Of a DNA stretch of 54,968 bases, positions 1 to 54,968 are shown piece after piece (the stretch's first letter is position 1; each line of letters starts with the position of its first letter). Origin of the DNA: a virus (taxonomy: Duplodnaviria > Caudoviricetes). Both the position numbers and the translations under genes were made by a program. Where the stretch lies: the IMG/VR virus record IMGVR_UViG_3300014167_000001, positions 1-54,968 of that record. One strand, given 5' to 3'. Under the pieces are notes generated by a model. The model was not told where the DNA came from and made no database searches. It worked only from the letters and a program-made list of their open reading frames with translations.

Positions 1-123
1 AAGAGCGGCACGACATGGAGATCGCGCAGGCGACCAACGGCCGCGTCACGGCCGCCACGCAGCGGAACCGCCTGCTCGACTACCTGCAGAAGCAGCTCGG
101 GCTCGACATTCCGAACATGCGCG
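1..123. repeat. Terminal direct repeat (identical to 54846-54968); circular assembly overlap
   Basis: First 123 nt (aagagcggcacgacatggag...aacatgcgcg) are identical to the last 123 nt and fall inside the polymerase gene. Confidence 0.95.
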
Positions 124-1547
124 CCGCCGAGCTGCGCACGATGCTGGAGTCGGATGAGCTGAGCCCGGAGGCGCGCTTCCTGATCGAGACGCGATTGGAG
201 GCCGGCAAGTCGAGCGGCTCGAAGTATCGCACCGGGCTGCGCAACGTCGGTCCCGGCGCGCGTATGCGCCAGACGCTGCAGTTCAACGGCGCCGGCCGCA
301 CCGGGCGCGAGAGCGGCCGCGGCTTCCAGCCGCAGAACATGACGCGCCCGGTCGTCATGGTGCAGAAGGAAGACGGCACGGTCGAGCTGCAGCCAGTCAA
401 GGCGAAGTATATCGACGAAGTCGTGATGCCCGCGGTCTACTCAGGCGCCGCGCTCGACGGGCGCCTAGCGTACGGCGGCCCCAACGAGGCCGGCGCCCTC
501 TGCATGCGCCACACGATCAAGGCCGCGCTCGGCAACGAGCTGGTGGCCGCGGACTACTCGAACATCGAGGGCCGCATCGTCGCGTGGATCGCTGGCGAGG
601 AGTGGAAGCTGGCCGCGTACCGCGCGCAGGACGCAGGCACGGGCAAGGACACATACAAGCTGCTGTTCGCGGAGTTCTTCGGCGTCCCGGTGGACGCGGT
701 GAACGACACGGAGCGCCAGTCCGGCAAGGTCGTCGATCTCGCCTGCGGCTTCGGCGGCGGCGTCGGCGCGCTCGTCACGATGGCGGCCAGCTACCAGATG
801 CCGCTGGAGCCGCTCGTCGACATCGTCCTGCCGCGCGCCACCGAAGACCAGCTCCGCAAGGCCGAGAAGGCGTGGCGCCGGGCGTTCCTCACGGGCGAGG
901 ACTACCTGCTCGAATACAAGGTCTTCCTCGCGTGCCACGTGCTCGTGCAGCTCTATCGCACCGCGAACTCGAAGATCAACCAGCTCAAGCACGACGTCGA
1001 CAATGCGGTGAAGTTCGCGGTGAAGAACCCGGGCTCCGCCGCGATCAAGGTCGGCAAGTGCCTCATCTGGAGCACGCCGTCGTGGCTCATCATACAGCTC
1101 CCATCGGGCCGCCGTCTTCTGTACGCGGCGCCGAAGGTCCACCATGCGATCGAGACCGATCCGGACAGCGGCAAGCCGATCCACCGCGAGTGGATCAGCT
1201 ACTGCACCGCGCGTGGCAAGCAGTGGCGCCGCGAGCGTTCGTGGTCGGGCCTGTTCATCGAGAACATCGTGCAGGCGATCGCCAACGACTGCCTGCGGGT
1301 TGGGATCTTGCGCGTTCACGACGATACGCTGACGGTCCCGGTTATCGCAACCTATCTCGCCAAGCTGCCGCCCGAAGAGCGGACCGCCGTCTGCCTGCAC
1401 GTGCACGATGAGATCGTGCTCGACGTGCCGGTCGGCTCGTACCCGAAGGCGCGGCTGATCGAGCTGATGGTGAAGCACACCGACTGGAATACAGGCTTGC
1501 CGCTGGCGGCCGCAGGATGGGTGAACCCCCGCTATGGGAAACGATAA
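15..1547 (+). CDS. polA: DNA polymerase family A, C-terminal polymerase part (continues from 54201 across the junction)
   Basis: Motifs FNGAGRTGR, A (DYSNIEGR), B (RQSGKVVDLACGFGGG), ENIVQAIA and C (VHDEI). Confidence 0.95.
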   Translation: MEIAQATNGRVTAATQRNRLLDYLQKQLGLDIPNMRAAELRTMLESDELSPEARFLIETRLEAGKSSGSKYRTGLRNVGPGARMRQTLQFNGAGRTGRESGRGFQPQNMTRPVVMVQKEDGTVELQPVKAKYIDEVVMPAVYSGAALDGRLAYGGPNEAGALCMRHTIKAALGNELVAADYSNIEGRIVAWIAGEEWKLAAYRAQDAGTGKDTYKLLFAEFFGVPVDAVNDTERQSGKVVDLACGFGGGVGALVTMAASYQMPLEPLVDIVLPRATEDQLRKAEKAWRRAFLTGEDYLLEYKVFLACHVLVQLYRTANSKINQLKHDVDNAVKFAVKNPGSAAIKVGKCLIWSTPSWLIIQLPSGRRLLYAAPKVHHAIETDPDSGKPIHREWISYCTARGKQWRRERSWSGLFIENIVQAIANDCLRVGILRVHDDTLTVPVIATYLAKLPPEERTAVCLHVHDEIVLDVPVGSYPKARLIELMVKHTDWNTGLPLAAAGWVNPRYGKR

Positions 1548-1740
1548 CGAGATGAACGAAGTGGACGACGCGCGCGAGGCGCTCTCGCGCGTGGAGAAGC
1601 ACGTGGAGCGCTTCCGGTGGATCTGCACGCACCCGTTCGAGGCCGAGGCGGTGTTCTTCACGCTGCGCACCGTGCTTCACCGGGCGCCGACAATGTCCGA
1701 AGTGGTAAGGAAGATCGACAGTGCGCGAAACGGTAGTTGA
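1534..1740 (+). CDS. Hypothetical protein
   Basis: Short ORF overlapping both neighbours, genome-like codon usage. Confidence 0.6.
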   Translation: MGNDNEMNEVDDAREALSRVEKHVERFRWICTHPFEAEAVFFTLRTVLHRAPTMSEVVRKIDSARNGS

Positions 1741-2020
1741 GGCGTACCTGCGCAAGCGGGTGGAAGAGTGCGGCGGCTTGTGCGAGAAGCACGTGAGCCC
1801 CGGGCGGAAGGGCGTGCCGGACCGGCTCGTAACCATCCCGTACCGGAACGAACCCAACACACCGCGCATGGAGCTGGTGGAGACCAAAGCCCCGGGCAAG
1901 AAGCCGCGCGCGGATCAGGTGCGTGACCACGAGCGCCGCGCCAAGCTGGGCATCGTCGTGCGCGTGATCGACACGAAGGCAAAGGTCGACAACTACATCG
2001 CGGGGGTCTTTGGCGGCTGA
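1721..2020 (+). CDS. VRR-NUC domain nuclease
   Basis: MRE..VE..L, SPGRKGVPDR, VETKAPG..Q motifs; typical position between polA and SNF2 helicase. Confidence 0.9.
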   Translation: MRETVVEAYLRKRVEECGGLCEKHVSPGRKGVPDRLVTIPYRNEPNTPRMELVETKAPGKKPRADQVRDHERRAKLGIVVRVIDTKAKVDNYIAGVFGG

Positions 2021-3389
2021 ACGCAAAATCTTCGTTCCGCGCGAGTATCAGGATCTCAGCGCGGGGTTCATCCTCGACACGCCGCGGTGCATGCTCGCGG
2101 CGCCGCCGGGCTTTGGCAAGACGTCGACCGTCTATCTGGTGCTCGACGTCCTGAAGCTGGCCGGCAGCACCTTCTTCCCGGCGCTCGTCGTGGCGCCGAA
2201 GAACGTGGCGAAGAACGTGTGGACGAACGAGGGTGAAAAGTGGGATCGCTTCGAGTGGCTCAAGGTCCGGAAGCTGACCGGTTCGCGCGAGCAGCGGCTG
2301 GAGCAGTTGCGCGCTCCGAAGGCCGACGTCTACACGATCAACTACGAGAACCTCGAATGGCTGATCAGGACGCTCGGCCACGACTGGCCGTTCAAGATCG
2401 TGATCGCTGACGAGAGCACGAAGCTGAAGAACTTCCGCATGGCCGCTGGCGCGGCCGGCGTGCGCTCGCAGGCGTTGTCCCACATCGTGCAGAAGACCGG
2501 CCGCTGGGTGAACCTGTCCGGTACGCCCGCGCCGAACGGGCTCAAGGATCTCTGGGGCCAGTTCTGGTTCGTGGACTTCGGCGTGCGGCTCGGACGCACC
2601 TACACCGCGTACATGGACAAGTGGTTCCTTGAGAACAAGTACACGCGCAAGATCACGATGCGCGAGGGCGCTGATGCGGAGATCCACGAGCGGCTCGCCG
2701 ACGTCATGCTGGCGCTGCGCGTGGAGGACTGGTTCGACATCGACAAGCCGGTCCGCACGGTGAAGCCGGTCGTGCTGCCGCCCGAGGCGCGCGCTGCGTA
2801 CGACGAGATGGAGCGGCAGTTCTTCGTCGAGTGGAACAACACGCCGATCGAGGCGTTCAATGCCGGGGCGAAGTCGCAGAAGCTGCTGGAGCTGGCGTCC
2901 GGCTCGATCTATGACGAGCACGGCGCCGCGCACGAGGTGCACGACGCGAAGAACGAAGTGCTGCAGGAACTCGTCGACGAGCTGCAGGAGCCGCTGATGA
3001 TCGTCTACTGGTGGAAGTTCGACGCGCCGCGCATCAAGAAGGCGTTCCCGCACGCGCGCATCTATCGCGGCGAGAAGGATCGCCTCGATTGGCAGGCTGG
3101 CAAGATCGACATGCTCCTGCTCAACCCGGCCGAGGGCGGCCACGGGCTCGACTTCCAAGACGGCGGCCGCGCCATCTGCCACTACTCGCAGATATGGGAC
3201 GCGGAGCTGCGCACGCAGGTGAACGAACGGATCGGCCCGGTGCGCCAGTTCCAGTCCGGCCACGATCGCGGCGTGCTCGAATATTATCTGGTCGCTCAGG
3301 GTACCGTGGACGAAGAAGCGGTTGAGCGTGTTGACGGGAAAATCTCGGTGCAGGACGCGCTCATGCTCGCCCGCAGCCGTAGACACTAA
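2010..3389 (+). CDS. SNF2-like superfamily 2 helicase
   Basis: Walker A-like PGFGKT, INYE, DEST, LSGTPAPN, GGHGLDFQ, QVNERI. Confidence 0.92.
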   Translation: MAAERKIFVPREYQDLSAGFILDTPRCMLAAPPGFGKTSTVYLVLDVLKLAGSTFFPALVVAPKNVAKNVWTNEGEKWDRFEWLKVRKLTGSREQRLEQLRAPKADVYTINYENLEWLIRTLGHDWPFKIVIADESTKLKNFRMAAGAAGVRSQALSHIVQKTGRWVNLSGTPAPNGLKDLWGQFWFVDFGVRLGRTYTAYMDKWFLENKYTRKITMREGADAEIHERLADVMLALRVEDWFDIDKPVRTVKPVVLPPEARAAYDEMERQFFVEWNNTPIEAFNAGAKSQKLLELASGSIYDEHGAAHEVHDAKNEVLQELVDELQEPLMIVYWWKFDAPRIKKAFPHARIYRGEKDRLDWQAGKIDMLLLNPAEGGHGLDFQDGGRAICHYSQIWDAELRTQVNERIGPVRQFQSGHDRGVLEYYLVAQGTVDEEAVERVDGKISVQDALMLARSRRH

Positions 3390-3399
3390 CGGAGATCAC

Positions 3400-4611
3400 A
3401 TGGCCCTTCCATTGAGCAACGAGAAGCTGCAGGAGGCGCTTGACGCCTATGCAAAGCACGGTAACCAGCGACAGGCGGCGGCAGCGCTCGGGCTCCCTCG
3501 GGTCACGTTCCAAGCCCGGCTCGACTCCGCCCGCGTCCGGCTCAACGTCGGTGGCTTAACGAGCAAGATTGACGCAACACTGCAGGGGCAGGTGAAGCGG
3601 CTGGAGGCGGAGCTGAAGCGCGCCAACCAGCAGAGCGCGGACGCAGCCGCGATCAAGGCGATCATCGGCGGCCTGTGCGAGCGCACGGCGACGCTGGAGG
3701 CGCCGCGCTGGCTCAACTCGAAGCTGTCGAAGGCGTCGTCACCGGGCGTGCCGACGCTCTTCCTGAGCGACTTCCACTGGGGCGAGGTCGTGCACCCGGG
3801 GCAGATCAACGGCGTCAATCGGTACAATCTCGCGATCGCGCGCGATCGCTTGCAGTACACGGTCGAGACCGGCATCCACCTCTGCAAGATCCTCGACCGC
3901 GACATGGACTACCCGGGCATCGTCGTGCCGCTCGGCGGCGACATGATCTCCGGCAACATCCACGAGGAGTTGGCCGCGACGAACGAACTCAACACGATGC
4001 CGACCGTGCTCGATCTCTACGGGCAGCTCATCGTGGCGATCGAGCGGCTGGCTGATGCTTTCGGCCACGTGTTCCTGCCGTGCGTCACGGGCAACCACGG
4101 ACGCGACACGCGCAAGACGTGGGCGAAGGACCGGCATCACACCAGCTTCGACTGGCTGCTGTATCAGTTCCTCGCGAAACACTTCGAGCGCGACCGGCGC
4201 ATCACGTTCTTCATCCCTGATGGTTCGGACGCTGCATACCGGATCTACGACTACCGCTACCTGCTCACGCACGGCGATCAGTTTAGCGGCGGCGACGGCA
4301 TGATCGGCGCGCTCGGTCCGATCATTCGCGGCGATCACCGTAAGCGCTCGCGCAACATGCAGATCGACATGGAGTACGACACGCTCCTGCTCGGGCACTG
4401 GCACCAGCTCATGATGCTCACGCGGCTGATCGTGAACGGGTCGCTGAAGGGCTACGACGAGTACGCCTATACCGGCAACTTCCCGTTCGAGCTGCCGACG
4501 CAAGGGCTCTGGGTGACGCACCCGCGGCATGGCATCACGTACCGGATGCCGGTGTACGCGACGAGCCAGCCGAAACCGAAGTCGAAGGATTGGGTCAGCA
4601 TTCAACGCTAG
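3400..4611 (+). CDS. Calcineurin-like metallophosphoesterase with N-terminal HTH and coiled coil
   Basis: SDFHWG, GGDMISG, GNHGR, THGD and GHWH motifs; N-terminal QRQAAAALGLPRVTF HTH; GGAG RBS before ATG 3400. Confidence 0.85.
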   Translation: MALPLSNEKLQEALDAYAKHGNQRQAAAALGLPRVTFQARLDSARVRLNVGGLTSKIDATLQGQVKRLEAELKRANQQSADAAAIKAIIGGLCERTATLEAPRWLNSKLSKASSPGVPTLFLSDFHWGEVVHPGQINGVNRYNLAIARDRLQYTVETGIHLCKILDRDMDYPGIVVPLGGDMISGNIHEELAATNELNTMPTVLDLYGQLIVAIERLADAFGHVFLPCVTGNHGRDTRKTWAKDRHHTSFDWLLYQFLAKHFERDRRITFFIPDGSDAAYRIYDYRYLLTHGDQFSGGDGMIGALGPIIRGDHRKRSRNMQIDMEYDTLLLGHWHQLMMLTRLIVNGSLKGYDEYAYTGNFPFELPTQGLWVTHPRHGITYRMPVYATSQPKPKSKDWVSIQR

Positions 4612-4620
4612 GAGAACGCG

Positions 4621-4893
4621 ATGCCTTACATTGAACCGGCGCGGCGCCAATGGCTCGACGCACGCACGGTGATCGCGCAGGAGTTACCCCAGACGAAAGG
4701 GGAGCTGAACTACGTGATCACGCGTGCGATGGTTAGCTTTGTCGCTCGGCGCGGCAAGACCTATCACACGATCAGCGATGCGATCGCAGCGGCGCAGGAC
4801 GCGGCGGACGAGTTCAAGCGGCGCGTGCTCGCGCCGTACGAGAGCACGAAGATTGCCCAGAATGGCGACGTCTACACGGAGATCCTCCCATGA
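4621..4893 (+). CDS. Conserved phage protein (DUF6899-like)
   Basis: MPYI...GELNYVIT...EFKRR...PYE..K..QNGDVY pattern; GGAG RBS. Confidence 0.7.
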   Translation: MPYIEPARRQWLDARTVIAQELPQTKGELNYVITRAMVSFVARRGKTYHTISDAIAAAQDAADEFKRRVLAPYESTKIAQNGDVYTEILP

Positions 4894-5345
4894 AGTGGTA
4901 CCTCGCCGGGCCGATGTCCGGCATTCCGCAGTTTAACTTCCCGGCGTTCGAGGAGGCGGCGAAAGTGCTGCGCTCGCGCGGCATGCACATCATCTCGCCG
5001 CACGAGGAAGATCCGCCGGAGATGCAGGCGGCGGCGTGGGCCTCGCCCGATGGCAAGCTGACCGCAGAAGCGCTTGCCGGTCATACGTGGGGTGAGACGC
5101 TGGCGCGCGACGTCAAGCTGATCTCCGACAACGTCGACGGCATCGTATTCCTCGATCGTTGGTGGTATTCCCGCGGCGCGCGTCTCGAAGCGTTCGTGGG
5201 GTTGCTCACCGGGAAGAAGTTCGCGAAGGCGTCCTATGTCACTTTCCGCGACTTCCTGAAGGACGTGATGGTCACCCGCTTCTCGCATATCGTCGACGCG
5301 GACGACCACTACGTGCGCCGCACCCTAGAGGAGAACATGCCATGA
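4890..5345 (+). CDS. DUF4406 / nucleoside 2-deoxyribosyltransferase-like protein
   Basis: YLAGPMSG..FNFPAF, SPH, D..L....DGI, W..SRGARLE. Confidence 0.85.
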   Translation: MKWYLAGPMSGIPQFNFPAFEEAAKVLRSRGMHIISPHEEDPPEMQAAAWASPDGKLTAEALAGHTWGETLARDVKLISDNVDGIVFLDRWWYSRGARLEAFVGLLTGKKFAKASYVTFRDFLKDVMVTRFSHIVDADDHYVRRTLEENMP

Positions 5346-5785
5346 GCCTGCTCCCCACCGACGACAAGGCCCGCAAGCGTCTGCAGGCGTGGGCCTACCT
5401 GACGGAGTATTTCCCCGACGCGTTCATGGCCGAGGTCGGCGTCGCCGTCGCCGGCAACGAGCAGCACAATCCGGGGCAGCGGCTGCACTGGGCGCGCGAG
5501 AAGTCCACTGACCAGATGAACACGGCCTTTCGTCACCAGCTCGACTACGCGAGCGGCGTGAAGAAGGACACGGACGGTCAGTGGCACCTCGCCAAGGCAA
5601 TCTGGCGGCTGAAGGCGCAGCTCCAGCTCGACATCGAGGCGGAGCGCGCTGCGCAGGCCGAGGAAGAGCGGAAAGTGGCCGAGGCCGCGCAGGTGTACCC
5701 GCACGCTATGCGGGGGAACCCACCGTCATATTCGCTCGATGCCGCCCCCGGGATCTCAGTCGGTGCCCTCGGGTTCGATCTGTGA
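5342..5785 (+). CDS. dATP/dGTP diphosphohydrolase-like protein (DUF5664)
   Basis: YFPDA...V...GNEQHNPG..LHW, RH, D.DG..HLAKAIWR; ATGA overlap with the upstream gene. Confidence 0.75.
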   Translation: MSLLPTDDKARKRLQAWAYLTEYFPDAFMAEVGVAVAGNEQHNPGQRLHWAREKSTDQMNTAFRHQLDYASGVKKDTDGQWHLAKAIWRLKAQLQLDIEAERAAQAEEERKVAEAAQVYPHAMRGNPPSYSLDAAPGISVGALGFDL

Positions 5786-6207
5786 AGATCACGGCGCGCT
5801 CGTTGGACGTCGAGGAGGCGCGCGAGATCCACGCGCTGGCGTTCGCCGCCGATGACTGGGTCGGCGACGATCATACGTTCTGGGCTTACTACAGCGGCAC
5901 GCCCCCGCGCGTCGCCGGGTTCTGTTCTGCGATCCTCCACTCCCCGTCGCCAATGGAGGCGTTCCTGTCACGCTCGGCCGTGGCATTCCGCGTACGAGGG
6001 CGCGGGCTCCAGCGGCGCATGATCCGCGACCGCGTGCGTTGGATCGCCGAGCACCAGCCGCACGCGCGCATCGTGACCTATACGCTGCTCGACAACTACG
6101 CCTCGATCACGAACCTGATCCTGTGCGGCTTCCGTTTCTACGTGCCCAAAAGAAAATGGGCCCACGCGGGCCCATCTTCGGTGCACTACTTCAAACTCGG
6201 CCTTTAG
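5782..6207 (+). CDS. GNAT-family acetyltransferase
   Basis: Acetyl-CoA motif RGRGLQRRMIR and N.AS..NL..CGF; GTGA overlap with the upstream stop. Confidence 0.8.
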   Translation: MKITARSLDVEEAREIHALAFAADDWVGDDHTFWAYYSGTPPRVAGFCSAILHSPSPMEAFLSRSAVAFRVRGRGLQRRMIRDRVRWIAEHQPHARIVTYTLLDNYASITNLILCGFRFYVPKRKWAHAGPSSVHYFKLGL

Positions 6208-7667
6208 AAGTTGTCTTCCCAGCCGAGCCCCCAGACGTAGCAGGGACCGGACGACGCGTAATAGAAGTTCGGCGCGGTGCCCGGATTCTCGATGAGCATC
6301 TCGATGAGAGAGTTGGTGATGCCGTTGTTCGTGTTGCTGAGCACGAACGGCGGCGGGGCGCTCGTCGAGTTGTACGCACCGTAGGCGTTGTTCGGCGCCA
6401 CCATGAGCGTCGCGATGAGCGTCTGCGCCGTGAGGAGCGCCTTCGTAGCCGTCTGCGGCACGGTCGAGGCGAGCGGCACGCTGACCCACGTCGGCGTGAT
6501 CGTCGAGCCAGCCGCGCCGGACACGAGCTGCGGAAGCGCGGTCAGGTTGCCGCTCGACTGCAGCTTCCACTGCGCGCGACGGCCGAACTGCAGCATCGAC
6601 AGCGGGTACTTCGAGCCGTTGTCGGTGCGGATCCAGCCGACTCGGGCGTAGTACGTGTAGCCGCTCGGCAGCGTCGGCGCGGTCGGGCTCAGCGACATCA
6701 GGCCGGCGACAGTCGTCCCGTTGTAGATGATCCACAGCGAGTACCACGTGTTCGTCGCGAGCGAACCGGTGTCGAGCCCATTCGCCACGCCGACCGCCGT
6801 GCCGGCGACGGTGACGTTGACGCTGCGCGCGTTGTAGTAGAGGTTGGCCGCCGTCTCCAGCGCCAGCTCGTCCGCGGTGATCACGATGTTGTTGTTCGTG
6901 CCGTTGGTCGAGACCGCGAGGTTCTTGAACGTGCCCTTGATGCTCGCAGAAGCGACGCCGGGGCCGATCAGCGAGCCGAGCACCGTGAGGTTGCCGTCGA
7001 TTATGCCATTGCCATCGACCGTCAGACCCGTGCCGAGCGAGGTCGTGGTCAGCGAGTAGCACGTCGTCGCGCCGCTCTGGTTGACGATCGAGACCAGAAT
7101 GAACGCGCCGTTCTGGTACATGATGAAATTGATGTTCCCGGGCGCGATCTGCCCGGCGACCAGCGGCGTGCCATCCGAGTTCGTGATATTCACGATACCG
7201 AGCCCGTTGACGTTGACCGTCGAGGCGCCAGTGTTGGCGTGGGTTGCGTTCCAGTAGAACATCACGCCGTTCGAGTACGAGCTGAAGCCGCTGGTCGCGG
7301 CGGTCAGGATGTACGCGTTCGCGGCGCCGCTGTCGACCGCGTAGAGACTGAGCGCGGCGTTCGCAGTGCTCGCCCCGGGCAGGTACGGGTCAACGTCTTC
7401 CAGCTTCGCGCCACCAGCGCTCCAGAGCTGCACCCGGTAGACCGTGCTCGGGTTTAGGTAGATCGGCGGGAAGCGGCCCGCGCTGTCGGACGTCACCTGA
7501 CCGGCAGGCGAGAACGGCGTCGTGAGCGCGCCGTCCTGATAGACCGCGGCCGGCGTCGTGCCGCCAGTGAAGTAGAACTGCAGATAGCAGCCGGCCTGAA
7601 ACTGCCCCGCGATCGAGAGCGGCTTCACCTGCGGGTCGGAGAACAGAATGCCAGAGGGTGCGGTCAT
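6204..7667 (-). CDS. Tail spike/fibre protein with N-terminal head-binding-like domain
   Basis: N-terminus (LQFY..GTTP..VYQD...T...DSAGRF..IYL) resembles podoviral tailspike attachment domains; Gly/Thr/Asn-rich beta body; last late gene. Confidence 0.75.
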   Translation of the reverse strand: MTAPSGILFSDPQVKPLSIAGQFQAGCYLQFYFTGGTTPAAVYQDGALTTPFSPAGQVTSDSAGRFPPIYLNPSTVYRVQLWSAGGAKLEDVDPYLPGASTANAALSLYAVDSGAANAYILTAATSGFSSYSNGVMFYWNATHANTGASTVNVNGLGIVNITNSDGTPLVAGQIAPGNINFIMYQNGAFILVSIVNQSGATTCYSLTTTSLGTGLTVDGNGIIDGNLTVLGSLIGPGVASASIKGTFKNLAVSTNGTNNNIVITADELALETAANLYYNARSVNVTVAGTAVGVANGLDTGSLATNTWYSLWIIYNGTTVAGLMSLSPTAPTLPSGYTYYARVGWIRTDNGSKYPLSMLQFGRRAQWKLQSSGNLTALPQLVSGAAGSTITPTWVSVPLASTVPQTATKALLTAQTLIATLMVAPNNAYGAYNSTSAPPPFVLSNTNNGITNSLIEMLIENPGTAPNFYYASSGPCYVWGLGWEDNF

Positions 7668-7676
7668 GCGTGAGTC

Positions 7677-10600
7677 CTACCAGTTTTCGATTGCATCTTT
7701 CTCGGCCTGCGTCACCGGCTTGCCGCCGGCACGCTCCGCAGCCCGTTGCTGGCGCACGCCTTCGAGGCGCTGCGCCGCGTTCATCAGGTGAGGCGCGAGA
7801 GCGCGCTGAGCAGACGCCCGCGCTTTGCTTGCAGTGGGCTCGACGGGGGCCGCTCCCTGCGCTCCATGTAGCTGCTCAAGGCCGCTACCGTATCCGGCGC
7901 TGCGGAGGGCGGCGGCGTGGACGGGGTGGGCGAAGAGGTTGTGGAAGTCTGAGGTGCCGCGAATGAGGTCATGCGTGATGTCCTTGTCCTTCACCAGCTC
8001 GGGGATTGATTTCGTCTGACCAGCAGCGTCGGCGTGCTCGTACGCGGTCTTCGCCCACGACCACACCGTTTCCTGCACCTCGGCCGGTGTCCACTGCTCA
8101 CCCGTGAGATGCGTGAGCATCGCAGCCGCCTGCCGCACCTTGGCGTTGTACGCGAGGTAGGCGCTGCTCTTGCCGGGGCCGCTCTTGTTCATCGAGCCGC
8201 CCAGTTTCGCCGGGTTGAGGTTTGCGAACGCCGACATCCACGCGTCGTTCGTGACCTCGTGGACGTTGTCGCGCAGGTTCTGGAGGAATGAGTTGACCTT
8301 CGGGCCGCTGAGCATCGGCACCCTCTCCGGGTCCGGGTGCGTCAGCGCGCGAATGCTGTTGTTGGTCCACGCGTCGAGCACGCTAGCCTCGCCCTTGTCG
8401 CCCTGCACCGACTTGCCCATGATCGCCTTGATCTTAGCGGGATCGGTCGGGCGCCCGGCGGCATCCCAGTTGACGAACGTCTGCACAGCGTTGTGGAAGT
8501 TCGACTCGACGCTCACCTGCGGCGACATCGCGGCGAGGAGCGCCGTGAACCGCGGCGCGTCGCCGCCGAACACGGTGTGGATCGCGTTCGCCGCGTTCCT
8601 GTACCAGCCACGCTTGGCTTCGCCAGCGAGCGCGGCCGCCGCCAGCTCGTGCGTCGGCGGCAGTTCGTGGAAGATGTTCACGACGTTCGCGGCGACGTTC
8701 TTGCGCGCCGTCTGCTTCTGCTCCTCGGGCGTGAGGTGCTTGTTGATCTCTTCAATCGGCAACGGCTTGTCCCCGGGGAGCCGGTAGTCGTCCTTACCGA
8801 TTATCTTCGCGATGCTAGGATCGAACAGGACGAAGTTGCGAGAACCTTCGCCTTTACCTCGACTACCTGCGTCCAGATACTTCACGCCCGGAATGCCAAG
8901 CTGATGCAGGGCTGCGCTCGCGGTACGCGGGTCGCGGTCTGTGATACCACCCTTGTGACCGTAGTCCCAACGCCCAGTGCCACCTGCCGCAATGTTCGAG
9001 ATCGCGTGGTACAGTTGCTCGCCGGTCATGGCGTTAACCGTTTCAGGCTTGGCGAGGTTCCGAAGATACGGATTCTTGTCGGTCGTGAGAGACCGAAGCG
9101 CAGCCACTACTTGAGGCTGTTTACCGACCGGTTTGTCCCAGTCAAGCATCTTCGCAACGTGCTCGTCGGGTACATCCACGTGATAAAGCGCGCCTTTAGG
9201 CTGTAGTCGCGCTACAGCGTCATCGTACGCCGTGTTAGCGGCTTTGGCTTTATGCCATTCGGCCATTTCCGCGGACGGCAAATTCCCGGTGGCGCGCATC
9301 TTCATGTTCAGTGTAATGAACCGATCTTGCTGCGCACGCGTCGGTAGCTCCGGCAACTGAGCCCGCAGCTCGGGAGTCCACAGATCAACACCCTTCCGCA
9401 TAGTCAGAACTTTCTGATAGCTGCGGGCCACGTCGGGATTTTCTGCGACATACACTCCGTGCCCATACACCTGTGCACCCTCGCCCGTGCCAATCTTCTC
9501 TGCACGGAACCGACCGAACGGGTGTCCCTCTTCGGGTTCAAATTCATGCGGTGTACCGTGCCAGCCGACGCTGCCACGCTGACCCTTGCCGAACGCAGAC
9601 TGACCGAGCGGCTTGCCGCCCGGACCGCCGCCCGGACCGCCGACCTTCGTCGCGGGCACGGACTCGAAGAGCCGCGCCTGCCCGTGCATGAGCGGATAGT
9701 CCGGGTTGTCGACGTGATAGCCTGCGTAACCAGCCTTCTTGATCGCGGCTTCGTACGCGTCGAAGGACTTCCCCTTGCGCAGGTTGTCCGGATCGTTCAC
9801 CGCGTCGTAGAGCCGCGACTTCGGCACCTGTGCCGTGTACTGGTGCGGCGCGCCCTGCGTCACCAGCTTCTCGGGCTGCTCCGCGTTCATCTTCTCCGGA
9901 TAGAACGCGCTGACCTTCGTCGAGCGGTTGCGCTCGGCGTTGGTGCCGCGCGTGCCGGTGCCCTGCATCTCCGGGTTGATCGTCTTGAGATCGGGCTGGC
10001 TGCTGAAGTGGCGCAGCGTCACCATCGGCTCGCTCTTCGAGGCGCCGGCCTTGCGCACCCCGATCGCCCCCGACTGACTCTTGCCGGCGGCGGTCTGACC
10101 GAGCGGAGTCTCGCCCGGCCCACCGCCGTTAGGGCCCGGTGGACCGGCTTCCGGCGGTTCGAGCCGCCGGATGCGTGCCTCCGTGGACTTGGCGAGCGAC
10201 TTCTCGATGAACTTGCCGCCCATCTTCTCCAGCCCGTAGCCGATCACGGCGCCCGGGATGTGCCCGAGCAGCGCGCCGACCGTCTCGGCATGGCCGAGCG
10301 CGCCCTCGACCGCGCGGGCCTTGAGGTTGAGCCCCTGCGCGACGGCGCCCGGATACGAGCGATCCATGCGCAGGTAGTTGCCGGCGTCGTTGAGCACCTT
10401 GTACTGCTGCAGCTCCTCGGGCGTGTGCACGAGCGACATGCCGCCGATGTTTTGCTTCAGGTACGCGTTGACCTTCTTGACGTTCCACGCGCCGTTCGGT
10501 GCGTTGCTGTCGCTGCCGGCCGCGAGCACTTCGTTCGCGTAGTGCGCGCGCAGCTCGTTGAGCGCGGCGGCGGAGCGCTCCGCCATCTCGGGCGAGACCT

Positions 10601-13196
10601 TCGCTGCCATCTTGTACACGTCGACGAGGTGCGCGAGCTGCTCGCGACCGAGCCCGGCGACGTGCTTCGGGATGTCTTCGAGGTCGACCGGGCGATTGAT
10701 GCCGAGCCGATCGTCGGGCTTGCGCAGCGCCTGCACGCCTTCGGGCTCTTCGAGCACCTTGCCCTGCAGCGAGCGGACGTCGCGCGCGTCCTTGTAGATG
10801 TCCTCGCCCGCCACCTTCGCGACGTCGAGGTCGAGCGCGCCCTTGAGGCGGCCGATCAGGCGCGCGGTGCGCGGCGTCCAGTTGTCGTTCAGGTACTGGC
10901 GGAACTGCTCCGCCTGCTCGACCGTCGCCGGGTTGAACGTGTCGTTCGCGCCCGTGAGGCCGAGTTCCTTCGCCCGCGCCATCACGCCTTCGTAGAGCTG
11001 CTTGCCCTCGGTAGTGCCGAGGAACTGCGCCTTCTCTTTGGCGAGGATGTTGCCGGTGTCGCCGAGCTGGAACGGCCGACCCTGCGCGCGTTCGGTGGCG
11101 ATCGCGTAATGCTGTTTGATCAGGTCTTCGAGGTGTGCCTCGTACGCCTCGATCGGCGCCGTCATCGTGCGACCGCGACGCTCGCGGTCGATCTGGTCGT
11201 TGCCGCTCGTGCCGCCGCTCTTGTCGACAAGATCCTCGGCCATGCTGTGCAGCGCGGCGCGCTCGTTGGCGATCACCTCGGCCATGCGCGCGCCCGCCTG
11301 TCCGCCGCCGGTCTTGCCGGTCAGCTTCGAGGTCTGGACGTCGGTGCCGGCCTCGCGCGTGTCGCCCGTGATGGCGCTCTCGCGCACTTCCTTGAGGCCG
11401 TGCGGCACGAGCTGGCGCAGCGTCGCCTCGCGCTCGGCCTGCTGTGCCTCGGGCACCGGGCCGGTCTGCGCGCCCTCGCGCGTCGGCGGCTCGAAGGACA
11501 CCGGCTTCTCGGTCTGCGGCTTGAGCGCGGGCGCGGCCTTCGGCTTGACACCCGCGGGCGTCGCCGCGTAGTGCTGGCCGTTCGCGTCGCGCGTCCACGA
11601 GTCGAGCCCCTGCGCGGCCTCGGGCTCGACCGGGCCCCACTTGCCGACCGGCTCGGTGTGGCCGTCCGCATAACGGAGCACGCTGTTGCCGTTCGGGTCG
11701 ACGTGGAGCACGGACTCCTGCCCGTGGACCTTGGCGAGCCCCTCGACGAGCGATCGTGCGCCCGGGGTCGGGGTCTGCACCGCGAAGGAATTCTCGGTGC
11801 TGCCCTTGTAGTTGCCGAGCGTCGGCGTGTGCGGCACGCCGAACGCCTTGAGCTGGTTCGCCAGCTCCGCCGTCGCGGCTGCGTTCTGCTCGGGCGTGTT
11901 GCCGGCCTTCTCCGCCGACAGCATCGAGAACGGCGCCTTGCCGCTCAGGTCGACCGGCAATTTGGGGGCCGGGGCCTTGGGAGCCCCGGGCTCGGCAGCG
12001 GCGCTGGGCGCCTCTCCGGCGGCCTTGGGGCCGACCTCGTAGACCGGCTTTAGCTCGCTCTTGCTGACCTTCTCGCCCGTCCCGGGGTCGACCGTGTTCG
12101 GGTTTTCCTTGACCGGGTAGCCGCGCCGCTCCAGCGCCGCGTAGACGTTCTGCTCGGGCTCGGACACGCGAGTGTCGCTCTGGTGCGCCAAGCCGCGGGC
12201 CTGCGCCTCGGCGTTCAGGCGCTCCTGAGCGGCCACCATCTGGCCCTGACCGCGCGCGTCCTCGGGCACCTCGGCGTGGTTGACGCGCAGCGTGCCCTGC
12301 TCCTGGTCGGCAACCGCCGTCAGCTTGGCGCCGGCAGCAGTCGTCACCGTGTGCGTGTTGCCGTCGACCCGGTGGCCGGTCTGGATCGGCTCTGCGGTCG
12401 CCTGCGGGGCGGCAGGCGCCGCCGGAGCCGCGGGGCCGGGCTCAGCGCCCGGGGCCGGCTTGGCGCCCTGCGCCGGGCCCCCGAAGCGCTCCGGCATCGG
12501 GGCGGCGTGCAGCTCCTCGGGAGAGTAGCCGCCCGGGGCAACAGGAGGCACCGGGGCGGCCGGAGCGGCAGTCTTGGGGGCAGTGGCCTTGGCGACCGCG
12601 TGGCCTGTCGCCGCGCCTGCTACGACGCTGGCGGCGGTCTGGAGCGCCGGGTTGTCCGTGACCTCGCCGACGCCCTGCCCGGCCGCGCCCATCGCAGCGC
12701 CGGCCGTCGCGGCGGCAGCGACCGGAAGCGCTCGGAGAGGTGCGCCGATCAAGCCCGGGGCAACGCCTTCCCCGGCCGCGGACAGGACACGGTTCGTGGT
12801 CGTGTCCTCGCCGTTCGGCTGCAGGAACCCGCCCGCGCCGGCATCGGCCGCCTTCTGGCGCCACCAGCCGGTGCTGCCGACTGTCTTCGCCTGCTCCTCG
12901 GGGCTCGCGGGCTGGAGCCAGTCGGGAATGTCGTTGCCGGTCGCTTCATGATACGCGGTGCCGGCGGCGGCCTTTCCGACTTCCATGACGTTGCGCGCGG
13001 TGTCGACCGGGAGCCCGAGCACGTCAGTGACGCCCTTGTTGAGCCCGGTCGCGATCGCGCTCGCGGCGCCAGACGCTGTCGTCTTCGGCGCAGCGACCGG
13101 CTCATCAGCCTCCCACGGCGCAGCCGGCGCCGCGCTCGAAGCGCTCGCGACCGGTGCATCCGCTTCCCACGGGGCAGCAGTGTTCGCCATGATCAA
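7677..13196 (-). CDS. Giant ejection/DNA-transfer polyvalent protein (GNAT, SAM-lyase-like, two ART-like and glycosylase-like domains)
   Basis: 1839 aa; third gene of the ejection locus; N-terminal PWE repeats and Gly/Ala hydrophobic helices; domain motifs are listed under findings. Confidence 0.8.
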   Translation of the reverse strand: MIMANTAAPWEADAPVASASSAAPAAPWEADEPVAAPKTTASGAASAIATGLNKGVTDVLGLPVDTARNVMEVGKAAAGTAYHEATGNDIPDWLQPASPEEQAKTVGSTGWWRQKAADAGAGGFLQPNGEDTTTNRVLSAAGEGVAPGLIGAPLRALPVAAAATAGAAMGAAGQGVGEVTDNPALQTAASVVAGAATGHAVAKATAPKTAAPAAPVPPVAPGGYSPEELHAAPMPERFGGPAQGAKPAPGAEPGPAAPAAPAAPQATAEPIQTGHRVDGNTHTVTTAAGAKLTAVADQEQGTLRVNHAEVPEDARGQGQMVAAQERLNAEAQARGLAHQSDTRVSEPEQNVYAALERRGYPVKENPNTVDPGTGEKVSKSELKPVYEVGPKAAGEAPSAAAEPGAPKAPAPKLPVDLSGKAPFSMLSAEKAGNTPEQNAAATAELANQLKAFGVPHTPTLGNYKGSTENSFAVQTPTPGARSLVEGLAKVHGQESVLHVDPNGNSVLRYADGHTEPVGKWGPVEPEAAQGLDSWTRDANGQHYAATPAGVKPKAAPALKPQTEKPVSFEPPTREGAQTGPVPEAQQAEREATLRQLVPHGLKEVRESAITGDTREAGTDVQTSKLTGKTGGGQAGARMAEVIANERAALHSMAEDLVDKSGGTSGNDQIDRERRGRTMTAPIEAYEAHLEDLIKQHYAIATERAQGRPFQLGDTGNILAKEKAQFLGTTEGKQLYEGVMARAKELGLTGANDTFNPATVEQAEQFRQYLNDNWTPRTARLIGRLKGALDLDVAKVAGEDIYKDARDVRSLQGKVLEEPEGVQALRKPDDRLGINRPVDLEDIPKHVAGLGREQLAHLVDVYKMAAKVSPEMAERSAAALNELRAHYANEVLAAGSDSNAPNGAWNVKKVNAYLKQNIGGMSLVHTPEELQQYKVLNDAGNYLRMDRSYPGAVAQGLNLKARAVEGALGHAETVGALLGHIPGAVIGYGLEKMGGKFIEKSLAKSTEARIRRLEPPEAGPPGPNGGGPGETPLGQTAAGKSQSGAIGVRKAGASKSEPMVTLRHFSSQPDLKTINPEMQGTGTRGTNAERNRSTKVSAFYPEKMNAEQPEKLVTQGAPHQYTAQVPKSRLYDAVNDPDNLRKGKSFDAYEAAIKKAGYAGYHVDNPDYPLMHGQARLFESVPATKVGGPGGGPGGKPLGQSAFGKGQRGSVGWHGTPHEFEPEEGHPFGRFRAEKIGTGEGAQVYGHGVYVAENPDVARSYQKVLTMRKGVDLWTPELRAQLPELPTRAQQDRFITLNMKMRATGNLPSAEMAEWHKAKAANTAYDDAVARLQPKGALYHVDVPDEHVAKMLDWDKPVGKQPQVVAALRSLTTDKNPYLRNLAKPETVNAMTGEQLYHAISNIAAGGTGRWDYGHKGGITDRDPRTASAALHQLGIPGVKYLDAGSRGKGEGSRNFVLFDPSIAKIIGKDDYRLPGDKPLPIEEINKHLTPEEQKQTARKNVAANVVNIFHELPPTHELAAAALAGEAKRGWYRNAANAIHTVFGGDAPRFTALLAAMSPQVSVESNFHNAVQTFVNWDAAGRPTDPAKIKAIMGKSVQGDKGEASVLDAWTNNSIRALTHPDPERVPMLSGPKVNSFLQNLRDNVHEVTNDAWMSAFANLNPAKLGGSMNKSGPGKSSAYLAYNAKVRQAAAMLTHLTGEQWTPAEVQETVWSWAKTAYEHADAAGQTKSIPELVKDKDITHDLIRGTSDFHNLFAHPVHAAALRSAGYGSGLEQLHGAQGAAPVEPTASKARASAQRALAPHLMNAAQRLEGVRQQRAAERAGGKPVTQAEKDAIENW

Positions 13197-15211
13197 CCCT
13201 TCGTCCGTGTGACACCATTCGGGTCGACGTACGTCTGACCCGACTTCAGTTTCGCGTAGTCAGCGGCAGTCTTCACCGTGACCGGCGCCGCGCGCTGAAT
13301 CTGTCCCGACTGGCCGACGCCCGGCGGATTGTTCGGCGGCGCTTCGCCGGTCATGCCGGTCTGCACGTTCGAGGGCCGCGGGAAGCGATCCTCATAGTCG
13401 AACTGGCGCGAGTCGTTGCCAGCGTTCACCCACGCACGAGCCGCGCGGGACTTGCCGATCTCGTACTGCGCGTCGCTCTTCTCCCAGTCGAGCATCTGCT
13501 TGACCGCGAAGCGCGACAGGTCCGGATTCGCGCTCAGTGAGTTGAGGATGAGCCCCGACTCCTGCGCGCCGAGACGCACCTGCGCGCCCTCGCCATGCAA
13601 CTTCGACAGGATCGTGTTGAGCTGGTCCTGACCGAGTTCCTTGCCGAGCAACTGGCGCATCGCGGCGCTGTTCTCGATCGCGTCCGCGGCCTGCTGACCG
13701 GTCCAGTTACGGAACACGGTCTGCACTTCGGCCCAGCCCGCGGAGCCGGGGCCAAGGGTCGTGGACTTGTCGAGCGCGGCCGCGGCGCGATTCACGTTGA
13801 CGAGCGTCGTCTGCGCAGTCTGCGCGCCGGTCGTCGCTTCGCTCAGGAGCGCGTTCGTCGCCTTCGTGTATGCAGTCTGCGCCTCGACTTCGCCCGGACT
13901 CGGCTTCGCGTTGCCTGTGTTGAGGAAAGCCGGTGCCTTGGGACCGCTCTGCACGTACGCCTGCTGCGTTGGCGTGAGCTGCGACGGCAGGGTGCCGGCG
14001 TTCGGCGAGCCACCTTTCGCGGCCGGGGCCGTGGCTGGGGCCGCAGCGGGCGCGGTGCCCGAGGTGTTCGCGGCCGGCGCTGTACCGGCGGCCGAACCTG
14101 CTGCGATGTTGGCCTGATGCCCCTGCATGTTGACCCACTGCGCCTTGCTGGTCGCGCCGTCCGCCTGCCACTGCGGCACCTGCATCTCGCGCCCGTTGCG
14201 CGTGACGGTGACGATCGCATCGGCCTTCGTGCCGAGTTCGCTCCAGTCCTTCGAGCTGAGCCCGGTCGGGTTGCCGCCGAGCACCGGGTTGTTCGTCTGC
14301 GCATCACGCGCGACGCCGTCGGTACCGACCGTGATCTCGCGCCCCGAGTAGCGGTGCGCGGCGTTGCCGGCCTCGGTCGCGTACTGACGCACGAAGCCGT
14401 CGGTCTGCTCAGGCGTCCAGCCGTTCTTCTTCGCGAGCTGGTCGATCTGGTTGCCCATGTCCGGGTGATACGCCTTCAGCAGCCCGAGCGCCGTGCCGGG
14501 ATCCGCCTTCGCGATCGCGTCCGACTGGTCGTAGAAGTTGCTCGCGGCGAGCTGCGCCTTGCTCGACGCTGTTTGAATGCGGGCATCGTGCATGGCCGTG
14601 ACGTTCGCCGTCAGGTCGGGAAGCCCCATCATCTTCATGGTGGCGGCTGTCTGATACTGCTGCAGCTCCTGCGGCGTCCAAATGGGCTTCACCGCAAAGT
14701 TCCGCTGGGCCGTCTGATCAATGTGCCCCGGATCGAGCCCAATCGACGCAGCCGCCGACGTACCGCCCCCAGCGCCGCCAGACGCGGGCGTGCCACCCGT
14801 AGCGAGCGTGGGTGTGCTGTCATCGCCAGCGCCGCCGATGTTTCCAGCGCCGCCACCCGCACCGCCGACCAGCGCGGCGCCGGCATCCGAGGCGCCCCCG
14901 GCGAGGTTGGTTAGCGCGCTGCCAGCGTCGGCGCTGGAAATAGCGGAATCGCTGCCACCCCCACCACCGGTTCCGGACGCGTCCGCCATGGGCGTCGAGT
15001 CGTTGACCGCTGGCGCCTGCATCCCGCTCATGTACTTCTTCAAGACGTCGAGCTGCAATTGTGACTTTTGATTGGCGAGATTGGCGCCCGTCGTCTGCGC
15101 ACTCGCGAGCCCCGCGTTGGCGTAGGAACTCGCCGCGTTCGCGTTGGCGGTCGTCTGCGAGGACAGGAGGTCGCCGTAATTGGCGAGCGGGGTCACCGGA
15201 AGGTCAGCCAT
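13193..15211 (-). CDS. Putative ejection (DNA injection) protein
   Basis: 672 aa, Ala/Gly/Gln-rich helical; C-terminal YAKLKSGQTYVDPNG motif; synteny with P22 gp20. Confidence 0.7.
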   Translation of the reverse strand: MADLPVTPLANYGDLLSSQTTANANAASSYANAGLASAQTTGANLANQKSQLQLDVLKKYMSGMQAPAVNDSTPMADASGTGGGGGSDSAISSADAGSALTNLAGGASDAGAALVGGAGGGAGNIGGAGDDSTPTLATGGTPASGGAGGGTSAAASIGLDPGHIDQTAQRNFAVKPIWTPQELQQYQTAATMKMMGLPDLTANVTAMHDARIQTASSKAQLAASNFYDQSDAIAKADPGTALGLLKAYHPDMGNQIDQLAKKNGWTPEQTDGFVRQYATEAGNAAHRYSGREITVGTDGVARDAQTNNPVLGGNPTGLSSKDWSELGTKADAIVTVTRNGREMQVPQWQADGATSKAQWVNMQGHQANIAAGSAAGTAPAANTSGTAPAAAPATAPAAKGGSPNAGTLPSQLTPTQQAYVQSGPKAPAFLNTGNAKPSPGEVEAQTAYTKATNALLSEATTGAQTAQTTLVNVNRAAAALDKSTTLGPGSAGWAEVQTVFRNWTGQQAADAIENSAAMRQLLGKELGQDQLNTILSKLHGEGAQVRLGAQESGLILNSLSANPDLSRFAVKQMLDWEKSDAQYEIGKSRAARAWVNAGNDSRQFDYEDRFPRPSNVQTGMTGEAPPNNPPGVGQSGQIQRAAPVTVKTAADYAKLKSGQTYVDPNGVTRTKG

Positions 15212-15222
15212 TATTCATCCCC

Positions 15223-16017
15223 TTACGAGAACAGGCTCAAGATACCGCTGAGTGCACTGGCACCGCCGCTGGCGCCACCGCCGCTGCCCGGGCTCGTGAG
15301 TCCTGTGATCATGCTGTTCCACGCGCCAGCGTTACCGAGGATGCCGCTCGCGTTCGCGTTGCCGATGCCCATCTGCGCCGCGCCGATGTTGGCGGACGTG
15401 CTGAGATTGGCGTTCGAGACGTTCGTCGCCGCCGTCTGGCCCATGCCAGCCATACTGAGCAGGTTGCCGACGTAGCTTTGGTACTGCTGACTCGCGACAC
15501 CCTGCGCGTAGGTGTCTTCGTTGTTCATCGTCGCGGTCGAGTAGAGGTTCCCGTTCGCGGAGGCGTTGCGATTGATCGCGTTCTCGCCCTGCGTGAGCGC
15601 GAACTGGTAGTTCGGCGAGTTGTAGAAGCCGGCGTAGTTCGCGTTGTTCGGATTGGCGCCGCCTGTTGAAGTGCCCCCGCCCCCACCTCCGCTGCCGCCC
15701 CCGCCGCCAGCTCCGGTAACGGTGTTGGTGCCTACCTGCGTCGTGCCGACCGTGCCGCCAGCGCCGCTGTTGCCGCCGCCGATGCCGTAGAGCTGGTCCA
15801 GCAGGTTTGTCGCGCCGCCACCCATGTTGGTGTACGGCGCCAAAATGTTCTGGGTGTTCGCGTACGCGTTCTGCTCGGTGCCGACCGCCTGCGTCATGCC
15901 GCCAGTTTGCGCAGCCGCGGCGGCGCTCGAAGCGTTCGCAGAGGTGATCCCCTTGGCAACGGCGCCGGCTCCCGCGACGATCGCGCCTACCGCAACTGCA
16001 CTGAGTCCGAACGTCAT
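15223..16017 (-). CDS. DNA transfer/ejection protein (P22 gp7-like)
   Basis: Hydrophobic Gly/Ala N-terminus (MTFGLSAVAVGAIVAG), LAPY, SPNYQF..QG..AI..ASA.G.L.S. Confidence 0.8.
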   Translation of the reverse strand: MTFGLSAVAVGAIVAGAGAVAKGITSANASSAAAAAQTGGMTQAVGTEQNAYANTQNILAPYTNMGGGATNLLDQLYGIGGGNSGAGGTVGTTQVGTNTVTGAGGGGGSGGGGGGTSTGGANPNNANYAGFYNSPNYQFALTQGENAINRNASANGNLYSTATMNNEDTYAQGVASQQYQSYVGNLLSMAGMGQTAATNVSNANLSTSANIGAAQMGIGNANASGILGNAGAWNSMITGLTSPGSGGGASGGASALSGILSLFS

Positions 16018-16502
16018 TGAATTTTCTCCGGTAGCGCCAACGGCGCCATCCCAAGCTGCGGGTTCCGCGTCTGCAGGCGGTCCGCCTCTTCTACTAGGTC
16101 GTCCTCGATGTCCTCGGGAGACGTCTTGTTGGTGCTGTGCACGGTGGTCCACACCGTCTCGGCGTGCGCGAACCCCGCCCGCTTGCTGCCCGCCGCCACC
16201 GGGAACACGTGCTGGCCCGTGAAACGCCTCGGGCCGTCTTCGGTCGTGACCGTGATGTCGCCCGTGACGATCACTATGTGGTCGTGCTTGTGCACGGCGC
16301 CCGTGATGATCGTGGCCGCCGGCAGCGTGATCGAGCGCGCGTAGACGCCGCCGCTCAGGCAGTGCTGCGTCTTGAGGTCCACCTGCGGATACTGTAGCAG
16401 GTGCTGTTCCAACCGCTCCACCTTCTCGCGCGTCGTGCGCGCGGGAAGGCGGCGTGGCGGAATGGTCAGTGAGAAGCTGATGCCGGGGGCGGGGCTTTGC
16501 AT
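16014..16502 (-). CDS. Cupin-like phage protein
   Basis: H..SGGVYAR.I..PA...ITGAVHK.DH, G.KRAG.AH.ETVWTTVH. Confidence 0.7.
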   Translation of the reverse strand: MQSPAPGISFSLTIPPRRLPARTTREKVERLEQHLLQYPQVDLKTQHCLSGGVYARSITLPAATIITGAVHKHDHIVIVTGDITVTTEDGPRRFTGQHVFPVAAGSKRAGFAHAETVWTTVHSTNKTSPEDIEDDLVEEADRLQTRNPQLGMAPLALPEKIQ

Positions 16503-16996
16503 ATACCTGCTGCGATGCAGTCGGTGATGTAGTTCTGGAGCGCGACGATCCACGCGTCCGCGTCTTCGTACAGCTTGTCTAGCGGGGGCCCGACGTCCCG
16601 CTCGGCGGGTTCATTATCTGCCGGCCCTGCTGCTGGAACGCCGGCTTCTGCATGAGTAGCGGGTCTGGCGCCACCATTTGCGGGCACTGCTCGGGGCGCT
16701 GGGGTGCGGGGGCACACGAGCACGTGAGGAGCGTCGACAGCAGGAGGAGCGGCCAGAGCGGCCTTGAAAGTTGATAACGCTTCATTCGTGAGAACTTTTG
16801 CACGAGCCTCTACCTCCTCGCTGTGAACTATCTGAGCGTCGGCGAGCCGCTTATCGGCGGCCGCGTCCTTCGCGTGCTGAATTCCTTCGACGTGGTCTGT
16901 GTACCACCAGAAGCCGCCCGCGAGCGAGAGTGCAAACGCACCCCATACGAACCACGAGACCGGGACCAACTTGAGCAGTGCGGCGAGGAAATTCAT
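16466..16996 (-). CDS. Rz-like inner-membrane spanin
   Basis: N-terminal TM helix, helical periplasmic region, C-terminal ALQNYI..C; follows the lysis genes and contains a nested lipoprotein gene. Confidence 0.75.
   Translation of the reverse strand: MNFLAALLKLVPVSWFVWGAFALSLAGGFWWYTDHVEGIQHAKDAAADKRLADAQIVHSEEVEARAKVLTNEALSTFKAALAAPPAVDAPHVLVCPRTPAPRAVPANGGARPATHAEAGVPAAGPADNEPAERDVGPPLDKLYEDADAWIVALQNYITDCIAAGICKAPPPASASH
16579..16785 (-). CDS. Rz1-like outer-membrane spanin (embedded lipoprotein)
   Basis: MKR.. signal, hydrophobic core, lipobox-like LLTCSC, Pro-rich mature part; nested in Rz in another frame. Confidence 0.75.
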   Translation of the reverse strand: MKRYQLSRPLWPLLLLSTLLTCSCAPAPQRPEQCPQMVAPDPLLMQKPAFQQQGRQIMNPPSGTSGPR

Positions 16997-17199
16997 GTGG
17001 CGTCCCTCACTTTGTCATCTCGCATGACGATCCAGTGGTAGACGCCGCACATGGTGGCGCTGACAGTGGCCCACGTAATGAAGTTGCCGGAGTCCGGGTG
17101 CATGAACAGAAAGACGGTCGCCGCGGTCCACGCGGCGCCGACCAGACTCATCACGAACCAGTCGCGCAAGTCTCCGTTGTTGCAGATCATGAGCCTCAC
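16993..17199 (-). CDS. Putative holin (2 TM)
   Basis: 68 aa, two hydrophobic helices, charged C-terminus, inside the lysis cassette. Confidence 0.6.
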   Translation of the reverse strand: MRLMICNNGDLRDWFVMSLVGAAWTAATVFLFMHPDSGNFITWATVSATMCGVYHWIVMRDDKVRDAT

Positions 17200-17238
17200 C
17201 TCACCAGAACCGTTTGAATAACCGGCTGAGCCAGCTCC

Positions 17239-17616
17239 TCAGCCAACCGTAAAAGTCGACGGCGCGTTCGGCGCAGCCTCGGCCTGCGTCCACGTCACGA
17301 CGTTCGTGTTGCCCGAGGCGTCGCCCACACTATCCGTGTCGTAGCAGTACGCGGAGTATTCCGTGCCGGCGACCGGCGAGAAGACCGGGGTCATCGAGGC
17401 GAACGGAATCACGAGCTGGGAGCCGAGCGGTTGCGTCGGTGACGGCGTGAAGGTGTGCAACGCCGGGGCGCCAACTACGCCGCCGACGACGGTCGAGATC
17501 GCGAAGGAATAGAGGACGATGTCGCCCACGTTGAGCGCCGCTCCGGTAGTGGCCGGCGGCACCGGTACGCGAGTCGTCGGGGTCGTGATCGTTGCCTGTG
17601 TCTGTGGAGTTGTCAT
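17239..17616 (-). CDS. Small beta-rich (Ig/FN3-like) putative virion protein
   Basis: Thr/Pro/Val-rich, ends APNAPSTFTVG; GAGGTG RBS; ATGA overlap with the endolysin stop. Confidence 0.55.
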   Translation of the reverse strand: MTTPQTQATITTPTTRVPVPPATTGAALNVGDIVLYSFAISTVVGGVVGAPALHTFTPSPTQPLGSQLVIPFASMTPVFSPVAGTEYSAYCYDTDSVGDASGNTNVVTWTQAEAAPNAPSTFTVG

Positions 17617-18062
17617 GTGCTCACCTCGGGGTACTGCCCCGTTAGAAAATAGTTCGCGATTCTGTCCGCGCGGCCCTCGTGCACCTCGCGTTCCCATTCA
17701 CTGGCGAGCAGATGATCGTGCACCGTCTGCCACCACTTGTTGATCATGGCGTGGCGTGTGGCGAGGAACTCGGACCACGTCTTCACGCCCATGTTGAACA
17801 CCAGCTCCGTGAGAGCGTTCTGCCGACACGGGGTATCAAGAGCCGCCCATTCCGGCAGCTTGGACGCCTCGTCCATCGCGGCGTTAATGTCGCTCTCCAG
17901 CGTCGAATCCGCCGTCTCCTGCGTCCACTGCAGCCCAGAAGCGTCACTAGCCTCAAGCAGGTGGCCCCATCCGATCGTCCAGTGACCGGTGGTGTCTTTG
18001 TACGCGGAGAGTCTGCAGCTCTCCGCGGCCTGTATGTCCTGAACCAGCCGGGGGTCGGTCAT
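17613..18062 (-). CDS. Endolysin, T4-lysozyme-like muramidase (GH24)
   Basis: E-x8-D-x5-T triad (AESCRLSAYKDTTGHWTIGWGH), RQNAL..LVFNMG, S.W....RA. Confidence 0.9.
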   Translation of the reverse strand: MTDPRLVQDIQAAESCRLSAYKDTTGHWTIGWGHLLEASDASGLQWTQETADSTLESDINAAMDEASKLPEWAALDTPCRQNALTELVFNMGVKTWSEFLATRHAMINKWWQTVHDHLLASEWEREVHEGRADRIANYFLTGQYPEVST

Positions 18063-18343
18063 TTGCGGTCCTTGCGACTGCGGTCGTCGTCGACCTTCTG
18101 GTTGACGACGTCGATCTTGCCTTCCATCCGGGTCAGCGTCGTCGTTACATCCTGCAGCGACTTGTGCGTCTCGGCCTGTCCGTCGAACAGCTTTTGAATC
18201 TGAACGGTGTGCTCGTCAAGCACCTTACTCTGCGCGTTCATTTCCAGCACCGTGTGGCCCGCCCAACCACATGTCGCCATCACCACCGAGACTACGGCGG
18301 TCTTCATCGCATCGGCACCAAACAACGCTGACAACGCGCTCAT
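18059..18343 (-). CDS. Membrane protein with coiled coil (holin/antiholin candidate)
   Basis: One TM helix, a coiled coil and a basic tail; directly upstream of the endolysin. Confidence 0.55.
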   Translation of the reverse strand: MSALSALFGADAMKTAVVSVVMATCGWAGHTVLEMNAQSKVLDEHTVQIQKLFDGQAETHKSLQDVTTTLTRMEGKIDVVNQKVDDDRSRKDRK

Positions 18344-18358
18344 GCCCCACCCCTTGTC

Positions 18359-18730
18359 TTAGACGACGCCGATCTCGCCTTCCGCCTCGAACGTGATCGT
18401 GGTCGCGGCACTCGCGAGCCCGGTCAGGAAGTCCGCGACGTCGAGGCGCGTGGCGCCGTAGTAGTCAACGTACGAGTTCGCCGGGATCGCGATCGCGCTG
18501 CCGAGGAATTCGGTGCCCGCCGCAGAGCCGCCGGTCGCGCCGATGAACAGCGACGCTGTCGCCGCCGCGGCGGTCTTGTTGACGAGACGAATGTGACGCA
18601 GGATCACATACGTGTTGCTGTTCGTGCCGGCGAGGCCCGTACCACCGGTCAGCGTCGGGGGGTTGACGATATTCGCGGCGGACGCGCCAAGGGCGACGGG
18701 GCCGAAGCGAAGCAGTTTGTTTGCGGCCAT
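18359..18730 (-). CDS. Small beta-rich virion/tail-associated protein
   Basis: 123 aa Ala/Gly/Thr-rich; AGGAG RBS; follows the fibre gene. Confidence 0.6.
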   Translation of the reverse strand: MAANKLLRFGPVALGASAANIVNPPTLTGGTGLAGTNSNTYVILRHIRLVNKTAAAATASLFIGATGGSAAGTEFLGSAIAIPANSYVDYYGATRLDVADFLTGLASAATTITFEAEGEIGVV

Positions 18731-18757
18731 GAGATCAGAACTCCTGCGCAGTGCGCG

Positions 18758-21700
18758 TTAGATGTTGTCGTCGTACCCGTAGCAGTAAGCAGCCGAGGCC
18801 GCCGCACTTGCGTAGTAAAGCAGGGGCGTACCCGGTCTCTCGACCCGTAATTCACAGAGAATCGTGTTGTACGAGCCGGGCGGTGTGGCAACCGGTGGCG
18901 GGTTTGTCGTGCTCGTGTAGCCACCGCAATACTGGTTGATCGCTAGGATTGCCGTGCCGCCACCCGCCCACAAAACAATCGCCACGTCAGATGCGGTAGG
19001 CGGGATCACCGACGCCATACTGGCGTTCAAAAACGAAGGTGTCGTCACGTTGCCGGATGCGCCCGCCGCGGTGTAGATATTAGGCAGCGCGGGGAGATAC
19101 GTCGGCGTGATGATGTACCGAACCCGGCGGCCGTATTGTTGAAACGGCACAACGACGTTGCTGCTGTTGGAGTAGAACGCGCCAATTCTCGCCCAGTGCG
19201 TGTAACCGGTTGGCATCGGGCTCGGACCGGTGGAGCTGAGGGATGCGATGAGCGGTGAGCCGTTTCCGGTCGGGCCTCCGGGAGAATAGCGCGTGTTCGT
19301 CACCACGTAGAGGTAGTACCACGTGTTGGCTGTCGGTGTGCCCGTGTCTAGTCCGTACGCGTTACCAACACCGCTATAGGGCAACGTGGTCGAAGAGGCC
19401 ATAGCCGCCGACAAGTATGTCGGGTTTCCGCCTCCGCTACTGCACACGATGCTGCCAGACGCATAGATGTAGGCGGAGCCGCCAACATACGACACCGCAA
19501 GGTTCGCGAACAAACCACGCGCGCCGACCAACGAAGTCAAGGCCCCGTTTGACGTGGTCAGCGCGCCGCTCAGTGCCCACATGCCGTCGTCGTCGCCCTG
19601 CGAGACCGGGTCAACGGTGTTGTGCTCGCCCTGAGTGCCGGTGAGGACCGGTACCCCGTTGATGTACAGCCCTTGCGCGTTCAGCGTGCCCGCGCCGCGG
19701 TTCGGGCCTGACGGTGAGCCGACCAGCGTCGTCCCGTCACCGAGAATGTCGAAATAGGACGTCGACCCGGCGGCGTTCAAGAAGTACGCGCACTTGTCCG
19801 ACGTGTTGGTGCCGGCCTGCACGAGCAAGCCGAGCGACGTCCCCGAAGATGGTCCTTGAAAGAGCGCGGTATAGCTAGCCGAGACGCCGTTCACAGTGAG
19901 CGCAGTGACGCCGGTCGGCTGCGGAATGGTCACACGACCGCTGGACTCCACGCGCAGGAGGTCATTACCGCCGTTCGCTGAGATCGACAACGCGTTCGCG
20001 ACATTGTTGCCGATTATGAACTGGTAGTACGCGCCGCTCGCTTGAAGCTCAAGCCCGAGGACTTGGGGAGTCGTGCTATACGCGACGAGCGCGTTTTGCG
20101 TGCCGCTACCGAAAGCAAGCAGCCCGTAGCTGCTGTCAGGCAGCGCCAGCGTGACGTTGCCGGCGCTCGACAGCGTCATGCGGTTCGACATCGTCGGAGC
20201 TGAACCGATCGCTGTCGTCTGCGACGGACCGGTCCAGAAATGAATGCCATCCGTGCTGAGCGACATCGCTGCGCGGCCAACGCCGACAGCGGTTAGGGAT
20301 TGGAAAGTACCGGAGCCAATGTTGGCGCCGACACCGTACCCGAGGTAACTCGCGCCGCTGGAGTAGAGAGATCCGAGCGAGAACAGCGCGCCCGAAGAAT
20401 ACTGACCGTTGATCAGCATGTCACCAAACGTTGCGCCGGACGCGTTCCCGATAAGGACGTCTGGGATGGTAGCAGCCGCCGTGTAGATGCCGGTTACTGT
20501 GAGCGCGGTCAAGCCCGCAGAAGAAGGTGCAGCAACGGAAACGGCGCCAGTCGCGCCGAGCAATACGCGCCCCAAGCCGCCACTGACGAGGGATAGCGAG
20601 TGCGCGCTCGACGTACCGATATATCCGTACGTGGCGGAACTAGACGCTTGAACCGCAACAGTCACGGTGCCGTCCGTGAACAGCGCGCCCCACGTGGAGG
20701 TGAGCATGTTGAGGGTCAGCGCGGCACCACTCGTCGGCGTCGCGACGCTGAACCCGCCAGTGGTGTTGTTGTAGCTCATCCCCGAGCCGCCGAACGAGCC
20801 CGCGGCGTTGTACTGCACCGAGTTCACGGGCGCGCCCGGGGTGCCCGTACCGCCCGTGGCCGGCGCTACAGGCACGCCGAGCAGAGCCCAGACGTCGTCA
20901 TCGCCCTGCGACACCGGGTCCAGCGTCATGTGCTCGCCGTTCGTTCCCGTGAGCGGGCGACCCGTCACGTAGAATCCGTTCGCGGCGTTGATCGTGCCGA
21001 TGCCGGTCAGGTTCTGCGCGCCCACCAGACCGAGAGCAACCGTGCCGTCACCCGTGATGCGCAGGAACTGTTTCGTCTGCGCGGCATTTTGAATGGTGAC
21101 GCCGTAGTCCGAACCAGACGTGCCCGCACTGATCAGCAGCGCGTAGGACTGGTTGGCCGTCGTGTTCCCTTGCAGCGACAGGGCGTAGTTGTTCGCAACC
21201 GCCGCTAGCGACATCAAGATACCGGACGTCGGCGGGCTCACTGAGAGAGTGCCGGTCGCCACCGCGTAGATGAAGTTGGACGCTCCGCCGAACGCCCCGG
21301 CGTTGTTGAACTGAAGCGAACTGACGGGCGTGCCGGGCGATCCGCTGCTCGTGCTAGCCGGCGGCGTCGGGAATCCAAGCATCGCCCAGACGTCGTCTTC
21401 GCCCACCGACAAGCTGTCTACGAGAAGGTGCGTCGCGGGTCCGGCCGGACCTTGCGCGCCCGGCGATCCTGCGACTCCCGCGGGGCCCGGCGGCCCCGGA
21501 GCGCCGTCATCAGGAATCGAGTCATACTCCGGCACCAGCGTGACGCCGGGGACGCCCTGCGGGCCCGTGAAGCCCTGCGGGCCGGGGATGATCCAGCCTT
21601 CGTCGTTGCCGCTGTTCTCGTCGGACGAGTAGCCCGGGAAGCCGCCGATCGGACCCGTCGTCGCGATCGCCGACAGCGTGGCTGGCTGCGCGGACGTTCC

Positions 21701-21865
21701 CTGAATGATGATGTTCGGACCCGCCGTGGCGTTCCGAATATCCATGTTCTGCAGATGGTTCGTGATGAACGTGCGGAACCATTCCGCGCTCCACTCGCGC
21801 GGAATGTTCGTGACGACCGCCGCGCTGATGCCGCGCCGGACAGGCTGGTTCGGAACCCCTACCAT
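18758..21865 (-). CDS. Long tail fibre with collagen-like segments and internal repeats
   Basis: Gly-X-Y runs, repeated QF/YN.AG.FGG and DPVSQGDDD motifs; follows the gp10-like gene. Confidence 0.8.
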   Translation of the reverse strand: MVGVPNQPVRRGISAAVVTNIPREWSAEWFRTFITNHLQNMDIRNATAGPNIIIQGTSAQPATLSAIATTGPIGGFPGYSSDENSGNDEGWIIPGPQGFTGPQGVPGVTLVPEYDSIPDDGAPGPPGPAGVAGSPGAQGPAGPATHLLVDSLSVGEDDVWAMLGFPTPPASTSSGSPGTPVSSLQFNNAGAFGGASNFIYAVATGTLSVSPPTSGILMSLAAVANNYALSLQGNTTANQSYALLISAGTSGSDYGVTIQNAAQTKQFLRITGDGTVALGLVGAQNLTGIGTINAANGFYVTGRPLTGTNGEHMTLDPVSQGDDDVWALLGVPVAPATGGTGTPGAPVNSVQYNAAGSFGGSGMSYNNTTGGFSVATPTSGAALTLNMLTSTWGALFTDGTVTVAVQASSSATYGYIGTSSAHSLSLVSGGLGRVLLGATGAVSVAAPSSAGLTALTVTGIYTAAATIPDVLIGNASGATFGDMLINGQYSSGALFSLGSLYSSGASYLGYGVGANIGSGTFQSLTAVGVGRAAMSLSTDGIHFWTGPSQTTAIGSAPTMSNRMTLSSAGNVTLALPDSSYGLLAFGSGTQNALVAYSTTPQVLGLELQASGAYYQFIIGNNVANALSISANGGNDLLRVESSGRVTIPQPTGVTALTVNGVSASYTALFQGPSSGTSLGLLVQAGTNTSDKCAYFLNAAGSTSYFDILGDGTTLVGSPSGPNRGAGTLNAQGLYINGVPVLTGTQGEHNTVDPVSQGDDDGMWALSGALTTSNGALTSLVGARGLFANLAVSYVGGSAYIYASGSIVCSSGGGNPTYLSAAMASSTTLPYSGVGNAYGLDTGTPTANTWYYLYVVTNTRYSPGGPTGNGSPLIASLSSTGPSPMPTGYTHWARIGAFYSNSSNVVVPFQQYGRRVRYIITPTYLPALPNIYTAAGASGNVTTPSFLNASMASVIPPTASDVAIVLWAGGGTAILAINQYCGGYTSTTNPPPVATPPGSYNTILCELRVERPGTPLLYYASAAASAAYCYGYDDNI

Positions 21866-23334
21866 TTGCCGCCGTCCAGCTCAGCGGTCACGTCGACGGT
21901 GTACGTCGGCGCGGCATCGCTGATCAGGAAGCGGTAGACGCGGCAACGGCTCTGGCCGAGTTTGAACCACACGCAACGGTTGCCATACTGACCACTCTCG
22001 CCGAGGTTCTTGTCGTCACGCGCCCAGAACGTGCGACCGCCGTCATCCGAGATGTACAGCGTGACCTTCGGCGCGTACGTGAGGCTCGCGCCCTCGCCCG
22101 CGGAGATCACGAGTTCGAGGCGGTTGTGGCAGATGCGGTTATTGCCATCGTAGATGCCCTGTGTCGTGAACGAGCACTGCATCTGCACGCCGAACTCGGT
22201 GAACACCGTTGTGTCGAGATAGCCGACGCCGTTGCCCTGCGAATCGCCGACGAGCTGCTTGCCGAACGCGTTGAGCCAACACAGCGGACGCCAGCAGCCG
22301 ACACCGAAGGACTCCATCTCGAACCATTCGGTCGTCACGCAGTCGTACACGAGCGAGTTGCCCGCGGCCGGCATCGTGAGCACCCAGAGCGGGTGGCCGC
22401 CGATCGTCGGCGTGAGCGCGTAGCAGCCGGCGAGGTTCGCTTTTTCGAGGACCGCCTCGATACCGTGGTTCGAGACGCGCGTCGGCGTCTGGCCGTTGCG
22501 GCGCCGTACCGTGAGATCATTGGCGACCCAGAAGACCGACTGGTCCTGCAATGCGACCGTGTAGCCGGCGAGCGGGTGCACGCCGATCTGCATGAAGCTG
22601 TTAGGGGCGCTCCCGAACGGCGAGCCCGCGCTGCTGCCGGTCGCGGTGCCGACGTTCATGTAGCCTTCGGACGTCAAAGCGCCGAAGACCAGCACCTCGC
22701 GATGGTCGACGCACATGCCCCAGAGGAGATCAGTGCCGAACTCGCGCGGCAACACGCCAAACGTGGTGAAGGTCGGGACGCCGGTTCCAGAGATGAGCTG
22801 GCCGTCGTCGTTGTAGAACTCAAGCCCGTTAAGGGCGAGGAAGACGAGGTAGCTGTCGACGAACCATACGTCGAGCGCGCCGTACGACAGAAACGTCGGG
22901 TCCGTGAAGGGCGCGAACAGCGGTGCGGGCGCGACCGCGTTCGGGCAGAAGGTGTAGGCGATGCTCGTACCCGGGATGAGAATGAACAGGCACTGGCCGT
23001 TGTCGGCCATGCGGACGAACCCAGTACCCGGGATGCCCGAGCCGAGCAGCAGGAGCGCGCCGGTCGCCGACATCGCGTAGAGTTTGGCTCCGATCACCGC
23101 GTACGTCGCCGCACCCATCGTGTGCAGGCCGCGGGTCGCCTTGTTCGAGCTGTCGTTCGCGAGACCCACGATGCCGGGCGCGCGCCGGATGGTGATCGGC
23201 GGCACCTTCTGCTTCGTGTCGGTGGCCGACGTCTGCGGGCCGATCTCGCTCATGAAGTTGACGAGACGCTTGCAGCTCACGCGCGGGTCGCGCGCGACAT
23301 AGGAGCCGGTCGGCAGGGGGACTTGGGTCGTCAC
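21859..23334 (-). CDS. Packaged DNA stabilisation / tail hub protein (P22 gp10-like)
   Basis: V.MADNG, D..F.D.Y.VF, RVSNHGIE, LVYD..T.EW, SDDGGRTF, W.KLGQSR.RVYR. Confidence 0.88.
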   Translation of the reverse strand: MTTQVPLPTGSYVARDPRVSCKRLVNFMSEIGPQTSATDTKQKVPPITIRRAPGIVGLANDSSNKATRGLHTMGAATYAVIGAKLYAMSATGALLLLGSGIPGTGFVRMADNGQCLFILIPGTSIAYTFCPNAVAPAPLFAPFTDPTFLSYGALDVWFVDSYLVFLALNGLEFYNDDGQLISGTGVPTFTTFGVLPREFGTDLLWGMCVDHREVLVFGALTSEGYMNVGTATGSSAGSPFGSAPNSFMQIGVHPLAGYTVALQDQSVFWVANDLTVRRRNGQTPTRVSNHGIEAVLEKANLAGCYALTPTIGGHPLWVLTMPAAGNSLVYDCVTTEWFEMESFGVGCWRPLCWLNAFGKQLVGDSQGNGVGYLDTTVFTEFGVQMQCSFTTQGIYDGNNRICHNRLELVISAGEGASLTYAPKVTLYISDDGGRTFWARDDKNLGESGQYGNRCVWFKLGQSRCRVYRFLISDAAPTYTVDVTAELDGGKW

Positions 23335-23337
23335 GAC

Positions 23338-23739
23338 TCAGATCCAGTTCGGGCCGCCCCACGGGCCGCCCTGAGCGCGCTGCAGTTCGCCGAGATCGCT
23401 CTCCATGTAGCGGAGCGAACGCTTCGTGAGCTGCCGCTCCGCGTCGTTGATCAGCGCGATCAGGAGCTGATCCTTCAGCGTGATGCCGTAGTGCGCGGCG
23501 AGCGCACGCGTGAGCATGTACTTGACGCCCTCGATGTCCGACGCGCGCAGCGGTGCGGTCGCGGCGAGATTCGTCTGCGGCCACCAGCCGAGGCGCATGC
23601 CGTCCGCGGCCTGATTGGCGAGCATGTCGTTGAGCACCGTGAGGCCCGTGGACGCCTGCACAGCCGTCGGCACCTGCGTCTCATCGACGACGTTCAGCTT
23701 CCAGAAGGCGAAGTTCACGATCTCTTGATTGAGGGCCAC
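23338..23739 (-). CDS. Head-tail adaptor (P22 gp4-like)
   Basis: I...A..KL.V, GL..LNDML, LA.HYG; synteny with coat and gp10. Confidence 0.75.
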   Translation of the reverse strand: MALNQEIVNFAFWKLNVVDETQVPTAVQASTGLTVLNDMLANQAADGMRLGWWPQTNLAATAPLRASDIEGVKYMLTRALAAHYGITLKDQLLIALINDAERQLTKRSLRYMESDLGELQRAQGGPWGGPNWI

Positions 23740-23744
23740 AGATG

Positions 23745-23868
23745 CTCCGGTGAATTAGTTGGGCGTCTCTCCGCCCTGCCACGCATGGTTGTGTGTACGT
23801 CCGCGTTCACGTTGTGCCGGCTAGGGTGAGGGCCAGCCGGCGAAGCCCTCGGCAGCTAGAGCTGCTCT
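23745..23868 (-). ncRNA. Structured intergenic element (hairpin, H-type pseudoknot, GGAGAGA hairpin)
   Basis: Minus strand: GAGGGC/GCCCTC and GCCGGCTG/TAGCCGGC interleaved pairings; GGGCG-GAGAGA-CGCCC hairpin. Confidence 0.4.
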
Positions 23869-23869
23869 T

Positions 23870-24238
23870 TTACTGCGTGCGGATCCACGAGCGCGGCAGC
23901 AAGCCGGTCGTGCGGTTGCCGTTCAGGAAGTACGTGTACTCGTACTTCGTGTTGGCAACCAACGCGGTGATCGCGGCCAGACCACCCGCCGGAACGACGA
24001 GCGAGTCGCCCGTGTTGGCGTTGATCGTGATCGCGGTCTGCGTCTGGGTCGACTGGAGAACGAACTTCGCGCCGTCCGGCGGGTTCAGCGGCAGCGTGAG
24101 CGTGCCGGTCGCGAGCGTGCCGGCCGGCGTCAGGAGCACGCTGTCCGTCTGCGCCACGATGTTGAAGGCCGTAAGCGGCGTGTACCATTCACGAGCTGCA
24201 CCGATGCAGTCGTAGGCGCCGTAACCGATCTGAGACAT
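23870..24238 (-). CDS. Putative capsid decoration protein
   Basis: LLTPAGTLATGTLTLP..P.DG pattern; directly downstream of the coat gene; AAGGA RBS. Confidence 0.6.
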   Translation of the reverse strand: MSQIGYGAYDCIGAAREWYTPLTAFNIVAQTDSVLLTPAGTLATGTLTLPLNPPDGAKFVLQSTQTQTAITINANTGDSLVVPAGGLAAITALVANTKYEYTYFLNGNRTTGLLPRSWIRTQ

Positions 24239-24268
24239 GTGAGATTCCTTGTGTTATCGAGGGAGCAA

Positions 24269-24295
24269 CCCGCGCGGGCCTTGCGGTCCGCGCGG
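24269..24295 (-). terminator. GCAA-loop hairpin downstream of the coat gene (terminator/attenuator)
   Basis: CCGCGCGGACC-GCAA-GGCCCGCGCGG on the minus strand; weak U tract. Confidence 0.5.
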
Positions 24296-24312
24296 ATCAA
24301 GCCTCAGTCAGA

Positions 24313-25581
24313 TTACGCCGGCTGGTGGATGACGCGGACCGCGAGTTCGGGGTACGCGAGCACTTCGCCAGAGATGGTGTCCAGTCGGGCCGGCAGGAGA
24401 TCGTTGGTCGGATCCCACTGCTGCGCGAACCGGATGTTGTAGCCCTCGAAGGACTCCTGCGCCGTGAACTTCACGAGCGCCGACAGATCGAGCATCGGCG
24501 GGTTCGCAAACACGATCGCGTCGCGATACCACGCGAGCGACTGCTTGATGAGCTGACCCGAGACGCCGGCCGTGGTGCCACCCATGACGGTGATCGCCGC
24601 GGTCGCACCGGGCTGCGAGTCCACGTTCTGGTACGCGCCGCCGGTGATGATCGCCGGAGAGATCGACAGAGCCGCGATCGCGCCGCCGGAGTCCGAAACC
24701 GTCGTGTTGACCACGAACTGCTTCAGGCGACCGAGCGAAATCTTCGACTCCGGGTCCACGTCGTTCACGCCAGCGATGGTGATCACGTCACCCGCGTTGA
24801 CGGTCGTGGTGCCCGAGGCCCAGCCGTTGGTCGAGATGGTCTGCGACGCGACGAACGCGTTGCCAGCGCCCGTCTGGCCCTGCCCACCGCCGTTCATGGC
24901 CGGCGTACCGCCGGTCACGACACCAATGGTGTGCGCCGGCAGCTTCGTGTTGCGGAACGCAACGAAGCCGGCGACCTTGTCGCTGATCACGCCTTCGAGC
25001 CACTGGTCAGAGACCGTGCTCTCGGGATTGAACAGGCCCTTGTTGTCGAGCACGAACTCGTACGACGCCTGCGGGTTCGCAGTCAGCGTGCGGCGGTCAT
25101 CTTCCGGCGCCAGCGTTTCCGTAAGGAACCGCTCGGCCTGAAGGATGTTCGCGAAGTTCACGGCCGTGTTATACGCGCCGCAGAACTTCGGCACGCTGTT
25201 GACCAGCGCGCCCACGTCAACCTCGATCAGCGCGGCCACCTTCGCCATCGCCGGCTCAAGCACCTGCTCCTCGAAGTTGTTCAACAGCATCGCCCGCTCG
25301 ACGGACGTGAAGTTGATGTCCACGCCGCGCTGGTTCGAGACCGAGAGCTGCGCGTACCGCTGGATCGAGTTCTCCGCCGCCATCGTCGCGCCCTTGCGGC
25401 CGACGTACTGGAACGGCAGGCGGATGCTCAGCACCTGACCGAGGATCACACCTTCGATCGGGCCCGGCAGCAGCGACTGGTAGTCGCGGTTCGTGCGGCC
25501 GGTCATGTTGGCCTTGGCGTGCAGCAGCACGAGCGCCTTGCGGGCCACCCACTGTGCAGTCAAGAGGCTATTGGTCGTCAT
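24313..25581 (-). CDS. Major capsid protein (P22 coat-like)
   Basis: N-terminal NSLLT..WVAR.AL..L, NRDY, G..L.IRLP, GDVITIAGV, C-terminal RLD...G.....PELA. Confidence 0.92.
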   Translation of the reverse strand: MTTNSLLTAQWVARKALVLLHAKANMTGRTNRDYQSLLPGPIEGVILGQVLSIRLPFQYVGRKGATMAAENSIQRYAQLSVSNQRGVDINFTSVERAMLLNNFEEQVLEPAMAKVAALIEVDVGALVNSVPKFCGAYNTAVNFANILQAERFLTETLAPEDDRRTLTANPQASYEFVLDNKGLFNPESTVSDQWLEGVISDKVAGFVAFRNTKLPAHTIGVVTGGTPAMNGGGQGQTGAGNAFVASQTISTNGWASGTTTVNAGDVITIAGVNDVDPESKISLGRLKQFVVNTTVSDSGGAIAALSISPAIITGGAYQNVDSQPGATAAITVMGGTTAGVSGQLIKQSLAWYRDAIVFANPPMLDLSALVKFTAQESFEGYNIRFAQQWDPTNDLLPARLDTISGEVLAYPELAVRVIHQPA

Positions 25582-25608
25582 TTTTCTTCGCCTTCTGAGT
25601 TTTTCGGA

Positions 25609-26637
25609 TTACCGCATGGCGGCGCGCATCTTCTGGCGCTCCATCCGCGCTGCGATCTTTTTCCCGCGCTCGTTGGCGACCCACTCGTCCATGCTCATAT
25701 CGCTCGGGGCCTTTGAAGGGCCCGGACCGGACGGGACGGGGGTCGGCGGCGGCGGTGCGTTGGTAGAGGACTTCTGCTTCGGGGGTGTGGGCTTCGCTGC
25801 CGCAGGAGCCGGAGCCGGGGTGCTGAGCTGCGCTTCGAGTTTGCCGATCTGCACGAGCTGCTGCTCCCGGGGCATCCGCGAAATGCGCGCGGCGAGATCC
25901 GGATGAGTCGCGAGATGGACAGTGATCTTGGCGCCAGCGTCAGAGAACACGACAGCGCGCGCGGCGGATTCGTCCAGCTTGGGCAGGTTGGGGTTAGCAA
26001 GCGCCGCGCGTAGAGCGACATCGTCGCCCACCAGCGTATCGACGCTGGTCGAAAATTTCGCGCGAGCTGCTTCCACCGTCTGCTTCTGCTGGGCGCCCGT
26101 GAGGGCCGCCTCAACACGCTTGTCGACCTGTCTCTGCAGCCACTCGTTCTGCTGCTGCGAGAACTGGACCGGGTCGAACCCGACACTTTCCAGAGTAGGG
26201 GCGGGGTCATCTGCGGGCGGAGCTGTCGGCGCGGGGGCGGCCGCGGGTGCCGGCGCAACGCCAGCTTTCGCCTCAAGATCCTTCAGTCTCTGCTGCAGAT
26301 GCTCGCCGTAGGACCGGAGAGCGTCACGCTCGACAATCAAACCCTCGATGCGATCCCGAGCGCGGCCGCCGGGAGCAGGAGCAGCCGGAGCTGCATCACC
26401 GTTACCGTCGTTCGTCGCTTCGCTGTCAGGAGCAGCGGCTGCGGGTGCTGAATCCGCGGTGTCAGCAGAAGTCTCGTCTCCTACCGGAACGGCCGGGTCC
26501 GAATCAGGTGCCGGGGCGGACGACGCCTCGGGCTGTGCCGGCGCTGAAGGCGCACTGGCCGGCGGAGTGGGTGCCGGCGCTGACGCGGCCGGGGCGGATT
26601 TTTCGTAGGCAGCAAGGTCTTCACGTGAAAAAGCCAT
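25609..26637 (-). CDS. Scaffolding protein
   Basis: Pro/Ala/acidic N-terminus, RI..L..ER coiled coil, IGKLEA and MSMDEW motifs; between portal and coat. Confidence 0.8.
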   Translation of the reverse strand: MAFSREDLAAYEKSAPAASAPAPTPPASAPSAPAQPEASSAPAPDSDPAVPVGDETSADTADSAPAAAAPDSEATNDGNGDAAPAAPAPGGRARDRIEGLIVERDALRSYGEHLQQRLKDLEAKAGVAPAPAAAPAPTAPPADDPAPTLESVGFDPVQFSQQQNEWLQRQVDKRVEAALTGAQQKQTVEAARAKFSTSVDTLVGDDVALRAALANPNLPKLDESAARAVVFSDAGAKITVHLATHPDLAARISRMPREQQLVQIGKLEAQLSTPAPAPAAAKPTPPKQKSSTNAPPPPTPVPSGPGPSKAPSDMSMDEWVANERGKKIAARMERQKMRAAMR

Positions 26638-26707
26638 TTTGAAACTCCAGCGCGGGTATTCGATCCCGCGAAAACGTGCTCACCGAGTTTGAACCAATCC
26701 AAAACTG

Positions 26708-28789
26708 TTAGGGCGCCGACTCTCCCTTGGCCGCAGCCTCTTCGCTGAGACGCGCGGTGGCGTCGGCGGAGTTGCCGGCGATCTTCTGGGCCGCGATCAG
26801 GTTGGCGAGGTGCTTGCCTGCCGACTCGATGATGCGGTCATGCTGGTCGAGCGGAATCTGCTGCGCCTTGCTCTGCTGGATCGCGGCGCCCGCCTTGTCG
26901 CGGGCCGTGAGCGCCTGCAGCCGAGCCAACTGTGCCGTCTGCATCGGGTCGGGTTGCGGCGGCGGGGGCAGCGTCTTCTGCTCTTCCTTCGTCGGCTGCA
27001 CGATGCCCTGCTGAATGAGCGGGATTCGCAAGCGACGCGTGAGTTCGTCGGAGTCGAGCATGTCGATGTTCTTCGACAGGAGATCCGGCGCCATCTGCGC
27101 GATCGACGGCAGCACTTCCGCGGCCTCGATGAGGGTCGCGAGCGCTTCCTGCCGGGCGGTCTGGAAGCTGGGGCCGATCGTGACCTTGCAGGAGTAGCTC
27201 CCTTTCGAGAGGTCGTGGAGGACGTCCCCCGACTCCGGGTCCGGGCCGTTCAGCGTGACCAGCTTCTCGACGCCGTCCTCGCCGATGATCTGCTCAACAC
27301 GCTCGCTGTCGTAGACAGACGGGATCATGTCGATCAGCATCTCCCACGTGAGCTGTAGCGCGTCGCCGAAGCCATCGACGAACTCGAAGCTGCCGAGGTC
27401 GGAGCGGCGCGTGTGCTGGACGAGCGCCTTGCCGCTGACGCGATTCATCTCCTCGGAGTTGCCGAGCGCCGGGTCAAAGAATCCGGTCGTCGCCTGAATG
27501 TCGGAGATCGCCTGCTGCGCAAGCGCGATCGCGCCAGACGGCATGTCGAGCGGCGTCGTGCGCTGTGGCATACCCCCCGCGCTGACCGCCTTCGGGTCGA
27601 CGTTGTACGGCAAGTACGGACGGGAAGCTGTATTCGCCTGCGCCCACTGGTCTTCGTACCCCTTGATCATCGTCTCGGTCGCGAGATACGGGGCCTTCGG
27701 GATGAGAGCGCTGCGCTCGATCATGTCCGACGCCCGGCTGTTGTAGCTCCGCTGCGCGTCCTTCGCGTGGCGGATCATGCTCTGCAGCTTCTTGCGGCCC
27801 TCGATATTGATGTAGCGACCCGGGACGCGCACGATTGGAATCCGCTTCCAATTGTAGTAGATCGGGCCTTCGAGAATCGTGCCGCCGTTGCACTTCACCC
27901 ACATGACGCGCCACTTGAGCACGGTGCGGGTCTTCTTCATGCGGCGGGCTTTGTCCTTGCCGTGGCCCAGCGCTTCGAGCTGCTTCTCGACGCTCTTCGC
28001 TTCCTCATCCCAGTCGATGACGTCGCCGTTCGTCATCAACGCGATCGTCTTCTCGTACGGCACGCGCTCGTAGTATTCGACGACGCGAACTTCCTTGTCC
28101 GTGAACCAACCGTACGAGTCGCGCGAGATCGAGAAGCTGGTGTCGGAGCCCGCGTTCGGGTACAGCGTGTTGTGCTTGACCTTCGAGATGCGCGTGCCGA
28201 TCATGCCCCACATGGCGTCGCCCGCACACGGGTCGTTGCACTCCGGATCCCAGATGACGGTCTGCGGGTTCGCGACGTCCTTGATCCGCAGCACCTGATC
28301 CCACGTGTCATCACCCGCGTACTCAGGAGCGATGTACCAGACGCCGAAGCCGCCGGCCACCGCGAACTTGTACTGGTTCTTATAGATGACCGGCGCGCGA
28401 CTCGCGTCCTCGATGCTGCGGCACAGGCCGCCGAGCATCTCGGCAGTCTCGCCCTTCGCGCCTTCGGACGCGGGCCGAACCTTGCCATTCGGCCGCGTCT
28501 GGCGCATGTCGGCGACAACGAGGTTCACCGGGCCGATCACGCGGTTGAACGTGTAGCACGGCTTGCCCTTGCGGGCTTCGAGCACGACCGGATCCCACTG
28601 CCCCATCGTCTCCGCGTTGTAGACGAAGTTGAGATCTTCCGAGTGGAGCCGACGATTCTCCTCGAACGCGCCGACGCCTTCGTCGTATTTGTTCCGGATC
28701 CGCGAGAGGAGTTCTTCCGTCGTGGTCGGATCAAGTGCGGTTTCCCCGGTTGGGGGTTGGAGATTCGGCGGGGTCCGGTCGTCGCTCAC
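26708..28789 (-). CDS. Portal protein (P22-like)
   Basis: ED..F....QW, KPC.TFN, V.WDP, IRHAKDAQR.YN, SGKA, GPSF.T.RQE; GTG start 28789 with GAGGA RBS. Confidence 0.92.
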   Translation of the reverse strand: MSDDRTPPNLQPPTGETALDPTTTEELLSRIRNKYDEGVGAFEENRRLHSEDLNFVYNAETMGQWDPVVLEARKGKPCYTFNRVIGPVNLVVADMRQTRPNGKVRPASEGAKGETAEMLGGLCRSIEDASRAPVIYKNQYKFAVAGGFGVWYIAPEYAGDDTWDQVLRIKDVANPQTVIWDPECNDPCAGDAMWGMIGTRISKVKHNTLYPNAGSDTSFSISRDSYGWFTDKEVRVVEYYERVPYEKTIALMTNGDVIDWDEEAKSVEKQLEALGHGKDKARRMKKTRTVLKWRVMWVKCNGGTILEGPIYYNWKRIPIVRVPGRYINIEGRKKLQSMIRHAKDAQRSYNSRASDMIERSALIPKAPYLATETMIKGYEDQWAQANTASRPYLPYNVDPKAVSAGGMPQRTTPLDMPSGAIALAQQAISDIQATTGFFDPALGNSEEMNRVSGKALVQHTRRSDLGSFEFVDGFGDALQLTWEMLIDMIPSVYDSERVEQIIGEDGVEKLVTLNGPDPESGDVLHDLSKGSYSCKVTIGPSFQTARQEALATLIEAAEVLPSIAQMAPDLLSKNIDMLDSDELTRRLRIPLIQQGIVQPTKEEQKTLPPPPQPDPMQTAQLARLQALTARDKAGAAIQQSKAQQIPLDQHDRIIESAGKHLANLIAAQKIAGNSADATARLSEEAAAKGESAP

Positions 28790-29031
28790 GTCGGCAGTTC
28801 CTCCACGATGATGCGGCGCTGACCAACCGCGACGTAGGCGTCGGTAGTCTTGCCGGCGGGTACGACGACGGGCGCCACTGGCGCCGGCTTCCACCTCACC
28901 ACTTTCTGCGCCTCACCAGTTGGCTTGCCGTGCTTGTCGAGCACGGGTTTCGTGCTGATGTCGGCGTCCTCGAAGCTGACGCGCATGGCGTTTAGCTGAC
29001 TGTGGTTCTTCACGGAAATCTGCGTAGTCAT
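28786..29031 (-). CDS. Hypothetical protein
   Basis: 81 aa with GAGGA RBS; its stop overlaps the portal start. Confidence 0.65.
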   Translation of the reverse strand: MTTQISVKNHSQLNAMRVSFEDADISTKPVLDKHGKPTGEAQKVVRWKPAPVAPVVVPAGKTTDAYVAVGQRRIIVEELPT

Positions 29032-29053
29032 AGTGTCCTCACCTGTTTGAAAA

Positions 29054-30613
29054 TCAGCCGCTCCACACGGGCGACGGTGTCCAGTCGAACCAGCGTTTGC
29101 CGACGACGATGTTCGGCTCGACCTTCGCGCGCTCGCGCCCGCTCATCATGAAGTACCGGATGGCGTCCATGAGGTGGTCGTTCTGTTTCACGATGTTGCC
29201 TTTCTCGTCGCGGCGGTAGAGGCGGTACTCGTTGCGGGTGTTCGTGCAGGTGCTGAACACCTTGAACTGGCCCTGACTCATCGCCTCCCACACCGTGTAG
29301 ACGCCGGCCTCGCGCGCGTTATTCGCCGGCTCGACGTCGAGCCCGAGCTGCAGGTACAGCTCCAGCATCTGCTCGCCGTCTTTCTGGCTTCGGCCGCGTG
29401 CGGCCGGGTCGATGACGCCGGGCAACCACTTGCCGCGCGTGTGGATCGCAGCCGCGTGCACAGAGGGCTCGGCCTGCCCGCGATAGTATTCGTCGTACAT
29501 CACGACGCCGCGCGTCTCGGGGTTGATGGCGAAGAACCCGGCCGCCGTGCGATTCCAACCAACGTCGAGCGAGAAGCCGCGCGGCCAATGCCGCGGGATC
29601 TCGTACGGCGGAATGATGATGTCGCTCTCGGGAATCTGGTAGATCGCGCCAGCCCCGAGCTGCGGAACGCCCTTCGTGCGCGCGTCGCGTTGCCACGGCG
29701 GGATGCTGGCGAGGATCGCGGCCTTCTGAGATTCGCTCAGGTGCGGCACGTCCTCCCACGAGACCATGATCGCGACCTTGGAGCCGCTGCTCTTGGGCGT
29801 CTCTGTGCCGCCGTCTGTCGGCGTCGGCGCCAGTTCCGGCAGGTAGAGCAGCATCAGCTTCGTGAGGCCCTGCAGCGGCGTGGCTGTGAGGAACACGATG
29901 CCGTTCACGGTCATGGTGCGGAGCAGGCACTCCGTGTAGATGTCCTCGGGCGGCTCTTCGTCCGGCCAGATGACATGCTGTGACGTGCCTTGGAACGCTT
30001 CGCGGCCCTGATCGTAGCTCTTGAACTGCAGCGTCGAAACGCCGCCGGTCGGCACGTGCCGAACGAAAACCGTCTCGACGGCGTCCGCGAGTCCGTGCTT
30101 CACGGTCGCGCGCAGGATCAGCTCGCCGCGGATGAGGCCCGTACCTTTCGCGGCCTCGTCGCCGGGCGCGCCGATCATGAGGCGCTGGATGATGTCGCGG
30201 ACGTTCTTGCCGGTGTCGCCCGCGGCCCACGCCTCGACCGGGTGATCAAAGCGCCGGCCTTCCCACCAGTCCGGATACTCGCCCGTCAGGTGGTAGGTCA
30301 TCTCGCAGCCGCCAGCGATCGTCTTGCCCGACCGGTTGCCGCCGAACATGCCGCGCTCGTTGTGCGTGCGGCCGAGGCGGAAGAATTGCATCTGCTTCGC
30401 GTAGGCTGCGCGGATCTCCGGGGTACTAAAGTAGGTCCGAATTCGGTTCCTGCTCTCGTCCCGCTCGATCGCTTCGAGCATCTGTAAGAGCTGCAGCTTC
30501 TCGCTTCGGCTCAACAATTTCGTACTCAACGTCGATAGCGCCGAGTCTGTCGATGATGCGGTCACCGAACTTTGCGAGGAGTTTGGTGAGTCGGTTGTCG
30601 AGCTGCTGGTCAT
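29054..30613 (-). CDS. terL: Terminase large subunit (true start probably TTG near 30529 or later)
   Basis: Walker A GGNRSGKT, FKSYDQGRE.FQG, Walker B WPDEEP, LTATP, nuclease DVGW and DHLMDA.RY. Confidence 0.95.
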   Translation of the reverse strand: MTSSSTTDSPNSSQSSVTASSTDSALSTLSTKLLSRSEKLQLLQMLEAIERDESRNRIRTYFSTPEIRAAYAKQMQFFRLGRTHNERGMFGGNRSGKTIAGGCEMTYHLTGEYPDWWEGRRFDHPVEAWAAGDTGKNVRDIIQRLMIGAPGDEAAKGTGLIRGELILRATVKHGLADAVETVFVRHVPTGGVSTLQFKSYDQGREAFQGTSQHVIWPDEEPPEDIYTECLLRTMTVNGIVFLTATPLQGLTKLMLLYLPELAPTPTDGGTETPKSSGSKVAIMVSWEDVPHLSESQKAAILASIPPWQRDARTKGVPQLGAGAIYQIPESDIIIPPYEIPRHWPRGFSLDVGWNRTAAGFFAINPETRGVVMYDEYYRGQAEPSVHAAAIHTRGKWLPGVIDPAARGRSQKDGEQMLELYLQLGLDVEPANNAREAGVYTVWEAMSQGQFKVFSTCTNTRNEYRLYRRDEKGNIVKQNDHLMDAIRYFMMSGRERAKVEPNIVVGKRWFDWTPSPVWSG

Positions 30614-31460
30614 TCAGTTTCTCCGGGTTGCGCACGTTGAGGTCGAGGCGTTCCCGATACTCGGGCATCTTCGCACTCAAGACCTTCGTGAGCAGTTTGT
30701 CGTTGCCGGCGAGAGCCATCTGGATCGCGCGCTCTTCGAGCGCCTTCGCTGCCAGTGGATCCGCGCCCCTCACGGCGTCGGCAAAATCCGTGTTCCGCTC
30801 GATCTCCGCGTAATACTCCGATGGAGTCACGACGATCGCGTCGCGCGCGGTCGCGGTGTTGCCCGTGTCGACGTAGACCTGAATGAAGCGGGCGCGCTTC
30901 TCGGGCGTCCACTCGTACGGGCCGTATTCTGTTGGCGTGCGCTTGACGCCGAGCCGGTCCTCCAGCTCGTTCACCGCGGCGCGAAACACCGCGGAGTACG
31001 ACAGGCGACCGAGCACCTGCGCAGTCGTCATGCCGGCGGTCTTCGCCGCCTCGTCGAAGTTGCGCAGGTGCGCGTACGCTTCGAGGAATTTCTTCTCCGC
31101 CTTGTCGGGCTCGACGGGAGAAGGTGCCACCACGATCGGCGAGGCGTTTGGGATCTGCTCGCGTTGCTTGTAAGGGCGTTTGTAGTCGGGCGTCCCGCCC
31201 GCCTTAGCGCCGATCGTGGGGCGACCGTTCTTGAGCCGGTGGCAGTCGACGCACAGGCGCGGATTGCTCACGTAGCGCGGGGCCATGTGTCCGTACCGAC
31301 ACACGCTGGTGTCGTAGAACTGCGGCCAGCCGCGGGCTCGCGCCTCCGCGAGCGACACGAGTCGGCTCGGGAGGTTGTTGTAGAGGTCCGGCCGTCCGTC
31401 GCCAGTCAACGGCGCGATCGTGCTCGGATCAATCGGGGGGAACTCAGCCTGTTCCGCCAA
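30426..31460 (-). CDS. Putative terminase small subunit with N-terminal Cys/His domain
   Basis: Immediately upstream of terL; helical C-half with LEERAIQMA..G.DKLL..L....PEYRE; N-terminal C..GH...RY....C..C. Confidence 0.65.
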   Translation of the reverse strand: MAEQAEFPPIDPSTIAPLTGDGRPDLYNNLPSRLVSLAEARARGWPQFYDTSVCRYGHMAPRYVSNPRLCVDCHRLKNGRPTIGAKAGGTPDYKRPYKQREQIPNASPIVVAPSPVEPDKAEKKFLEAYAHLRNFDEAAKTAGMTTAQVLGRLSYSAVFRAAVNELEDRLGVKRTPTEYGPYEWTPEKRARFIQVYVDTGNTATARDAIVVTPSEYYAEIERNTDFADAVRGADPLAAKALEERAIQMALAGNDKLLTKVLSAKMPEYRERLDLNVRNPEKLNDQQLDNRLTKLLAKFGDRIIDRLGAIDVEYEIVEPKREAAALTDARSDRAGREQEPNSDLL

Positions 31461-32238
31461 GCCAGTTCCCGTGCCGGTCGTAACCGGCGCTCTGCTGCCA
31501 CAGCAGCGCTTCGTGCTTCGAGTCGTTCGTCGTGCCGTAGCACGCCTGTTCCCAAACCCAGACGAGTTCCTCGCCCTCGAAGTCCCACTCGATCTGGTTG
31601 CGCGGGCTGAACTCGACGATGTCGCCGACCTTCACGCGCATCGGGCGCGTCTTGCCGGTCTCGTCGCCGTCCTCGAAGTAGAGGGAGCGCTCGGTGTTGA
31701 GGTGACCCTGCATGAGGTCGAAGCGCACCTTGCGGCGCTGACGACGACCGGGGCCTGTCGCGACGACGAGGCCCTTCTGCAGCGAGATGCCAGTCGTCCA
31801 GAGGACGGGGTGCTGGTACTCGAAGCGCTTGATCAAGAGCCGGTCACGCAGCGGACGCACCAGTCGATTGATGCGCGCGAGGTGCGGCGGCAGCTCATGG
31901 GCGGCAGTCGACGCGCTGTCGAGGGCGGCGCCCAACGCCGCGTCGAAGTCGGTGCCAACCACGAGGTCGACTTCGCTGTCGCGCAGGATGCGGATCGCCT
32001 CGCCGTTGTACACCGACTCCATGCCGACCGCGGCGCCGAACACGACGACGTCGCCGGGCTGCGTCTTCATCGGAGCCGCGCCACCGTCGATCAGGGGGCG
32101 CCCGGGTCCGACGGCGAGCACGGTGCCGATGAGCGTACGCTGCCAGTCCGGCAGGAGCACTGCGGCCTTCACAGGCACGTAGCGGACGGCGATCAGCTCG
32201 CCGAGTAGTTGCATCGGAAAAGTAGACACGAGCCTCAC
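31444..32238 (-). CDS. Tandem (double-domain) GroES/Cpn10-like co-chaperonin
   Basis: Domain 1 GTVLAVGPGR..PM...PGDVVVF; domain 2 RPLRDRLLIKR..G.VVATGPG...PMRVKVGDIVEF. Confidence 0.85.
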   Translation of the reverse strand: MRLVSTFPMQLLGELIAVRYVPVKAAVLLPDWQRTLIGTVLAVGPGRPLIDGGAAPMKTQPGDVVVFGAAVGMESVYNGEAIRILRDSEVDLVVGTDFDAALGAALDSASTAAHELPPHLARINRLVRPLRDRLLIKRFEYQHPVLWTTGISLQKGLVVATGPGRRQRRKVRFDLMQGHLNTERSLYFEDGDETGKTRPMRVKVGDIVEFSPRNQIEWDFEGEELVWVWEQACYGTTNDSKHEALLWQQSAGYDRHGNWLGGTG

Positions 32239-32247
32239 CTCGGGGTC

Positions 32248-32649
32248 TTAGGGAACAGTGCCGTTCGGCGTCTGAATCGCCATGATCTCGATGATCGAGA
32301 TAGCGTTCATGGTGAACGGTTGGCCGGTCACGGAGTCAACCGCGACTGCCTGAATCCAAAGCTGGCAGAGCTGCGAGCCCTGTCCAATCGACGGATATGT
32401 GAACGCGAGCACGGAGCCCGGGATCTGCAGCGTCATCGCCGACCCGGTCGGCGCGATGGGCGTGCCGGGCACCATGTTGGCGACGTTCGTGATGTCGTCG
32501 AGTTGCCACGCGATCGACGTCGGCGTGACCGCGGTCTGCGTGTGGTCGAGGAACTGCATGTCCACGAAGACATCCGTCCCCGCGTACACGCGGTTGTCGA
32601 CGTACGGGGCGGTAGGTTGCCCGTACAGTCCGCGGTTGTTGACGGTCAC
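32248..32649 (-). CDS. Hypothetical beta-rich protein (possibly virion)
   Basis: 133-aa ORF in the late operon with genome-like codon usage. Confidence 0.6.
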   Translation of the reverse strand: MTVNNRGLYGQPTAPYVDNRVYAGTDVFVDMQFLDHTQTAVTPTSIAWQLDDITNVANMVPGTPIAPTGSAMTLQIPGSVLAFTYPSIGQGSQLCQLWIQAVAVDSVTGQPFTMNAISIIEIMAIQTPNGTVP

Positions 32650-32710
32650 GCGTTAGGCCACGTCGGCCAGACGTTGACGAAGATGTCGCCCGCGCGCACG
32701 GTGACGATGA

Positions 32711-33169
32711 TCACAGGAGGCCGCTCCGCTTCTCTTTGATCTTCGCGGGCTTCTCACCCAGCTTCATGCCTTCCGGGTGAACCTTGCCGGCGTGACGGAT
32801 GACGTGGTCCGCGCGAGCGTGCACCTTCTGGTGCTCTTCGCTCGTCAGGCGCCCCTCGATCCAGTTGCGCGTCGCGTTCTTCTTCACGTACATCGCGTCT
32901 TCCTTGAGCTGCGCAGCGACGCTGGGCGGCTTCATGGGCATTGGCGACATCGCCATCGGCGCGGCCTTCGGCGTCTCCGCCTTCACGCCCTTCGAGGCGG
33001 CGCGCTCGCCCACCTGCGTTGCACCGGTCTCGCCGCGCTTGCCGTTCTTGGCGTTGGCCTTCGGGTTCTTCGGCGGGTACTCGCCGGTCTTCTTGCCGGA
33101 CGTCTTCGGCTCTTTCGGCGGCTTGCCGAATGCAGCCGCGAGCAGCGGCGACGGTGATTCCTTAGCCAT
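32711..33169 (-). CDS. Lys/Pro-rich basic hypothetical protein
   Basis: Start MAKESP overlapping the upstream stop; very basic. Confidence 0.6.
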   Translation of the reverse strand: MAKESPSPLLAAAFGKPPKEPKTSGKKTGEYPPKNPKANAKNGKRGETGATQVGERAASKGVKAETPKAAPMAMSPMPMKPPSVAAQLKEDAMYVKKNATRNWIEGRLTSEEHQKVHARADHVIRHAGKVHPEGMKLGEKPAKIKEKRSGLL

Positions 33170-33371
33170 GATGTCCGGCTCCGAGTTTCTTGTTCGCACG
33201 AGCTACGATTCTCTCGTACTCGAATTTGGTGAGGTGACCGTCCGACCACATTTGCTTGGCGCGCGCCTTGGCGTTCGCAGCGTGCGCCTTGTCCTCGATC
33301 GGGTACGACCGACCGGGGCCGGCGAACTCCGAGCTGGGGATGCGCTTGCGCGCGGCGGCGTTGAGTTTCAC
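33162..33371 (-). CDS. Small basic phage protein (DUF6582-like)
   Basis: R..IP.SEFA.P.R.YPI.D.AHA.NA.AR motif. Confidence 0.65.
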   Translation of the reverse strand: MKLNAAARKRIPSSEFAGPGRSYPIEDKAHAANAKARAKQMWSDGHLTKFEYERIVARANKKLGAGHHG

Positions 33372-33538
33372 GGCGTCTTCCTCTTGCCTTCGGCCCAGCG
33401 GCTCAGGCGCTTCTTGCGCGCCTGCCGCTGTTCCGAGTAGCCAATCGCGACCGCCTGCTTCGGCGGTGTCCCGGCGCGCACCTCGGTCGCGATGTTCTTC
33501 GAGCGCGCCTTGTTAGACGCGCTCTTGATGAGCGGCAT
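33368..33538 (-). CDS. Small basic phage protein (56 aa, not in the ORF track)
   Basis: MPLIKSASNKARSKNIATEVRAGTPPKQAVAIGYSEQR..., a MPL.K..S...NI..E...G.P.KQAVAI pattern; GTGA overlap downstream. Confidence 0.7.
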   Translation of the reverse strand: MPLIKSASNKARSKNIATEVRAGTPPKQAVAIGYSEQRQARKKRLSRWAEGKRKTP

Positions 33539-33547
33539 GGCCGGGGC

Positions 33548-33796
33548 TTAGCGCTTCTCGACCCCGAGATCGCCGATCGGATCCTTGCAGCCGCCGCTGT
33601 GCTTCAGCGCGCGCTCGTAGATCCCGTGGGCGGCGCGGTTGAGATCCGCTTCCTTCGAGCCGCTGTCGCGCTCGGCATCCTGCACGACGTTCTTGAACGC
33701 GCCGCTCGGATGACGCGTGATCCCCGGGTTCTCGGACGACGGGTGCTTCTCGACTTCCTTGTACGCGCGGTTGGCGCGCGGAACGACCTTGGGCAT
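33548..33796 (-). CDS. Hypothetical protein
   Basis: 82 aa with GAGGA RBS. Confidence 0.6.
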   Translation of the reverse strand: MPKVVPRANRAYKEVEKHPSSENPGITRHPSGAFKNVVQDAERDSGSKEADLNRAAHGIYERALKHSGGCKDPIGDLGVEKR

Positions 33797-33823
33797 GGGA
33801 AAATCCTCTGTTGAAAAACGCGA

Positions 33824-33847
33824 GTCAAAAGTGCGGGCGAACCCGCG
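33824..33847 (-). terminator. Rho-independent terminator
   Basis: GCGGG-TTCG-CCCGC followed by ACTTTT on the minus strand. Confidence 0.55.
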
Positions 33848-33853
33848 TTGGTG

Positions 33854-34285
33854 TTAGAGCGAGCCGGAACCGACCGACTGGAATACGACCGTGCCCGGGT
33901 TCGAGACCGTGACGACGAAGTCGCGGAACGAGTTGGTGATGAGGGTCGCCGTGCCGTTGATCGTCACGCCGCTGCCGCCGGTCAGGGTGACCGTGCCGGC
34001 ATTGGTGTTGCTGATGCGGACGTAGTACGTGACGCCCGCGCCAAACACGTTGGCCGGCTCAAGCACACCCGCGGCGCTCAGCGCGGCGATGATGTTCGCG
34101 TAGATCGCGGCAGCGGTCGGGAGCTGCAGCGGGCCAGCGTTCGACGAGGACGAGTAGTTCTCAGCCGCGCCGCTGACGGCGTTGACCGGAACCGCGGTGA
34201 CCGCGAACGCGCCAGAGTAGTTGTAGCTCGGGAGCGCGGTAATGCCGGGATAGAAGTCGTCTCGGAAGACGCCAAGGGTAGTCAT
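33854..34285 (-). CDS. Putative virion decoration protein
   Basis: LPTAA, ISN...GTVTLTGGSGVTI.G pattern; AGGAG RBS. Confidence 0.6.
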   Translation of the reverse strand: MTTLGVFRDDFYPGITALPSYNYSGAFAVTAVPVNAVSGAAENYSSSSNAGPLQLPTAAAIYANIIAALSAAGVLEPANVFGAGVTYYVRISNTNAGTVTLTGGSGVTINGTATLITNSFRDFVVTVSNPGTVVFQSVGSGSL

Positions 34286-34305
34286 GGGTCAATTCTCCTG
34301 TTTGA

Positions 34306-34716
34306 TCAACGCCCGTTACCCGGGGCGACTGTGACGATGGTCGGGCCCGCGCCGGAAGCGATCGCGGACACGAACTGGGGATTGCCGGGAACCGAGACGA
34401 CGCGCGTCTGGTTCGGTGCGACCGTGATGCCGCCCATCGCACCGTCGCCCGCGAGCACTGCGGCAGCAACCGCTGCCGCTGCCGTCGCGCCGAAACCGAC
34501 GCAGACGTAGAGCGTCGTGCTCGTGTTGGTGATCGCGAACTGATTCGGCACCGAGCCCGGCGTCGCGGTCGAGCCGCCCGGAGGCGTCGGGAGCTGCACG
34601 CCCGCGTGCGCCGAAGCGATGACCGACAGCGTGAGGTCGGTCAGGCCCGGCACCGCCGTCGCGCTGTTGACGAACAGCGGCTGGAATGCCTGCGTGAGCT
34701 GGTTGACGTCGGTCAT
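34306..34716 (-). CDS. Putative virion decoration protein
   Basis: Ala/Gly/Thr-rich beta protein ending VAPGNG. Confidence 0.55.
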   Translation of the reverse strand: MTDVNQLTQAFQPLFVNSATAVPGLTDLTLSVIASAHAGVQLPTPPGGSTATPGSVPNQFAITNTSTTLYVCVGFGATAAAAVAAAVLAGDGAMGGITVAPNQTRVVSVPGNPQFVSAIASGAGPTIVTVAPGNGR

Positions 34717-34732
34717 GGGCGGAGGGCCTCGG

Positions 34733-34761
34733 TTGCAAAAGAAAATTGGTTGTGTTATAAT
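34733..34761 (+). promoter_or_regulatory. Near-consensus sigma70 promoter
   Basis: TTGCAA-17 nt-TATAAT with extended TG in an AT-rich patch. Confidence 0.8.
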
Positions 34762-34814
34762 GCACGGGCCGGCTAGGACCGGCGCCGTTCTTTAAATCAC
34801 GAGGAGCAAGTCAC

Positions 34815-35003
34815 ATGGCAGCAAGTCGACTACGGCACACGCCGCTCACCCGCGAGCAGTTGTACGACATCTACGATCGCGCGACGTGCGCGGTCTACGA
34901 TGCGATGGACGCGGAGCCGAACGAGCAGCAATCATCGCAGCTTGAGGCGATGTACCTGCGCCTCTCGGAGATGCGAGAGGCGTACGACGGACTCGGCGGA
35001 TAA
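34815..35003 (+). CDS. Small acidic protein in an autonomous (moron-like) cassette
   Basis: 62 aa, GAGGAG RBS, own promoter and terminator, antisense to flanking genes. Confidence 0.75.
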   Translation: MAASRLRHTPLTREQLYDIYDRATCAVYDAMDAEPNEQQSSQLEAMYLRLSEMREAYDGLGG

Positions 35004-35008
35004 GAGAC

Positions 35009-35042
35009 AGGCCCGCACCCCGGGAGGAGTGCGGGCCTTTTT
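35009..35042 (+). terminator. Rho-independent terminator
   Basis: AGGCCCGCAC...GTGCGGGCCT stem followed by a T tract. Confidence 0.85.
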
Positions 35043-35053
35043 GTGTCGTCAGC

Positions 35054-35128
35054 TCAACGCCGCGGAGCGCGCGGCGTGATGTAGCAGAGCGCTACGATCG
35101 CGAGTGCGACGAACAGGGCGTGGATCAC
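35054..35128 (-). CDS. Putative 24-aa membrane peptide
   Basis: MIHALFVALAIVALCYITPRAPRR; GTGA overlap with the upstream stop. Confidence 0.4.
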   Translation of the reverse strand: MIHALFVALAIVALCYITPRAPRR

Positions 35129-35370
35129 GACGCCCTCTGCTGACGACGCCGCGCGAGCAGCGCGGCGATCTTTGCGGCTCGCGCCGCGTCCTTCACCTCA
35201 TCCTCGTACCAGAGGATGGCGCCCTCCAGCCGCACCGGCAGCGGCGCCGCGCGCTCGCGCAGCAGCCGACCCAGCTCGGCGTGCGTGCACTGGTAGAGCG
35301 TCGCGAGCTGGTCGCGCGTCATGGTCGGAACCGGCCGGGCCGGCGTGGCGACTGCGGTCTGCTCGGTCAT
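35125..35370 (-). CDS. Excisionase/AlpA-like winged-HTH protein
   Basis: MT.DQLA..Y.....L.R......P.PVRL....LW...EV. Confidence 0.65.
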   Translation of the reverse strand: MTEQTAVATPARPVPTMTRDQLATLYQCTHAELGRLLRERAAPLPVRLEGAILWYEDEVKDAARAAKIAALLARRRQQRAS

Positions 35371-35648
35371 ACGATCACCTTCGACTTCGGGACTGGTGCC
35401 GGCTCGGCACCCGGAGGCATCGCGCTGTGTGCCTGTATGAGCAGCACCTGCGCCGTGATGCGGCAGTTCTTCGCCATCACCTGCAGACGCTCGGCGAAGT
35501 GCTCGGCCGTCTCCAGCTTGCCGTTGTTGGCGATCAGCTCGGAAACGAACGCGGGCGCGACGGCGCGCATCATCTCGGACAGGTGGAACCGGTACGCCTG
35601 CAGCAGCTCGGCCGGTGTCTTCAGGCTGTTGGGTGTGTCGTCGCTCAT
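35367..35648 (-). CDS. Hypothetical protein
   Basis: MSDDTPN... start; ATGA overlaps at both ends. Confidence 0.65.
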   Translation of the reverse strand: MSDDTPNSLKTPAELLQAYRFHLSEMMRAVAPAFVSELIANNGKLETAEHFAERLQVMAKNCRITAQVLLIQAHSAMPPGAEPAPVPKSKVIV

Positions 35649-36022
35649 CGCGCCAGCCACAGCCACACGGCCAGCGTCCACGCGAGGTACCAGCCGGCCC
35701 CGCAGATGGCGAGGATGACCGCGGCGACGCCGAGCCGCTCGATGCGGGTCATCGGCTCGCCGTCCGGCTCGTACCGGGCATTCGGGCCCATCCATCGCCG
35801 GGGCCGATCGTCCCACCCGGTCGCCCGGGTGCCGACGAACTCGAAGCCTTGCTCGGGCTCGGTCCGCCCGCAGCGGCACTGCGGGTAGGCGATGCAGCGC
35901 GGGGCGTCCGCGAGGGCGCACCGCGGGTTGAGGGGAGTGACCGCCCGGGACCACGGCTTGTCGCCGGGGTACCCGGGCGGGGCATTCGGACGTGGCTCCG
36001 CGAGCCCGGCGATGCCGGCCAC
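35645..36022 (-). CDS. Hypothetical membrane protein
   Basis: Cys cluster followed by a C-terminal TM helix; start uncertain. Confidence 0.45.
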   Translation of the reverse strand: MAGIAGLAEPRPNAPPGYPGDKPWSRAVTPLNPRCALADAPRCIAYPQCRCGRTEPEQGFEFVGTRATGWDDRPRRWMGPNARYEPDGEPMTRIERLGVAAVILAICGAGWYLAWTLAVWLWLAR

Positions 36023-36030
36023 GGCGGGGC

Positions 36031-36249
36031 CTACAGCTTCAGCTTGGCGTAGGTGACCGCAGCGCCGATGGCGGCGCCGACCAGATAGTGCGCGGCGAGC
36101 TTCAGGTAGGTCGACAGGGTCGACTCCACCTTGGCGACGTCGGCGGTCACGGTCGCCTTCGCGGCCGAGACGTCCGCGGCAACCGTCGACTTGACGGCGG
36201 CCTCGGCTGAGCTGACGGCGGCGGCCGGGCTCTGGGTGGTGTCTGTCAT
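36031..36249 (-). CDS. Ala-rich protein with C-terminal membrane anchor
   Basis: MTDTTQSP... with GAGGA RBS; hydrophobic C-terminus. Confidence 0.6.
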   Translation of the reverse strand: MTDTTQSPAAAVSSAEAAVKSTVAADVSAAKATVTADVAKVESTLSTYLKLAAHYLVGAAIGAAVTYAKLKL

Positions 36250-36259
36250 GATCGTGTCC

Positions 36260-36787
36260 TCACTGTGGTTGAGGGCGGTACGTCCGCCCCTTGACGATGT
36301 CGCAAACCGTAGCCTCGCACACGTCGAAGGCGTTTGCAAGCGTTCGCTGGCTATCCCCGGCCAGCCAGCGCAGCCGGATCTCCTCCGCCTGCCCGTCCGT
36401 CAGGACGCGCAGCTCGGGGCGCGGCCGGCCGCGGCGGGTCAGGCCGTTCCGGACCCGGTCCTTGCCGTTGGCGTTCGACGACCCCCAGTAGAGGTTGTCG
36501 AGCCGGTTGTCGTTCCGGATGTCGTTCCGGTGCAGCCCGTGCGGGGAGCCGAACGGCGGGTCGCCGCGGAACGCAAGCAGCACCAGCCGGTGCACCTTCT
36601 CGACGACGCGGCCCTTCTCCGGGTGCTGCAGGTTGACCAGCAGGTAGCCGCGGGTGTCGGGGAACGGCGCCACGAGCCCGGCGCCGATCTTGCGGCGGCG
36701 CGTCAGGAACGAGTGCCGGTAGACGGCGCCGCGGTCGCTCACTCGGTAGCGTCCGTCGAAGCCGGGAACGTCGCGCCAGTCTTCCAT
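36260..36787 (-). CDS. NUMOD4-HNH homing endonuclease
   Basis: EDWRDVPGFDGRY.VSD.G (NUMOD4), VHRLVL.AF, H.ND...DNRL.NL.WG...N, C-terminal HTH. Confidence 0.92.
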   Translation of the reverse strand: MEDWRDVPGFDGRYRVSDRGAVYRHSFLTRRRKIGAGLVAPFPDTRGYLLVNLQHPEKGRVVEKVHRLVLLAFRGDPPFGSPHGLHRNDIRNDNRLDNLYWGSSNANGKDRVRNGLTRRGRPRPELRVLTDGQAEEIRLRWLAGDSQRTLANAFDVCEATVCDIVKGRTYRPQPQ

Positions 36788-37156
36788 TTTCGCCGCCCTC
36801 CCTATAGAGGGTGACTATACGCGACATGGGGTCCGGCTACAACTTCGTGAATTGTGACGGGCGTCTCGAAGAAAACTCGTCACCGGGCGCGCGCCGCGGG
36901 GTACGTCATTGATCTGTAAACAGTTTTCCACCCGCCGCCGCGTAAGTCGTTGAGTGAGAAGGGAATCATGTAAACCGGTCCGCCGCGGCGCGACGACGCA
37001 GGGGTAACCGTCACAATCGGTCGCTCTGGGGGTTTTGACTTTTGCTGCCTAGGCAGCGAATCCGGCGGACAAACGGTCCGAGCGGCCGCGAGCCGAGGCT
37101 AAGTCTCTGATCTGATTGACATTGATCGGGGGCCCTGACTGAATGCGGCGCCGGTA

Positions 37157-37172
37157 CTGTATGGATGTACAG
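37157..37172. promoter_or_regulatory. LexA (SOS) box 1
   Basis: taCTGT-ATGGATGT-ACAG matches CTGT-N8-ACAG. Confidence 0.75.
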
Positions 37173-37202
37173 CTCCGGTTACCGCTCGGCCCTTTACAAT
37201 TA

Positions 37203-37218
37203 CTGTATATCCATACAG
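37203..37218. promoter_or_regulatory. LexA (SOS) box 2
   Basis: taCTGT-ATATCCAT-ACAGt, near-perfect consensus. Confidence 0.8.
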
Positions 37219-37301
37219 TCGCGAGGCGGATGGCCTGAGCGCCAGCACGTGGCGCCCGGCGGCCGAGGCATGGACCATGTTGAGTGGTGCGTGTTGGGCG
37301 G

Positions 37302-37440
37302 AGCTGCACCGCTGTACCGCTACTAAACCCTGTTCCGTAACCTTCCCTCTGAGATGTGAGTTGTATGTTATATGTTAACAACTCACACCTCAGAGCCAAA
37401 GAACCCAAACACGCTTTTGTAGCGGTACAGCGGTGCAGCT
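37302..37440. repeat. Nested inverted repeats (candidate replication origin)
   Basis: Perfect 22-bp arms 37302-37323/37419-37440; inner 17/18-bp arms 37347-37364/37378-37395 around an AT-rich core. Confidence 0.85.
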
Positions 37441-37585
37441 ACGTGGACCGTGTCAGGCGGCCCATGAGCCGCTACACCGGGCGCCAGCGTCCAACCGATA
37501 GCTACCCAGCGGCCCACGCTCGATCGAGGCGCTTGACAGCCGAGGCGCAGCGAGCGCAGGATGCGCGGACCATTGTGAGGTGATC

Positions 37586-37849
37586 ATGGACAGGCGAGCA
37601 TTCATCAAGGCATCAGCGGCGACGCTCGCGCTCGCACCGGTCGCGGCGCTCGCGATCAGGCCAGCACGGCCGCGCGGCACGCGCTACACCATGCGCGAGT
37701 TCCGGATCGCTGCGCCGGAGCAGCCGCTCCTCGCGAGCGAGCTGTACATGCGACGGCAGTGGATCGACCCGAACACGCACGAGCTGCGATGCGAGTGGTT
37801 CACACGAGAGCAAGTGATGGAACGCTACCCGTACATGCTCCATGACTGA
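37586..37849 (+). CDS. Small protein with twin-arginine (Tat)-like signal peptide
   Basis: MDRRAFIKASAATLALAPVAALA; GAGGTG RBS. Confidence 0.65.
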   Translation: MDRRAFIKASAATLALAPVAALAIRPARPRGTRYTMREFRIAAPEQPLLASELYMRRQWIDPNTHELRCEWFTREQVMERYPYMLHD

Positions 37850-40481
37850 GCCGCAGGCGCTGGGCGCCACACAGGAAGACTGGGACCACTGGGATCTCGT
37901 GCTCGGCTGCGGGCGCGACCTGTTGCCTGTGGTGCCCGACCCGAAGGCCACGCCAGCACCTGATAGCAAGGTCAAGGCGTTCGGCAAGATACCGAGCCGC
38001 TACGACGCGGAAGGCAACGCGGTCGGCATCGCCAAGTGGACCGAGCGCGAGATCACGCCCGAGGCGATCGCGCACTGGCGCAAGGACGCGCGGCTGGGCA
38101 TGTGCGTGCGATCGAGCGCGGTGCGTGCGATCGACTGCGATGTCGACGACGCAGAGATGGCGTGCGCGATACTCGACACGATCAACGCGCACGCACCGAA
38201 GCTGCCCATGCGACAGCGCGAGGACAGCCAGAAGTTTCTGCTCGCGTTCCGCGCACCGGGGCCGCTGCACAAGCGCATCATCAGCACCAAGCACGGGCGC
38301 ATCGAGCTGCTCGGCGATGGTCAGCAGTTCGTGGTCGCAGGCACGCACCCGAAGGGCGCGCGCTATGAATGGCCCGATGGACGGCCGAACGAGCTGCCTG
38401 AGCTGACGCTCACACAGGTGGACGCGCTGTGGTCCGCGCTCGAAGCCAAGTTCGGTCTACCAGATACGAGACCAAAAGCGGCCGAACAGTCTATAACGCG
38501 AGATACCACGAAATCTCAGTCGGCGCCGCTGAACTTACAGGCGTTCACGCGCGAGGTGTACGACGACCTGCAAAGCGCGCTCGCATGGCCGCCGCTCGTC
38601 GCTGCAGCCGCGGACAATACGACGTGGAGCGAGATCGGCTACGCGCTGCTGTGCCTCAACGAGATCGGCTGGGATGAGTGGCGCAAGTTTTCACGCAGCG
38701 CACCGAACTACACACCGAGCGCACCCGAGGAATGGTGGGAAGCGCACAGGCACCAGCAGCCACGCAGCGACTATCGCCACGTCTTCACGATGGCGAAGCG
38801 ACTCGGCTGGCGCACGCTGGTCGAGGCGGATGCGTTCCACGATACGACCGAGCCCGTGGGCGAGCCGCCCGCGGAGCTGGTGGTCGATGACACGCCGAAG
38901 GCGCACTACCTGTGCACCGACCTTCGCAACGCGCAGCGGCTGCACGCGGCGTATGGCAGCACGCACCTGATCGTGGTCGGCGGCGTGTTCTACGCTTGGA
39001 TGGGCACGCACTGGCGGCGCGATGACGCCGAGGCCGCGCGCTGTGCCTCGCGACTGAGCACGATCGTGCAGGGCGAGGCGCAGAACTGGCGCGAGCAGTT
39101 CAAGGCGCTGCTCGCCGGAGCAGACGACACCATCAAGAAGGCGCACACCAACATGGTGACGTCGTCACGCCCTGACCAGAGTGCGGGACGCGCGGCACTG
39201 AAGAACGACAAGCTGGGCACGAAGCTGCTGAAGGCGCTGAAGACGGCCGAGGCGCTGGAGGCGTGGGCCAAGCGCTGCGAGATGGCGGGCACGATCGATG
39301 CTGCGCTGCGGTTGCTGCGCACCTCGCTGAGCACCGAGAGCGTCGTGCTGGATAGCGACCGCAATCTCGTGAACTGCCTGAGCGGCACGATAGACGCACG
39401 CACGGGCGAGATACGCGCGCACGATCCGAAGGACTACATCACGCGCTGCGCCCCTGTTGAATTCAAGCCCGATGCACGCGCCGATCGCTTCGAGCTGTTC
39501 GTGAGCGAGATCATGGGCGGCGACGAGGCGCGCGTCGAGTTCCTGCGCCGCTGGTTCGGCTACTCAATAACCGGAGACATCCGTGAGCAGAAAGTCCTCC
39601 TCCACATTGGCCCGGGCGCGAACGGCAAAACGACGCTCGTCGACGCGATCAAAGACGTCTTCGGCGACTACGCTCACACCGGAGCACCGGGCCTACTTAC
39701 TGTCTCTGCAGGTGATCGGCACCCAACGGAGATTGCGGATCTTGCAGGACGCCGCCTTGTTACTGTCCACGAGACTGATGACGGAGCCGTCCTTCGCGAA
39801 GGGCTGCTCAAGCAAGCAACTGGCGGCGATCGACTCACTGGTCGATTCCTGTTCAAAGATTTTTTTGAGTTTGCTCCGACCCACAAACTCCAGCTCCTCA
39901 CCAACCACAAGCCCGTCGTTCGAGGACAAGACCACGCGATTTGGCGCCGCCTGCTACTCGTAACGTATGGCATCAGCTTCGGTAGCGCCGAGGAGATCGC
40001 GATCGGCAAGGCGCAGAGCCCGAAGGATGTCGCGCTGCCGCTGAAGCTGCTGAAGGAACGTGAGGGCATCTTCGCGTGGGTCATGCGCGGCGCACGTGAG
40101 TGGTACGAGTTGGGGCTCGCGCCGCCTGCCAGCGTGATCGAGGCGAGCGAGGCGTATCGCGCCGAACAGGATCGCGTCGCCGAGTTCGTCGGCGATCGCT
40201 GCATCCTCGGCCCCAACGAGTGGACAGAGTTCGGTGGCCCGAGCGGCATCTACCCGCACTATGTGCGCTGGTGCAAGGAAAACGGCTACCATCCGCTCGG
40301 CAACCGCGGCTTCATCAACGAGCTGCAGCGCGTAGTGCCGGGCTACCAGCGCGTGGAGCAGATGACACGCGTCGACGGCATTCGCAAGACCGTGCGCGGC
40401 TGCAAAGGCGTGCGCGTCAACCCGGACGAGGACGGCGGCGGCATGTTCGTCTCCGAATCAAACAACGAGGATCTGCTATGA
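37842..40481 (+). CDS. Primase-polymerase / PriCT / D5-like SF3 helicase
   Basis: N-terminal AIDCDVD and QFVVAGTHP..RYEW; PriCT-like W..IG.AL; D5_N; Walker A GPGANGKT, KQATGGD, TNHKP, AIWRR. Confidence 0.92.
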   Translation: MTEPQALGATQEDWDHWDLVLGCGRDLLPVVPDPKATPAPDSKVKAFGKIPSRYDAEGNAVGIAKWTEREITPEAIAHWRKDARLGMCVRSSAVRAIDCDVDDAEMACAILDTINAHAPKLPMRQREDSQKFLLAFRAPGPLHKRIISTKHGRIELLGDGQQFVVAGTHPKGARYEWPDGRPNELPELTLTQVDALWSALEAKFGLPDTRPKAAEQSITRDTTKSQSAPLNLQAFTREVYDDLQSALAWPPLVAAAADNTTWSEIGYALLCLNEIGWDEWRKFSRSAPNYTPSAPEEWWEAHRHQQPRSDYRHVFTMAKRLGWRTLVEADAFHDTTEPVGEPPAELVVDDTPKAHYLCTDLRNAQRLHAAYGSTHLIVVGGVFYAWMGTHWRRDDAEAARCASRLSTIVQGEAQNWREQFKALLAGADDTIKKAHTNMVTSSRPDQSAGRAALKNDKLGTKLLKALKTAEALEAWAKRCEMAGTIDAALRLLRTSLSTESVVLDSDRNLVNCLSGTIDARTGEIRAHDPKDYITRCAPVEFKPDARADRFELFVSEIMGGDEARVEFLRRWFGYSITGDIREQKVLLHIGPGANGKTTLVDAIKDVFGDYAHTGAPGLLTVSAGDRHPTEIADLAGRRLVTVHETDDGAVLREGLLKQATGGDRLTGRFLFKDFFEFAPTHKLQLLTNHKPVVRGQDHAIWRRLLLVTYGISFGSAEEIAIGKAQSPKDVALPLKLLKEREGIFAWVMRGAREWYELGLAPPASVIEASEAYRAEQDRVAEFVGDRCILGPNEWTEFGGPSGIYPHYVRWCKENGYHPLGNRGFINELQRVVPGYQRVEQMTRVDGIRKTVRGCKGVRVNPDEDGGGMFVSESNNEDLL
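39583..39963 (+). CDS. Candidate overprinted gene (+1 frame inside the helicase)
   Basis: GGAG RBS 6 nt before GTG 39583; helicase-frame third positions become A/T-rich over this span. Confidence 0.4.
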   Translation: MSRKSSSTLARARTAKRRSSTRSKTSSATTLTPEHRAYLLSLQVIGTQRRLRILQDAALLLSTRLMTEPSFAKGCSSKQLAAIDSLVDSCSKIFLSLLRPTNSSSSPTTSPSFEDKTTRFGAACYS

Positions 40482-40663
40482 GCGATTGGCAACCGACGAT
40501 GGAGCTGCGCTTCGTAAAGCGCATGGTCAATCAGATGATGAAGTATTACGGTCGCGAGGAGACTGTCGAGAAGCGCATCCTGCAACAGCGCTGGCAGCTC
40601 GTGATCGAGAATACGCGCACACAGTACGAGTGGCGTGACGTTCCCACGGAGGAGGGCAAGTGA
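40478..40663 (+). CDS. Hypothetical protein
   Basis: MSDWQPTMELRFV...ILQQRW...EWRDVP; ATGA overlap with the primase stop. Confidence 0.7.
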   Translation: MSDWQPTMELRFVKRMVNQMMKYYGREETVEKRILQQRWQLVIENTRTQYEWRDVPTEEGK

Positions 40664-40824
40664 ACATCATCGAGTTCTATCTGGGCGTGACGGCCCTGAT
40701 CGGGCCGGGCATCTTCGCGGTCTGGAAAATGTGCGATCACTTCGCGGCCGTGATCTGGGCCGCCGCGATCTACCTCGCGGTCAGCGTGCTCATCATGGCG
40801 CACGTCGTTGTGGTGCACACGTGA
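40660..40824 (+). CDS. Small two-TM membrane protein (not in the ORF track)
   Basis: MNIIEFYLGVTALIGPGIFAVW...; GGAGG RBS; GTGA overlaps at both ends. Confidence 0.6.
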   Translation: MNIIEFYLGVTALIGPGIFAVWKMCDHFAAVIWAAAIYLAVSVLIMAHVVVVHT

Positions 40825-40997
40825 AACCGCTGCGCTTCGTGTACATCGGCAATCCTGCGCGCACCGTCGTGCACATTCACTACGGCAAGCTGCTCGAAGG
40901 CGAGGCGGTCGCGTGCGGCCAGCGCCTGCAGCGAGGCTGGAAGTGGGGCCCGCGCAAGCATCGCACAGTCTGCAAGCGCTGCGAGGCTGCGCGATGA
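40821..40997 (+). CDS. Small putative zinc-binding protein
   Basis: VH...ACG...VCKRC. Confidence 0.6.
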   Translation: MKPLRFVYIGNPARTVVHIHYGKLLEGEAVACGQRLQRGWKWGPRKHRTVCKRCEAAR

Positions 40998-41269
40998 GCG
41001 AGCTGTACACCGTGAGCTACCTGCGGCGCATCAATCAGACGGTGCGCGCGTCCTCGCTCGCCGAGGCGATCGCGATCGCGTGCCCGTGGTGGAACGCCTC
41101 GCAGCCGCCGATCGACGGCAACGTGCTGCTCGGCGCCGTGAAGGGCGAGGTAGCGCTCAAGAGCGGCCACGATGCGATGAGCGGCCCGAAGGGTAAGCCG
41201 CCGAGCGGCCCGACGCCGGGCACGCCCGTGATCCGTGCCGGCGACATCGTGGAGGCGCGCGCAGCGTGA
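40994..41269 (+). CDS. Hypothetical protein
   Basis: MSELYTVSY...; translationally coupled overlaps. Confidence 0.6.
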   Translation: MSELYTVSYLRRINQTVRASSLAEAIAIACPWWNASQPPIDGNVLLGAVKGEVALKSGHDAMSGPKGKPPSGPTPGTPVIRAGDIVEARAA

Positions 41270-42069
41270 CGTCAGCGGTCGAGACATTCGCGCTGCAACT
41301 GGCGCGCGCCTCAAAGCGCGGCTCGCGGCATCTGCGCGGCCTCAACGCGGCCGATCGCGACGACGTCATCGCGAGCGCGGTGCTGTGGTGCTTCGAGCAC
41401 CGCGCCGAGTTCGACCCGAGCAAGCGGGCGCTCGATGACTGGTTCGCGTCGCGGCTCAAGGCCGCGCGCCGGCAGAGCCGTCAGCCGCAGGCGCGCGGCC
41501 AGCTCGAAGCGCTGATCGCTCAGGAGGACACCGAGCGCGCGGCCGAGGCGCGCACGTCGCTGGAGCGGCTCACGCGCGAGCTGACCGACACGGAGCAGGC
41601 GATCGCGATGAAGCTGGGCGAGGGCTTGTCGGTGAACGTCGTCACTGATATGTTGGGGGCCAGTCGAGGAACCGTACGAGGATTGCAACGCAGACTCCGC
41701 CGCATGCGCGAGCTGCTACCGAGCGAGAGACCCATGCTGACGTTGGCCGCACCGGCACCTGAAGAGCAAGACGACAAGCCACCCGCACCTATCGACCGCG
41801 CACTGCAGACGATGCTCGGCGGCCCGCAGCTCGGCAAGGAATGCCCGCCGTGCTGGCGCTGCATGTGGTTCTACGGGCTGCTGCCGGAGCCGACGCACTG
41901 GCACCCCTCACAGATAGTCGACGACGAGGTGCGCGCCGCGGTGCGCGCCACGGAGCGGCGCAAGATCGAGATCGCCAACCACGTGCGAGCGAACTACGTG
42001 GCAGCATTCGACGACCTACTCAACGAGGGCCACGACCATGACTGCGGAGAACTTCACAGTGACAAGTGA
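41266..42069 (+). CDS. ECF sigma-factor-like transcription regulator
   Basis: Region-2-like DRDDVI...L.......FDPSK..L..W; region-4-like LT..EQAI.....EGLS.......LG.S.GTV. Confidence 0.65.
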   Translation: MTSAVETFALQLARASKRGSRHLRGLNAADRDDVIASAVLWCFEHRAEFDPSKRALDDWFASRLKAARRQSRQPQARGQLEALIAQEDTERAAEARTSLERLTRELTDTEQAIAMKLGEGLSVNVVTDMLGASRGTVRGLQRRLRRMRELLPSERPMLTLAAPAPEEQDDKPPAPIDRALQTMLGGPQLGKECPPCWRCMWFYGLLPEPTHWHPSQIVDDEVRAAVRATERRKIEIANHVRANYVAAFDDLLNEGHDHDCGELHSDK

Positions 42070-42250
42070 CGACACATTCGGTGCGATCATGCGCGACGCG
42101 CAGCGCTACCGCTGGCTGCGCCAGCAGATAACCGCGGACAGCGCGGAGGTGGGCGACTTCCTCGCGGAGCAGGATCCGCCGCCGCAGACGCCCGAGGCGT
42201 TCGACAGCGTGATCGACAAGGGGCGCGAGCGGTTCCCGGTGACGCCGTGA
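42038..42250 (+). CDS. Hypothetical protein
   Basis: DAQRYRWLR...D..ID motif common in phage early proteins. Confidence 0.7.
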   Translation: MTAENFTVTSDDTFGAIMRDAQRYRWLRQQITADSAEVGDFLAEQDPPPQTPEAFDSVIDKGRERFPVTP

Positions 42251-42747
42251 AAGCGCTGGGCTGGCTCTACTGGATCGTGTGGCAGCTCGTGTCGTTCGCG
42301 CTCGAACTGGTCGGCCTGCCGCTGCTCCTGCCGCTCGCGCTCTTCCACGCGTGGACCACGCGGCCCGGCAAGTCGGCGATGTTCGGGCCCGCGCCAGTGA
42401 CGGCGTGGATCGGTGGCTGGCTCACGTTCCCGTGGGACAATGAGCAGGACGGCGTCGTGCCGCCGCAGATGGTCAACGGCGCGCCGTACCTGATCACGTA
42501 CCCGCAGTGGCTGCGCGCCTACATCTGGAGCGCGTGGCGCAATCCTGCGAACGGCATGCGCTGGGCGCCGCTCGCGGCGACGACGTTCACCTCGAAGCCC
42601 GTCGTCACGCAGAGCGCGAGCGGCTACGTCGCGACGTACGGCTGGCGCCAGTGCATCGTGTGGCACGGCATCCGGTTCGGCTGGCTGATCAACCCGAACG
42701 CGGCGATCGGCGATCGCACGTGGCCGGTGCTGGAGCGCTACCCGTGA
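42247..42747 (+). CDS. Trp-rich membrane-associated phage protein
   Basis: N-terminal TM; PWDNEQDG and W.AWRNPAN motifs. Confidence 0.7.
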   Translation: MKALGWLYWIVWQLVSFALELVGLPLLLPLALFHAWTTRPGKSAMFGPAPVTAWIGGWLTFPWDNEQDGVVPPQMVNGAPYLITYPQWLRAYIWSAWRNPANGMRWAPLAATTFTSKPVVTQSASGYVATYGWRQCIVWHGIRFGWLINPNAAIGDRTWPVLERYP

Positions 42748-42854
42748 TCGAGTGGTTCCTCGATCACGTCGTGGCGCGCATCGCCGTTGAGATCATGGTC
42801 GTCTGCGCGCTCATCTGGGCGGTCGTCTACCTTTGGGCCGGGAGGGACTGAGCG

Positions 42855-43064
42855 ATGAAGCGTGACCTGAAGCGCGAGCGGGCCATTGCCAAGGCCGCAG
42901 GGCCGCTCTCCATGTGGCGGCCCCCACCGGACAGGGCGCCGCCCGTGAGGGCACGGGAAGCCCGGGAGTGGCTCAGGCGGGCCGAGGCGGAGCTGGCCGA
43001 GCTGGAGGCGAGCCCGCTCGACCCGGATCACCCCGGCCCGGGGCCCGAGTTCGGGGGTAGTTGA
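42855..43064 (+). CDS. Hypothetical protein
   Basis: 69 aa with GGAGG RBS. Confidence 0.5.
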   Translation: MKRDLKRERAIAKAAGPLSMWRPPPDRAPPVRAREAREWLRRAEAELAELEASPLDPDHPGPGPEFGGS

Positions 43065-43123
43065 CGGGGTGCCCGGGATGAACTATCCTAGGCCCCGTCG
43101 ACCTTAACCACGAACCACGGAGC
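43061..43123 (+). promoter_or_regulatory. Sigma70 promoter plus AACCACGAACCACGGAG leader
   Basis: TTGACG-17-TATCCT; leader repeat at 43106-43122. Confidence 0.7.
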
Positions 43124-43130
43124 TACTGAC

Positions 43131-43616
43131 ATGGCGACCAAGCACTCGGCCTCTTTCGACGGGATCCAGTTCAAGCGTGTGAGCCAGAACCGCGTGTACC
43201 CCTTCCTCGTCGTCGTCGAAGTCGACGTCGCCGCTGATCGCGAGCGCACCGAGCGCGACGCGCGTTGTGACTACCGCCTGAACCTTGACTACTACAAGGC
43301 GAAGGCCGCTGGTAGCGTCCGGTACCTCGGTAAGAATTCGTGGGAGAACGACGAGGCGTACGAAGTGCGCCGCTCGGGCGAGATTGAGAGGGCGCAGGGC
43401 TGGCTAGACACGGGCGAGGAAGGCGCGGTCGCCCGCGCGCTCGCCGAGTTCGACGCGCGCCTCGCGCTCGCGCAGAACCTGAGCAGCGACGGCAAGCGGT
43501 TCATCGGCGAAGCCGGCTGGTGCTCGCGCCCGGACCTCGCGCAGAAGCTGCGCAACAGCTCGCTCGCGAAGGGCTACTACTGCCGCGCCCACGTCGTCCC
43601 GACCGTCATCGCTTGA
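43131..43616 (+). CDS. Hypothetical early protein
   Basis: 161 aa, own promoter and RBS. Confidence 0.75.
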   Translation: MATKHSASFDGIQFKRVSQNRVYPFLVVVEVDVAADRERTERDARCDYRLNLDYYKAKAAGSVRYLGKNSWENDEAYEVRRSGEIERAQGWLDTGEEGAVARALAEFDARLALAQNLSSDGKRFIGEAGWCSRPDLAQKLRNSSLAKGYYCRAHVVPTVIA

Positions 43617-43674
43617 CACCTCACCCGGGGCGGATGCTAGGATCCGCCCCGATCCTAACCACGAACCACGGAGC
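43613..43674 (+). promoter_or_regulatory. Promoter with overlapping palindrome plus leader repeat
   Basis: TTGACA...TAGGAT; GGGGCGGAT-N6-ATCCGCCCC; TAACCACGAACCACGGAGC. Confidence 0.6.
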
Positions 43675-43682
43675 ACACAACT

Positions 43683-44033
43683 ATGCCCAAGCTTACTCAA
43701 TACCAGCGCGACGCGATCGACTTGATGCGCGCGCGGCTCGACCCCTCGCACCCCGGTTTCACTGGCGCGGAGTGTGTGCGCGACGCGCTCTCGTGCGCGC
43801 CGCCGTACGACAACGCCGGCCTCTACATCCGCTCGTGGGTTCTGCCGCTGCTCGACCTGATCGAGAACGGCGAGAGTTACCGCGGCGAGGCGCAGAGCGT
43901 CGCGTTCGACGCGGCGCGCGCCAATGCCGCGAAGCGCAACGCGGAACTGGTGGCCGCCAGCTCCCGGGCCCGCGCGGAGGCCGCACAGCGCGACTACGAG
44001 GACATCTGCTTCGGTCGCGAGGTGCGGTCATGA
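43683..44033 (+). CDS. Hypothetical early protein
   Basis: 116 aa, GGAG RBS. Confidence 0.7.
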   Translation: MPKLTQYQRDAIDLMRARLDPSHPGFTGAECVRDALSCAPPYDNAGLYIRSWVLPLLDLIENGESYRGEAQSVAFDAARANAAKRNAELVAASSRARAEAAQRDYEDICFGREVRS

Positions 44034-44254
44034 TCGTCACGGCACGGCGCGAAGCCAAGGGCGCCAAGCGGCGCACGCTGGGCACTGTCGAGGTTCCGCC
44101 CTCGGGGCTCGACTTCGGCAAGGCCGAGACCGCGGACGGCACGCGGTACTTCATCGACTGGGCTGGCGAAGAGGAGAGCGTCACGCTGTCGCTCTCCGAG
44201 GCCGAGGCGAAGTACATCGTGGCGGCGCTGCAGCGCGCGCTGGGGAACACGTGA
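44030..44254 (+). CDS. Hypothetical protein
   Basis: MIVTARREAK...; GAGGTG RBS, ATGA overlap. Confidence 0.65.
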   Translation: MIVTARREAKGAKRRTLGTVEVPPSGLDFGKAETADGTRYFIDWAGEEESVTLSLSEAEAKYIVAALQRALGNT

Positions 44255-44466
44255 TGCACTACGTCCCGTGTCCCCGACCAATCGACGGCCGCCCGTGCGG
44301 TCGCTCGATGCCGTTCAATCACGAGTATTGCGGTTCGTGCACGCGCCGGCTGCGGATGGGGTTGCCACCCCTCCGCGACCGGCCGCTGCCCGAGCCCGTG
44401 CTCGACATCAAGCGGGCCGCACTCGTGGCGCTCGCGATCATTCTGTTCCTTCTACTGGTGAGGTGA
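44254..44466 (+). CDS. Small Cys-rich membrane-anchored protein
   Basis: C..P.....CG......YC..C and a C-terminal TM. Confidence 0.6.
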   Translation: MHYVPCPRPIDGRPCGRSMPFNHEYCGSCTRRLRMGLPPLRDRPLPEPVLDIKRAALVALAIILFLLLVR

Positions 44467-44469
44467 CCT

Positions 44470-45234
44470 ATGGTTGGACCGACGAAGGTGGGCCCGTATC
44501 TCGTGCACGTCGAGGATGCGCAGATCGTCGCGACGCTGCTTGATAAAGTGACGAAGGTCGAACGGATGTTGGAGGTCGAGCGCCACGTCGGCGCCTTGAA
44601 ACTTCAGCGTATCCAAGAAGTCGCGGCCGAGCGGGACGCAGCGCTGAAGGACGCGGCTAGCGCGCAGCGTTCGCTGCAGACCGAGGCGAAGGCGCACGCC
44701 GACGCGATCGCGCAGCGCGACGCTGCGAATGCCGAGGCGCACCGCGTGATCAAGCTGAACAAAGAGGCGAACGCGGTCATCTCAAAGCAGAGCCGGGCGC
44801 TCGATGATCGCGACCGGGAGATCCGCGCATTGCATGAACGGCTCGATGACCTGAACAACCGCACGCCGCGGGCGCCGTTCATCGTCATCGACGAGAGCAC
44901 GGCGCTCAAGTGCCAGTTCCCGGGACCGATGGACATCATGCCGCGCGTCTACTCTCACGAGGACGTGCGCCACACAACGCCGTTCGAGCGCGAGATCCTG
45001 ACGCACTACTTCACGACGTCCGAGAGCATGTTCCGTGCGGGCGATCGCGACGCGCGCTCGAATCTCCTGCTGCACAAGATCGAGCAGCGCTTCACCCGCA
45101 AGGGGTTGCTCCGCTACGACATCAACGTCGATGAGATCCGCGGCGTGCCCGAAGCGCTCGAAGTCTACATGGCCGCACTGGCGGCGGTGCCGCTGCCGGT
45201 GAAGACCGAGAAGTGGGAGGTGCCTAGCAACTAA
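44470..45234 (+). CDS. Coiled-coil hypothetical protein
   Basis: 254 aa, GAGGTG RBS, heptad-rich N-half. Confidence 0.75.
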   Translation: MVGPTKVGPYLVHVEDAQIVATLLDKVTKVERMLEVERHVGALKLQRIQEVAAERDAALKDAASAQRSLQTEAKAHADAIAQRDAANAEAHRVIKLNKEANAVISKQSRALDDRDREIRALHERLDDLNNRTPRAPFIVIDESTALKCQFPGPMDIMPRVYSHEDVRHTTPFEREILTHYFTTSESMFRAGDRDARSNLLLHKIEQRFTRKGLLRYDINVDEIRGVPEALEVYMAALAAVPLPVKTEKWEVPSN

Positions 45235-45273
45235 GCGTCGATCGGCTACCTCAACCACACTCTGGAGAATCAC

Positions 45274-45732
45274 ATGGCACGGACACTGACGACGGCGGCG
45301 ATCAAGCGGAATGGCGCGTGCGAAGGTCAGCTCAACAAGTGGAAGCTGATGTTCGGCGCCGGGCACAAGATCACCGAGGACTTCTGCGTTCAGCTCGCCG
45401 AGGTCTTCTGCTGGCAATGGTGCATCTACAACATGCTGAAGGACACGGCACGTCACGGCGCGATGCGCGAACTGATCGCGTCGGGCGTGGTGCACCAGCG
45501 GGAGCATCTCGACGCGATTACGCAGCGCAAGCAGGCCGCGGAGCAGTTCTTCGCGACTAACCGGACGATGGCTTTGCCCGTCTCGGACATCGACGCGGCG
45601 TCGCGCATCCGGTCAATCGGGCGCGCCGAGCAGTCCGCGCTCGAAGCGCTCGACCGCATGCAGCGGGAGCGGGTGGCGCGGATCTTCGCCCGGTACTTCA
45701 ACGCGCCCCTGAAGGCGAAGACTCGTAAGTGA
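45274..45732 (+). CDS. Hypothetical protein
   Basis: 152 aa, GGAG RBS, N-terminal GAC..Q...W...F pattern. Confidence 0.7.
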   Translation: MARTLTTAAIKRNGACEGQLNKWKLMFGAGHKITEDFCVQLAEVFCWQWCIYNMLKDTARHGAMRELIASGVVHQREHLDAITQRKQAAEQFFATNRTMALPVSDIDAASRIRSIGRAEQSALEALDRMQRERVARIFARYFNAPLKAKTRK

Positions 45733-45826
45733 TTGATTCGGCGGGGCCTATTTTGCCGGTTGACGCCAGCGCGGCGCTCTGGTCAAATAGGCCCCGTACC
45801 GAAACCACTGACCACGAGGCACGGCC

Positions 45827-47293
45827 ATGATTCCTTCCCCCTACCAGCAGGCGATCTACGCTTTCGTCGAGGATGAGAGCGCGGGCAACGCGATCGTCGA
45901 GGCAGTCGCCGGTTCCGGCAAGACGACCACGCTCGTCGAGGCGATCCGCCGCGTGCCGTTCGGCGCGAGCGCGATCTTCCTCGCCTTCGGCAAGGCGATC
46001 CAGACCGAGCTGGAGAAGCGCGGCGTCAACGCCCGCACCTTCCACAGCCTCTGCTACAGCCCGGTGCTCCGCGCCCGCGGCGCCAAGCAGGCCGAGTCGA
46101 ACAAGTTGCGCATCCTGATCGACGAGGCCGTCGACCACGGTGCGCTCGAAGACATCGAGCGCCGCATGTACGGCGCCTTCGCGGACCGTCTGGTACGCCT
46201 CGCGCGGCAGGCCGGCATCGGTTGCCTGATCGAGGACACCGAGCAGAACTGGTCCGACATCGCCGAGCACCACGCGCTCGAACTCGACAACGACCGCGCC
46301 GAGTGGGGCCGCGCGATCGCGATCGCCCGCGCGCTGCTCGAAACGTCGAACGCCTCCGCGATGGTGGACTTCGACGACATGCTCTACTTCGCGGTCAAGG
46401 ACGGCATCAGCCTCCCGAAGTTCGACGTGATCTTCGTCGACGAGGCGCAGGACACGAACGCGATCCAGCGCGCGATCCTCCGCAAGATCATGAAGCCCGG
46501 CTCGCGCGTCATCGCGGTCGGCGACCCGGCGCAGGCGATCTATGGCTTCCGCGGCGCCGACTCGAACTCGATGAACCTGATCGCCGAGGAGTTCAACTGC
46601 AAGCGCCTGCCGCTCACCGTCAGCTACCGCTGCCCGCAGGCGGTCGTGAAGTTCGCCCAGCAGTGGGTGTCGCACATCGAGCCGGCCGAGGGCGCCGCCG
46701 AGGGTTCGGTCGCGTTCAAGGGCGACCAGTTCAAGGTCGAGGACTTCGTCGCGGGCGACCTGATCGTCTGCCGCACCACGAAGCCGCTGGTGAGCCTCGC
46801 GTACCGCTGCATGAAGTCGCGCATCCCGGCGAAGATCATGGGCCGCGAGATCGGCGCCGGCCTCGCCTCGCTGATCAAGAAGCTGAACGCGAAGGGTATC
46901 GACGCGCTGGCCGAGCGGCTGCAGGTGTACACGAACCGCGAGGTGGAGAAGGCGATCGCGAAGAAGCAGGAAGCCAAGGCCGAGGCCGCGCAGGACCGGT
47001 GCGACGCGATCATGTTCCTGATCGCCTCGCTGCAGGAGACCAACCGCACGGTGCCGGCGCTGCTCGCGCTGATCGAGAGCCTCTTCTCCGACGCGGTCGC
47101 CTCGGTGACGCTCGCCACGATCCACAAGGCGAAGGGTCTGGAGGCCGCCCGGGTGTACTGGCTCAACAGCTCGCAGTGCCCGTCGAAGTGGGCGAAGCAG
47201 GAGTGGCAGGTGCAGCAGGAGATGAACCTCTGCTACGTCGCCGCGACGCGCGCGAAGTCCGAACTCATCCTGATCGAGGAGACACGCAAGTGA
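45827..47293 (+). CDS. UvrD/Rep-like superfamily 1 helicase
   Basis: AVAGSGKT, TFHS, DFDDM, VDEAQD, VGDPAQAIYGFRGA, SYRC, TIHKAKGLE, YVAATRA. Confidence 0.95.
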   Translation: MIPSPYQQAIYAFVEDESAGNAIVEAVAGSGKTTTLVEAIRRVPFGASAIFLAFGKAIQTELEKRGVNARTFHSLCYSPVLRARGAKQAESNKLRILIDEAVDHGALEDIERRMYGAFADRLVRLARQAGIGCLIEDTEQNWSDIAEHHALELDNDRAEWGRAIAIARALLETSNASAMVDFDDMLYFAVKDGISLPKFDVIFVDEAQDTNAIQRAILRKIMKPGSRVIAVGDPAQAIYGFRGADSNSMNLIAEEFNCKRLPLTVSYRCPQAVVKFAQQWVSHIEPAEGAAEGSVAFKGDQFKVEDFVAGDLIVCRTTKPLVSLAYRCMKSRIPAKIMGREIGAGLASLIKKLNAKGIDALAERLQVYTNREVEKAIAKKQEAKAEAAQDRCDAIMFLIASLQETNRTVPALLALIESLFSDAVASVTLATIHKAKGLEAARVYWLNSSQCPSKWAKQEWQVQQEMNLCYVAATRAKSELILIEETRK

Positions 47294-47532
47294 GCCCCGA
47301 CCGCTGGCCCCTTCACTACCGTGAGGCCGTGCGCGGCCTCCGGTCCGCCCGCCGGCAGGCGACCGCCAAGCGTCGCGCCGCGATCGAGCGCGACAAGGAT
47401 CTCATGGGCGGCCTGAACCGGATCGTGTTCATCGCGAACGACGTCATGCGCGACAGCGACTGCCCGATCGCGCTGGAGTCGATCCGCGAAGTCGCCAACA
47501 CGCTGATCAACCGCCACGGGAGAAAGTCATGA
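47290..47532 (+). CDS. Hypothetical protein
   Basis: GTG start overlapping the helicase stop; MSPDRWPLHY... Confidence 0.55.
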   Translation: MSPDRWPLHYREAVRGLRSARRQATAKRRAAIERDKDLMGGLNRIVFIANDVMRDSDCPIALESIREVANTLINRHGRKS

Positions 47533-47780
47533 TCGTCAAGTGCCCCATCTGCCACACGCAGTACAACCGCGACCTGCACCCGCTGCGCTGCCCGACGTGC
47601 GCGGCGCGCAAGCGTGAAGAGGACAGCGCCAGCGACGACACGCTGTCGACGAACCTCGCGCTCGCGAGCACGCTCAGCTCTGCGCTCAGTGTCGCCGACA
47701 CGTCGTCCGCGCTCTCCACGCCCGACTTCTCGGGTGGCGGCGGATCGTTCGACGGCGGCGGCGCCTCGGGGAGCTGGTGA
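47529..47780 (+). CDS. Zn-finger protein with Gly-rich GGGASGSW tail
   Basis: CPIC...CPTC; C-terminal DFSGGGGSFDGGGASGSW. Confidence 0.7.
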   Translation: MIVKCPICHTQYNRDLHPLRCPTCAARKREEDSASDDTLSTNLALASTLSSALSVADTSSALSTPDFSGGGGSFDGGGASGSW

Positions 47781-48631
47781 TGATCCGCGCCGCCGTCTAC
47801 GCCCGCTACTCCACCACGGAGCAACGCGAGGCATCCATCGAGGACCAGTTTCGCGGTTGTGAACGTTTGGCGCTCGCAAACAATCTGACGGTCGTGGCGC
47901 GGTTCGAGGACCGCGGCATCTCCGGCGGTACCTCAGAGCGCCCCGGCTATCAGTCGCTTCTCCAAACAGCGCGAGCCGGCACGTACGAGGTAATTCTGGT
48001 CGAGGACTTCAGCCGGCTGTGGCGCAACCGGTCCGAGAGCGGCCAGCGCTCGGCCGAGCTGGAAGACCTCGGCATCAATGTCCTGACGTGCGTCGGCGAC
48101 GACACGCGCCGGGACGGCTGGGGGCTCGTCTTCCAGATCAAGGCGGCGCTGGCCGAGCACCAGCGGCGCGAGATCAGCTACCGCACCAGACGGGGCATGG
48201 AAGGCCGCGCGCTGGCCGGCGCCAGCACCGGGGGCCGAGCCTATGGCTATGCGAGCCCCGGGGTCGTCAGCCCGTCTGAGGCCGCCGTAGTGCGTCGGAT
48301 CTATGAAGCCTACGCCGGTGGCCTGACCACGGCCGGGGTGGCGGCCGAACTTAACAGAACGGGGGTTCCGGCGCCTCGGGGCGGAGTCTGGTACCCGGCA
48401 ACCGTCTGGGGCATCCTCCAGAACGCCCGGTACCGCGGGCTGGTCTCGTGGGGCGGGTCGGTGTCCAAGCACTCGGCCGCCGACAGTGCCCGTACGCGCC
48501 GCCTAATGCGGCCACAGGACGCCATCGCCCGGGAGGCCCCGGAGCTGGCGATCGTGCCCCCGGAGCTGTGGCAGCGGGTGGCCGGGGAACGCTCACGGAG
48601 GGGTTGCATGGCGGTCGGGGCTTCGGTATAG
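47777..48631 (+). CDS. Serine recombinase/integrase (catalytic plus recombinase domains, no Zn ribbon)
   Basis: YARYST catalytic Ser, SIEDQ, D.GISG, RPG, SRLWR, YGY, EAAVVRRIY, W....V..IL.N.RYRG, AIV..ELW. Confidence 0.88.
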   Translation: MMIRAAVYARYSTTEQREASIEDQFRGCERLALANNLTVVARFEDRGISGGTSERPGYQSLLQTARAGTYEVILVEDFSRLWRNRSESGQRSAELEDLGINVLTCVGDDTRRDGWGLVFQIKAALAEHQRREISYRTRRGMEGRALAGASTGGRAYGYASPGVVSPSEAAVVRRIYEAYAGGLTTAGVAAELNRTGVPAPRGGVWYPATVWGILQNARYRGLVSWGGSVSKHSAADSARTRRLMRPQDAIAREAPELAIVPPELWQRVAGERSRRGCMAVGASV

Positions 48632-48667
48632 TTGGGCCGTCGAGATCGAAACCACGAACCACGGAGC
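48604..48667 (+). promoter_or_regulatory. Sigma70 promoter plus AACCACGAACCACGGAG leader
   Basis: TTGCAT-17-TATAGT; leader repeat at 48650-48666. Confidence 0.7.
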
Positions 48668-48672
48668 AAGTC

Positions 48673-49008
48673 ATGGCCCTCCCCAACGTCCTCGCCATCT
48701 ACGATCGCACCCCTGATCAGGTGATGATGGGTTGCATGTCTGCCGAGCTGAACTTCGACGGCACGAAGAACGAAGGTCGCTGGATCGCTATCGAGATTCT
48801 CGACGGCATTTGCGCGAACCGCACGGGCTTCGCGAAGTTCGTTGATCTCTTGAACGCCGCCGGCAACTACCGCCCGACGATCCGCTACGGCAAGTACGCG
48901 CCGCGCGGTCAGGGTCGCGTCGGCAACGCGGAGATGAAGCTGTTAGCCGATTGCTACGACTACTTCATGAAGGCGCGGGGCGACTCGCGCCGCGCGTTTC
49001 GCGGGTGA
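48673..49008 (+). CDS. Hypothetical early protein
   Basis: MALPNVLAIY...; own promoter and RBS. Confidence 0.7.
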   Translation: MALPNVLAIYDRTPDQVMMGCMSAELNFDGTKNEGRWIAIEILDGICANRTGFAKFVDLLNAAGNYRPTIRYGKYAPRGQGRVGNAEMKLLADCYDYFMKARGDSRRAFRG

Positions 49009-49013
49009 GCGTC

Positions 49014-49262
49014 ATGGGCTGGCAAACCGAAGAGGATCTCGACATCACGATTGCGGCTATGGTCCGCGGCGTCCTGCATGAGCAGGATCCCGTGACGTGG
49101 CCGCACGACTCGCTGGTCGTGCTCACCGCGATGGTCAACGGCGACCGTCGCGACGCGGGCCAGAGCGTCGCGCGCGGCGCGGCCCGCGCGGCCTCCGCCC
49201 GGATCGCCCAGTTCCACGAGATGGAGCCCTTCAACCTCCTCCACCCGAACGCTGTCTACTAA
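49014..49262 (+). CDS. Hypothetical protein
   Basis: MGWQTEEDLD...; the start may be GTG 49005. Confidence 0.55.
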   Translation: MGWQTEEDLDITIAAMVRGVLHEQDPVTWPHDSLVVLTAMVNGDRRDAGQSVARGAARAASARIAQFHEMEPFNLLHPNAVY

Positions 49263-49279
49263 CCACGGAGCAACCGACC

Positions 49280-49453
49280 ATGTCCTCACAGAACCAGCAC
49301 GCCGAACTCTGCCAGATGCAGAACGTCCGCACCTCGAAGGCCGCGAATCGCGCCTTCCGCCAGAACCGTTTCGTGCGCCCGAGCGGCCGCCCGATGACGG
49401 GCGTCGACATCACCTACCTCGGCTGCTTCCGCAGCTCGGGGAGGAAGTCGTGA
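49280..49453 (+). CDS. Hypothetical small protein
   Basis: Preceded by the TAACCACGGAG leader. Confidence 0.6.
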   Translation: MSSQNQHAELCQMQNVRTSKAANRAFRQNRFVRPSGRPMTGVDITYLGCFRSSGRKS

Positions 49454-49764
49454 CCTCCGCGCGCGTCCCGGGCGAAGTGATCCGCTGCCGGGCGATCGTC
49501 CCGGTGCCGGGCAAGGTCCACACGGTCCGCTGCCCGGGGCGTGCGGTTCACCACGGTTTGTGCGCGGTGCATACGGAACCGCCACGCGCCGTTACTACGC
49601 ACGGAAGCCTCGTGCCGATCGTAGCCGCCGCGCTCGCGCTGGCGCTCGGCGCCTGCGGCACCGTGCCGATCGGCCCGAGCACGCACGCCGGCACCTGCCC
49701 CAACGGCAAGCCGCCGAGCTGCAGCTACGGCGGCTTCGGTTGCGCCAAGCCGTACTGCCCGTGA
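49450..49764 (+). CDS. Cys-rich protein with internal lipobox-like segment
   Basis: IVAAALALALGAC then a Cys-rich tail. Confidence 0.5.
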   Translation: MTSARVPGEVIRCRAIVPVPGKVHTVRCPGRAVHHGLCAVHTEPPRAVTTHGSLVPIVAAALALALGACGTVPIGPSTHAGTCPNGKPPSCSYGGFGCAKPYCP

Positions 49765-49788
49765 CCAGTAACTCAATAGCCGTGTGAG

Positions 49789-50034
49789 ATGAGACCAGTC
49801 GTCGACCCGCAGAAACTCTTTAACTGGGCCGCGAAGCGCCAAGGCGCCGCGCCCGGCGAGGAGGCGAAGCTGAAGCAGGCCGCGGCGCATTTCGGCGTCC
49901 CGATGACGTCAATCGAGGACGCGGTCGAAGCGTACAACGGTGACGGCTACCTCGGCATCGCAACGGCGGTGCGCGTCGGTACCGGGTACTACAAGCTGCA
50001 CCGGAACGCGCATATCATCGAGGCGTACAAGTGA
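49789..50034 (+). CDS. Hypothetical protein (possible HTH)
   Basis: LKQAAAHFGVPMTSIEDAV. Confidence 0.6.
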   Translation: MRPVVDPQKLFNWAAKRQGAAPGEEAKLKQAAAHFGVPMTSIEDAVEAYNGDGYLGIATAVRVGTGYYKLHRNAHIIEAYK

Positions 50035-50219
50035 AGTCGCCACGGTTCAGCATGACGCGCAAGCGTCGCTCTCCGCTCGGCGACACGATCACGAACACGG
50101 TGACGGTCGAGCGCCATCCGACGCACTTGCGCACGGTGTACGAAGCCGTTACGATCGAGTTCCCTATTCAACTTGAACCCGACTCAAAACACCGGGAGGG
50201 CCGGACATGGATTACCTGA
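50031..50219 (+). CDS. Hypothetical protein
   Basis: Translationally coupled overlaps. Confidence 0.5.
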   Translation: MKSPRFSMTRKRRSPLGDTITNTVTVERHPTHLRTVYEAVTIEFPIQLEPDSKHREGRTWIT

Positions 50220-50458
50220 ACAACGACGAGTTGCAACGACTGCGCGAGAAGAACATCGAGCCGTTCTACGAAGTCATCATCGGGCTGGTGCTCGTGTTCT
50301 GCGCGACGCTCGCCTTCGCGCTGGCGACAGCGCCGAACCTGCCGAAGCTGCCCCCGAAGCCCGAGGCGCGCTCGAAGGTGCACGAGCTGCCCAGCGTCGA
50401 AGTCGACGGCTCCCGCCAGCCGCGCGTCGTCCACATTCCCCGCGATCGCGCGGAGTAG
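50207..50458 (+). CDS. Single-TM membrane protein
   Basis: GGAGG RBS; hydrophobic VIIGLVLVFCATLAFALA. Confidence 0.65.
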   Translation: MDYLNNDELQRLREKNIEPFYEVIIGLVLVFCATLAFALATAPNLPKLPPKPEARSKVHELPSVEVDGSRQPRVVHIPRDRAE

Positions 50459-50486
50459 TTGCAACCGTCTCGAAACCTGATAGGAT
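50459..50486 (+). promoter_or_regulatory. Sigma70-like promoter
   Basis: TTGCAA-16-TAGGAT. Confidence 0.5.
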
Positions 50487-50495
50487 GCCTGACCC

Positions 50496-50789
50496 ATGAC
50501 AGACGAAGCACAGACCACGCCCCCGGCCGCCGAGCAGCAACAGCTCTCGAACTGGACGTGCGAGCACAGCGAGTCGGAGCATGACGCCGAGGCGAAGCGG
50601 ACCATGATCGCCTACGTCCTCCGGCACCGCGACACCGGGCACGAATTCTTCGTGAGCATCGCCGGCCCGTCCGAGGCGCAAGTCGCCCGGTACATCGAGG
50701 CGTTCATGGGCGCGGCTCACGCCACATCAATTGCTGCGGGAGGCACCGGGATCCCCGGGGCGCTGACCGCGGTCGGACGCGATCACTAA
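50496..50789 (+). CDS. Hypothetical protein
   Basis: 97-aa ORF with genome-like codon usage. Confidence 0.6.
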   Translation: MTDEAQTTPPAAEQQQLSNWTCEHSESEHDAEAKRTMIAYVLRHRDTGHEFFVSIAGPSEAQVARYIEAFMGAAHATSIAAGGTGIPGALTAVGRDH

Positions 50790-50807
50790 CCACGACTGGA
50801 GAAGTCA

Positions 50808-51212
50808 ATGTCACTCGAAGACGCACTCACTGCCCACACCGCCGCTGTCGAAGCCAACACGAAGGCGATCCTGACCGCACTCAGCACGCTCGCCGGTCAG
50901 GCGGTCGCGCCCGCTGCCCCGGCCGCGGCTGCAACCGCCGAAGCCAAGCCCGCGAAGGCCGCGAAGACGAAGGCCGCCGCGCCCGCCGCTGCAGCTCCCG
51001 TTGCCGCTGCCGGTCCCACCGCGAAGACCGTTACCGACACGCTCATGGCGATCGCGAAGACGAACCGCGCGGGCGTCACCGACTTGCTCAAGAAGTTCGG
51101 CGCCGAGCGGATCTCGGGGCTCAAGCCCGAGCAGTACGCTGAGGTGATGGCGGAGGCCGCGAAGCTGAGCGCGCCGGCCCAGACTGCGGCGGCCGAAGAC
51201 TCGTTGATCTAA
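50808..51212 (+). CDS. Ala-rich replication-module protein
   Basis: N-terminal helix, Ala/Pro linker, LLKKFGA..IS.LKPEQY domain usually found upstream of DUF2800. Confidence 0.75.
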   Translation: MSLEDALTAHTAAVEANTKAILTALSTLAGQAVAPAAPAAAATAEAKPAKAAKTKAAAPAAAAPVAAAGPTAKTVTDTLMAIAKTNRAGVTDLLKKFGAERISGLKPEQYAEVMAEAAKLSAPAQTAAAEDSLI

Positions 51213-51220
51213 CCGGTTCC

Positions 51221-51302
51221 TGAGTCGGGGCGGAGAGCGAAACCCATAGTGGCACGCGCGGTAAACGCGACAAACACGGGACAACTTCGCCGCCCCGACG
51301 CA
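51221..51302 (+). ncRNA. Long imperfect intergenic hairpin
   Basis: GTCGGGGCGG/CCGCCCCGAC outer stem with nested short stems. Confidence 0.4.
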
Positions 51303-51326
51303 GGGTCAACACAGGAGACACGAACC

Positions 51327-51482
51327 ATGCAACCGAGACCTGAGTGCAGATTGAACTTCGGCGACCCGATCAAACCCAAAGACGTGCGCGAGCGGCACAC
51401 GTTACCGGTCGATCGCCGCATCGCGCCGTCCACCGTCTGGCGAATCACCGAACGGGCCAAGGGGCCGAGGGATCTCAAGTGA
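51327..51482 (+). CDS. Hypothetical small protein
   Basis: AGGAG RBS; its stop overlaps the DUF2800 start. Confidence 0.5.
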   Translation: MQPRPECRLNFGDPIKPKDVRERHTLPVDRRIAPSTVWRITERAKGPRDLK

Positions 51483-52690
51483 GCGGATCACACTCGCGAC
51501 TCAGCCCTTCCGGCGCGCATCGCTGGGGTCGCTGCGTCGGCTCCCTCGCCATGTGCAGGGACATCGTCGACAAAAGCGGCAAGGACGCCGCGCTCGGCAC
51601 GGTGCAGCACTACATCGGTGAGCAGTGCCTGTCGCGAGACTGGGAGCCCGAGAAGTTCCTCGGCGATACGCTGAGCATCATCAAGGCGCACGATTCGGAC
51701 GAGGAGCTGGTGCTGCTCGGCGAGTCGACGAATGCGCTCTTCTCGTTCAAGGTCACCGCCGAGATGGTCGAGAACGTCCGCACCTACGTCAGCGGCGTGC
51801 GACGCGTGCACGGTACGAAGATGTACGAGCGCAGGATCGACACCTCGCGCGTGCTCGGTGTCGAAGGCGAGAAGGGTACCGCCGACGCGGCGATCCTGAA
51901 CCACGACGAGAAGCTGCTCGAAGTTCACGACGCGAAGTTCGGTTTCAACAAGGTCGACGCCGAGGACAACGAGCAGGGGATCCTGTACCTCGCCGGGCTC
52001 CTCGACGAGTTCGAGCTGATGGACGACTGGAAGGGACTCAAGTTCGTCATCCACCAGCCGCGCATCAGCCACTACGACGCGCACACCTACACGCCCGAGC
52101 AGGTGAAGGCGCGCGCCGCGGATCTCGCCGAGGCCGGGCAGAAGGCGCTCGCCCTGCTCGACGCGCCGCGCGAGGAGGTGCTGAAGCATCTCACTCCCGG
52201 GCCGAAGCAGTGCGAGTGGTGCCCGGTGCGCGGCTCCTGCGTTGCGCGCTCGAACCGCGTCAAAGACATGTTCGAGACGCTGGCCGGCGACAAGGTCGAG
52301 CCCGGCGTCCTCACTGATAACGACATCGCCGACTCGGTCCGCCGCATCGACGAGATCGAGGGCTGGTGCAAGGATATCCGCGCAGAAGCGCTGCGGCGCG
52401 CGCTGCTCGGCCACCAGCTCAAGGGTCAGAAGGTCGTGCAGGGCAAGAAGGGGGCCCGCGCGTGGCGCGACGAGGCCGCTGCGGAGCAGGCGCTCGATCT
52501 CCTGCTCTCGCCCGACCAGCTCTACGAGCCGGCGCAGATCATCTCGCCGACCGCGGTTGAACGACTGCTCGGCAAGGATGTCTACCAGACGGTCGCCGAC
52601 GTCGTAATTCAGGCGGAGGGCGGCCTGTCACTGGCCCCGGAGAGCGACAAGCGTCCGGCGGTCAAGATCACACAGCCCGAGTTCCACTAA
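51479..52690 (+). CDS. DUF2800 family PD-(D/E)xK (Cas4-like) exonuclease
   Basis: HSRLSPSGAHRW..C.GS, GT..H, GTAD, D.KFG, I.QPR, PG.KQCEWC....C. Confidence 0.9.
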   Translation: MSGSHSRLSPSGAHRWGRCVGSLAMCRDIVDKSGKDAALGTVQHYIGEQCLSRDWEPEKFLGDTLSIIKAHDSDEELVLLGESTNALFSFKVTAEMVENVRTYVSGVRRVHGTKMYERRIDTSRVLGVEGEKGTADAAILNHDEKLLEVHDAKFGFNKVDAEDNEQGILYLAGLLDEFELMDDWKGLKFVIHQPRISHYDAHTYTPEQVKARAADLAEAGQKALALLDAPREEVLKHLTPGPKQCEWCPVRGSCVARSNRVKDMFETLAGDKVEPGVLTDNDIADSVRRIDEIEGWCKDIRAEALRRALLGHQLKGQKVVQGKKGARAWRDEAAAEQALDLLLSPDQLYEPAQIISPTAVERLLGKDVYQTVADVVIQAEGGLSLAPESDKRPAVKITQPEFH

Positions 52691-52720
52691 GCAAACCATC
52701 GAGTCACGAGGAGATTCAAC

Positions 52721-53362
52721 ATGGCTGAGAAGAAAGAGCACATCGTCCTGATGACCAACGTCCGGCTGAGCTACGCGTACGTCTTCAAGGCGTACGAGGG
52801 CGACGACGGGAAGAAGTCGTACGGGTCGCACATGATTTTCACGGCGGAGCAGCCGTACGAGCCGAAGGTGCCGCTGCCGAACGGCGAGAAGATCACGCTC
52901 AAGGCCGCGCTGCAGCGCGCGATTCGCGAGTGCGCCGTCGAGAAGTGGGGCGACAAGGCGGAGGAGGTGCTGAAGACCCTCGCCGCGCAGGATCGGCTCT
53001 GCCTGCACAAGGGTGACGTCAGCAAGGCCGGGCAGGCCGCTTATGCTGGCAAGCTGTACGTCAGCTCGAACAACGCGGCGAAGCCGAACGCGTACGACAG
53101 CAAGGGTCGTGCGGTCACGGATCCGACACATCCCGAGGCGGTGTACAGCGGTTGCATCGCGCAGGTGGCGATCAACATCTGGGCGCAGGAGAACAAGTAC
53201 GGCAAGCGCATCAACGCCGAGCCGATGGGCTTCAAGTTCACGCGCCACGAGGAGCGCTTGAGCGGCGGCGGTCGCGTTGCGAGCGCGGACGAGTTCGTCG
53301 ACAGCGGCGAGGCGGACGGCGAGGCGCCGACCGGGAGCGACGACACGGACGGCCTTATCTAA
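52721..53362 (+). CDS. DUF2815 single-stranded DNA-binding protein
   Basis: NVRLSY, KGD, VYSGC, N.YGKRIN, E.LSGG, acidic tail. Confidence 0.9.
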   Translation: MAEKKEHIVLMTNVRLSYAYVFKAYEGDDGKKSYGSHMIFTAEQPYEPKVPLPNGEKITLKAALQRAIRECAVEKWGDKAEEVLKTLAAQDRLCLHKGDVSKAGQAAYAGKLYVSSNNAAKPNAYDSKGRAVTDPTHPEAVYSGCIAQVAINIWAQENKYGKRINAEPMGFKFTRHEERLSGGGRVASADEFVDSGEADGEAPTGSDDTDGLI

Positions 53363-53370
53363 CTGAGTCC

Positions 53371-53457
53371 CGCCCGCGGCTGCGCGGCCAACGGGTCGCG
53401 CTCGTGAAAAACTACCCTCTGGTTGAAAGGGTACTACGCGCAGCCGCGGGAGATGGG
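53371..53457 (+). ncRNA. Branched intergenic stem-loop
   Basis: Perfect 14-bp stem 53373-53386/53437-53450 enclosing a TACCCT/AGGGTA hairpin. Confidence 0.45.
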
Positions 53458-53482
53458 CGAATTCACGAACCACGGAGACCAC

Positions 53483-53866
53483 ATGAGCACGATCACACTT
53501 CTCGACCCGATGATCCGGCAGCACCGCAGCGAGCGGCTCAACGTCCGGCGCAACTTCGCGGACCGCGGCCGGATGGACACGCCGCACGGGCGGCTCGTCC
53601 TGTTCGTCCTCGGGCAGCTCGAACGCCTGCGGAAGAACCCGCGGGTCGACGGGCGGCAGAAGGACATGCGCGAGCGCTGGATCCTCGCCGGCTATCAGGA
53701 GAAGGCCGCGACCGTTCCGGACGACAAGACCTACCTGCAGTCGCTGCGTCAGCCGCCCCCCAGTCTGGGTCGCGCCCGGCCGGACCGGCCCGACGTACTC
53801 GCGGCCGCCATTGCAAAACGCGCGCGCCGCGCTCACCTTTCAAACCTACAGGATGCGAGACCATGA
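53483..53866 (+). CDS. Hypothetical Arg-rich protein
   Basis: Preceded by the CACGAACCACGGAG leader. Confidence 0.65.
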   Translation: MSTITLLDPMIRQHRSERLNVRRNFADRGRMDTPHGRLVLFVLGQLERLRKNPRVDGRQKDMRERWILAGYQEKAATVPDDKTYLQSLRQPPPSLGRARPDRPDVLAAAIAKRARRAHLSNLQDARP

Positions 53867-54201
53867 AGGCATTTCAAATCGTCGTCGACAACGTCGAGGG
53901 CGTCACACTGAAGGACGGCAAGCCGGCGCCGACCCTGCGACGCGTGACGGAGGTGTTCATCGCGAACAATATCTCCGACGTGTGGGAGGCGATCGCACCG
54001 ATCCGCTCGCCCGAGTCCGGACGACTGCTCGTGGCGATCGGCGAGACGGCGGACAACGTCAACATCGTGCAGTACAAGGAAGCGCCGCCGGCCGCGCCGC
54101 CGGCCGCGCCGCCGGCTGCACCGACGAAGGACCACGGCACGATGACCCCCGTGGCCGCTGGCAGTTCGGTGCCGCCGATGAGTGGAACTGACGACATCTG
54201 A
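53863..54201 (+). CDS. Hypothetical protein with (APPA)n tail
   Basis: MKAFQIVV...; 12-nt tandem repeat x3 at about 54082-54117. Confidence 0.65.
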   Translation: MKAFQIVVDNVEGVTLKDGKPAPTLRRVTEVFIANNISDVWEAIAPIRSPESGRLLVAIGETADNVNIVQYKEAPPAAPPAAPPAAPTKDHGTMTPVAAGSSVPPMSGTDDI

Positions 54202-54848
54202 TGGACCCGGTCTTCTTCGACACGGAGACGCGCAGCCGTACACCGATCAGTTACGGAACTGATCGGTATACGCGCGACGCGGAGTGCATCATCGCGACGT
54301 GGGCCCGGGGTGACCGGCCCACGCAGTGCTGGGATGCGCTCGATGACGTGCGGATCCCGAACGAACTCGACGACATCCTGCGCGACGATCGCGTCCCGCT
54401 GATCGCGCACAGCGCGAAGTTCGATCGCAACATCGTGCGTCACGCGCTCGGCATCAGCACGAGCATCTACCGCTGGCGCTGCACGATGAGCCAAGCCTAC
54501 GCGCACGGCCTGCCCGGTTCGCTTGATCTGCTCGGGCTCGTGCTCAAGGTCGCCGCCGAAGAGCAGAAGATGGCCGAGGGCCACGATCTCATTCAGGTAT
54601 TCTGCGTGCCGAAGGACGACGGCACGTTCTGGCTTCCGCACGAGAAGCCGGAGCTGTGGGAGACGTTCAAGCGCTACGCGGTGCGCGACACCGACTCGCT
54701 GCGCGCCGACTATCGCAAGCTGGCGCAGCACAACTACTCCGGCGAGAACCTCCGCTTCTACCACGTCGACCAGCTCATCAACGAGCGCGGCTTCGGGTTC
54801 GATGCGAAGTTCGCAGCCGCCGCGGTGCAGTTCCTCGCCAAGGCGAAG
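54201..54848 (+). CDS. polA: DNA polymerase family A, N-terminal 3'-5' exonuclease part (not in the ORF track)
   Basis: Hand translation MDPVFFDTETRS (ExoI), AHSAKFD (ExoII), RCTM..A..HGLPGSL, FKRYAVRD (ExoIII), DQLINERGF. Confidence 0.92.
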
Positions 54849-54968
54849 AGCGGCACGACATGGAGATCGCGCAGGCGACCAACGGCCGCGTCACGGCCGC
54901 CACGCAGCGGAACCGCCTGCTCGACTACCTGCAGAAGCAGCTCGGGCTCGACATTCCGAACATGCGCG
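54846..54968. repeat. Terminal direct repeat (identical to 1-123)
   Basis: Exact match to the window start. Confidence 0.95.

What the first reader, a model, noticed from the sequence alone, without database searches (positions are those of the whole stretch)
7677..13196. Injected multi-enzyme polyprotein: an ejection protein carrying a chain of candidate counter-defence domains
Seen: the 1839-aa third gene of the ejection locus is a string of globular blocks separated by Pro/Ala/Gly linkers. These are a GNAT-like block (~12040-12370, V.HAEVPEDARGQG...VY.AL.RRGY), a SAM-lyase-like block (~11570-11935), a helical core, two ART-like blocks (~9655-10025 and ~8800-9570) and a HhH/glycosylase-like block (~8040-8620). 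Known: P22-type ejection proteins enter the cell with the DNA, and phage polyvalent proteins carry ART and GNAT domains. Inference: this is a pre-transcriptional package that depletes SAM, acetylates or ADP-ribosylates targets and acts on DNA bases at the moment of injection. I do not know this exact domain combination from a described phage.
Basis: partly seen in the sequence, partly recalled or inferred. Interest (0 to 1): 0.88.

Follow-up and report, generated by a model that had tools for sequence, protein, structure and literature searches.

The report
Giant multi-enzyme phage ejection protein
The third and largest gene of a P22-like phage's DNA-ejection gene trio encodes a chain of swappable modules (a SAM-cleaving enzyme, an acetyltransferase-like block, two ADP-ribosyltransferase-like blocks and a very widespread domain of unknown fold) that is probably shot into the host together with the DNA.

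Summary
The ORF and its block structure are real. The window is a complete 54,968-bp phage genome with a P22-type structural module. Gene 7677-13190(-) sits where P22 has gene 16.

Domain calls:
- SAM lyase: solid. Pfam gives 68 bits against a cut-off of 28, and the G-x-Y, E and Q-E-S substrate-binding residues are present.
- GNAT-like block: supported only at family level.
- Block B (residues 1205-1480): a divergent ART-PolyVal domain (hhalign 96-97%). It is a clean ~260-residue cassette that the closest relatives lack.
- Block A (residues 1045-1185): confidently folded, with a weak but consistent ART likeness.
- Both ART-like blocks keep the His and Tyr but lack the strand-5 Asp at the aligned position.
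- "HhH/glycosylase" block: not supported. It is DUF7178, an all-alpha domain (pLDDT 91) with no PDB neighbour. It is strongly conserved (45-60% identity) in the best 150 representative matches, many of them giant phage polyvalent proteins.

Relatives keep the core and C-terminal domain and shuffle the rest. Core-only relatives have P22-like gene sizes.

Verdict: a polyvalent ejection protein, which is a known concept (Iyer 2017), with a new module set. I found no paper describing a SAM lyase in such a protein. Packaging and injection are inferred, not shown. Fast depletion of the SAM pool by a few injected copies is quantitatively doubtful.

The parts
7677..13190 (-). Whole gene, 1837 aa from the ATG (1839 codons from the upstream TTG at 13196); polyvalent third gene of the ejection trio
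   Evidence: P0002, 1837 aa, 100% identical
12402..13190 (-). N-terminal region, residues 3-265. It is Ala/Gly/Pro-rich with a moderately hydrophobic stretch at 144-205 (maximum Kyte-Doolittle 1.41). It is shared with 7 other proteins besides the window's own P0001 and its twin P0002.
12021..12401 (-). GNAT-like block, residues 266-392. The motif-A-like loop R315-G-Q-G-Q-M320 is degenerate.
11517..11969 (-). SAM lyase domain, residues 410-560 (Pfam match 425-545). Key residues are G461-x-Y463, E468 and Q493-E494-S495.
10161..11516 (-). Conserved core, residues 561-1012. It is the part shared with core-only relatives. It has no Pfam, PHROG or PDB match.
10065..10160 (-). Linker 1 (residues 1013-1044), GPPGPNGGGPGETPLGQTAAGKSQSGAIG. 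Its DNA is repeated in linker 2.
9642..10064 (-). Block A, residues 1045-1185. A compact alpha/beta domain, ART-like, with H1063 and Y1099 present and Ala1158 at the 'GYDG' Asp position. No Pfam family matches it.
9585..9641 (-). Linker 2 (residues 1186-1204), GGPGGGPGGKPLGQSAFGK
8757..9584 (-). Block B, residues 1205-1480. A divergent ART-PolyVal-type domain with helical inserts. The cassette absent from relatives is about residues 1217-1476 (nt 8769-9548).
7680..8756 (-). C-terminal DUF7178 domain, residues 1481-1839 (Pfam match 1492-1713). All-alpha, confidently folded, with no PDB neighbour.
15223..16152 (-). First gene of the trio, 309 aa. It hits phrog_598 'DNA ejection' and has a TM-like segment at residues 46-66.
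13193..15211 (-). Second gene of the trio, 672 aa. No family match, but it is syntenic in related loci.
6204..7667 (-). Downstream 487-aa gene in the tailspike position. It hits phrog_17105 and weakly matches the Mtd second domain.

Best explanation
This is the cargo-carrying third ejection (internal virion) protein of a P22-like podovirus, and it belongs to the class called polyvalent proteins. A lineage-conserved N-terminal region and a ~450-residue core form the ancestral ejection-protein part. Onto it are strung exchangeable effector cassettes joined by Gly/Pro linkers: a GNAT-derived block, a SAM lyase, two ART-PolyVal-like domains (A and B) and a C-terminal DUF7178 domain. Inferred mechanism: the protein is packaged in the capsid, leaves through the tail with the DNA, and delivers its modules into the cell before any phage gene is expressed. 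There the SAM lyase cleaves SAM, or a SAM-derived molecule such as SAM-AMP, into MTA and homoserine lactone, which blunts SAM-dependent defences. The GNAT-like and ART-like modules modify or bind host targets, and DUF7178 performs a conserved but unknown task. Shown here: the architecture, the domain identities at the stated levels, the synteny and the cassette shuffling. Inferred: packaging, ejection, the targets and the counter-defence role.
For: Genome context:
- The genome is complete, with terminal repeats.
- The gene order is P22-like: terminase, P22 portal (1.9e-144), P22 coat (1.3e-25), Hc3-like gene, then a trio of 309/672/1839 aa, then a fibre-like gene. P22 has genes 7/20/16 followed by the tailspike.
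- The first trio gene hits phrog_598 'DNA ejection' at 7.4e-29 and 'DNA injection/transfer' proteins of Xfas53.
- Ten related loci (L005-L011, L013-L015) keep gpB, the big gene and the downstream gene in order. Seven of them also show gpA.
- Core-only relatives have trios of 268/478/634 aa (L003) and 351/479/1052 aa followed by a tail spike (MW202520).

SAM lyase:
- PF23780 scores 68.4 bits against a cut-off of 28.
- G461-x-Y463, E468 and Q493-E-S correspond to the residues Guo et al. found conserved: Gly56, Tyr58, Glu69 and Gln104, together with Glu105 and Ser106.
- G and Q are invariant and E is at least 90% conserved in 14 rows.

GNAT-like block:
- With the family profile, all 27 PDB hits at E<=10 are acetyltransferases or GNAT-type entries, the best at 1.2e-4.
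- 10 of 20 family members hit PF14542.

Block B:
- 43 of 54 family members hit ART-PolyVal.
- hhalign against bona fide ART-PolyVal gives 95.9% in local mode and 97.0% over 180 columns in global mode.

Block A:
- The AF2 model has pLDDT 85.4.
- 31 of the 40 listed Foldseek rows are named ARTs or PARPs.
- 28 of 30 named ESM-Atlas neighbours are ART-PolyVal clusters, at score 0.92.

Modularity:
- Among 28 other core-bearing proteins, 11 have the SAM lyase, 11 the GNAT-like block, 9 block A and 0 block B, in varying order.
- Block B is a clean insertion relative to P0003, P0005 and P0010.

Precedent:
- Iyer 2017 predicts that phage polyvalent proteins are packaged and injected, with ART and GNAT as neighbours (passages).
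- phi24B gp47, a 2811-aa polyvalent protein, was found in virions by proteomics and proposed as an ejection protein (passages).
- In vir555 a block-B-bearing 1974-aa gene follows an 'internal virion protein' gene and a 566-aa gene.
Against: - No direct evidence that this protein is in the virion.
- The core has no detectable similarity to P22 gp16 (hhalign 1.9%) and no PHROG or PDB match. 'Ejection protein' is therefore positional only.
- The window's own blocks A and B and its GNAT block do not reach any Pfam threshold.
- 0 of 7 whole relatives gave a GNAT hit at E<=0.01.
- No Foldseek hit for block A reaches E<=0.001; the best is E 0.085 and the highest TM-score is 0.46. hhalign of block A against ART-PolyVal gives only 29-35%, and against block B 2-4%.
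- The ART-PolyVal strand-5 Asp aligns with Pro1436 in block B and Ala1158 in block A. Asp occupies that position in only 4 of 21 block A relatives.
- SAM lyases act as trimers, and nothing here shows that the fused domain trimerises.
- Rate argument: about 9.5 turnovers per second per site times roughly a dozen copies (recalled for P22 E-proteins) against roughly 1e5 SAM molecules per cell (recalled) is far too slow for instant depletion.
- The DUF7178-always-present pattern is biased, because those relatives were retrieved through that region.
Confidence: 0.6

Rival explanations
1. The protein is mainly a structural ejection or channel protein. Only the SAM lyase is an enzyme. The ART-like and GNAT-like blocks are degenerate pseudo-enzymes that serve as binding, spacing or packing modules, and DUF7178 is a structural plug or DNA- or portal-contacting domain.
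For: The canonical Asp of the H-Y-D site is replaced in both ART-like blocks (definition). The window's GNAT motif A reads R-G-Q-G-Q-M rather than Q/R-x-x-G-x-G/A (the motif is recalled). The window's blocks fall below Pfam thresholds. DUF7178 is all-alpha with no enzyme neighbour.
Against: Block B has 25 invariant and 31 nearly invariant columns, many of them polar (H, D, K, E, Y, R), across 54 sequences at 27% mean column identity. DUF7178 has many invariant polar residues and 45-60% identity across very different proteins. Such patterns are more typical of active sites or specific ligand sites than of spacers. The modules recur in multiple copies in giant polyvalent proteins outside any ejection context.
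Confidence: 0.2
2. The protein is a late-expressed polyvalent enzyme that acts in the producing cell, or is not delivered to the cytoplasm of the next host (for example it stays in the periplasm or the envelope). Its position next to ejection genes then reflects co-expression only.
For: There is no virion evidence. The core is not homologous to any characterised ejection protein. The rate argument against fast SAM depletion by a few copies (plus recalled numbers) would not apply to abundant late-made protein.
Against: The conserved three-gene synteny has P22-like sizes in the core-only relatives. There is a proteomic precedent for a polyvalent protein inside a podovirus capsid. The same carrier position is used in an unrelated podovirus. 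The start codon lies 2 nt from the stop of the preceding trio gene.
Confidence: 0.15
3. One reading: a package that also includes an HhH-type DNA glycosylase acting on DNA bases at injection.
For: None from tools.
Against: The profile search of 177,635 PDB sequences gave no relevant hit (best E 0.092, an oxidoreductase). The confident model (pLDDT 91, pTM 0.90) has no PDB match at E<=0.001 among 350,542 chains, and its best rows are unrelated helical proteins with TM-scores of 0.09-0.15. Pfam assigns only DUF7178.
Confidence: 0.03

Closest known systems
Phage polyvalent proteins (Iyer, Burroughs, Anand, de Souza, Aravind 2017, PMC5512222; passages read)
   Same: Many unrelated catalytic modules sit in one polypeptide. 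The gene is encoded among late and virion genes. It has ART-PolyVal-type domains, sometimes in several copies, with a GNAT beside the ART. The proteins are predicted to be packaged and injected. Blocks A and B and DUF7178 occur in hundreds of 1000-5000-aa proteins that carry LPD and ART-PolyVal families.
   Different: The paper's main text never mentions SAMase or S-adenosylmethionine (0 occurrences; its supplementary domain lists could not be seen). DUF7178 and block A are not among the Pfam LPD families. This protein is built on an ejection-protein core rather than on MuF, portal, methylase-helicase or N4-RNAP modules.
P22 ejection proteins gp7/gp20/gp16 (record NC_002371)
   Same: Same place in the same gene order, after the Hc3-type gene and before the tailspike or fibre gene. 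The first gene of the trio matches the 'DNA ejection' family. Core-only relatives have sizes 268/478/634 aa, against 229/471/609 aa in P22.
   Different: There is no detectable sequence relationship between the core and gp16. The protein is three times longer and carries enzyme cassettes.
Phage SAM lyases (T3 SAMase, Svi3-3; Guo 2021, PMC7877911; passages read)
   Same: Pfam S-AdoMet_lyase match above threshold. The conserved G-x-Y, E and Q-E-S substrate-binding residues are present.
   Different: The known enzymes are small, free, early-expressed trimers. Here the domain is embedded at residues 410-560 of a late, presumably packaged, 1837-aa protein. No PDB sequence is matched directly.
phi24B gp47 (bioRxiv 10.64898/2026.04.10.717836; passages read) and T4 Alt (as described)
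   Same: A large polyvalent protein detected in podovirus virions and proposed as an ejection protein; an ART that is packaged and injected with the DNA.
   Different: gp47 carries LPD5, LPD1, LPD38 and MuF-C domains, not the modules found here. Alt is an R-S-E ART, not the H-Y-D type.

Membership tests
Polyvalent proteins (Iyer 2017) | Several (2-15) unrelated domains in one polypeptide | tested here: met
   Seven segments were delimited, five of them with separate homologue sets.
Polyvalent proteins (Iyer 2017) | Encoded beside late or virion genes of a phage | tested here: met
   P22-type portal, coat, Hc3 and ejection genes lie upstream and a fibre-like gene lies downstream.
Polyvalent proteins (Iyer 2017) | Packaged in the virion and delivered with the DNA | not testable with these tools
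   Only analogy is available.
S-AdoMet lyase (PF23780) | Pfam gathering score reached | tested here: met
   68.4 bits against a cut-off of 28 for the isolated block, and 62.7 bits in the whole protein.
S-AdoMet lyase (PF23780) | Conserved substrate-binding residues (Svi3-3 Gly56, Tyr58, Glu69, Gln104, with Glu105 and Ser106) | tested here: met
   G461, Y463, E468 and Q493-E494-S495 are present. G and Q are invariant and E is at least 90% conserved in A13. The correspondence was made by motif order, not by structural superposition.
S-AdoMet lyase (PF23780) | Homotrimer with active sites at subunit interfaces | not testable with these tools
   No usable result was obtained; see Tried and rejected.
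GNAT acetyltransferases | Pfam GNAT family at gathering score | tested here: not met
   The window block scores 13 bits against a cut-off of 30 for PF14542. The best relative scores 27.7 bits. 0 of 7 whole relatives gave a hit at E<=0.01.
GNAT acetyltransferases | Profile-level similarity to solved GNATs over motif A (beta4-alpha3) | tested here: met
   All 27 PDB hits are acetyltransferase or GNAT-type entries, the best at 1.2e-4. 10 of 20 members hit PF14542, 8 hit PF13508 and 7 hit PF00583.
GNAT acetyltransferases | Acetyl-CoA loop Q/R-x-x-G-x-G/A (motif recalled) | tested here: inconclusive
   Most relatives have it, for example Q-G-x-G-E-G. The window reads R-G-Q-G-Q-M, one residue shorter than in P0005.
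ART-PolyVal (PF18760; H-Y-D site): block B | Homology to the family profile | tested here: met
   hhalign gives 95.9% with E 5.8e-9 in local mode and 97.0% over 180 columns in global mode. 43 of 54 relatives hit PF18760. The window's own block gives no Pfam hit at E<=1.
ART-PolyVal (PF18760; H-Y-D site): block B | His (strand 1), Tyr (strand 2), Asp (strand 5) | tested here: not met
   H1213 and Y1249 are present. The Asp of 'GYDG' aligns with Pro1436 of the nearly invariant 'GIPG'. An invariant Asp (D1442) lies 6 residues further on. No structure was made for block B.
ART superfamily: block A | ART fold | tested here: inconclusive
   The model has pLDDT 85.4. No PDB match reaches E<=0.001, but 31 of the 40 listed rows are named ARTs or PARPs, with ParT at TM 0.45. 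hhalign against ART-PolyVal gives 29-35%. Atlas neighbours are ART-PolyVal clusters.
ART superfamily: block A | H-Y-D catalytic residues | tested here: not met
   H1063 lies in strand 1 and Y1099 in strand 2 of the model. The Asp position is Ala1158, and Asp occupies it in only 4 of 21 relatives.
HhH DNA glycosylases | Fold or sequence similarity to HhH-GPD enzymes | tested here: not met
   Searches found no glycosylase among the hits and nothing below E 0.09.
P22-type ejection proteins | Position in the P22 gene order | tested here: met
P22-type ejection proteins | Sequence homology of the third gene to gp16 | tested here: not met
   hhalign probability 1.9%.

The most novel reading that the evidence does not exclude
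Podoviruses of this lineage use the third ejection protein as a plug-and-play delivery vehicle. Its cassettes are swapped by recombination in repeated linker DNA. It delivers a pre-made SAM lyase whose real target may be a low-abundance SAM-derived signal such as SAM-AMP rather than the bulk SAM pool. Its most conserved passenger, DUF7178, would be an undescribed all-alpha enzyme or host-factor binder with a new fold, possibly the most widespread unexplored module of phage polyvalent proteins.
Probability: 0.25. Interest if true: 0.8.

Novelty: new variant of a known kind. Interest (0 to 1): 0.6.

Why it matters
Counter-defence proteins that arrive with the DNA act before any phage gene is expressed. 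That is the window in which restriction, BREX and similar systems decide the outcome of infection. A packaged SAM lyase would be a new way of using a known anti-restriction enzyme. The shuffled family gives a natural series of constructs for testing which cassette counters which defence.

Two further results stand apart from the injection question:
- DUF7178 is confidently folded, has no relative among solved structures, and is conserved at 45-60% identity across the 150 best representative proteins.
- Block A is an ART-like family that Pfam does not describe.

Both are concrete targets for structural and biochemical work on polyvalent proteins.

Tried and rejected
- Complex prediction of three copies of the SAM-lyase domain returned 'no answer'. 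It is not used as evidence either way.
- HhH/glycosylase reading: rejected.
- Near-identical DNA in deposited phages: none found.
- Whole-protein tblastn against 50,697 phage records gave only 6 partial hits, each covering at most 24% of the protein.
- Core against PHROGs and PDB: nothing found. Core against P22 gp16: 1.9%.
- SAM-lyase block against PDB by sequence: 0 hits.
- A search for longer SAM-lyase fusions in the word-indexed collection returned only the 3 proteins already known. This is weak evidence because of the index.
- I tried to fold blocks A and B together. MAFFT placed the block A rows onto block B columns twice, so only block A was folded. Block B and the core have no model.
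- The search for related loci with block A alone found nothing. With alignment A3 it was not accepted for lack of a conserved stretch. Smaller alignments worked.
- No general junction or cleavage motif was found upstream of blocks A and B in 150 and 72 occurrences.
- Host assignment: the genome collection gave one core homologue, on a bog MAG contig labelled Solirubrobacterales. That is too thin to name a host.
- Earlier findings of the scan: none.
- Literature: 'DUF7178' appears in 0 papers. 'SAM lyase' plus 'ejection protein' appears in 2 papers, one read in passages and unrelated. 'Polyvalent proteins' plus 'SAM lyase' appears in 1 paper, in unrelated passages. A broad six-term search was uninformative.
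Full report
WHAT IS THERE

The window is a complete viral record of 54,968 bp with direct terminal repeats. The ORF 7677..13196 on the minus strand is open for 1839 codons. The database twin P0002 starts at the ATG two codons in and has 1837 aa. That ATG lies 2 nt after the stop of the preceding gene, 13193..15211. A 20-residue sliding count of P, A, G and S shows linkers at about residues 11-50, 141-180, 201-270, 391-420, 1011-1040 and 1181-1210. I cut the protein into seven segments:
- N-terminal region, residues 3-265
- GNAT-like block, 266-392
- SAM lyase, 410-560
- core, 561-1012
- block A, 1045-1185
- block B, 1205-1480
- C-terminal domain, 1481-1839

GENOME CONTEXT

The structural module is P22-like. 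It contains:
- a large terminase at 29054-30613
- a P22-type portal at 26708-28894 (PF16510, 1.9e-144)
- a P22 coat at 24313-25581 (PF11651, 1.3e-25)
- an Hc3-type gene at 21859-23334 (phrog_578, 3.6e-64)

After these come a 309-aa gene (phrog_598 'DNA ejection', 7.4e-29), a 672-aa gene, the 1839-codon gene, and a 487-aa gene with a weak Mtd second-domain match. P22 itself runs 2, 1, 8, 5, 4, 10, 26, 14, then 7 ('DNA ejection', 229 aa), 20 (471 aa), 16 (609 aa) and later the tailspike.

The first trio gene also matches 'DNA injection/transfer' proteins of Xylella phage Xfas53. It has a TM-like segment with Kyte-Doolittle 2.0 at residues 46-66.

In ten IMG/VR loci (L005-L011, L013-L015; two pairs are near-duplicates) the second trio gene, the big gene and the downstream gene are syntenic. 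Seven of them also show the first gene.

Two relatives have the core without the C-terminal decorations:
- L003 has ORFs of 268, 478 and 634 aa followed by a fibre-like gene.
- GenBank MW202520 has 351, 479 and 1052 aa followed by a tail spike.

The core is thus the positional equivalent of gp16. I could not show homology, because hhalign of the core profile against P22 gp16 gives 1.9%. The core has no PHROG or PDB match.

SAM LYASE

Pfam S-AdoMet_lyase scores 62.7 bits in the whole protein and 68.4 bits for the isolated block, against a cut-off of 28. PHROG 2226 also matches at 1.2e-12.

Guo et al. (PMC7877911, passages read) report that only Gly56, Tyr58, Glu69 and Gln104 (with Glu105 and Ser106 nearby) are conserved among active SAM lyases. 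They also report that the enzyme is a trimer with a turnover of about 9.5 per second. The window has G461-N-Y463, E468 and Q493-E494-S495 in that order. In a 14-row alignment the G and Q are invariant and the E is at least 90% conserved. No PDB chain is matched by sequence alone.

GNAT-LIKE BLOCK

The window's own block gives only 13 bits to Acetyltransf_CG. Relatives P0010 and P0005 give E-values of 3e-6 and 0.0086. Seven further whole relatives give nothing at E<=0.01.

A 20-row family alignment (A11) changes the picture. All 27 PDB sequences at E<=10 are acetyltransferase or GNAT-type entries, the best at 1.2e-4, and they are aligned over the motif A region. Of the 20 members, 10 hit PF14542, 8 hit PF13508 and 7 hit PF00583.

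Most relatives show a Q/R-x-x-G-x-G/A loop (motif recalled). The window reads R-G-Q-G-Q-M, one residue shorter than in P0005. I therefore call it GNAT-derived, with unproven competence in this particular protein.

BLOCK B

A region search found 542 proteins of 1011-3219 aa at E<=0.001. Many carry ART-PolyVal and LPD families. Block B occurs in tandem copies: three in P0009, ahead of a bona fide ART-PolyVal domain, and two in P0004.

In a 54-row alignment from viral contigs, 43 members hit ART-PolyVal (best 1.6e-8) and 36 hit DUF3990. The window's own block hits nothing at E<=1.

hhalign against a 14-row alignment of bona fide ART-PolyVal domains gives:
- 95.9% with E 5.8e-9 over the His-to-Tyr part
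- 97.0% over 180 columns in global mode

The PDB profile search shows only sub-threshold tankyrase matches, at E 1.7-3.6, over the same N-terminal part.

Iyer et al. (passages) define the ART-PolyVal site as His in strand 1, Tyr in strand 2 and Asp in strand 5. Block B has H1213 and Y1249. The Asp of 'GYDG', however, aligns with the Pro of the nearly invariant 'GIPG'. An invariant Asp lies six residues downstream.

BLOCK A

No Pfam family matches any of 21 members. A 55-row alignment gave an AF2 model with pLDDT 85.4 and pTM 0.77.

Foldseek against the PDB found nothing at E<=0.001. Of the 40 rows listed:
- 31 are named ADP-ribosyltransferases or PARPs (ParT at TM 0.45, pertussis and cholera toxin A chains, DarT1, tankyrases, PARP4, PARP10 and PARP14).
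- 7 more are toxin or anti-CRISPR entries that I recall to have the ART or RES fold.
- 2 are unrelated or of unknown function.

Other lines of evidence:
- The ESM Atlas places 28 of 30 named neighbours in ART-PolyVal clusters at score 0.92, where only 20-22% of cluster members carry the family.
- hhalign against ART-PolyVal gives 29-35%.
- hhalign against block B gives 2-4%.
- MAFFT twice laid block A rows on block B columns with the His, G-T-G, Y-D..D-P and G-Y-x-G-Y motifs in register.

H1063 and Y1099 sit in strands 1 and 2 of the model. The Asp position is Ala1158, and Asp occupies it in only 4 of 21 relatives. Block A is probably a minimal ART-fold domain (my estimate about 0.7), and its chemistry is open.

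C-TERMINAL DOMAIN

Pfam gives DUF7178 at 39.6 bits against a cut-off of 27. The exhaustive search with residues 1045-1839 found 12,780 representative proteins at E<=0.001 and 933 at E<=1e-30. All 150 listed matches include the DUF7178 part at 37-74% identity (mostly 45-60%), in proteins of 590 to 4959 aa. In six of them the best matched stretch also spans block B.

A 50-row alignment gave a model with pLDDT 91.0 and pTM 0.90. It is entirely helical.
- Foldseek against 350,542 PDB chains gave no match at E<=0.001. The best was E 0.18 with TM 0.13.
- The profile search of PDB sequences gave nothing relevant.
- In BFVD the fold recurs in pieces of large phage proteins labelled ART-PolyVal-like, LPD, helicase, SleB or RelA/SpoT, and in small uncharacterised proteins.
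- The Atlas returns only DUF7178 clusters.
- No paper in the library mentions DUF7178.

The HhH/glycosylase label is therefore rejected. The domain has many invariant polar residues, which suggests a specific activity or ligand.

MODULARITY

Among 269 proteins collected, 30 carry the core, counting the window's protein and its twin. Of the other 28:
- 11 have the SAM lyase
- 11 have the GNAT-like block
- 9 have block A
- none has block B

All 28 have DUF7178, but they were retrieved through that region, so this last count is biased.

The order varies:
- SAM lyase before GNAT in P0010
- GNAT after the core in five proteins
- DUF7178 before the core in P0131
- block A inside DUF7178 in P0130

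Against the closest relative, P0003, residues 2-1216 and 1477-1839 align colinearly, and about 260 residues (block B) replace three residues. The relatives still end the preceding linker with G-Q-R-G-S-V-G-W. In block B and its homologues that sequence is the strand leading into the catalytic His. This looks like a remnant of a deleted or exchanged cassette.

The DNA of the two linkers flanking block A is repeated: 9579-9632 against 10074-10127, at 78% identity. That repeat offers a substrate for such exchange. This last step is inference.

MECHANISM AND ITS WEAK POINTS

The best reading is a packaged, ejected carrier of effector cassettes. Three precedents support it:
- Iyer 2017's prediction for phage polyvalent proteins.
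- The proteomic detection of the 2811-aa polyvalent gp47 in phi24B virions.
- An independent case in Caudoviricetes sp. vir555. There a 1974-aa gene with a block B homologue follows an 'internal virion protein' gene and a 566-aa gene and precedes a tail gene.

Nothing here shows packaging directly.

The figures are 9.5 turnovers per second per site, roughly a dozen copies per virion (recalled for P22 E-proteins) and roughly 1e5 SAM molecules per cell (recalled). Together they give a time scale of many minutes, without counting resynthesis.

A low-abundance substrate fits better. Chi et al. (PMC10600005, passages) showed that a SAM-lyase-type enzyme degrades the type III CRISPR signal SAM-AMP. 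They suggested that such enzymes on mobile elements could act as anti-CRISPRs. This is a lead, not a finding.

COMPARISON AND NOVELTY

The concept (polyvalent proteins, with ART and GNAT as neighbours, delivered with the DNA) is in print. Four things appear not to be:
- a SAM lyase as a module of such a protein
- the ejection-protein core as the carrier scaffold with documented cassette shuffling
- the block A family
- any description of DUF7178

The searches behind 'not in print' were made, with passages read. The supplementary tables of Iyer 2017 could not be read and might list some of these domains under other names.

I rate it a new variant of a known kind, with interest 0.6.

Noticed in passing
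window 9579-9632 and 10074-10127: The DNA encoding the two Gly/Pro linkers that flank block A is a direct repeat of 78% identity over 54 nt. It is a possible recombination substrate for cassette gain or loss.
   Followed up: partly
P0003 residues ~1225-1240, P0005, P0010 (relatives lacking block B): The relatives keep the motif G-Q-R-G-S-V-G-W (or close variants) at the junction. In block B this sequence is the strand leading into the catalytic His, so it looks like a remnant of a lost cassette.
   Followed up: partly
P0130 (1649 aa), residues 1145-1634: A block A copy sits inside the DUF7178 domain, which matches at 1145-1289 and 1452-1634, with block A at 1300-1441. This implies a permissive loop in that domain.
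   Followed up: no
L008, L010, L015 versus L007, L009, L011: In some related contigs the big gene is broken into two ORFs, with the DUF7178 part in ORFs of 542-948 aa and the core upstream in another frame or ORF. L007 and L008 are otherwise near-identical. The breaks could be sequencing errors or real split forms.
   Followed up: no
window 6204-7667 (-) and downstream genes of L005-L015: The first ~100 residues of the 487-aa downstream gene are conserved at 44-56% identity across related loci, and the rest varies. There is a weak match to the second domain of the Bordetella phage tropism determinant Mtd. It is probably a fibre with a conserved anchor and a variable receptor-binding part.
   Followed up: no
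window 9459-12053 (+): An 864-codon ORF runs antisense to the gene, and there are several others of 150-500 codons. With 63-71% G+C and all the homology on the minus strand, these are chance ORFs.
   Followed up: partly
L224 (BK063671, Caudoviricetes sp. vir555) 3498-9422; L223 (Tunturiibacter phage Tunturi_5) gp273: Block B homologues sit in two other contexts. One is a 1974-aa gene that follows an 'internal virion protein' gene and a 566-aa gene. The other is a 1489-aa gene of a 309-kb phage, annotated 'MutT/NUDIX hydrolase' and lying next to a minor head protein gene.
   Followed up: partly
L220 (contig of a bog MAG labelled Solirubrobacterales): This is the only core homologue in the 185,579-species genome collection (34% identity). 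It may be a prophage or a mis-binned phage contig.
   Followed up: no

Follow-up and report, generated by a model that had tools for sequence, protein, structure and literature searches.

Among the closest described counterparts of the protein analyzed here are the Cpn20 and CPN23 co-chaperonins of plastids and apicoplasts, which carry two GroES domains per polypeptide, as it does. In published accounts, plastid Cpn20 is a functional tandem lid, and the Cpn20 of P. falciparum substitutes for GroES in E. coli (PMC3542282). Plastid Cpn20 has the same seven-fold mismatch as the phage protein and is described as working in hetero-oligomers with single-domain Cpn10; hetero-oligomeric lids of this kind are reported for Arabidopsis, from Cpn10(1) and Cpn20, and for Chlamydomonas, from CPN11, CPN20, and CPN23 (PMC4242682, 10.1101/432013).

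Phages encode GroES-fold proteins as well. T4 gp31 and RB49 CocO come from phages without GroEL, as does the protein described here, and a role in capsid folding is presumed for them. As a single-domain homo-oligomer with a longer mobile loop, gp31 differs from our protein, which has two domains with shorter loops in both. Metagenomic viral GroES proteins are characterized by Marine et al. 2017 (PMC5649160) as divergent, many with a changed loop triplet or altered roof hairpins and many on contigs without GroEL; the triplet often includes a polar residue (336 of 1479), and a roof hairpin may be missing. The main text of that paper contains no occurrence of "tandem," "two GroES," "fused," or "fusion," and its two instances of "duplicat" concern reads. 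Among isolated phages, Cellulophaga phage phi18:3 encodes gp096, a "co-chaperonin GroES" of 200 aa and thus about twice the normal length (NC_021794, 41458-42060), two genes upstream of its large terminase. Here, we examine an open reading frame that holds two GroES-type domains in a single chain, in the window (the whole stretch of DNA analyzed, a 100%-complete phage genome of 54,968 bp).

Two GroES-type domains in one chain

The ORF occupies positions 31444..32238 of the minus strand, with 264 codons from a GTG at 32238 and a stop codon at 31444-31446. Its probable start is the ATG at 32212-32214 (Met9), giving a protein of 256 aa, as in the public gene call P0002; the homolog P0005, which begins MQLLGELIAV, agrees with that call. 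A first-pass annotation of the sequence had proposed two complete GroES-like domains joined by an Ala-rich linker, and both parts of this description hold. The Pfam Cpn10 model (PF00166) matches the whole protein with 54 bits (E 1.7e-14), and the halves, scanned singly, score 28.3 bits (aa 1-102) and 30.7 bits (aa 111-264), each above the curated cut-off of 21.1 bits on its own. PHROG 3188, "co-chaperonin GroES," is likewise matched (E 1.6e-12).

An AlphaFold2 model of the fused protein has a mean pLDDT of 82.3 and a pTM of 0.53. It was built from an alignment (A2) of fused and D2 rows only, so that the D1 region rests on 6 rows; the stand-alone D1 rows were left out because MAFFT aligned them onto the columns of the paralogous D2 or split them. 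In this model, residues 1-87 superpose on Xanthomonas GroES (3nx6) with Z 13.2 and an rmsd of 1.1 Å over 74 residues, and residues 117-230 on E. coli GroES (1aon_O) with Z 11.6 and 1.6 Å over 89 residues. Across solved GroES structures, D2 yields Z 11.6-11.8 and 1.6 Å over 88-89 residues, whereas no fold outside the family exceeds Z 5.9, the value obtained for the alcohol dehydrogenase N-domain. All 33 PDB matches listed by Foldseek at E ≤ 0.001 are Cpn10/GroES chains. The top one is the tandem Chlamydomonas co-chaperonin 7ekq_Q (chains Q and R; E 7.3e-8, 238 columns, both domains), a component of the chloroplast ClpP/co-chaperonin complex (10.1101/2021.07.26.453741). These comparisons, although made on a predicted model, support a GroES β-barrel in both halves, the same barrel as in the bacterial proteins (1aon_O, Thermus 1wnr, and 3nx6; Z 11.6-13.2), and the concern that the ORF might lack a Cpn10 fold altogether is not borne out. 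The NCBI GroES models (NCBIfam NF0015xx) score only 14.8-50.8 bits against cut-offs of 96-136 bits; even the top-scoring model, at 50.8 bits, has a cut-off of 120, and none of the nine matches reaches its own threshold. Because of these low scores, the protein is best classified, by sequence, as a divergent GroES homolog and not as an ortholog of cellular GroES.

The first domain, D1 (31954..32214, minus strand; aa 9-95), is near-canonical and shares 42-61% identity with the separate D1 genes that related phages carry. Its mobile loop VPVKAAVLLPDWQR (32137..32178, minus strand; aa 21-34; pLDDT 68-73) contains VKAAVLLPD, which aligns to TKGGIVLPD of Thermus GroES, with hydrophobic VLL followed by PD in place of IVL-PD. 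The residues LPDWQR form a signature of the D1 family, conserved at 90% or more in 37 D1 sequences. The loop is shorter than in cellular proteins, as had been claimed: D1 has 87 residues as opposed to the 93 of 3nx6, with a 2-residue gap in the loop relative to Thermus GroES. The roof hairpin is of normal length (aa 46-63, 18 residues). By alignment, D1 resembles bacterial GroES in the loop triplet followed by PD and in the normal-length roof.

D1 is followed by the linker (31891..31956, minus strand; aa 95-116), which has 7 Ala in 22 residues and a pLDDT of 51, and then by an N-terminal helix of D2 (31861..31890, minus strand; aa 117-126; helix 110-118 of the model), where the model blocks spanning 111-130 have a pLDDT of 96. 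The D2 core (31525..31866, minus strand; aa 125-238) opens with the canonical strand motif VRPLRDR, shared with bacterial GroES as xRPLxDR, and retains VRPLRDRLLIKR, as compared with VIKPLGDRVVVKR. In its mobile-loop region FEYQHPVLWTTGISLQ (31777..31824, minus strand; aa 139-154; pLDDT 68), Y, P, and L are nearly invariant across the family, and the loop itself (HPVLW) has no clear equivalent of the Gly and hydrophobic triplet. As the first-pass annotation had noticed, D2 also has a roof insertion (31654..31746, minus strand; aa 165-195). It is modeled as extra β strands and carries two charged motifs, the basic RRxRRK and the acidic FEDGxETG; relatives have as many as about 20 additional residues here. 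The modeled D2 comprises 114 residues and can be aligned with GroES (96 residues) at 89 of them, and in alignment A1 the insertion stretch is missing from D1-type proteins. D2 ends in a conserved tail (31447..31530, minus strand; aa 237-264) with the motif LLWQQSAGYDRxGN; its pLDDT is low (54-60), and its columns are invariant or nearly so in 62 sequences, with no counterpart in GroES. The roof motifs and this tail are the most conserved parts of D2. The annotation had overlooked the conserved N-terminal helix, the conserved tail, and the usual encoding of the halves by two genes.

Overall, the protein differs from bacterial GroES in having two domains per chain, shorter loops, and no adjacent groEL, and, in D2, an N-terminal helix, a roof extension of at least 25 residues, and a conserved tail of 28 residues. 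Identity between the two halves is low, about 21-27%. Membership in the gp31/CocO group was rejected: the D1 roof is normal and the D2 roof enlarged, whereas gp31 is described as lacking a roof hairpin (PMC5649160), and the model matches gp31 (1g31_A; Z 8.8) more weakly than it matches GroES. The phi18:3 protein gp096 (BFVD S0A356) aligns to the model over 271 columns, its tandem nature being a fold match only, and a profile comparison with hhalign found no specific sequence relationship (E 0.039, probability 1.3). Pfam detects only the C-terminal domain of gp096, the D2 motifs are missing from it, and phi18:3 has a separate 85-aa Cpn10 as well. Because phi18:3 carries this tandem GroES-like gene near its terminase, the tandem architecture is not unique among phages.

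Fusion of an adjacent gene pair

To place the ORF among its relatives, we used a survey of 72 related IMG/VR loci, in 61 of which both halves are visible; in the other 11, the contig ends 435 nt or less upstream of D2. D1 and D2 are separate adjacent ORFs in 60 of the 61 loci and fused in one (L003). In the split loci, a small GroES-like D1 lies directly upstream of a larger D2 that has the N-terminal helix, the enlarged roof, and the conserved tail. In 36 of 52 distinct loci, the stop of D1 and the start of D2 share 4 nt, an arrangement that implies coupled and roughly equimolar synthesis of the two products. Six fused sequences are available (the window, L003, and P0003-P0006). At 66-96% identity to one another, they nevertheless have linkers that are unrelated, and each keeps the reading frame; in a quick tree they occupy one side of a branch with an SH-aLRT of 96. 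The fusion is confined to one small clade of six sequences.

The linkers differ in length and sequence in every fused relative, and the N-terminal helix of D2 corresponds by homology to the beginning of separately encoded D2 proteins (M-K-L-P-K-x-L...). The old D2 start Met survives in P0005 and P0004 and is His-Glu in the window, where no alternative internal start was noticed. The linker consists of the former end of D1 together with the former intergenic or start region of D2.

Since two genes are the rule in related loci, it could be argued that a stop codon or frameshift was lost in sequencing or assembly and that the ORF really represents two genes. We regard such an artifact as very improbable: five more fused sequences, from other assemblies, are open across linkers unlike in length and sequence, and a reading frame kept in six independent sequences with unlike linkers argues against a lost stop. 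Independent contigs point in the same direction. A DNA contig from run X2 covers 31300-32400 with 12 substitutions and no gaps; a contig from run X4 has indels that sum to -15 nt, stay in frame, and fall in the linker only; and RNA-library contigs, which do not show transcription and whose coverage gaps were left out of account, span the junction unchanged at 100% identity. For the fused lineage, the possibility that reads would resolve the ORF into two separate genes is thereby excluded. By these comparisons, two paralogous GroES-type genes, which in most phages of the clade form an adjacent, translationally coupled pair, have truly been joined into a single chain in this ORF, and the fusion argues that the D1 and D2 products work in one complex. 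The reading of the protein as a Cpn20-like tandem GroES in a phage without GroEL stands, but it is a lineage-specific fusion of a widely conserved pair and not an isolated oddity.

Common descent with plastid Cpn20 was rejected, since each half finds its nearest relatives among separate phage genes. Such descent is further contradicted by the restriction of the fusion to the six-sequence clade and by the weak matches to algal Cpn20 clusters (E ≥ 1e-7, D1 only). The phage protein also departs from Cpn20 in its structurally specialized halves, its long linker of about 22 residues plus helix, and the placement of its domains in the model.

Genomic setting and occurrence

The fused gene stands at the head of the packaging and morphogenesis block. 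Its 3' end is overlapped by 17 nt by the downstream gene for a small-terminase-like protein of 344 aa (30426..31460, minus strand; a weak match to phrog_4044), which is followed by the large terminase subunit TerL (29054..30613, minus strand; Pfam Terminase_6N and Terminase_6C; phrog_2) and then the portal gene, in keeping with the terminase neighbors reported at first pass. In tblastn searches, the small-terminase-like gene lies directly after D2 in all 72 related loci. TerL is detected in 72/72 as well, and the order up133, D1, D2, TerS-like, and TerL is conserved. The major capsid protein (24313..25581, minus strand) belongs to the P22 coat family (PF11651, 90.5 bits; phrog_283). A search of the complete window genome with the GroEL model (PF00118) gave no match, confirming an earlier claim, and a GroEL gene is absent from six of six complete genomes of the clade. 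The giant virion protein of the same phage contains a SAM lyase domain, which is counted as a host-takeover function.

The clade consists of many uncultivated phages with P22-type coat and portal genes, and the complete genomes checked measure 55-61 kb. A tblastn search of the protein against 50,697 phage records returned only two unannotated "Listeria phage" matches covering 25% of the query, so at that sensitivity the D2 family is absent from isolated phages; a megablast of positions 24000-36000 against phages gave no match. A scan of genome contigs found one real relative, at 53% identity on a 33.9-kb contig binned in a Solirubrobacterales MAG, along with two weak 45-residue matches; a single MAG-binned relative is too little for naming a host. 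The representative-library search contained no full-length fused representative, and the window protein falls under a 160-aa D2 representative. Ten two-stretch tandem hits were checked: four are clusters with algal sources or names, including three with transcriptome records or a chloroplast Cpn20 name; another two carry just the name "chaperonin GroES," and the remaining four have none.

Candidate functions of the D1-D2 pair

As the best explanation, we propose, with about an even chance of being right, that D1 and D2 form a hetero-oligomeric co-chaperonin lid of the phage for the host GroEL, analogous to Cpn20 and of independent origin. The host chaperonin is the suggested target because the phage has no GroEL of its own. 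D1 would supply a nearly canonical GroES subunit with a slightly shorter loop and a retained hydrophobic triplet, and D2 a GroES core expanded by its N-terminal helix, a charged roof-hairpin extension of at least 25 residues, and the conserved tail. The two would lie side by side, presumably alternating, in a GroES-like ring that docks on the host GroEL, where the altered roof and rim may retune the folding chamber for late phage proteins, with the P22-type coat as a candidate client. Among stand-alone D1 proteins, 5 of 32 have lost nine roof-hairpin residues while D2 retains its enlarged roof, a pattern that fits a shared dome. The first-pass annotation had suggested a specialized lid that remodels or inhibits the host chaperonin, which is still a plausible role, or hetero-oligomers with host GroES. 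A D1-D2 hetero-oligomer is more directly implied because 60 of 61 loci keep the pair separate, although host GroES may occupy the seventh position.

Some observations sit less easily with a lid. D1 and D2 stand in a 1:1 ratio, suggested by the gene coupling and unavoidable in the fusion, that is incompatible with seven positions; to make up a seven-membered lid, one domain would have to dangle or host GroES would have to supply a subunit. The shortness of both mobile loops, the lack of a clear triplet equivalent in the D2 loop, and the scores far under the NCBI GroES cut-offs also count against a lid. The D2 roof motifs and tail play no part in lids known to date and may point to a further partner or another one. 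In the model, D1 and D2 are not set as ring neighbors (rmsd to 7ekq_Q of 21 Å over both domains), which is weak evidence because the interdomain geometry of a monomer model with this pTM is unreliable. A complex prediction, run with A2, of the fused protein and the E. coli GroEL apical domain (191-376) scored 0.00 in both runs and carries no weight either way.

In an alternative that we consider unlikely, a GroES-fold D1:D2 ring does not act on GroEL and instead docks on another ring machine, as an assembly factor or inhibitor. Its possible partners, equally tentative, would be a ClpP-type protease of the host, the portal of the phage, or one of the two terminase subunits. An obligatory 1:1 stoichiometry favors even-numbered assemblies, and the D2 motifs RRxRRK, FEDGxETG, and WQQSAGYDRxGN are conserved above the mobile loop. 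A location immediately upstream of the terminase genes is kept in all 72 loci and recurs, near the terminase, for the unrelated gp096, and binding and inhibition of chloroplast ClpP by a co-chaperonin ring have been reported (10.1101/2021.07.26.453741). However, D1 retains a GroES-like loop with its hydrophobic triplet and PD, no other fold comes near the similarity of both cores to GroES (Z 11-13), and a late-gene neighborhood is equally expected of a capsid-folding helper. In its most specific form, a rather doubtful proposition, D1 and D2 would build an obligatory 1:1, even-numbered ring that caps a ClpP-type protease or the portal/terminase ring and is no GroEL lid. The basic and acidic roof motifs and the tail of D2 would then be its binding elements, and ClpP would be capped much as by chloroplast Cpn11/20/23.

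The protein might also bind the host GroEL as a hijacker or blocker, its charged roof and tails plugging or locking the chaperonin, a reading that we hold to be improbable, as we do the proposed effects, a shutdown of host protein folding or the disarming of a GroEL-dependent defense. The large size and high charge of the D2 roof insertion, together with the additional tail of D2, would suit such a role, as would other host-takeover functions of the phage such as the SAM lyase domain. For phages whose coats are of the HK97 or P22 type, however, active GroEL is generally an advantage, and P22 coat folding mutants are reported to interact with GroEL/S (PMC2267774). Moreover, the gene lies in the late structural block and not among early takeover genes, and the literature searched holds no precedent for a blocker.

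Two-subunit lids and tandem GroES chains are otherwise known from plastids, and our literature searches retrieved no paper describing either in phages. Should the D1-D2 ring target a partner other than GroEL, the co-chaperonin fold would have acquired a new function, whether in assembling phage heads or in taking over the host. The natural fusion provides a ready equimolar construct for studying an asymmetric lid against the seven-fold chaperonin. It can reveal how an enlarged, charged roof affects the folding chamber and whether the tuning of GroEL by phages for their coat proteins exceeds the case of T4 gp31.

Two Cpn10 domains in one open reading frame

The ORF at 31444–32238 (−) comprises 264 codons counted from a GTG at 32238, which is also codon 1 of the aa positions given here, and its probable start is the ATG at 32212–32214, which yields a 256-residue product in line with the public gene call (P0002, the window's own protein) and with the homologues. 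The first-pass annotation described two GroES-like domains joined by an alanine-rich linker, and the analysis bears out this observation in all its listed details. The Pfam Cpn10 profile matches the whole protein with 54 bits, and each half, scanned singly, exceeds the cut-off of 21.1 bits (28.3 bits for the N-terminal half, D1, and 30.7 bits for the C-terminal half, D2). PHROG 3188 'co-chaperonin GroES' matches the protein at E = 1.6e-12, as do 12 distinct sequences of solved GroES/Cpn10 proteins at E ≤ 5.5e-5, among them the tandem 'Chaperonin 23' of 7ekq, which aligns in two stretches.

An AlphaFold2 model built on an alignment of 62 sequences (mean pLDDT 82.3, pTM 0.53) points the same way. 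All 33 PDB matches listed by Foldseek at E ≤ 0.001 are Cpn10/GroES chains, the best being 7ekq_Q over 238 columns. Both predicted halves align with solved GroES in a second structural aligner: model residues 1–87 with 3nx6 (Z 13.2, rmsd 1.1 Å over 74 residues) and residues 117–230 with Escherichia coli GroES (Z 11.6–11.8, rmsd 1.6 Å over 88–89 residues). The model scores Z 8.8 against T4 gp31, and the first unrelated fold appears at Z 5.9. By profile and predicted fold, the fused protein is a member of the Cpn10 superfamily. Orthology to cellular GroES is rejected by NCBIfam scores of 14.8–50.8 bits against cut-offs of 96–136.

D1 (aa 9–95) is near ordinary GroES. Its loop, VKAAVLLPD, aligns with TKGGIVLPD of Thermus GroES and is short, as had been claimed; D1 as a whole has six residues fewer than 3nx6 across an equal span. 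The LPDWQR motif is conserved to ≥90% across 37 D1 sequences. A lysine in the middle of the loop triplet is common among relatives (IKL) and agrees with a known viral trait, since a survey of viral GroES proteins reports a charged or polar residue at triplet position 2 or 3 in 336 of 1479 cases (PMC5649160). Seven of the 22 linker residues are alanine. D2 (aa 117–264) comprises a helix, a GroES core, an enlarged roof, and a tail. The N-terminal helix, which is modeled confidently, equals the N terminus of stand-alone D2 proteins, and the GroES N-terminal strand is retained (VRPLRDRLLIKR). The loop has 16 residues with near-invariant Y, P, and L. The roof insertion reported previously is present at aa 165–195, where a longer β-meander with basic RRxRRK and acidic FEDGxETG motifs replaces the hairpin. 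The 28-residue C-terminal tail, modeled with low confidence, carries an almost invariant LLWQQSAGYDRxGN.

Stand-alone homologs and the origin of the fusion

A search of 5.8 billion proteins returned 279 relatives, of which we examined the best 120. Only four of these reach at least 96% query cover, namely the window's own protein and the fused homologs P0003–P0005 (252–256 aa for all four; 66–72% identity for P0003–P0005), and one more, P0006, is a fused fragment with a truncated N terminus. The other 115 are 145–185 aa long and match only residues ≈110–264, that is, D2 and its tail. A D2 relative is encoded in 72 IMG/VR loci, and tblastn places a D1 homolog (42–61% identity) directly upstream wherever the locus is long enough on that side. 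Of the 72 loci, 61 show both halves, as separate ORFs in 60 and fused in one (L003, a relative of the window, 94–96% identical); the other 11 break off no more than 435 nt upstream of D2. Among 52 distinct loci with an assignable D2 start (three further loci are without one), 36 have a 4-nt overlap between the D1 stop and the D2 start, the classic layout for translational coupling. In a minority of loci (L017, L018, L026, L048, L054, L062, and L064), the genes lie 150–420 nt apart with no overlap, and the gap may hold an additional small ORF gained by insertion.

The stand-alone genes vary in several further respects. The D1 roof hairpin is shortened by 9 residues in 5 of 32 stand-alone D1 proteins (L004, L006, L007, L008, and L009, e.g., L004:3750–3989; products of 78–84 aa), and the partner D2 retains its enlarged roof in each. 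D1 of L031 and L032 (e.g., L032:2771–3148) is extended at the C terminus by a segment with a CxxC…CxxC pattern (…CPACGCREFNTGPWLRCVNCH…), possibly a zinc ribbon joined to the GroES-like domain. The D2 roof insertion is up to ≈20 residues longer (…ISDGPPVLGPGGKVMQFAKSKLSGK…) in many relatives (e.g., L017:3932–4552, L024, L038, and L048), which also carry another insertion (DFDRVGFPGIGDL) within the final β-sheet; L021 and L022 are among the few D2 proteins with a further ≈20-residue insertion in that sheet.

The fusion itself is real and derived. All six fused sequences are in frame, with linkers alike in neither length nor sequence, and the old D2 start methionine persists within the chains of P0005 and P0004. 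When the D2 parts (62 rows) are placed on a quick maximum-likelihood tree, a branch with SH-aLRT 96 separates the six fused rows from the rest, and midpoint rooting nests them among stand-alone D2 forms. A DNA contig from another sample spans 31300–32400 with 12 substitutions and no gaps, and in a more distant contig indels are confined to the linker (sum −15 nt). Two overlapping RNA-library contigs are identical across the junction (31485–31997), a sign of presence in the library rather than of transcription. A lost stop codon had been raised as a concern; independent assemblies keep a single open frame across the junction. With these contigs in agreement and six unlike linkers all in frame, an assembly artifact is excluded for practical purposes.

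The likeness to plastid Cpn20 proposed in the first-pass annotation stands for architecture, with two Cpn10 domains, but not for descent: the nearest relatives of each half are stand-alone phage genes, and algal Cpn20 clusters give weak matches only. T4 gp31, unlike the window protein, is described as being without the roof hairpin (PMC5649160). Viruses outside this clade also have tandem GroES-like proteins: of 47 BFVD matches at E ≤ 0.001, 4 extend over both domains (183–304 aa). These include gp096 of Cellulophaga phage phi18:3 (200 aa, annotated GroES; NC_021794, 41458–42060), which lies two genes upstream of the large terminase gene (TerL) in a genome that also encodes a separate 85-aa Cpn10 (31117–31338). 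The N-terminal half of gp096 is not seen by Pfam and is GroES-like at the fold level only, and profile comparison found no specific sequence relationship between gp096 and the window protein. Our literature search found no paper describing a tandem GroES or a two-gene co-chaperonin in phages; such cases might be listed in the supplementary data to PMC5649160.

Genome and gene neighborhood

The window is the full genome of a phage, 54,968 bp long with direct terminal repeats and a CheckV completeness of 100%. It has 66% G+C, a P22-type coat protein (PF11651), a portal ≈33% identical to those of P22-like phages, and a T4-type large terminase. A megablast search with 12 kb of it found no close isolate. 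The sole host hint is a 33.9-kb contig in a Solirubrobacterales MAG (L075, PLES01000005.1), which encodes the sole D2 relative (53% identity) among the genomes of 185,579 species and may represent either a prophage or a phage contig that was binned with the MAG.

The terminase neighborhood is as first annotated, with a 344-aa small-terminase-like gene (TerS-like), TerL, and the portal gene downstream of the fused ORF. The order up133 (the gene upstream of D1), D1, D2, TerS-like, TerL is conserved among related loci; TerS-like and TerL are detected in all 72 and up133 in 57. The unusually long TerS-like gene (30426–31460, −) has only weak PHROG matches (phrog_4044 and phrog_1081) and a cysteine-rich stretch in its N-terminal part. 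It shares 17 nt with the 3′ end of the double GroES ORF, and its synteny holds across all 72 related loci. The reported absence of GroEL also holds: PF00118 has no match in the window, and no GroEL gene occurs in any of the six complete genomes of the clade that were checked.

Elsewhere, the tail and injection region includes an ORF of 1839 aa (7677–13196, −) with an S-adenosylmethionine lyase domain (PF23780, aa 425–545, 62.7 bits) and DUF7178 (aa 1492–1713). Its product may be a giant virion protein that is ejected and carries its own SAM lyase against restriction. The genome's sole tRNA call by ARAGORN, an 88-nt tRNA-Arg(gcg) at 12374–12461 (+), lies on the opposite strand within this ORF and is probably a false positive. 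An HNH endonuclease gene with an HTH tail (36260–36787, −) adjoins the divergently transcribed gene for an 879-aa primase/helicase (37842–40481, +), and the pair marks the boundary between the minus-strand structural block and the plus-strand replication block.

Possible functions of the D1/D2 pair

The analysis shows two specialized GroES paralogs made together, in one lineage as one chain, from the start of the late block of packaging and head genes. D1 and D2 would sit side by side within one GroES-like dome, with D1, and perhaps D2, docking on host GroEL through the loops and D2 reshaping the chamber's roof and rim to suit late phage proteins. Because P22 coat folding mutants are reported to interact with GroEL/S (PMC2267774), the P22-type coat would be the obvious candidate client. 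The complementary roofs, in which D1 shrinks and D2 grows, are compatible with a shared dome. The weak point of a lid is that a fixed 1:1 ratio of D1 to D2 does not make seven. Plastid Cpn20 shares this seven-fold mismatch, yet it is functional: Plasmodium falciparum Cpn20 is reported to substitute for GroES in E. coli (PMC3542282), and plastid lids are described as hetero-oligomers of tandem and single subunits (PMC4242682, 10.1101/432013). A lid of three fused chains plus one extra domain is therefore possible, and that domain could come from a fourth chain, as its dangling half, or from host GroES, as one subunit.

A second reading is that a D1/D2 ring caps a machine other than GroEL. The high conservation of D2-specific motifs, the even D1:D2 stoichiometry, and the fixed position beside the terminase leave room for it. 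Chloroplast ClpP is reported to be bound and inhibited by a co-chaperonin ring (10.1101/2021.07.26.453741), and this ClpP complex, 7ekq, is the best structural match of the predicted model. As a third possibility, the fused protein would block GroEL. The reading of the first-pass annotation, a specialized lid or remodeler of host GroEL, is plausible but unproven. The actual finding is broader, namely a conserved two-paralog GroES module that uncultivated phages of a large group share and that the window carries in its rare fused form.
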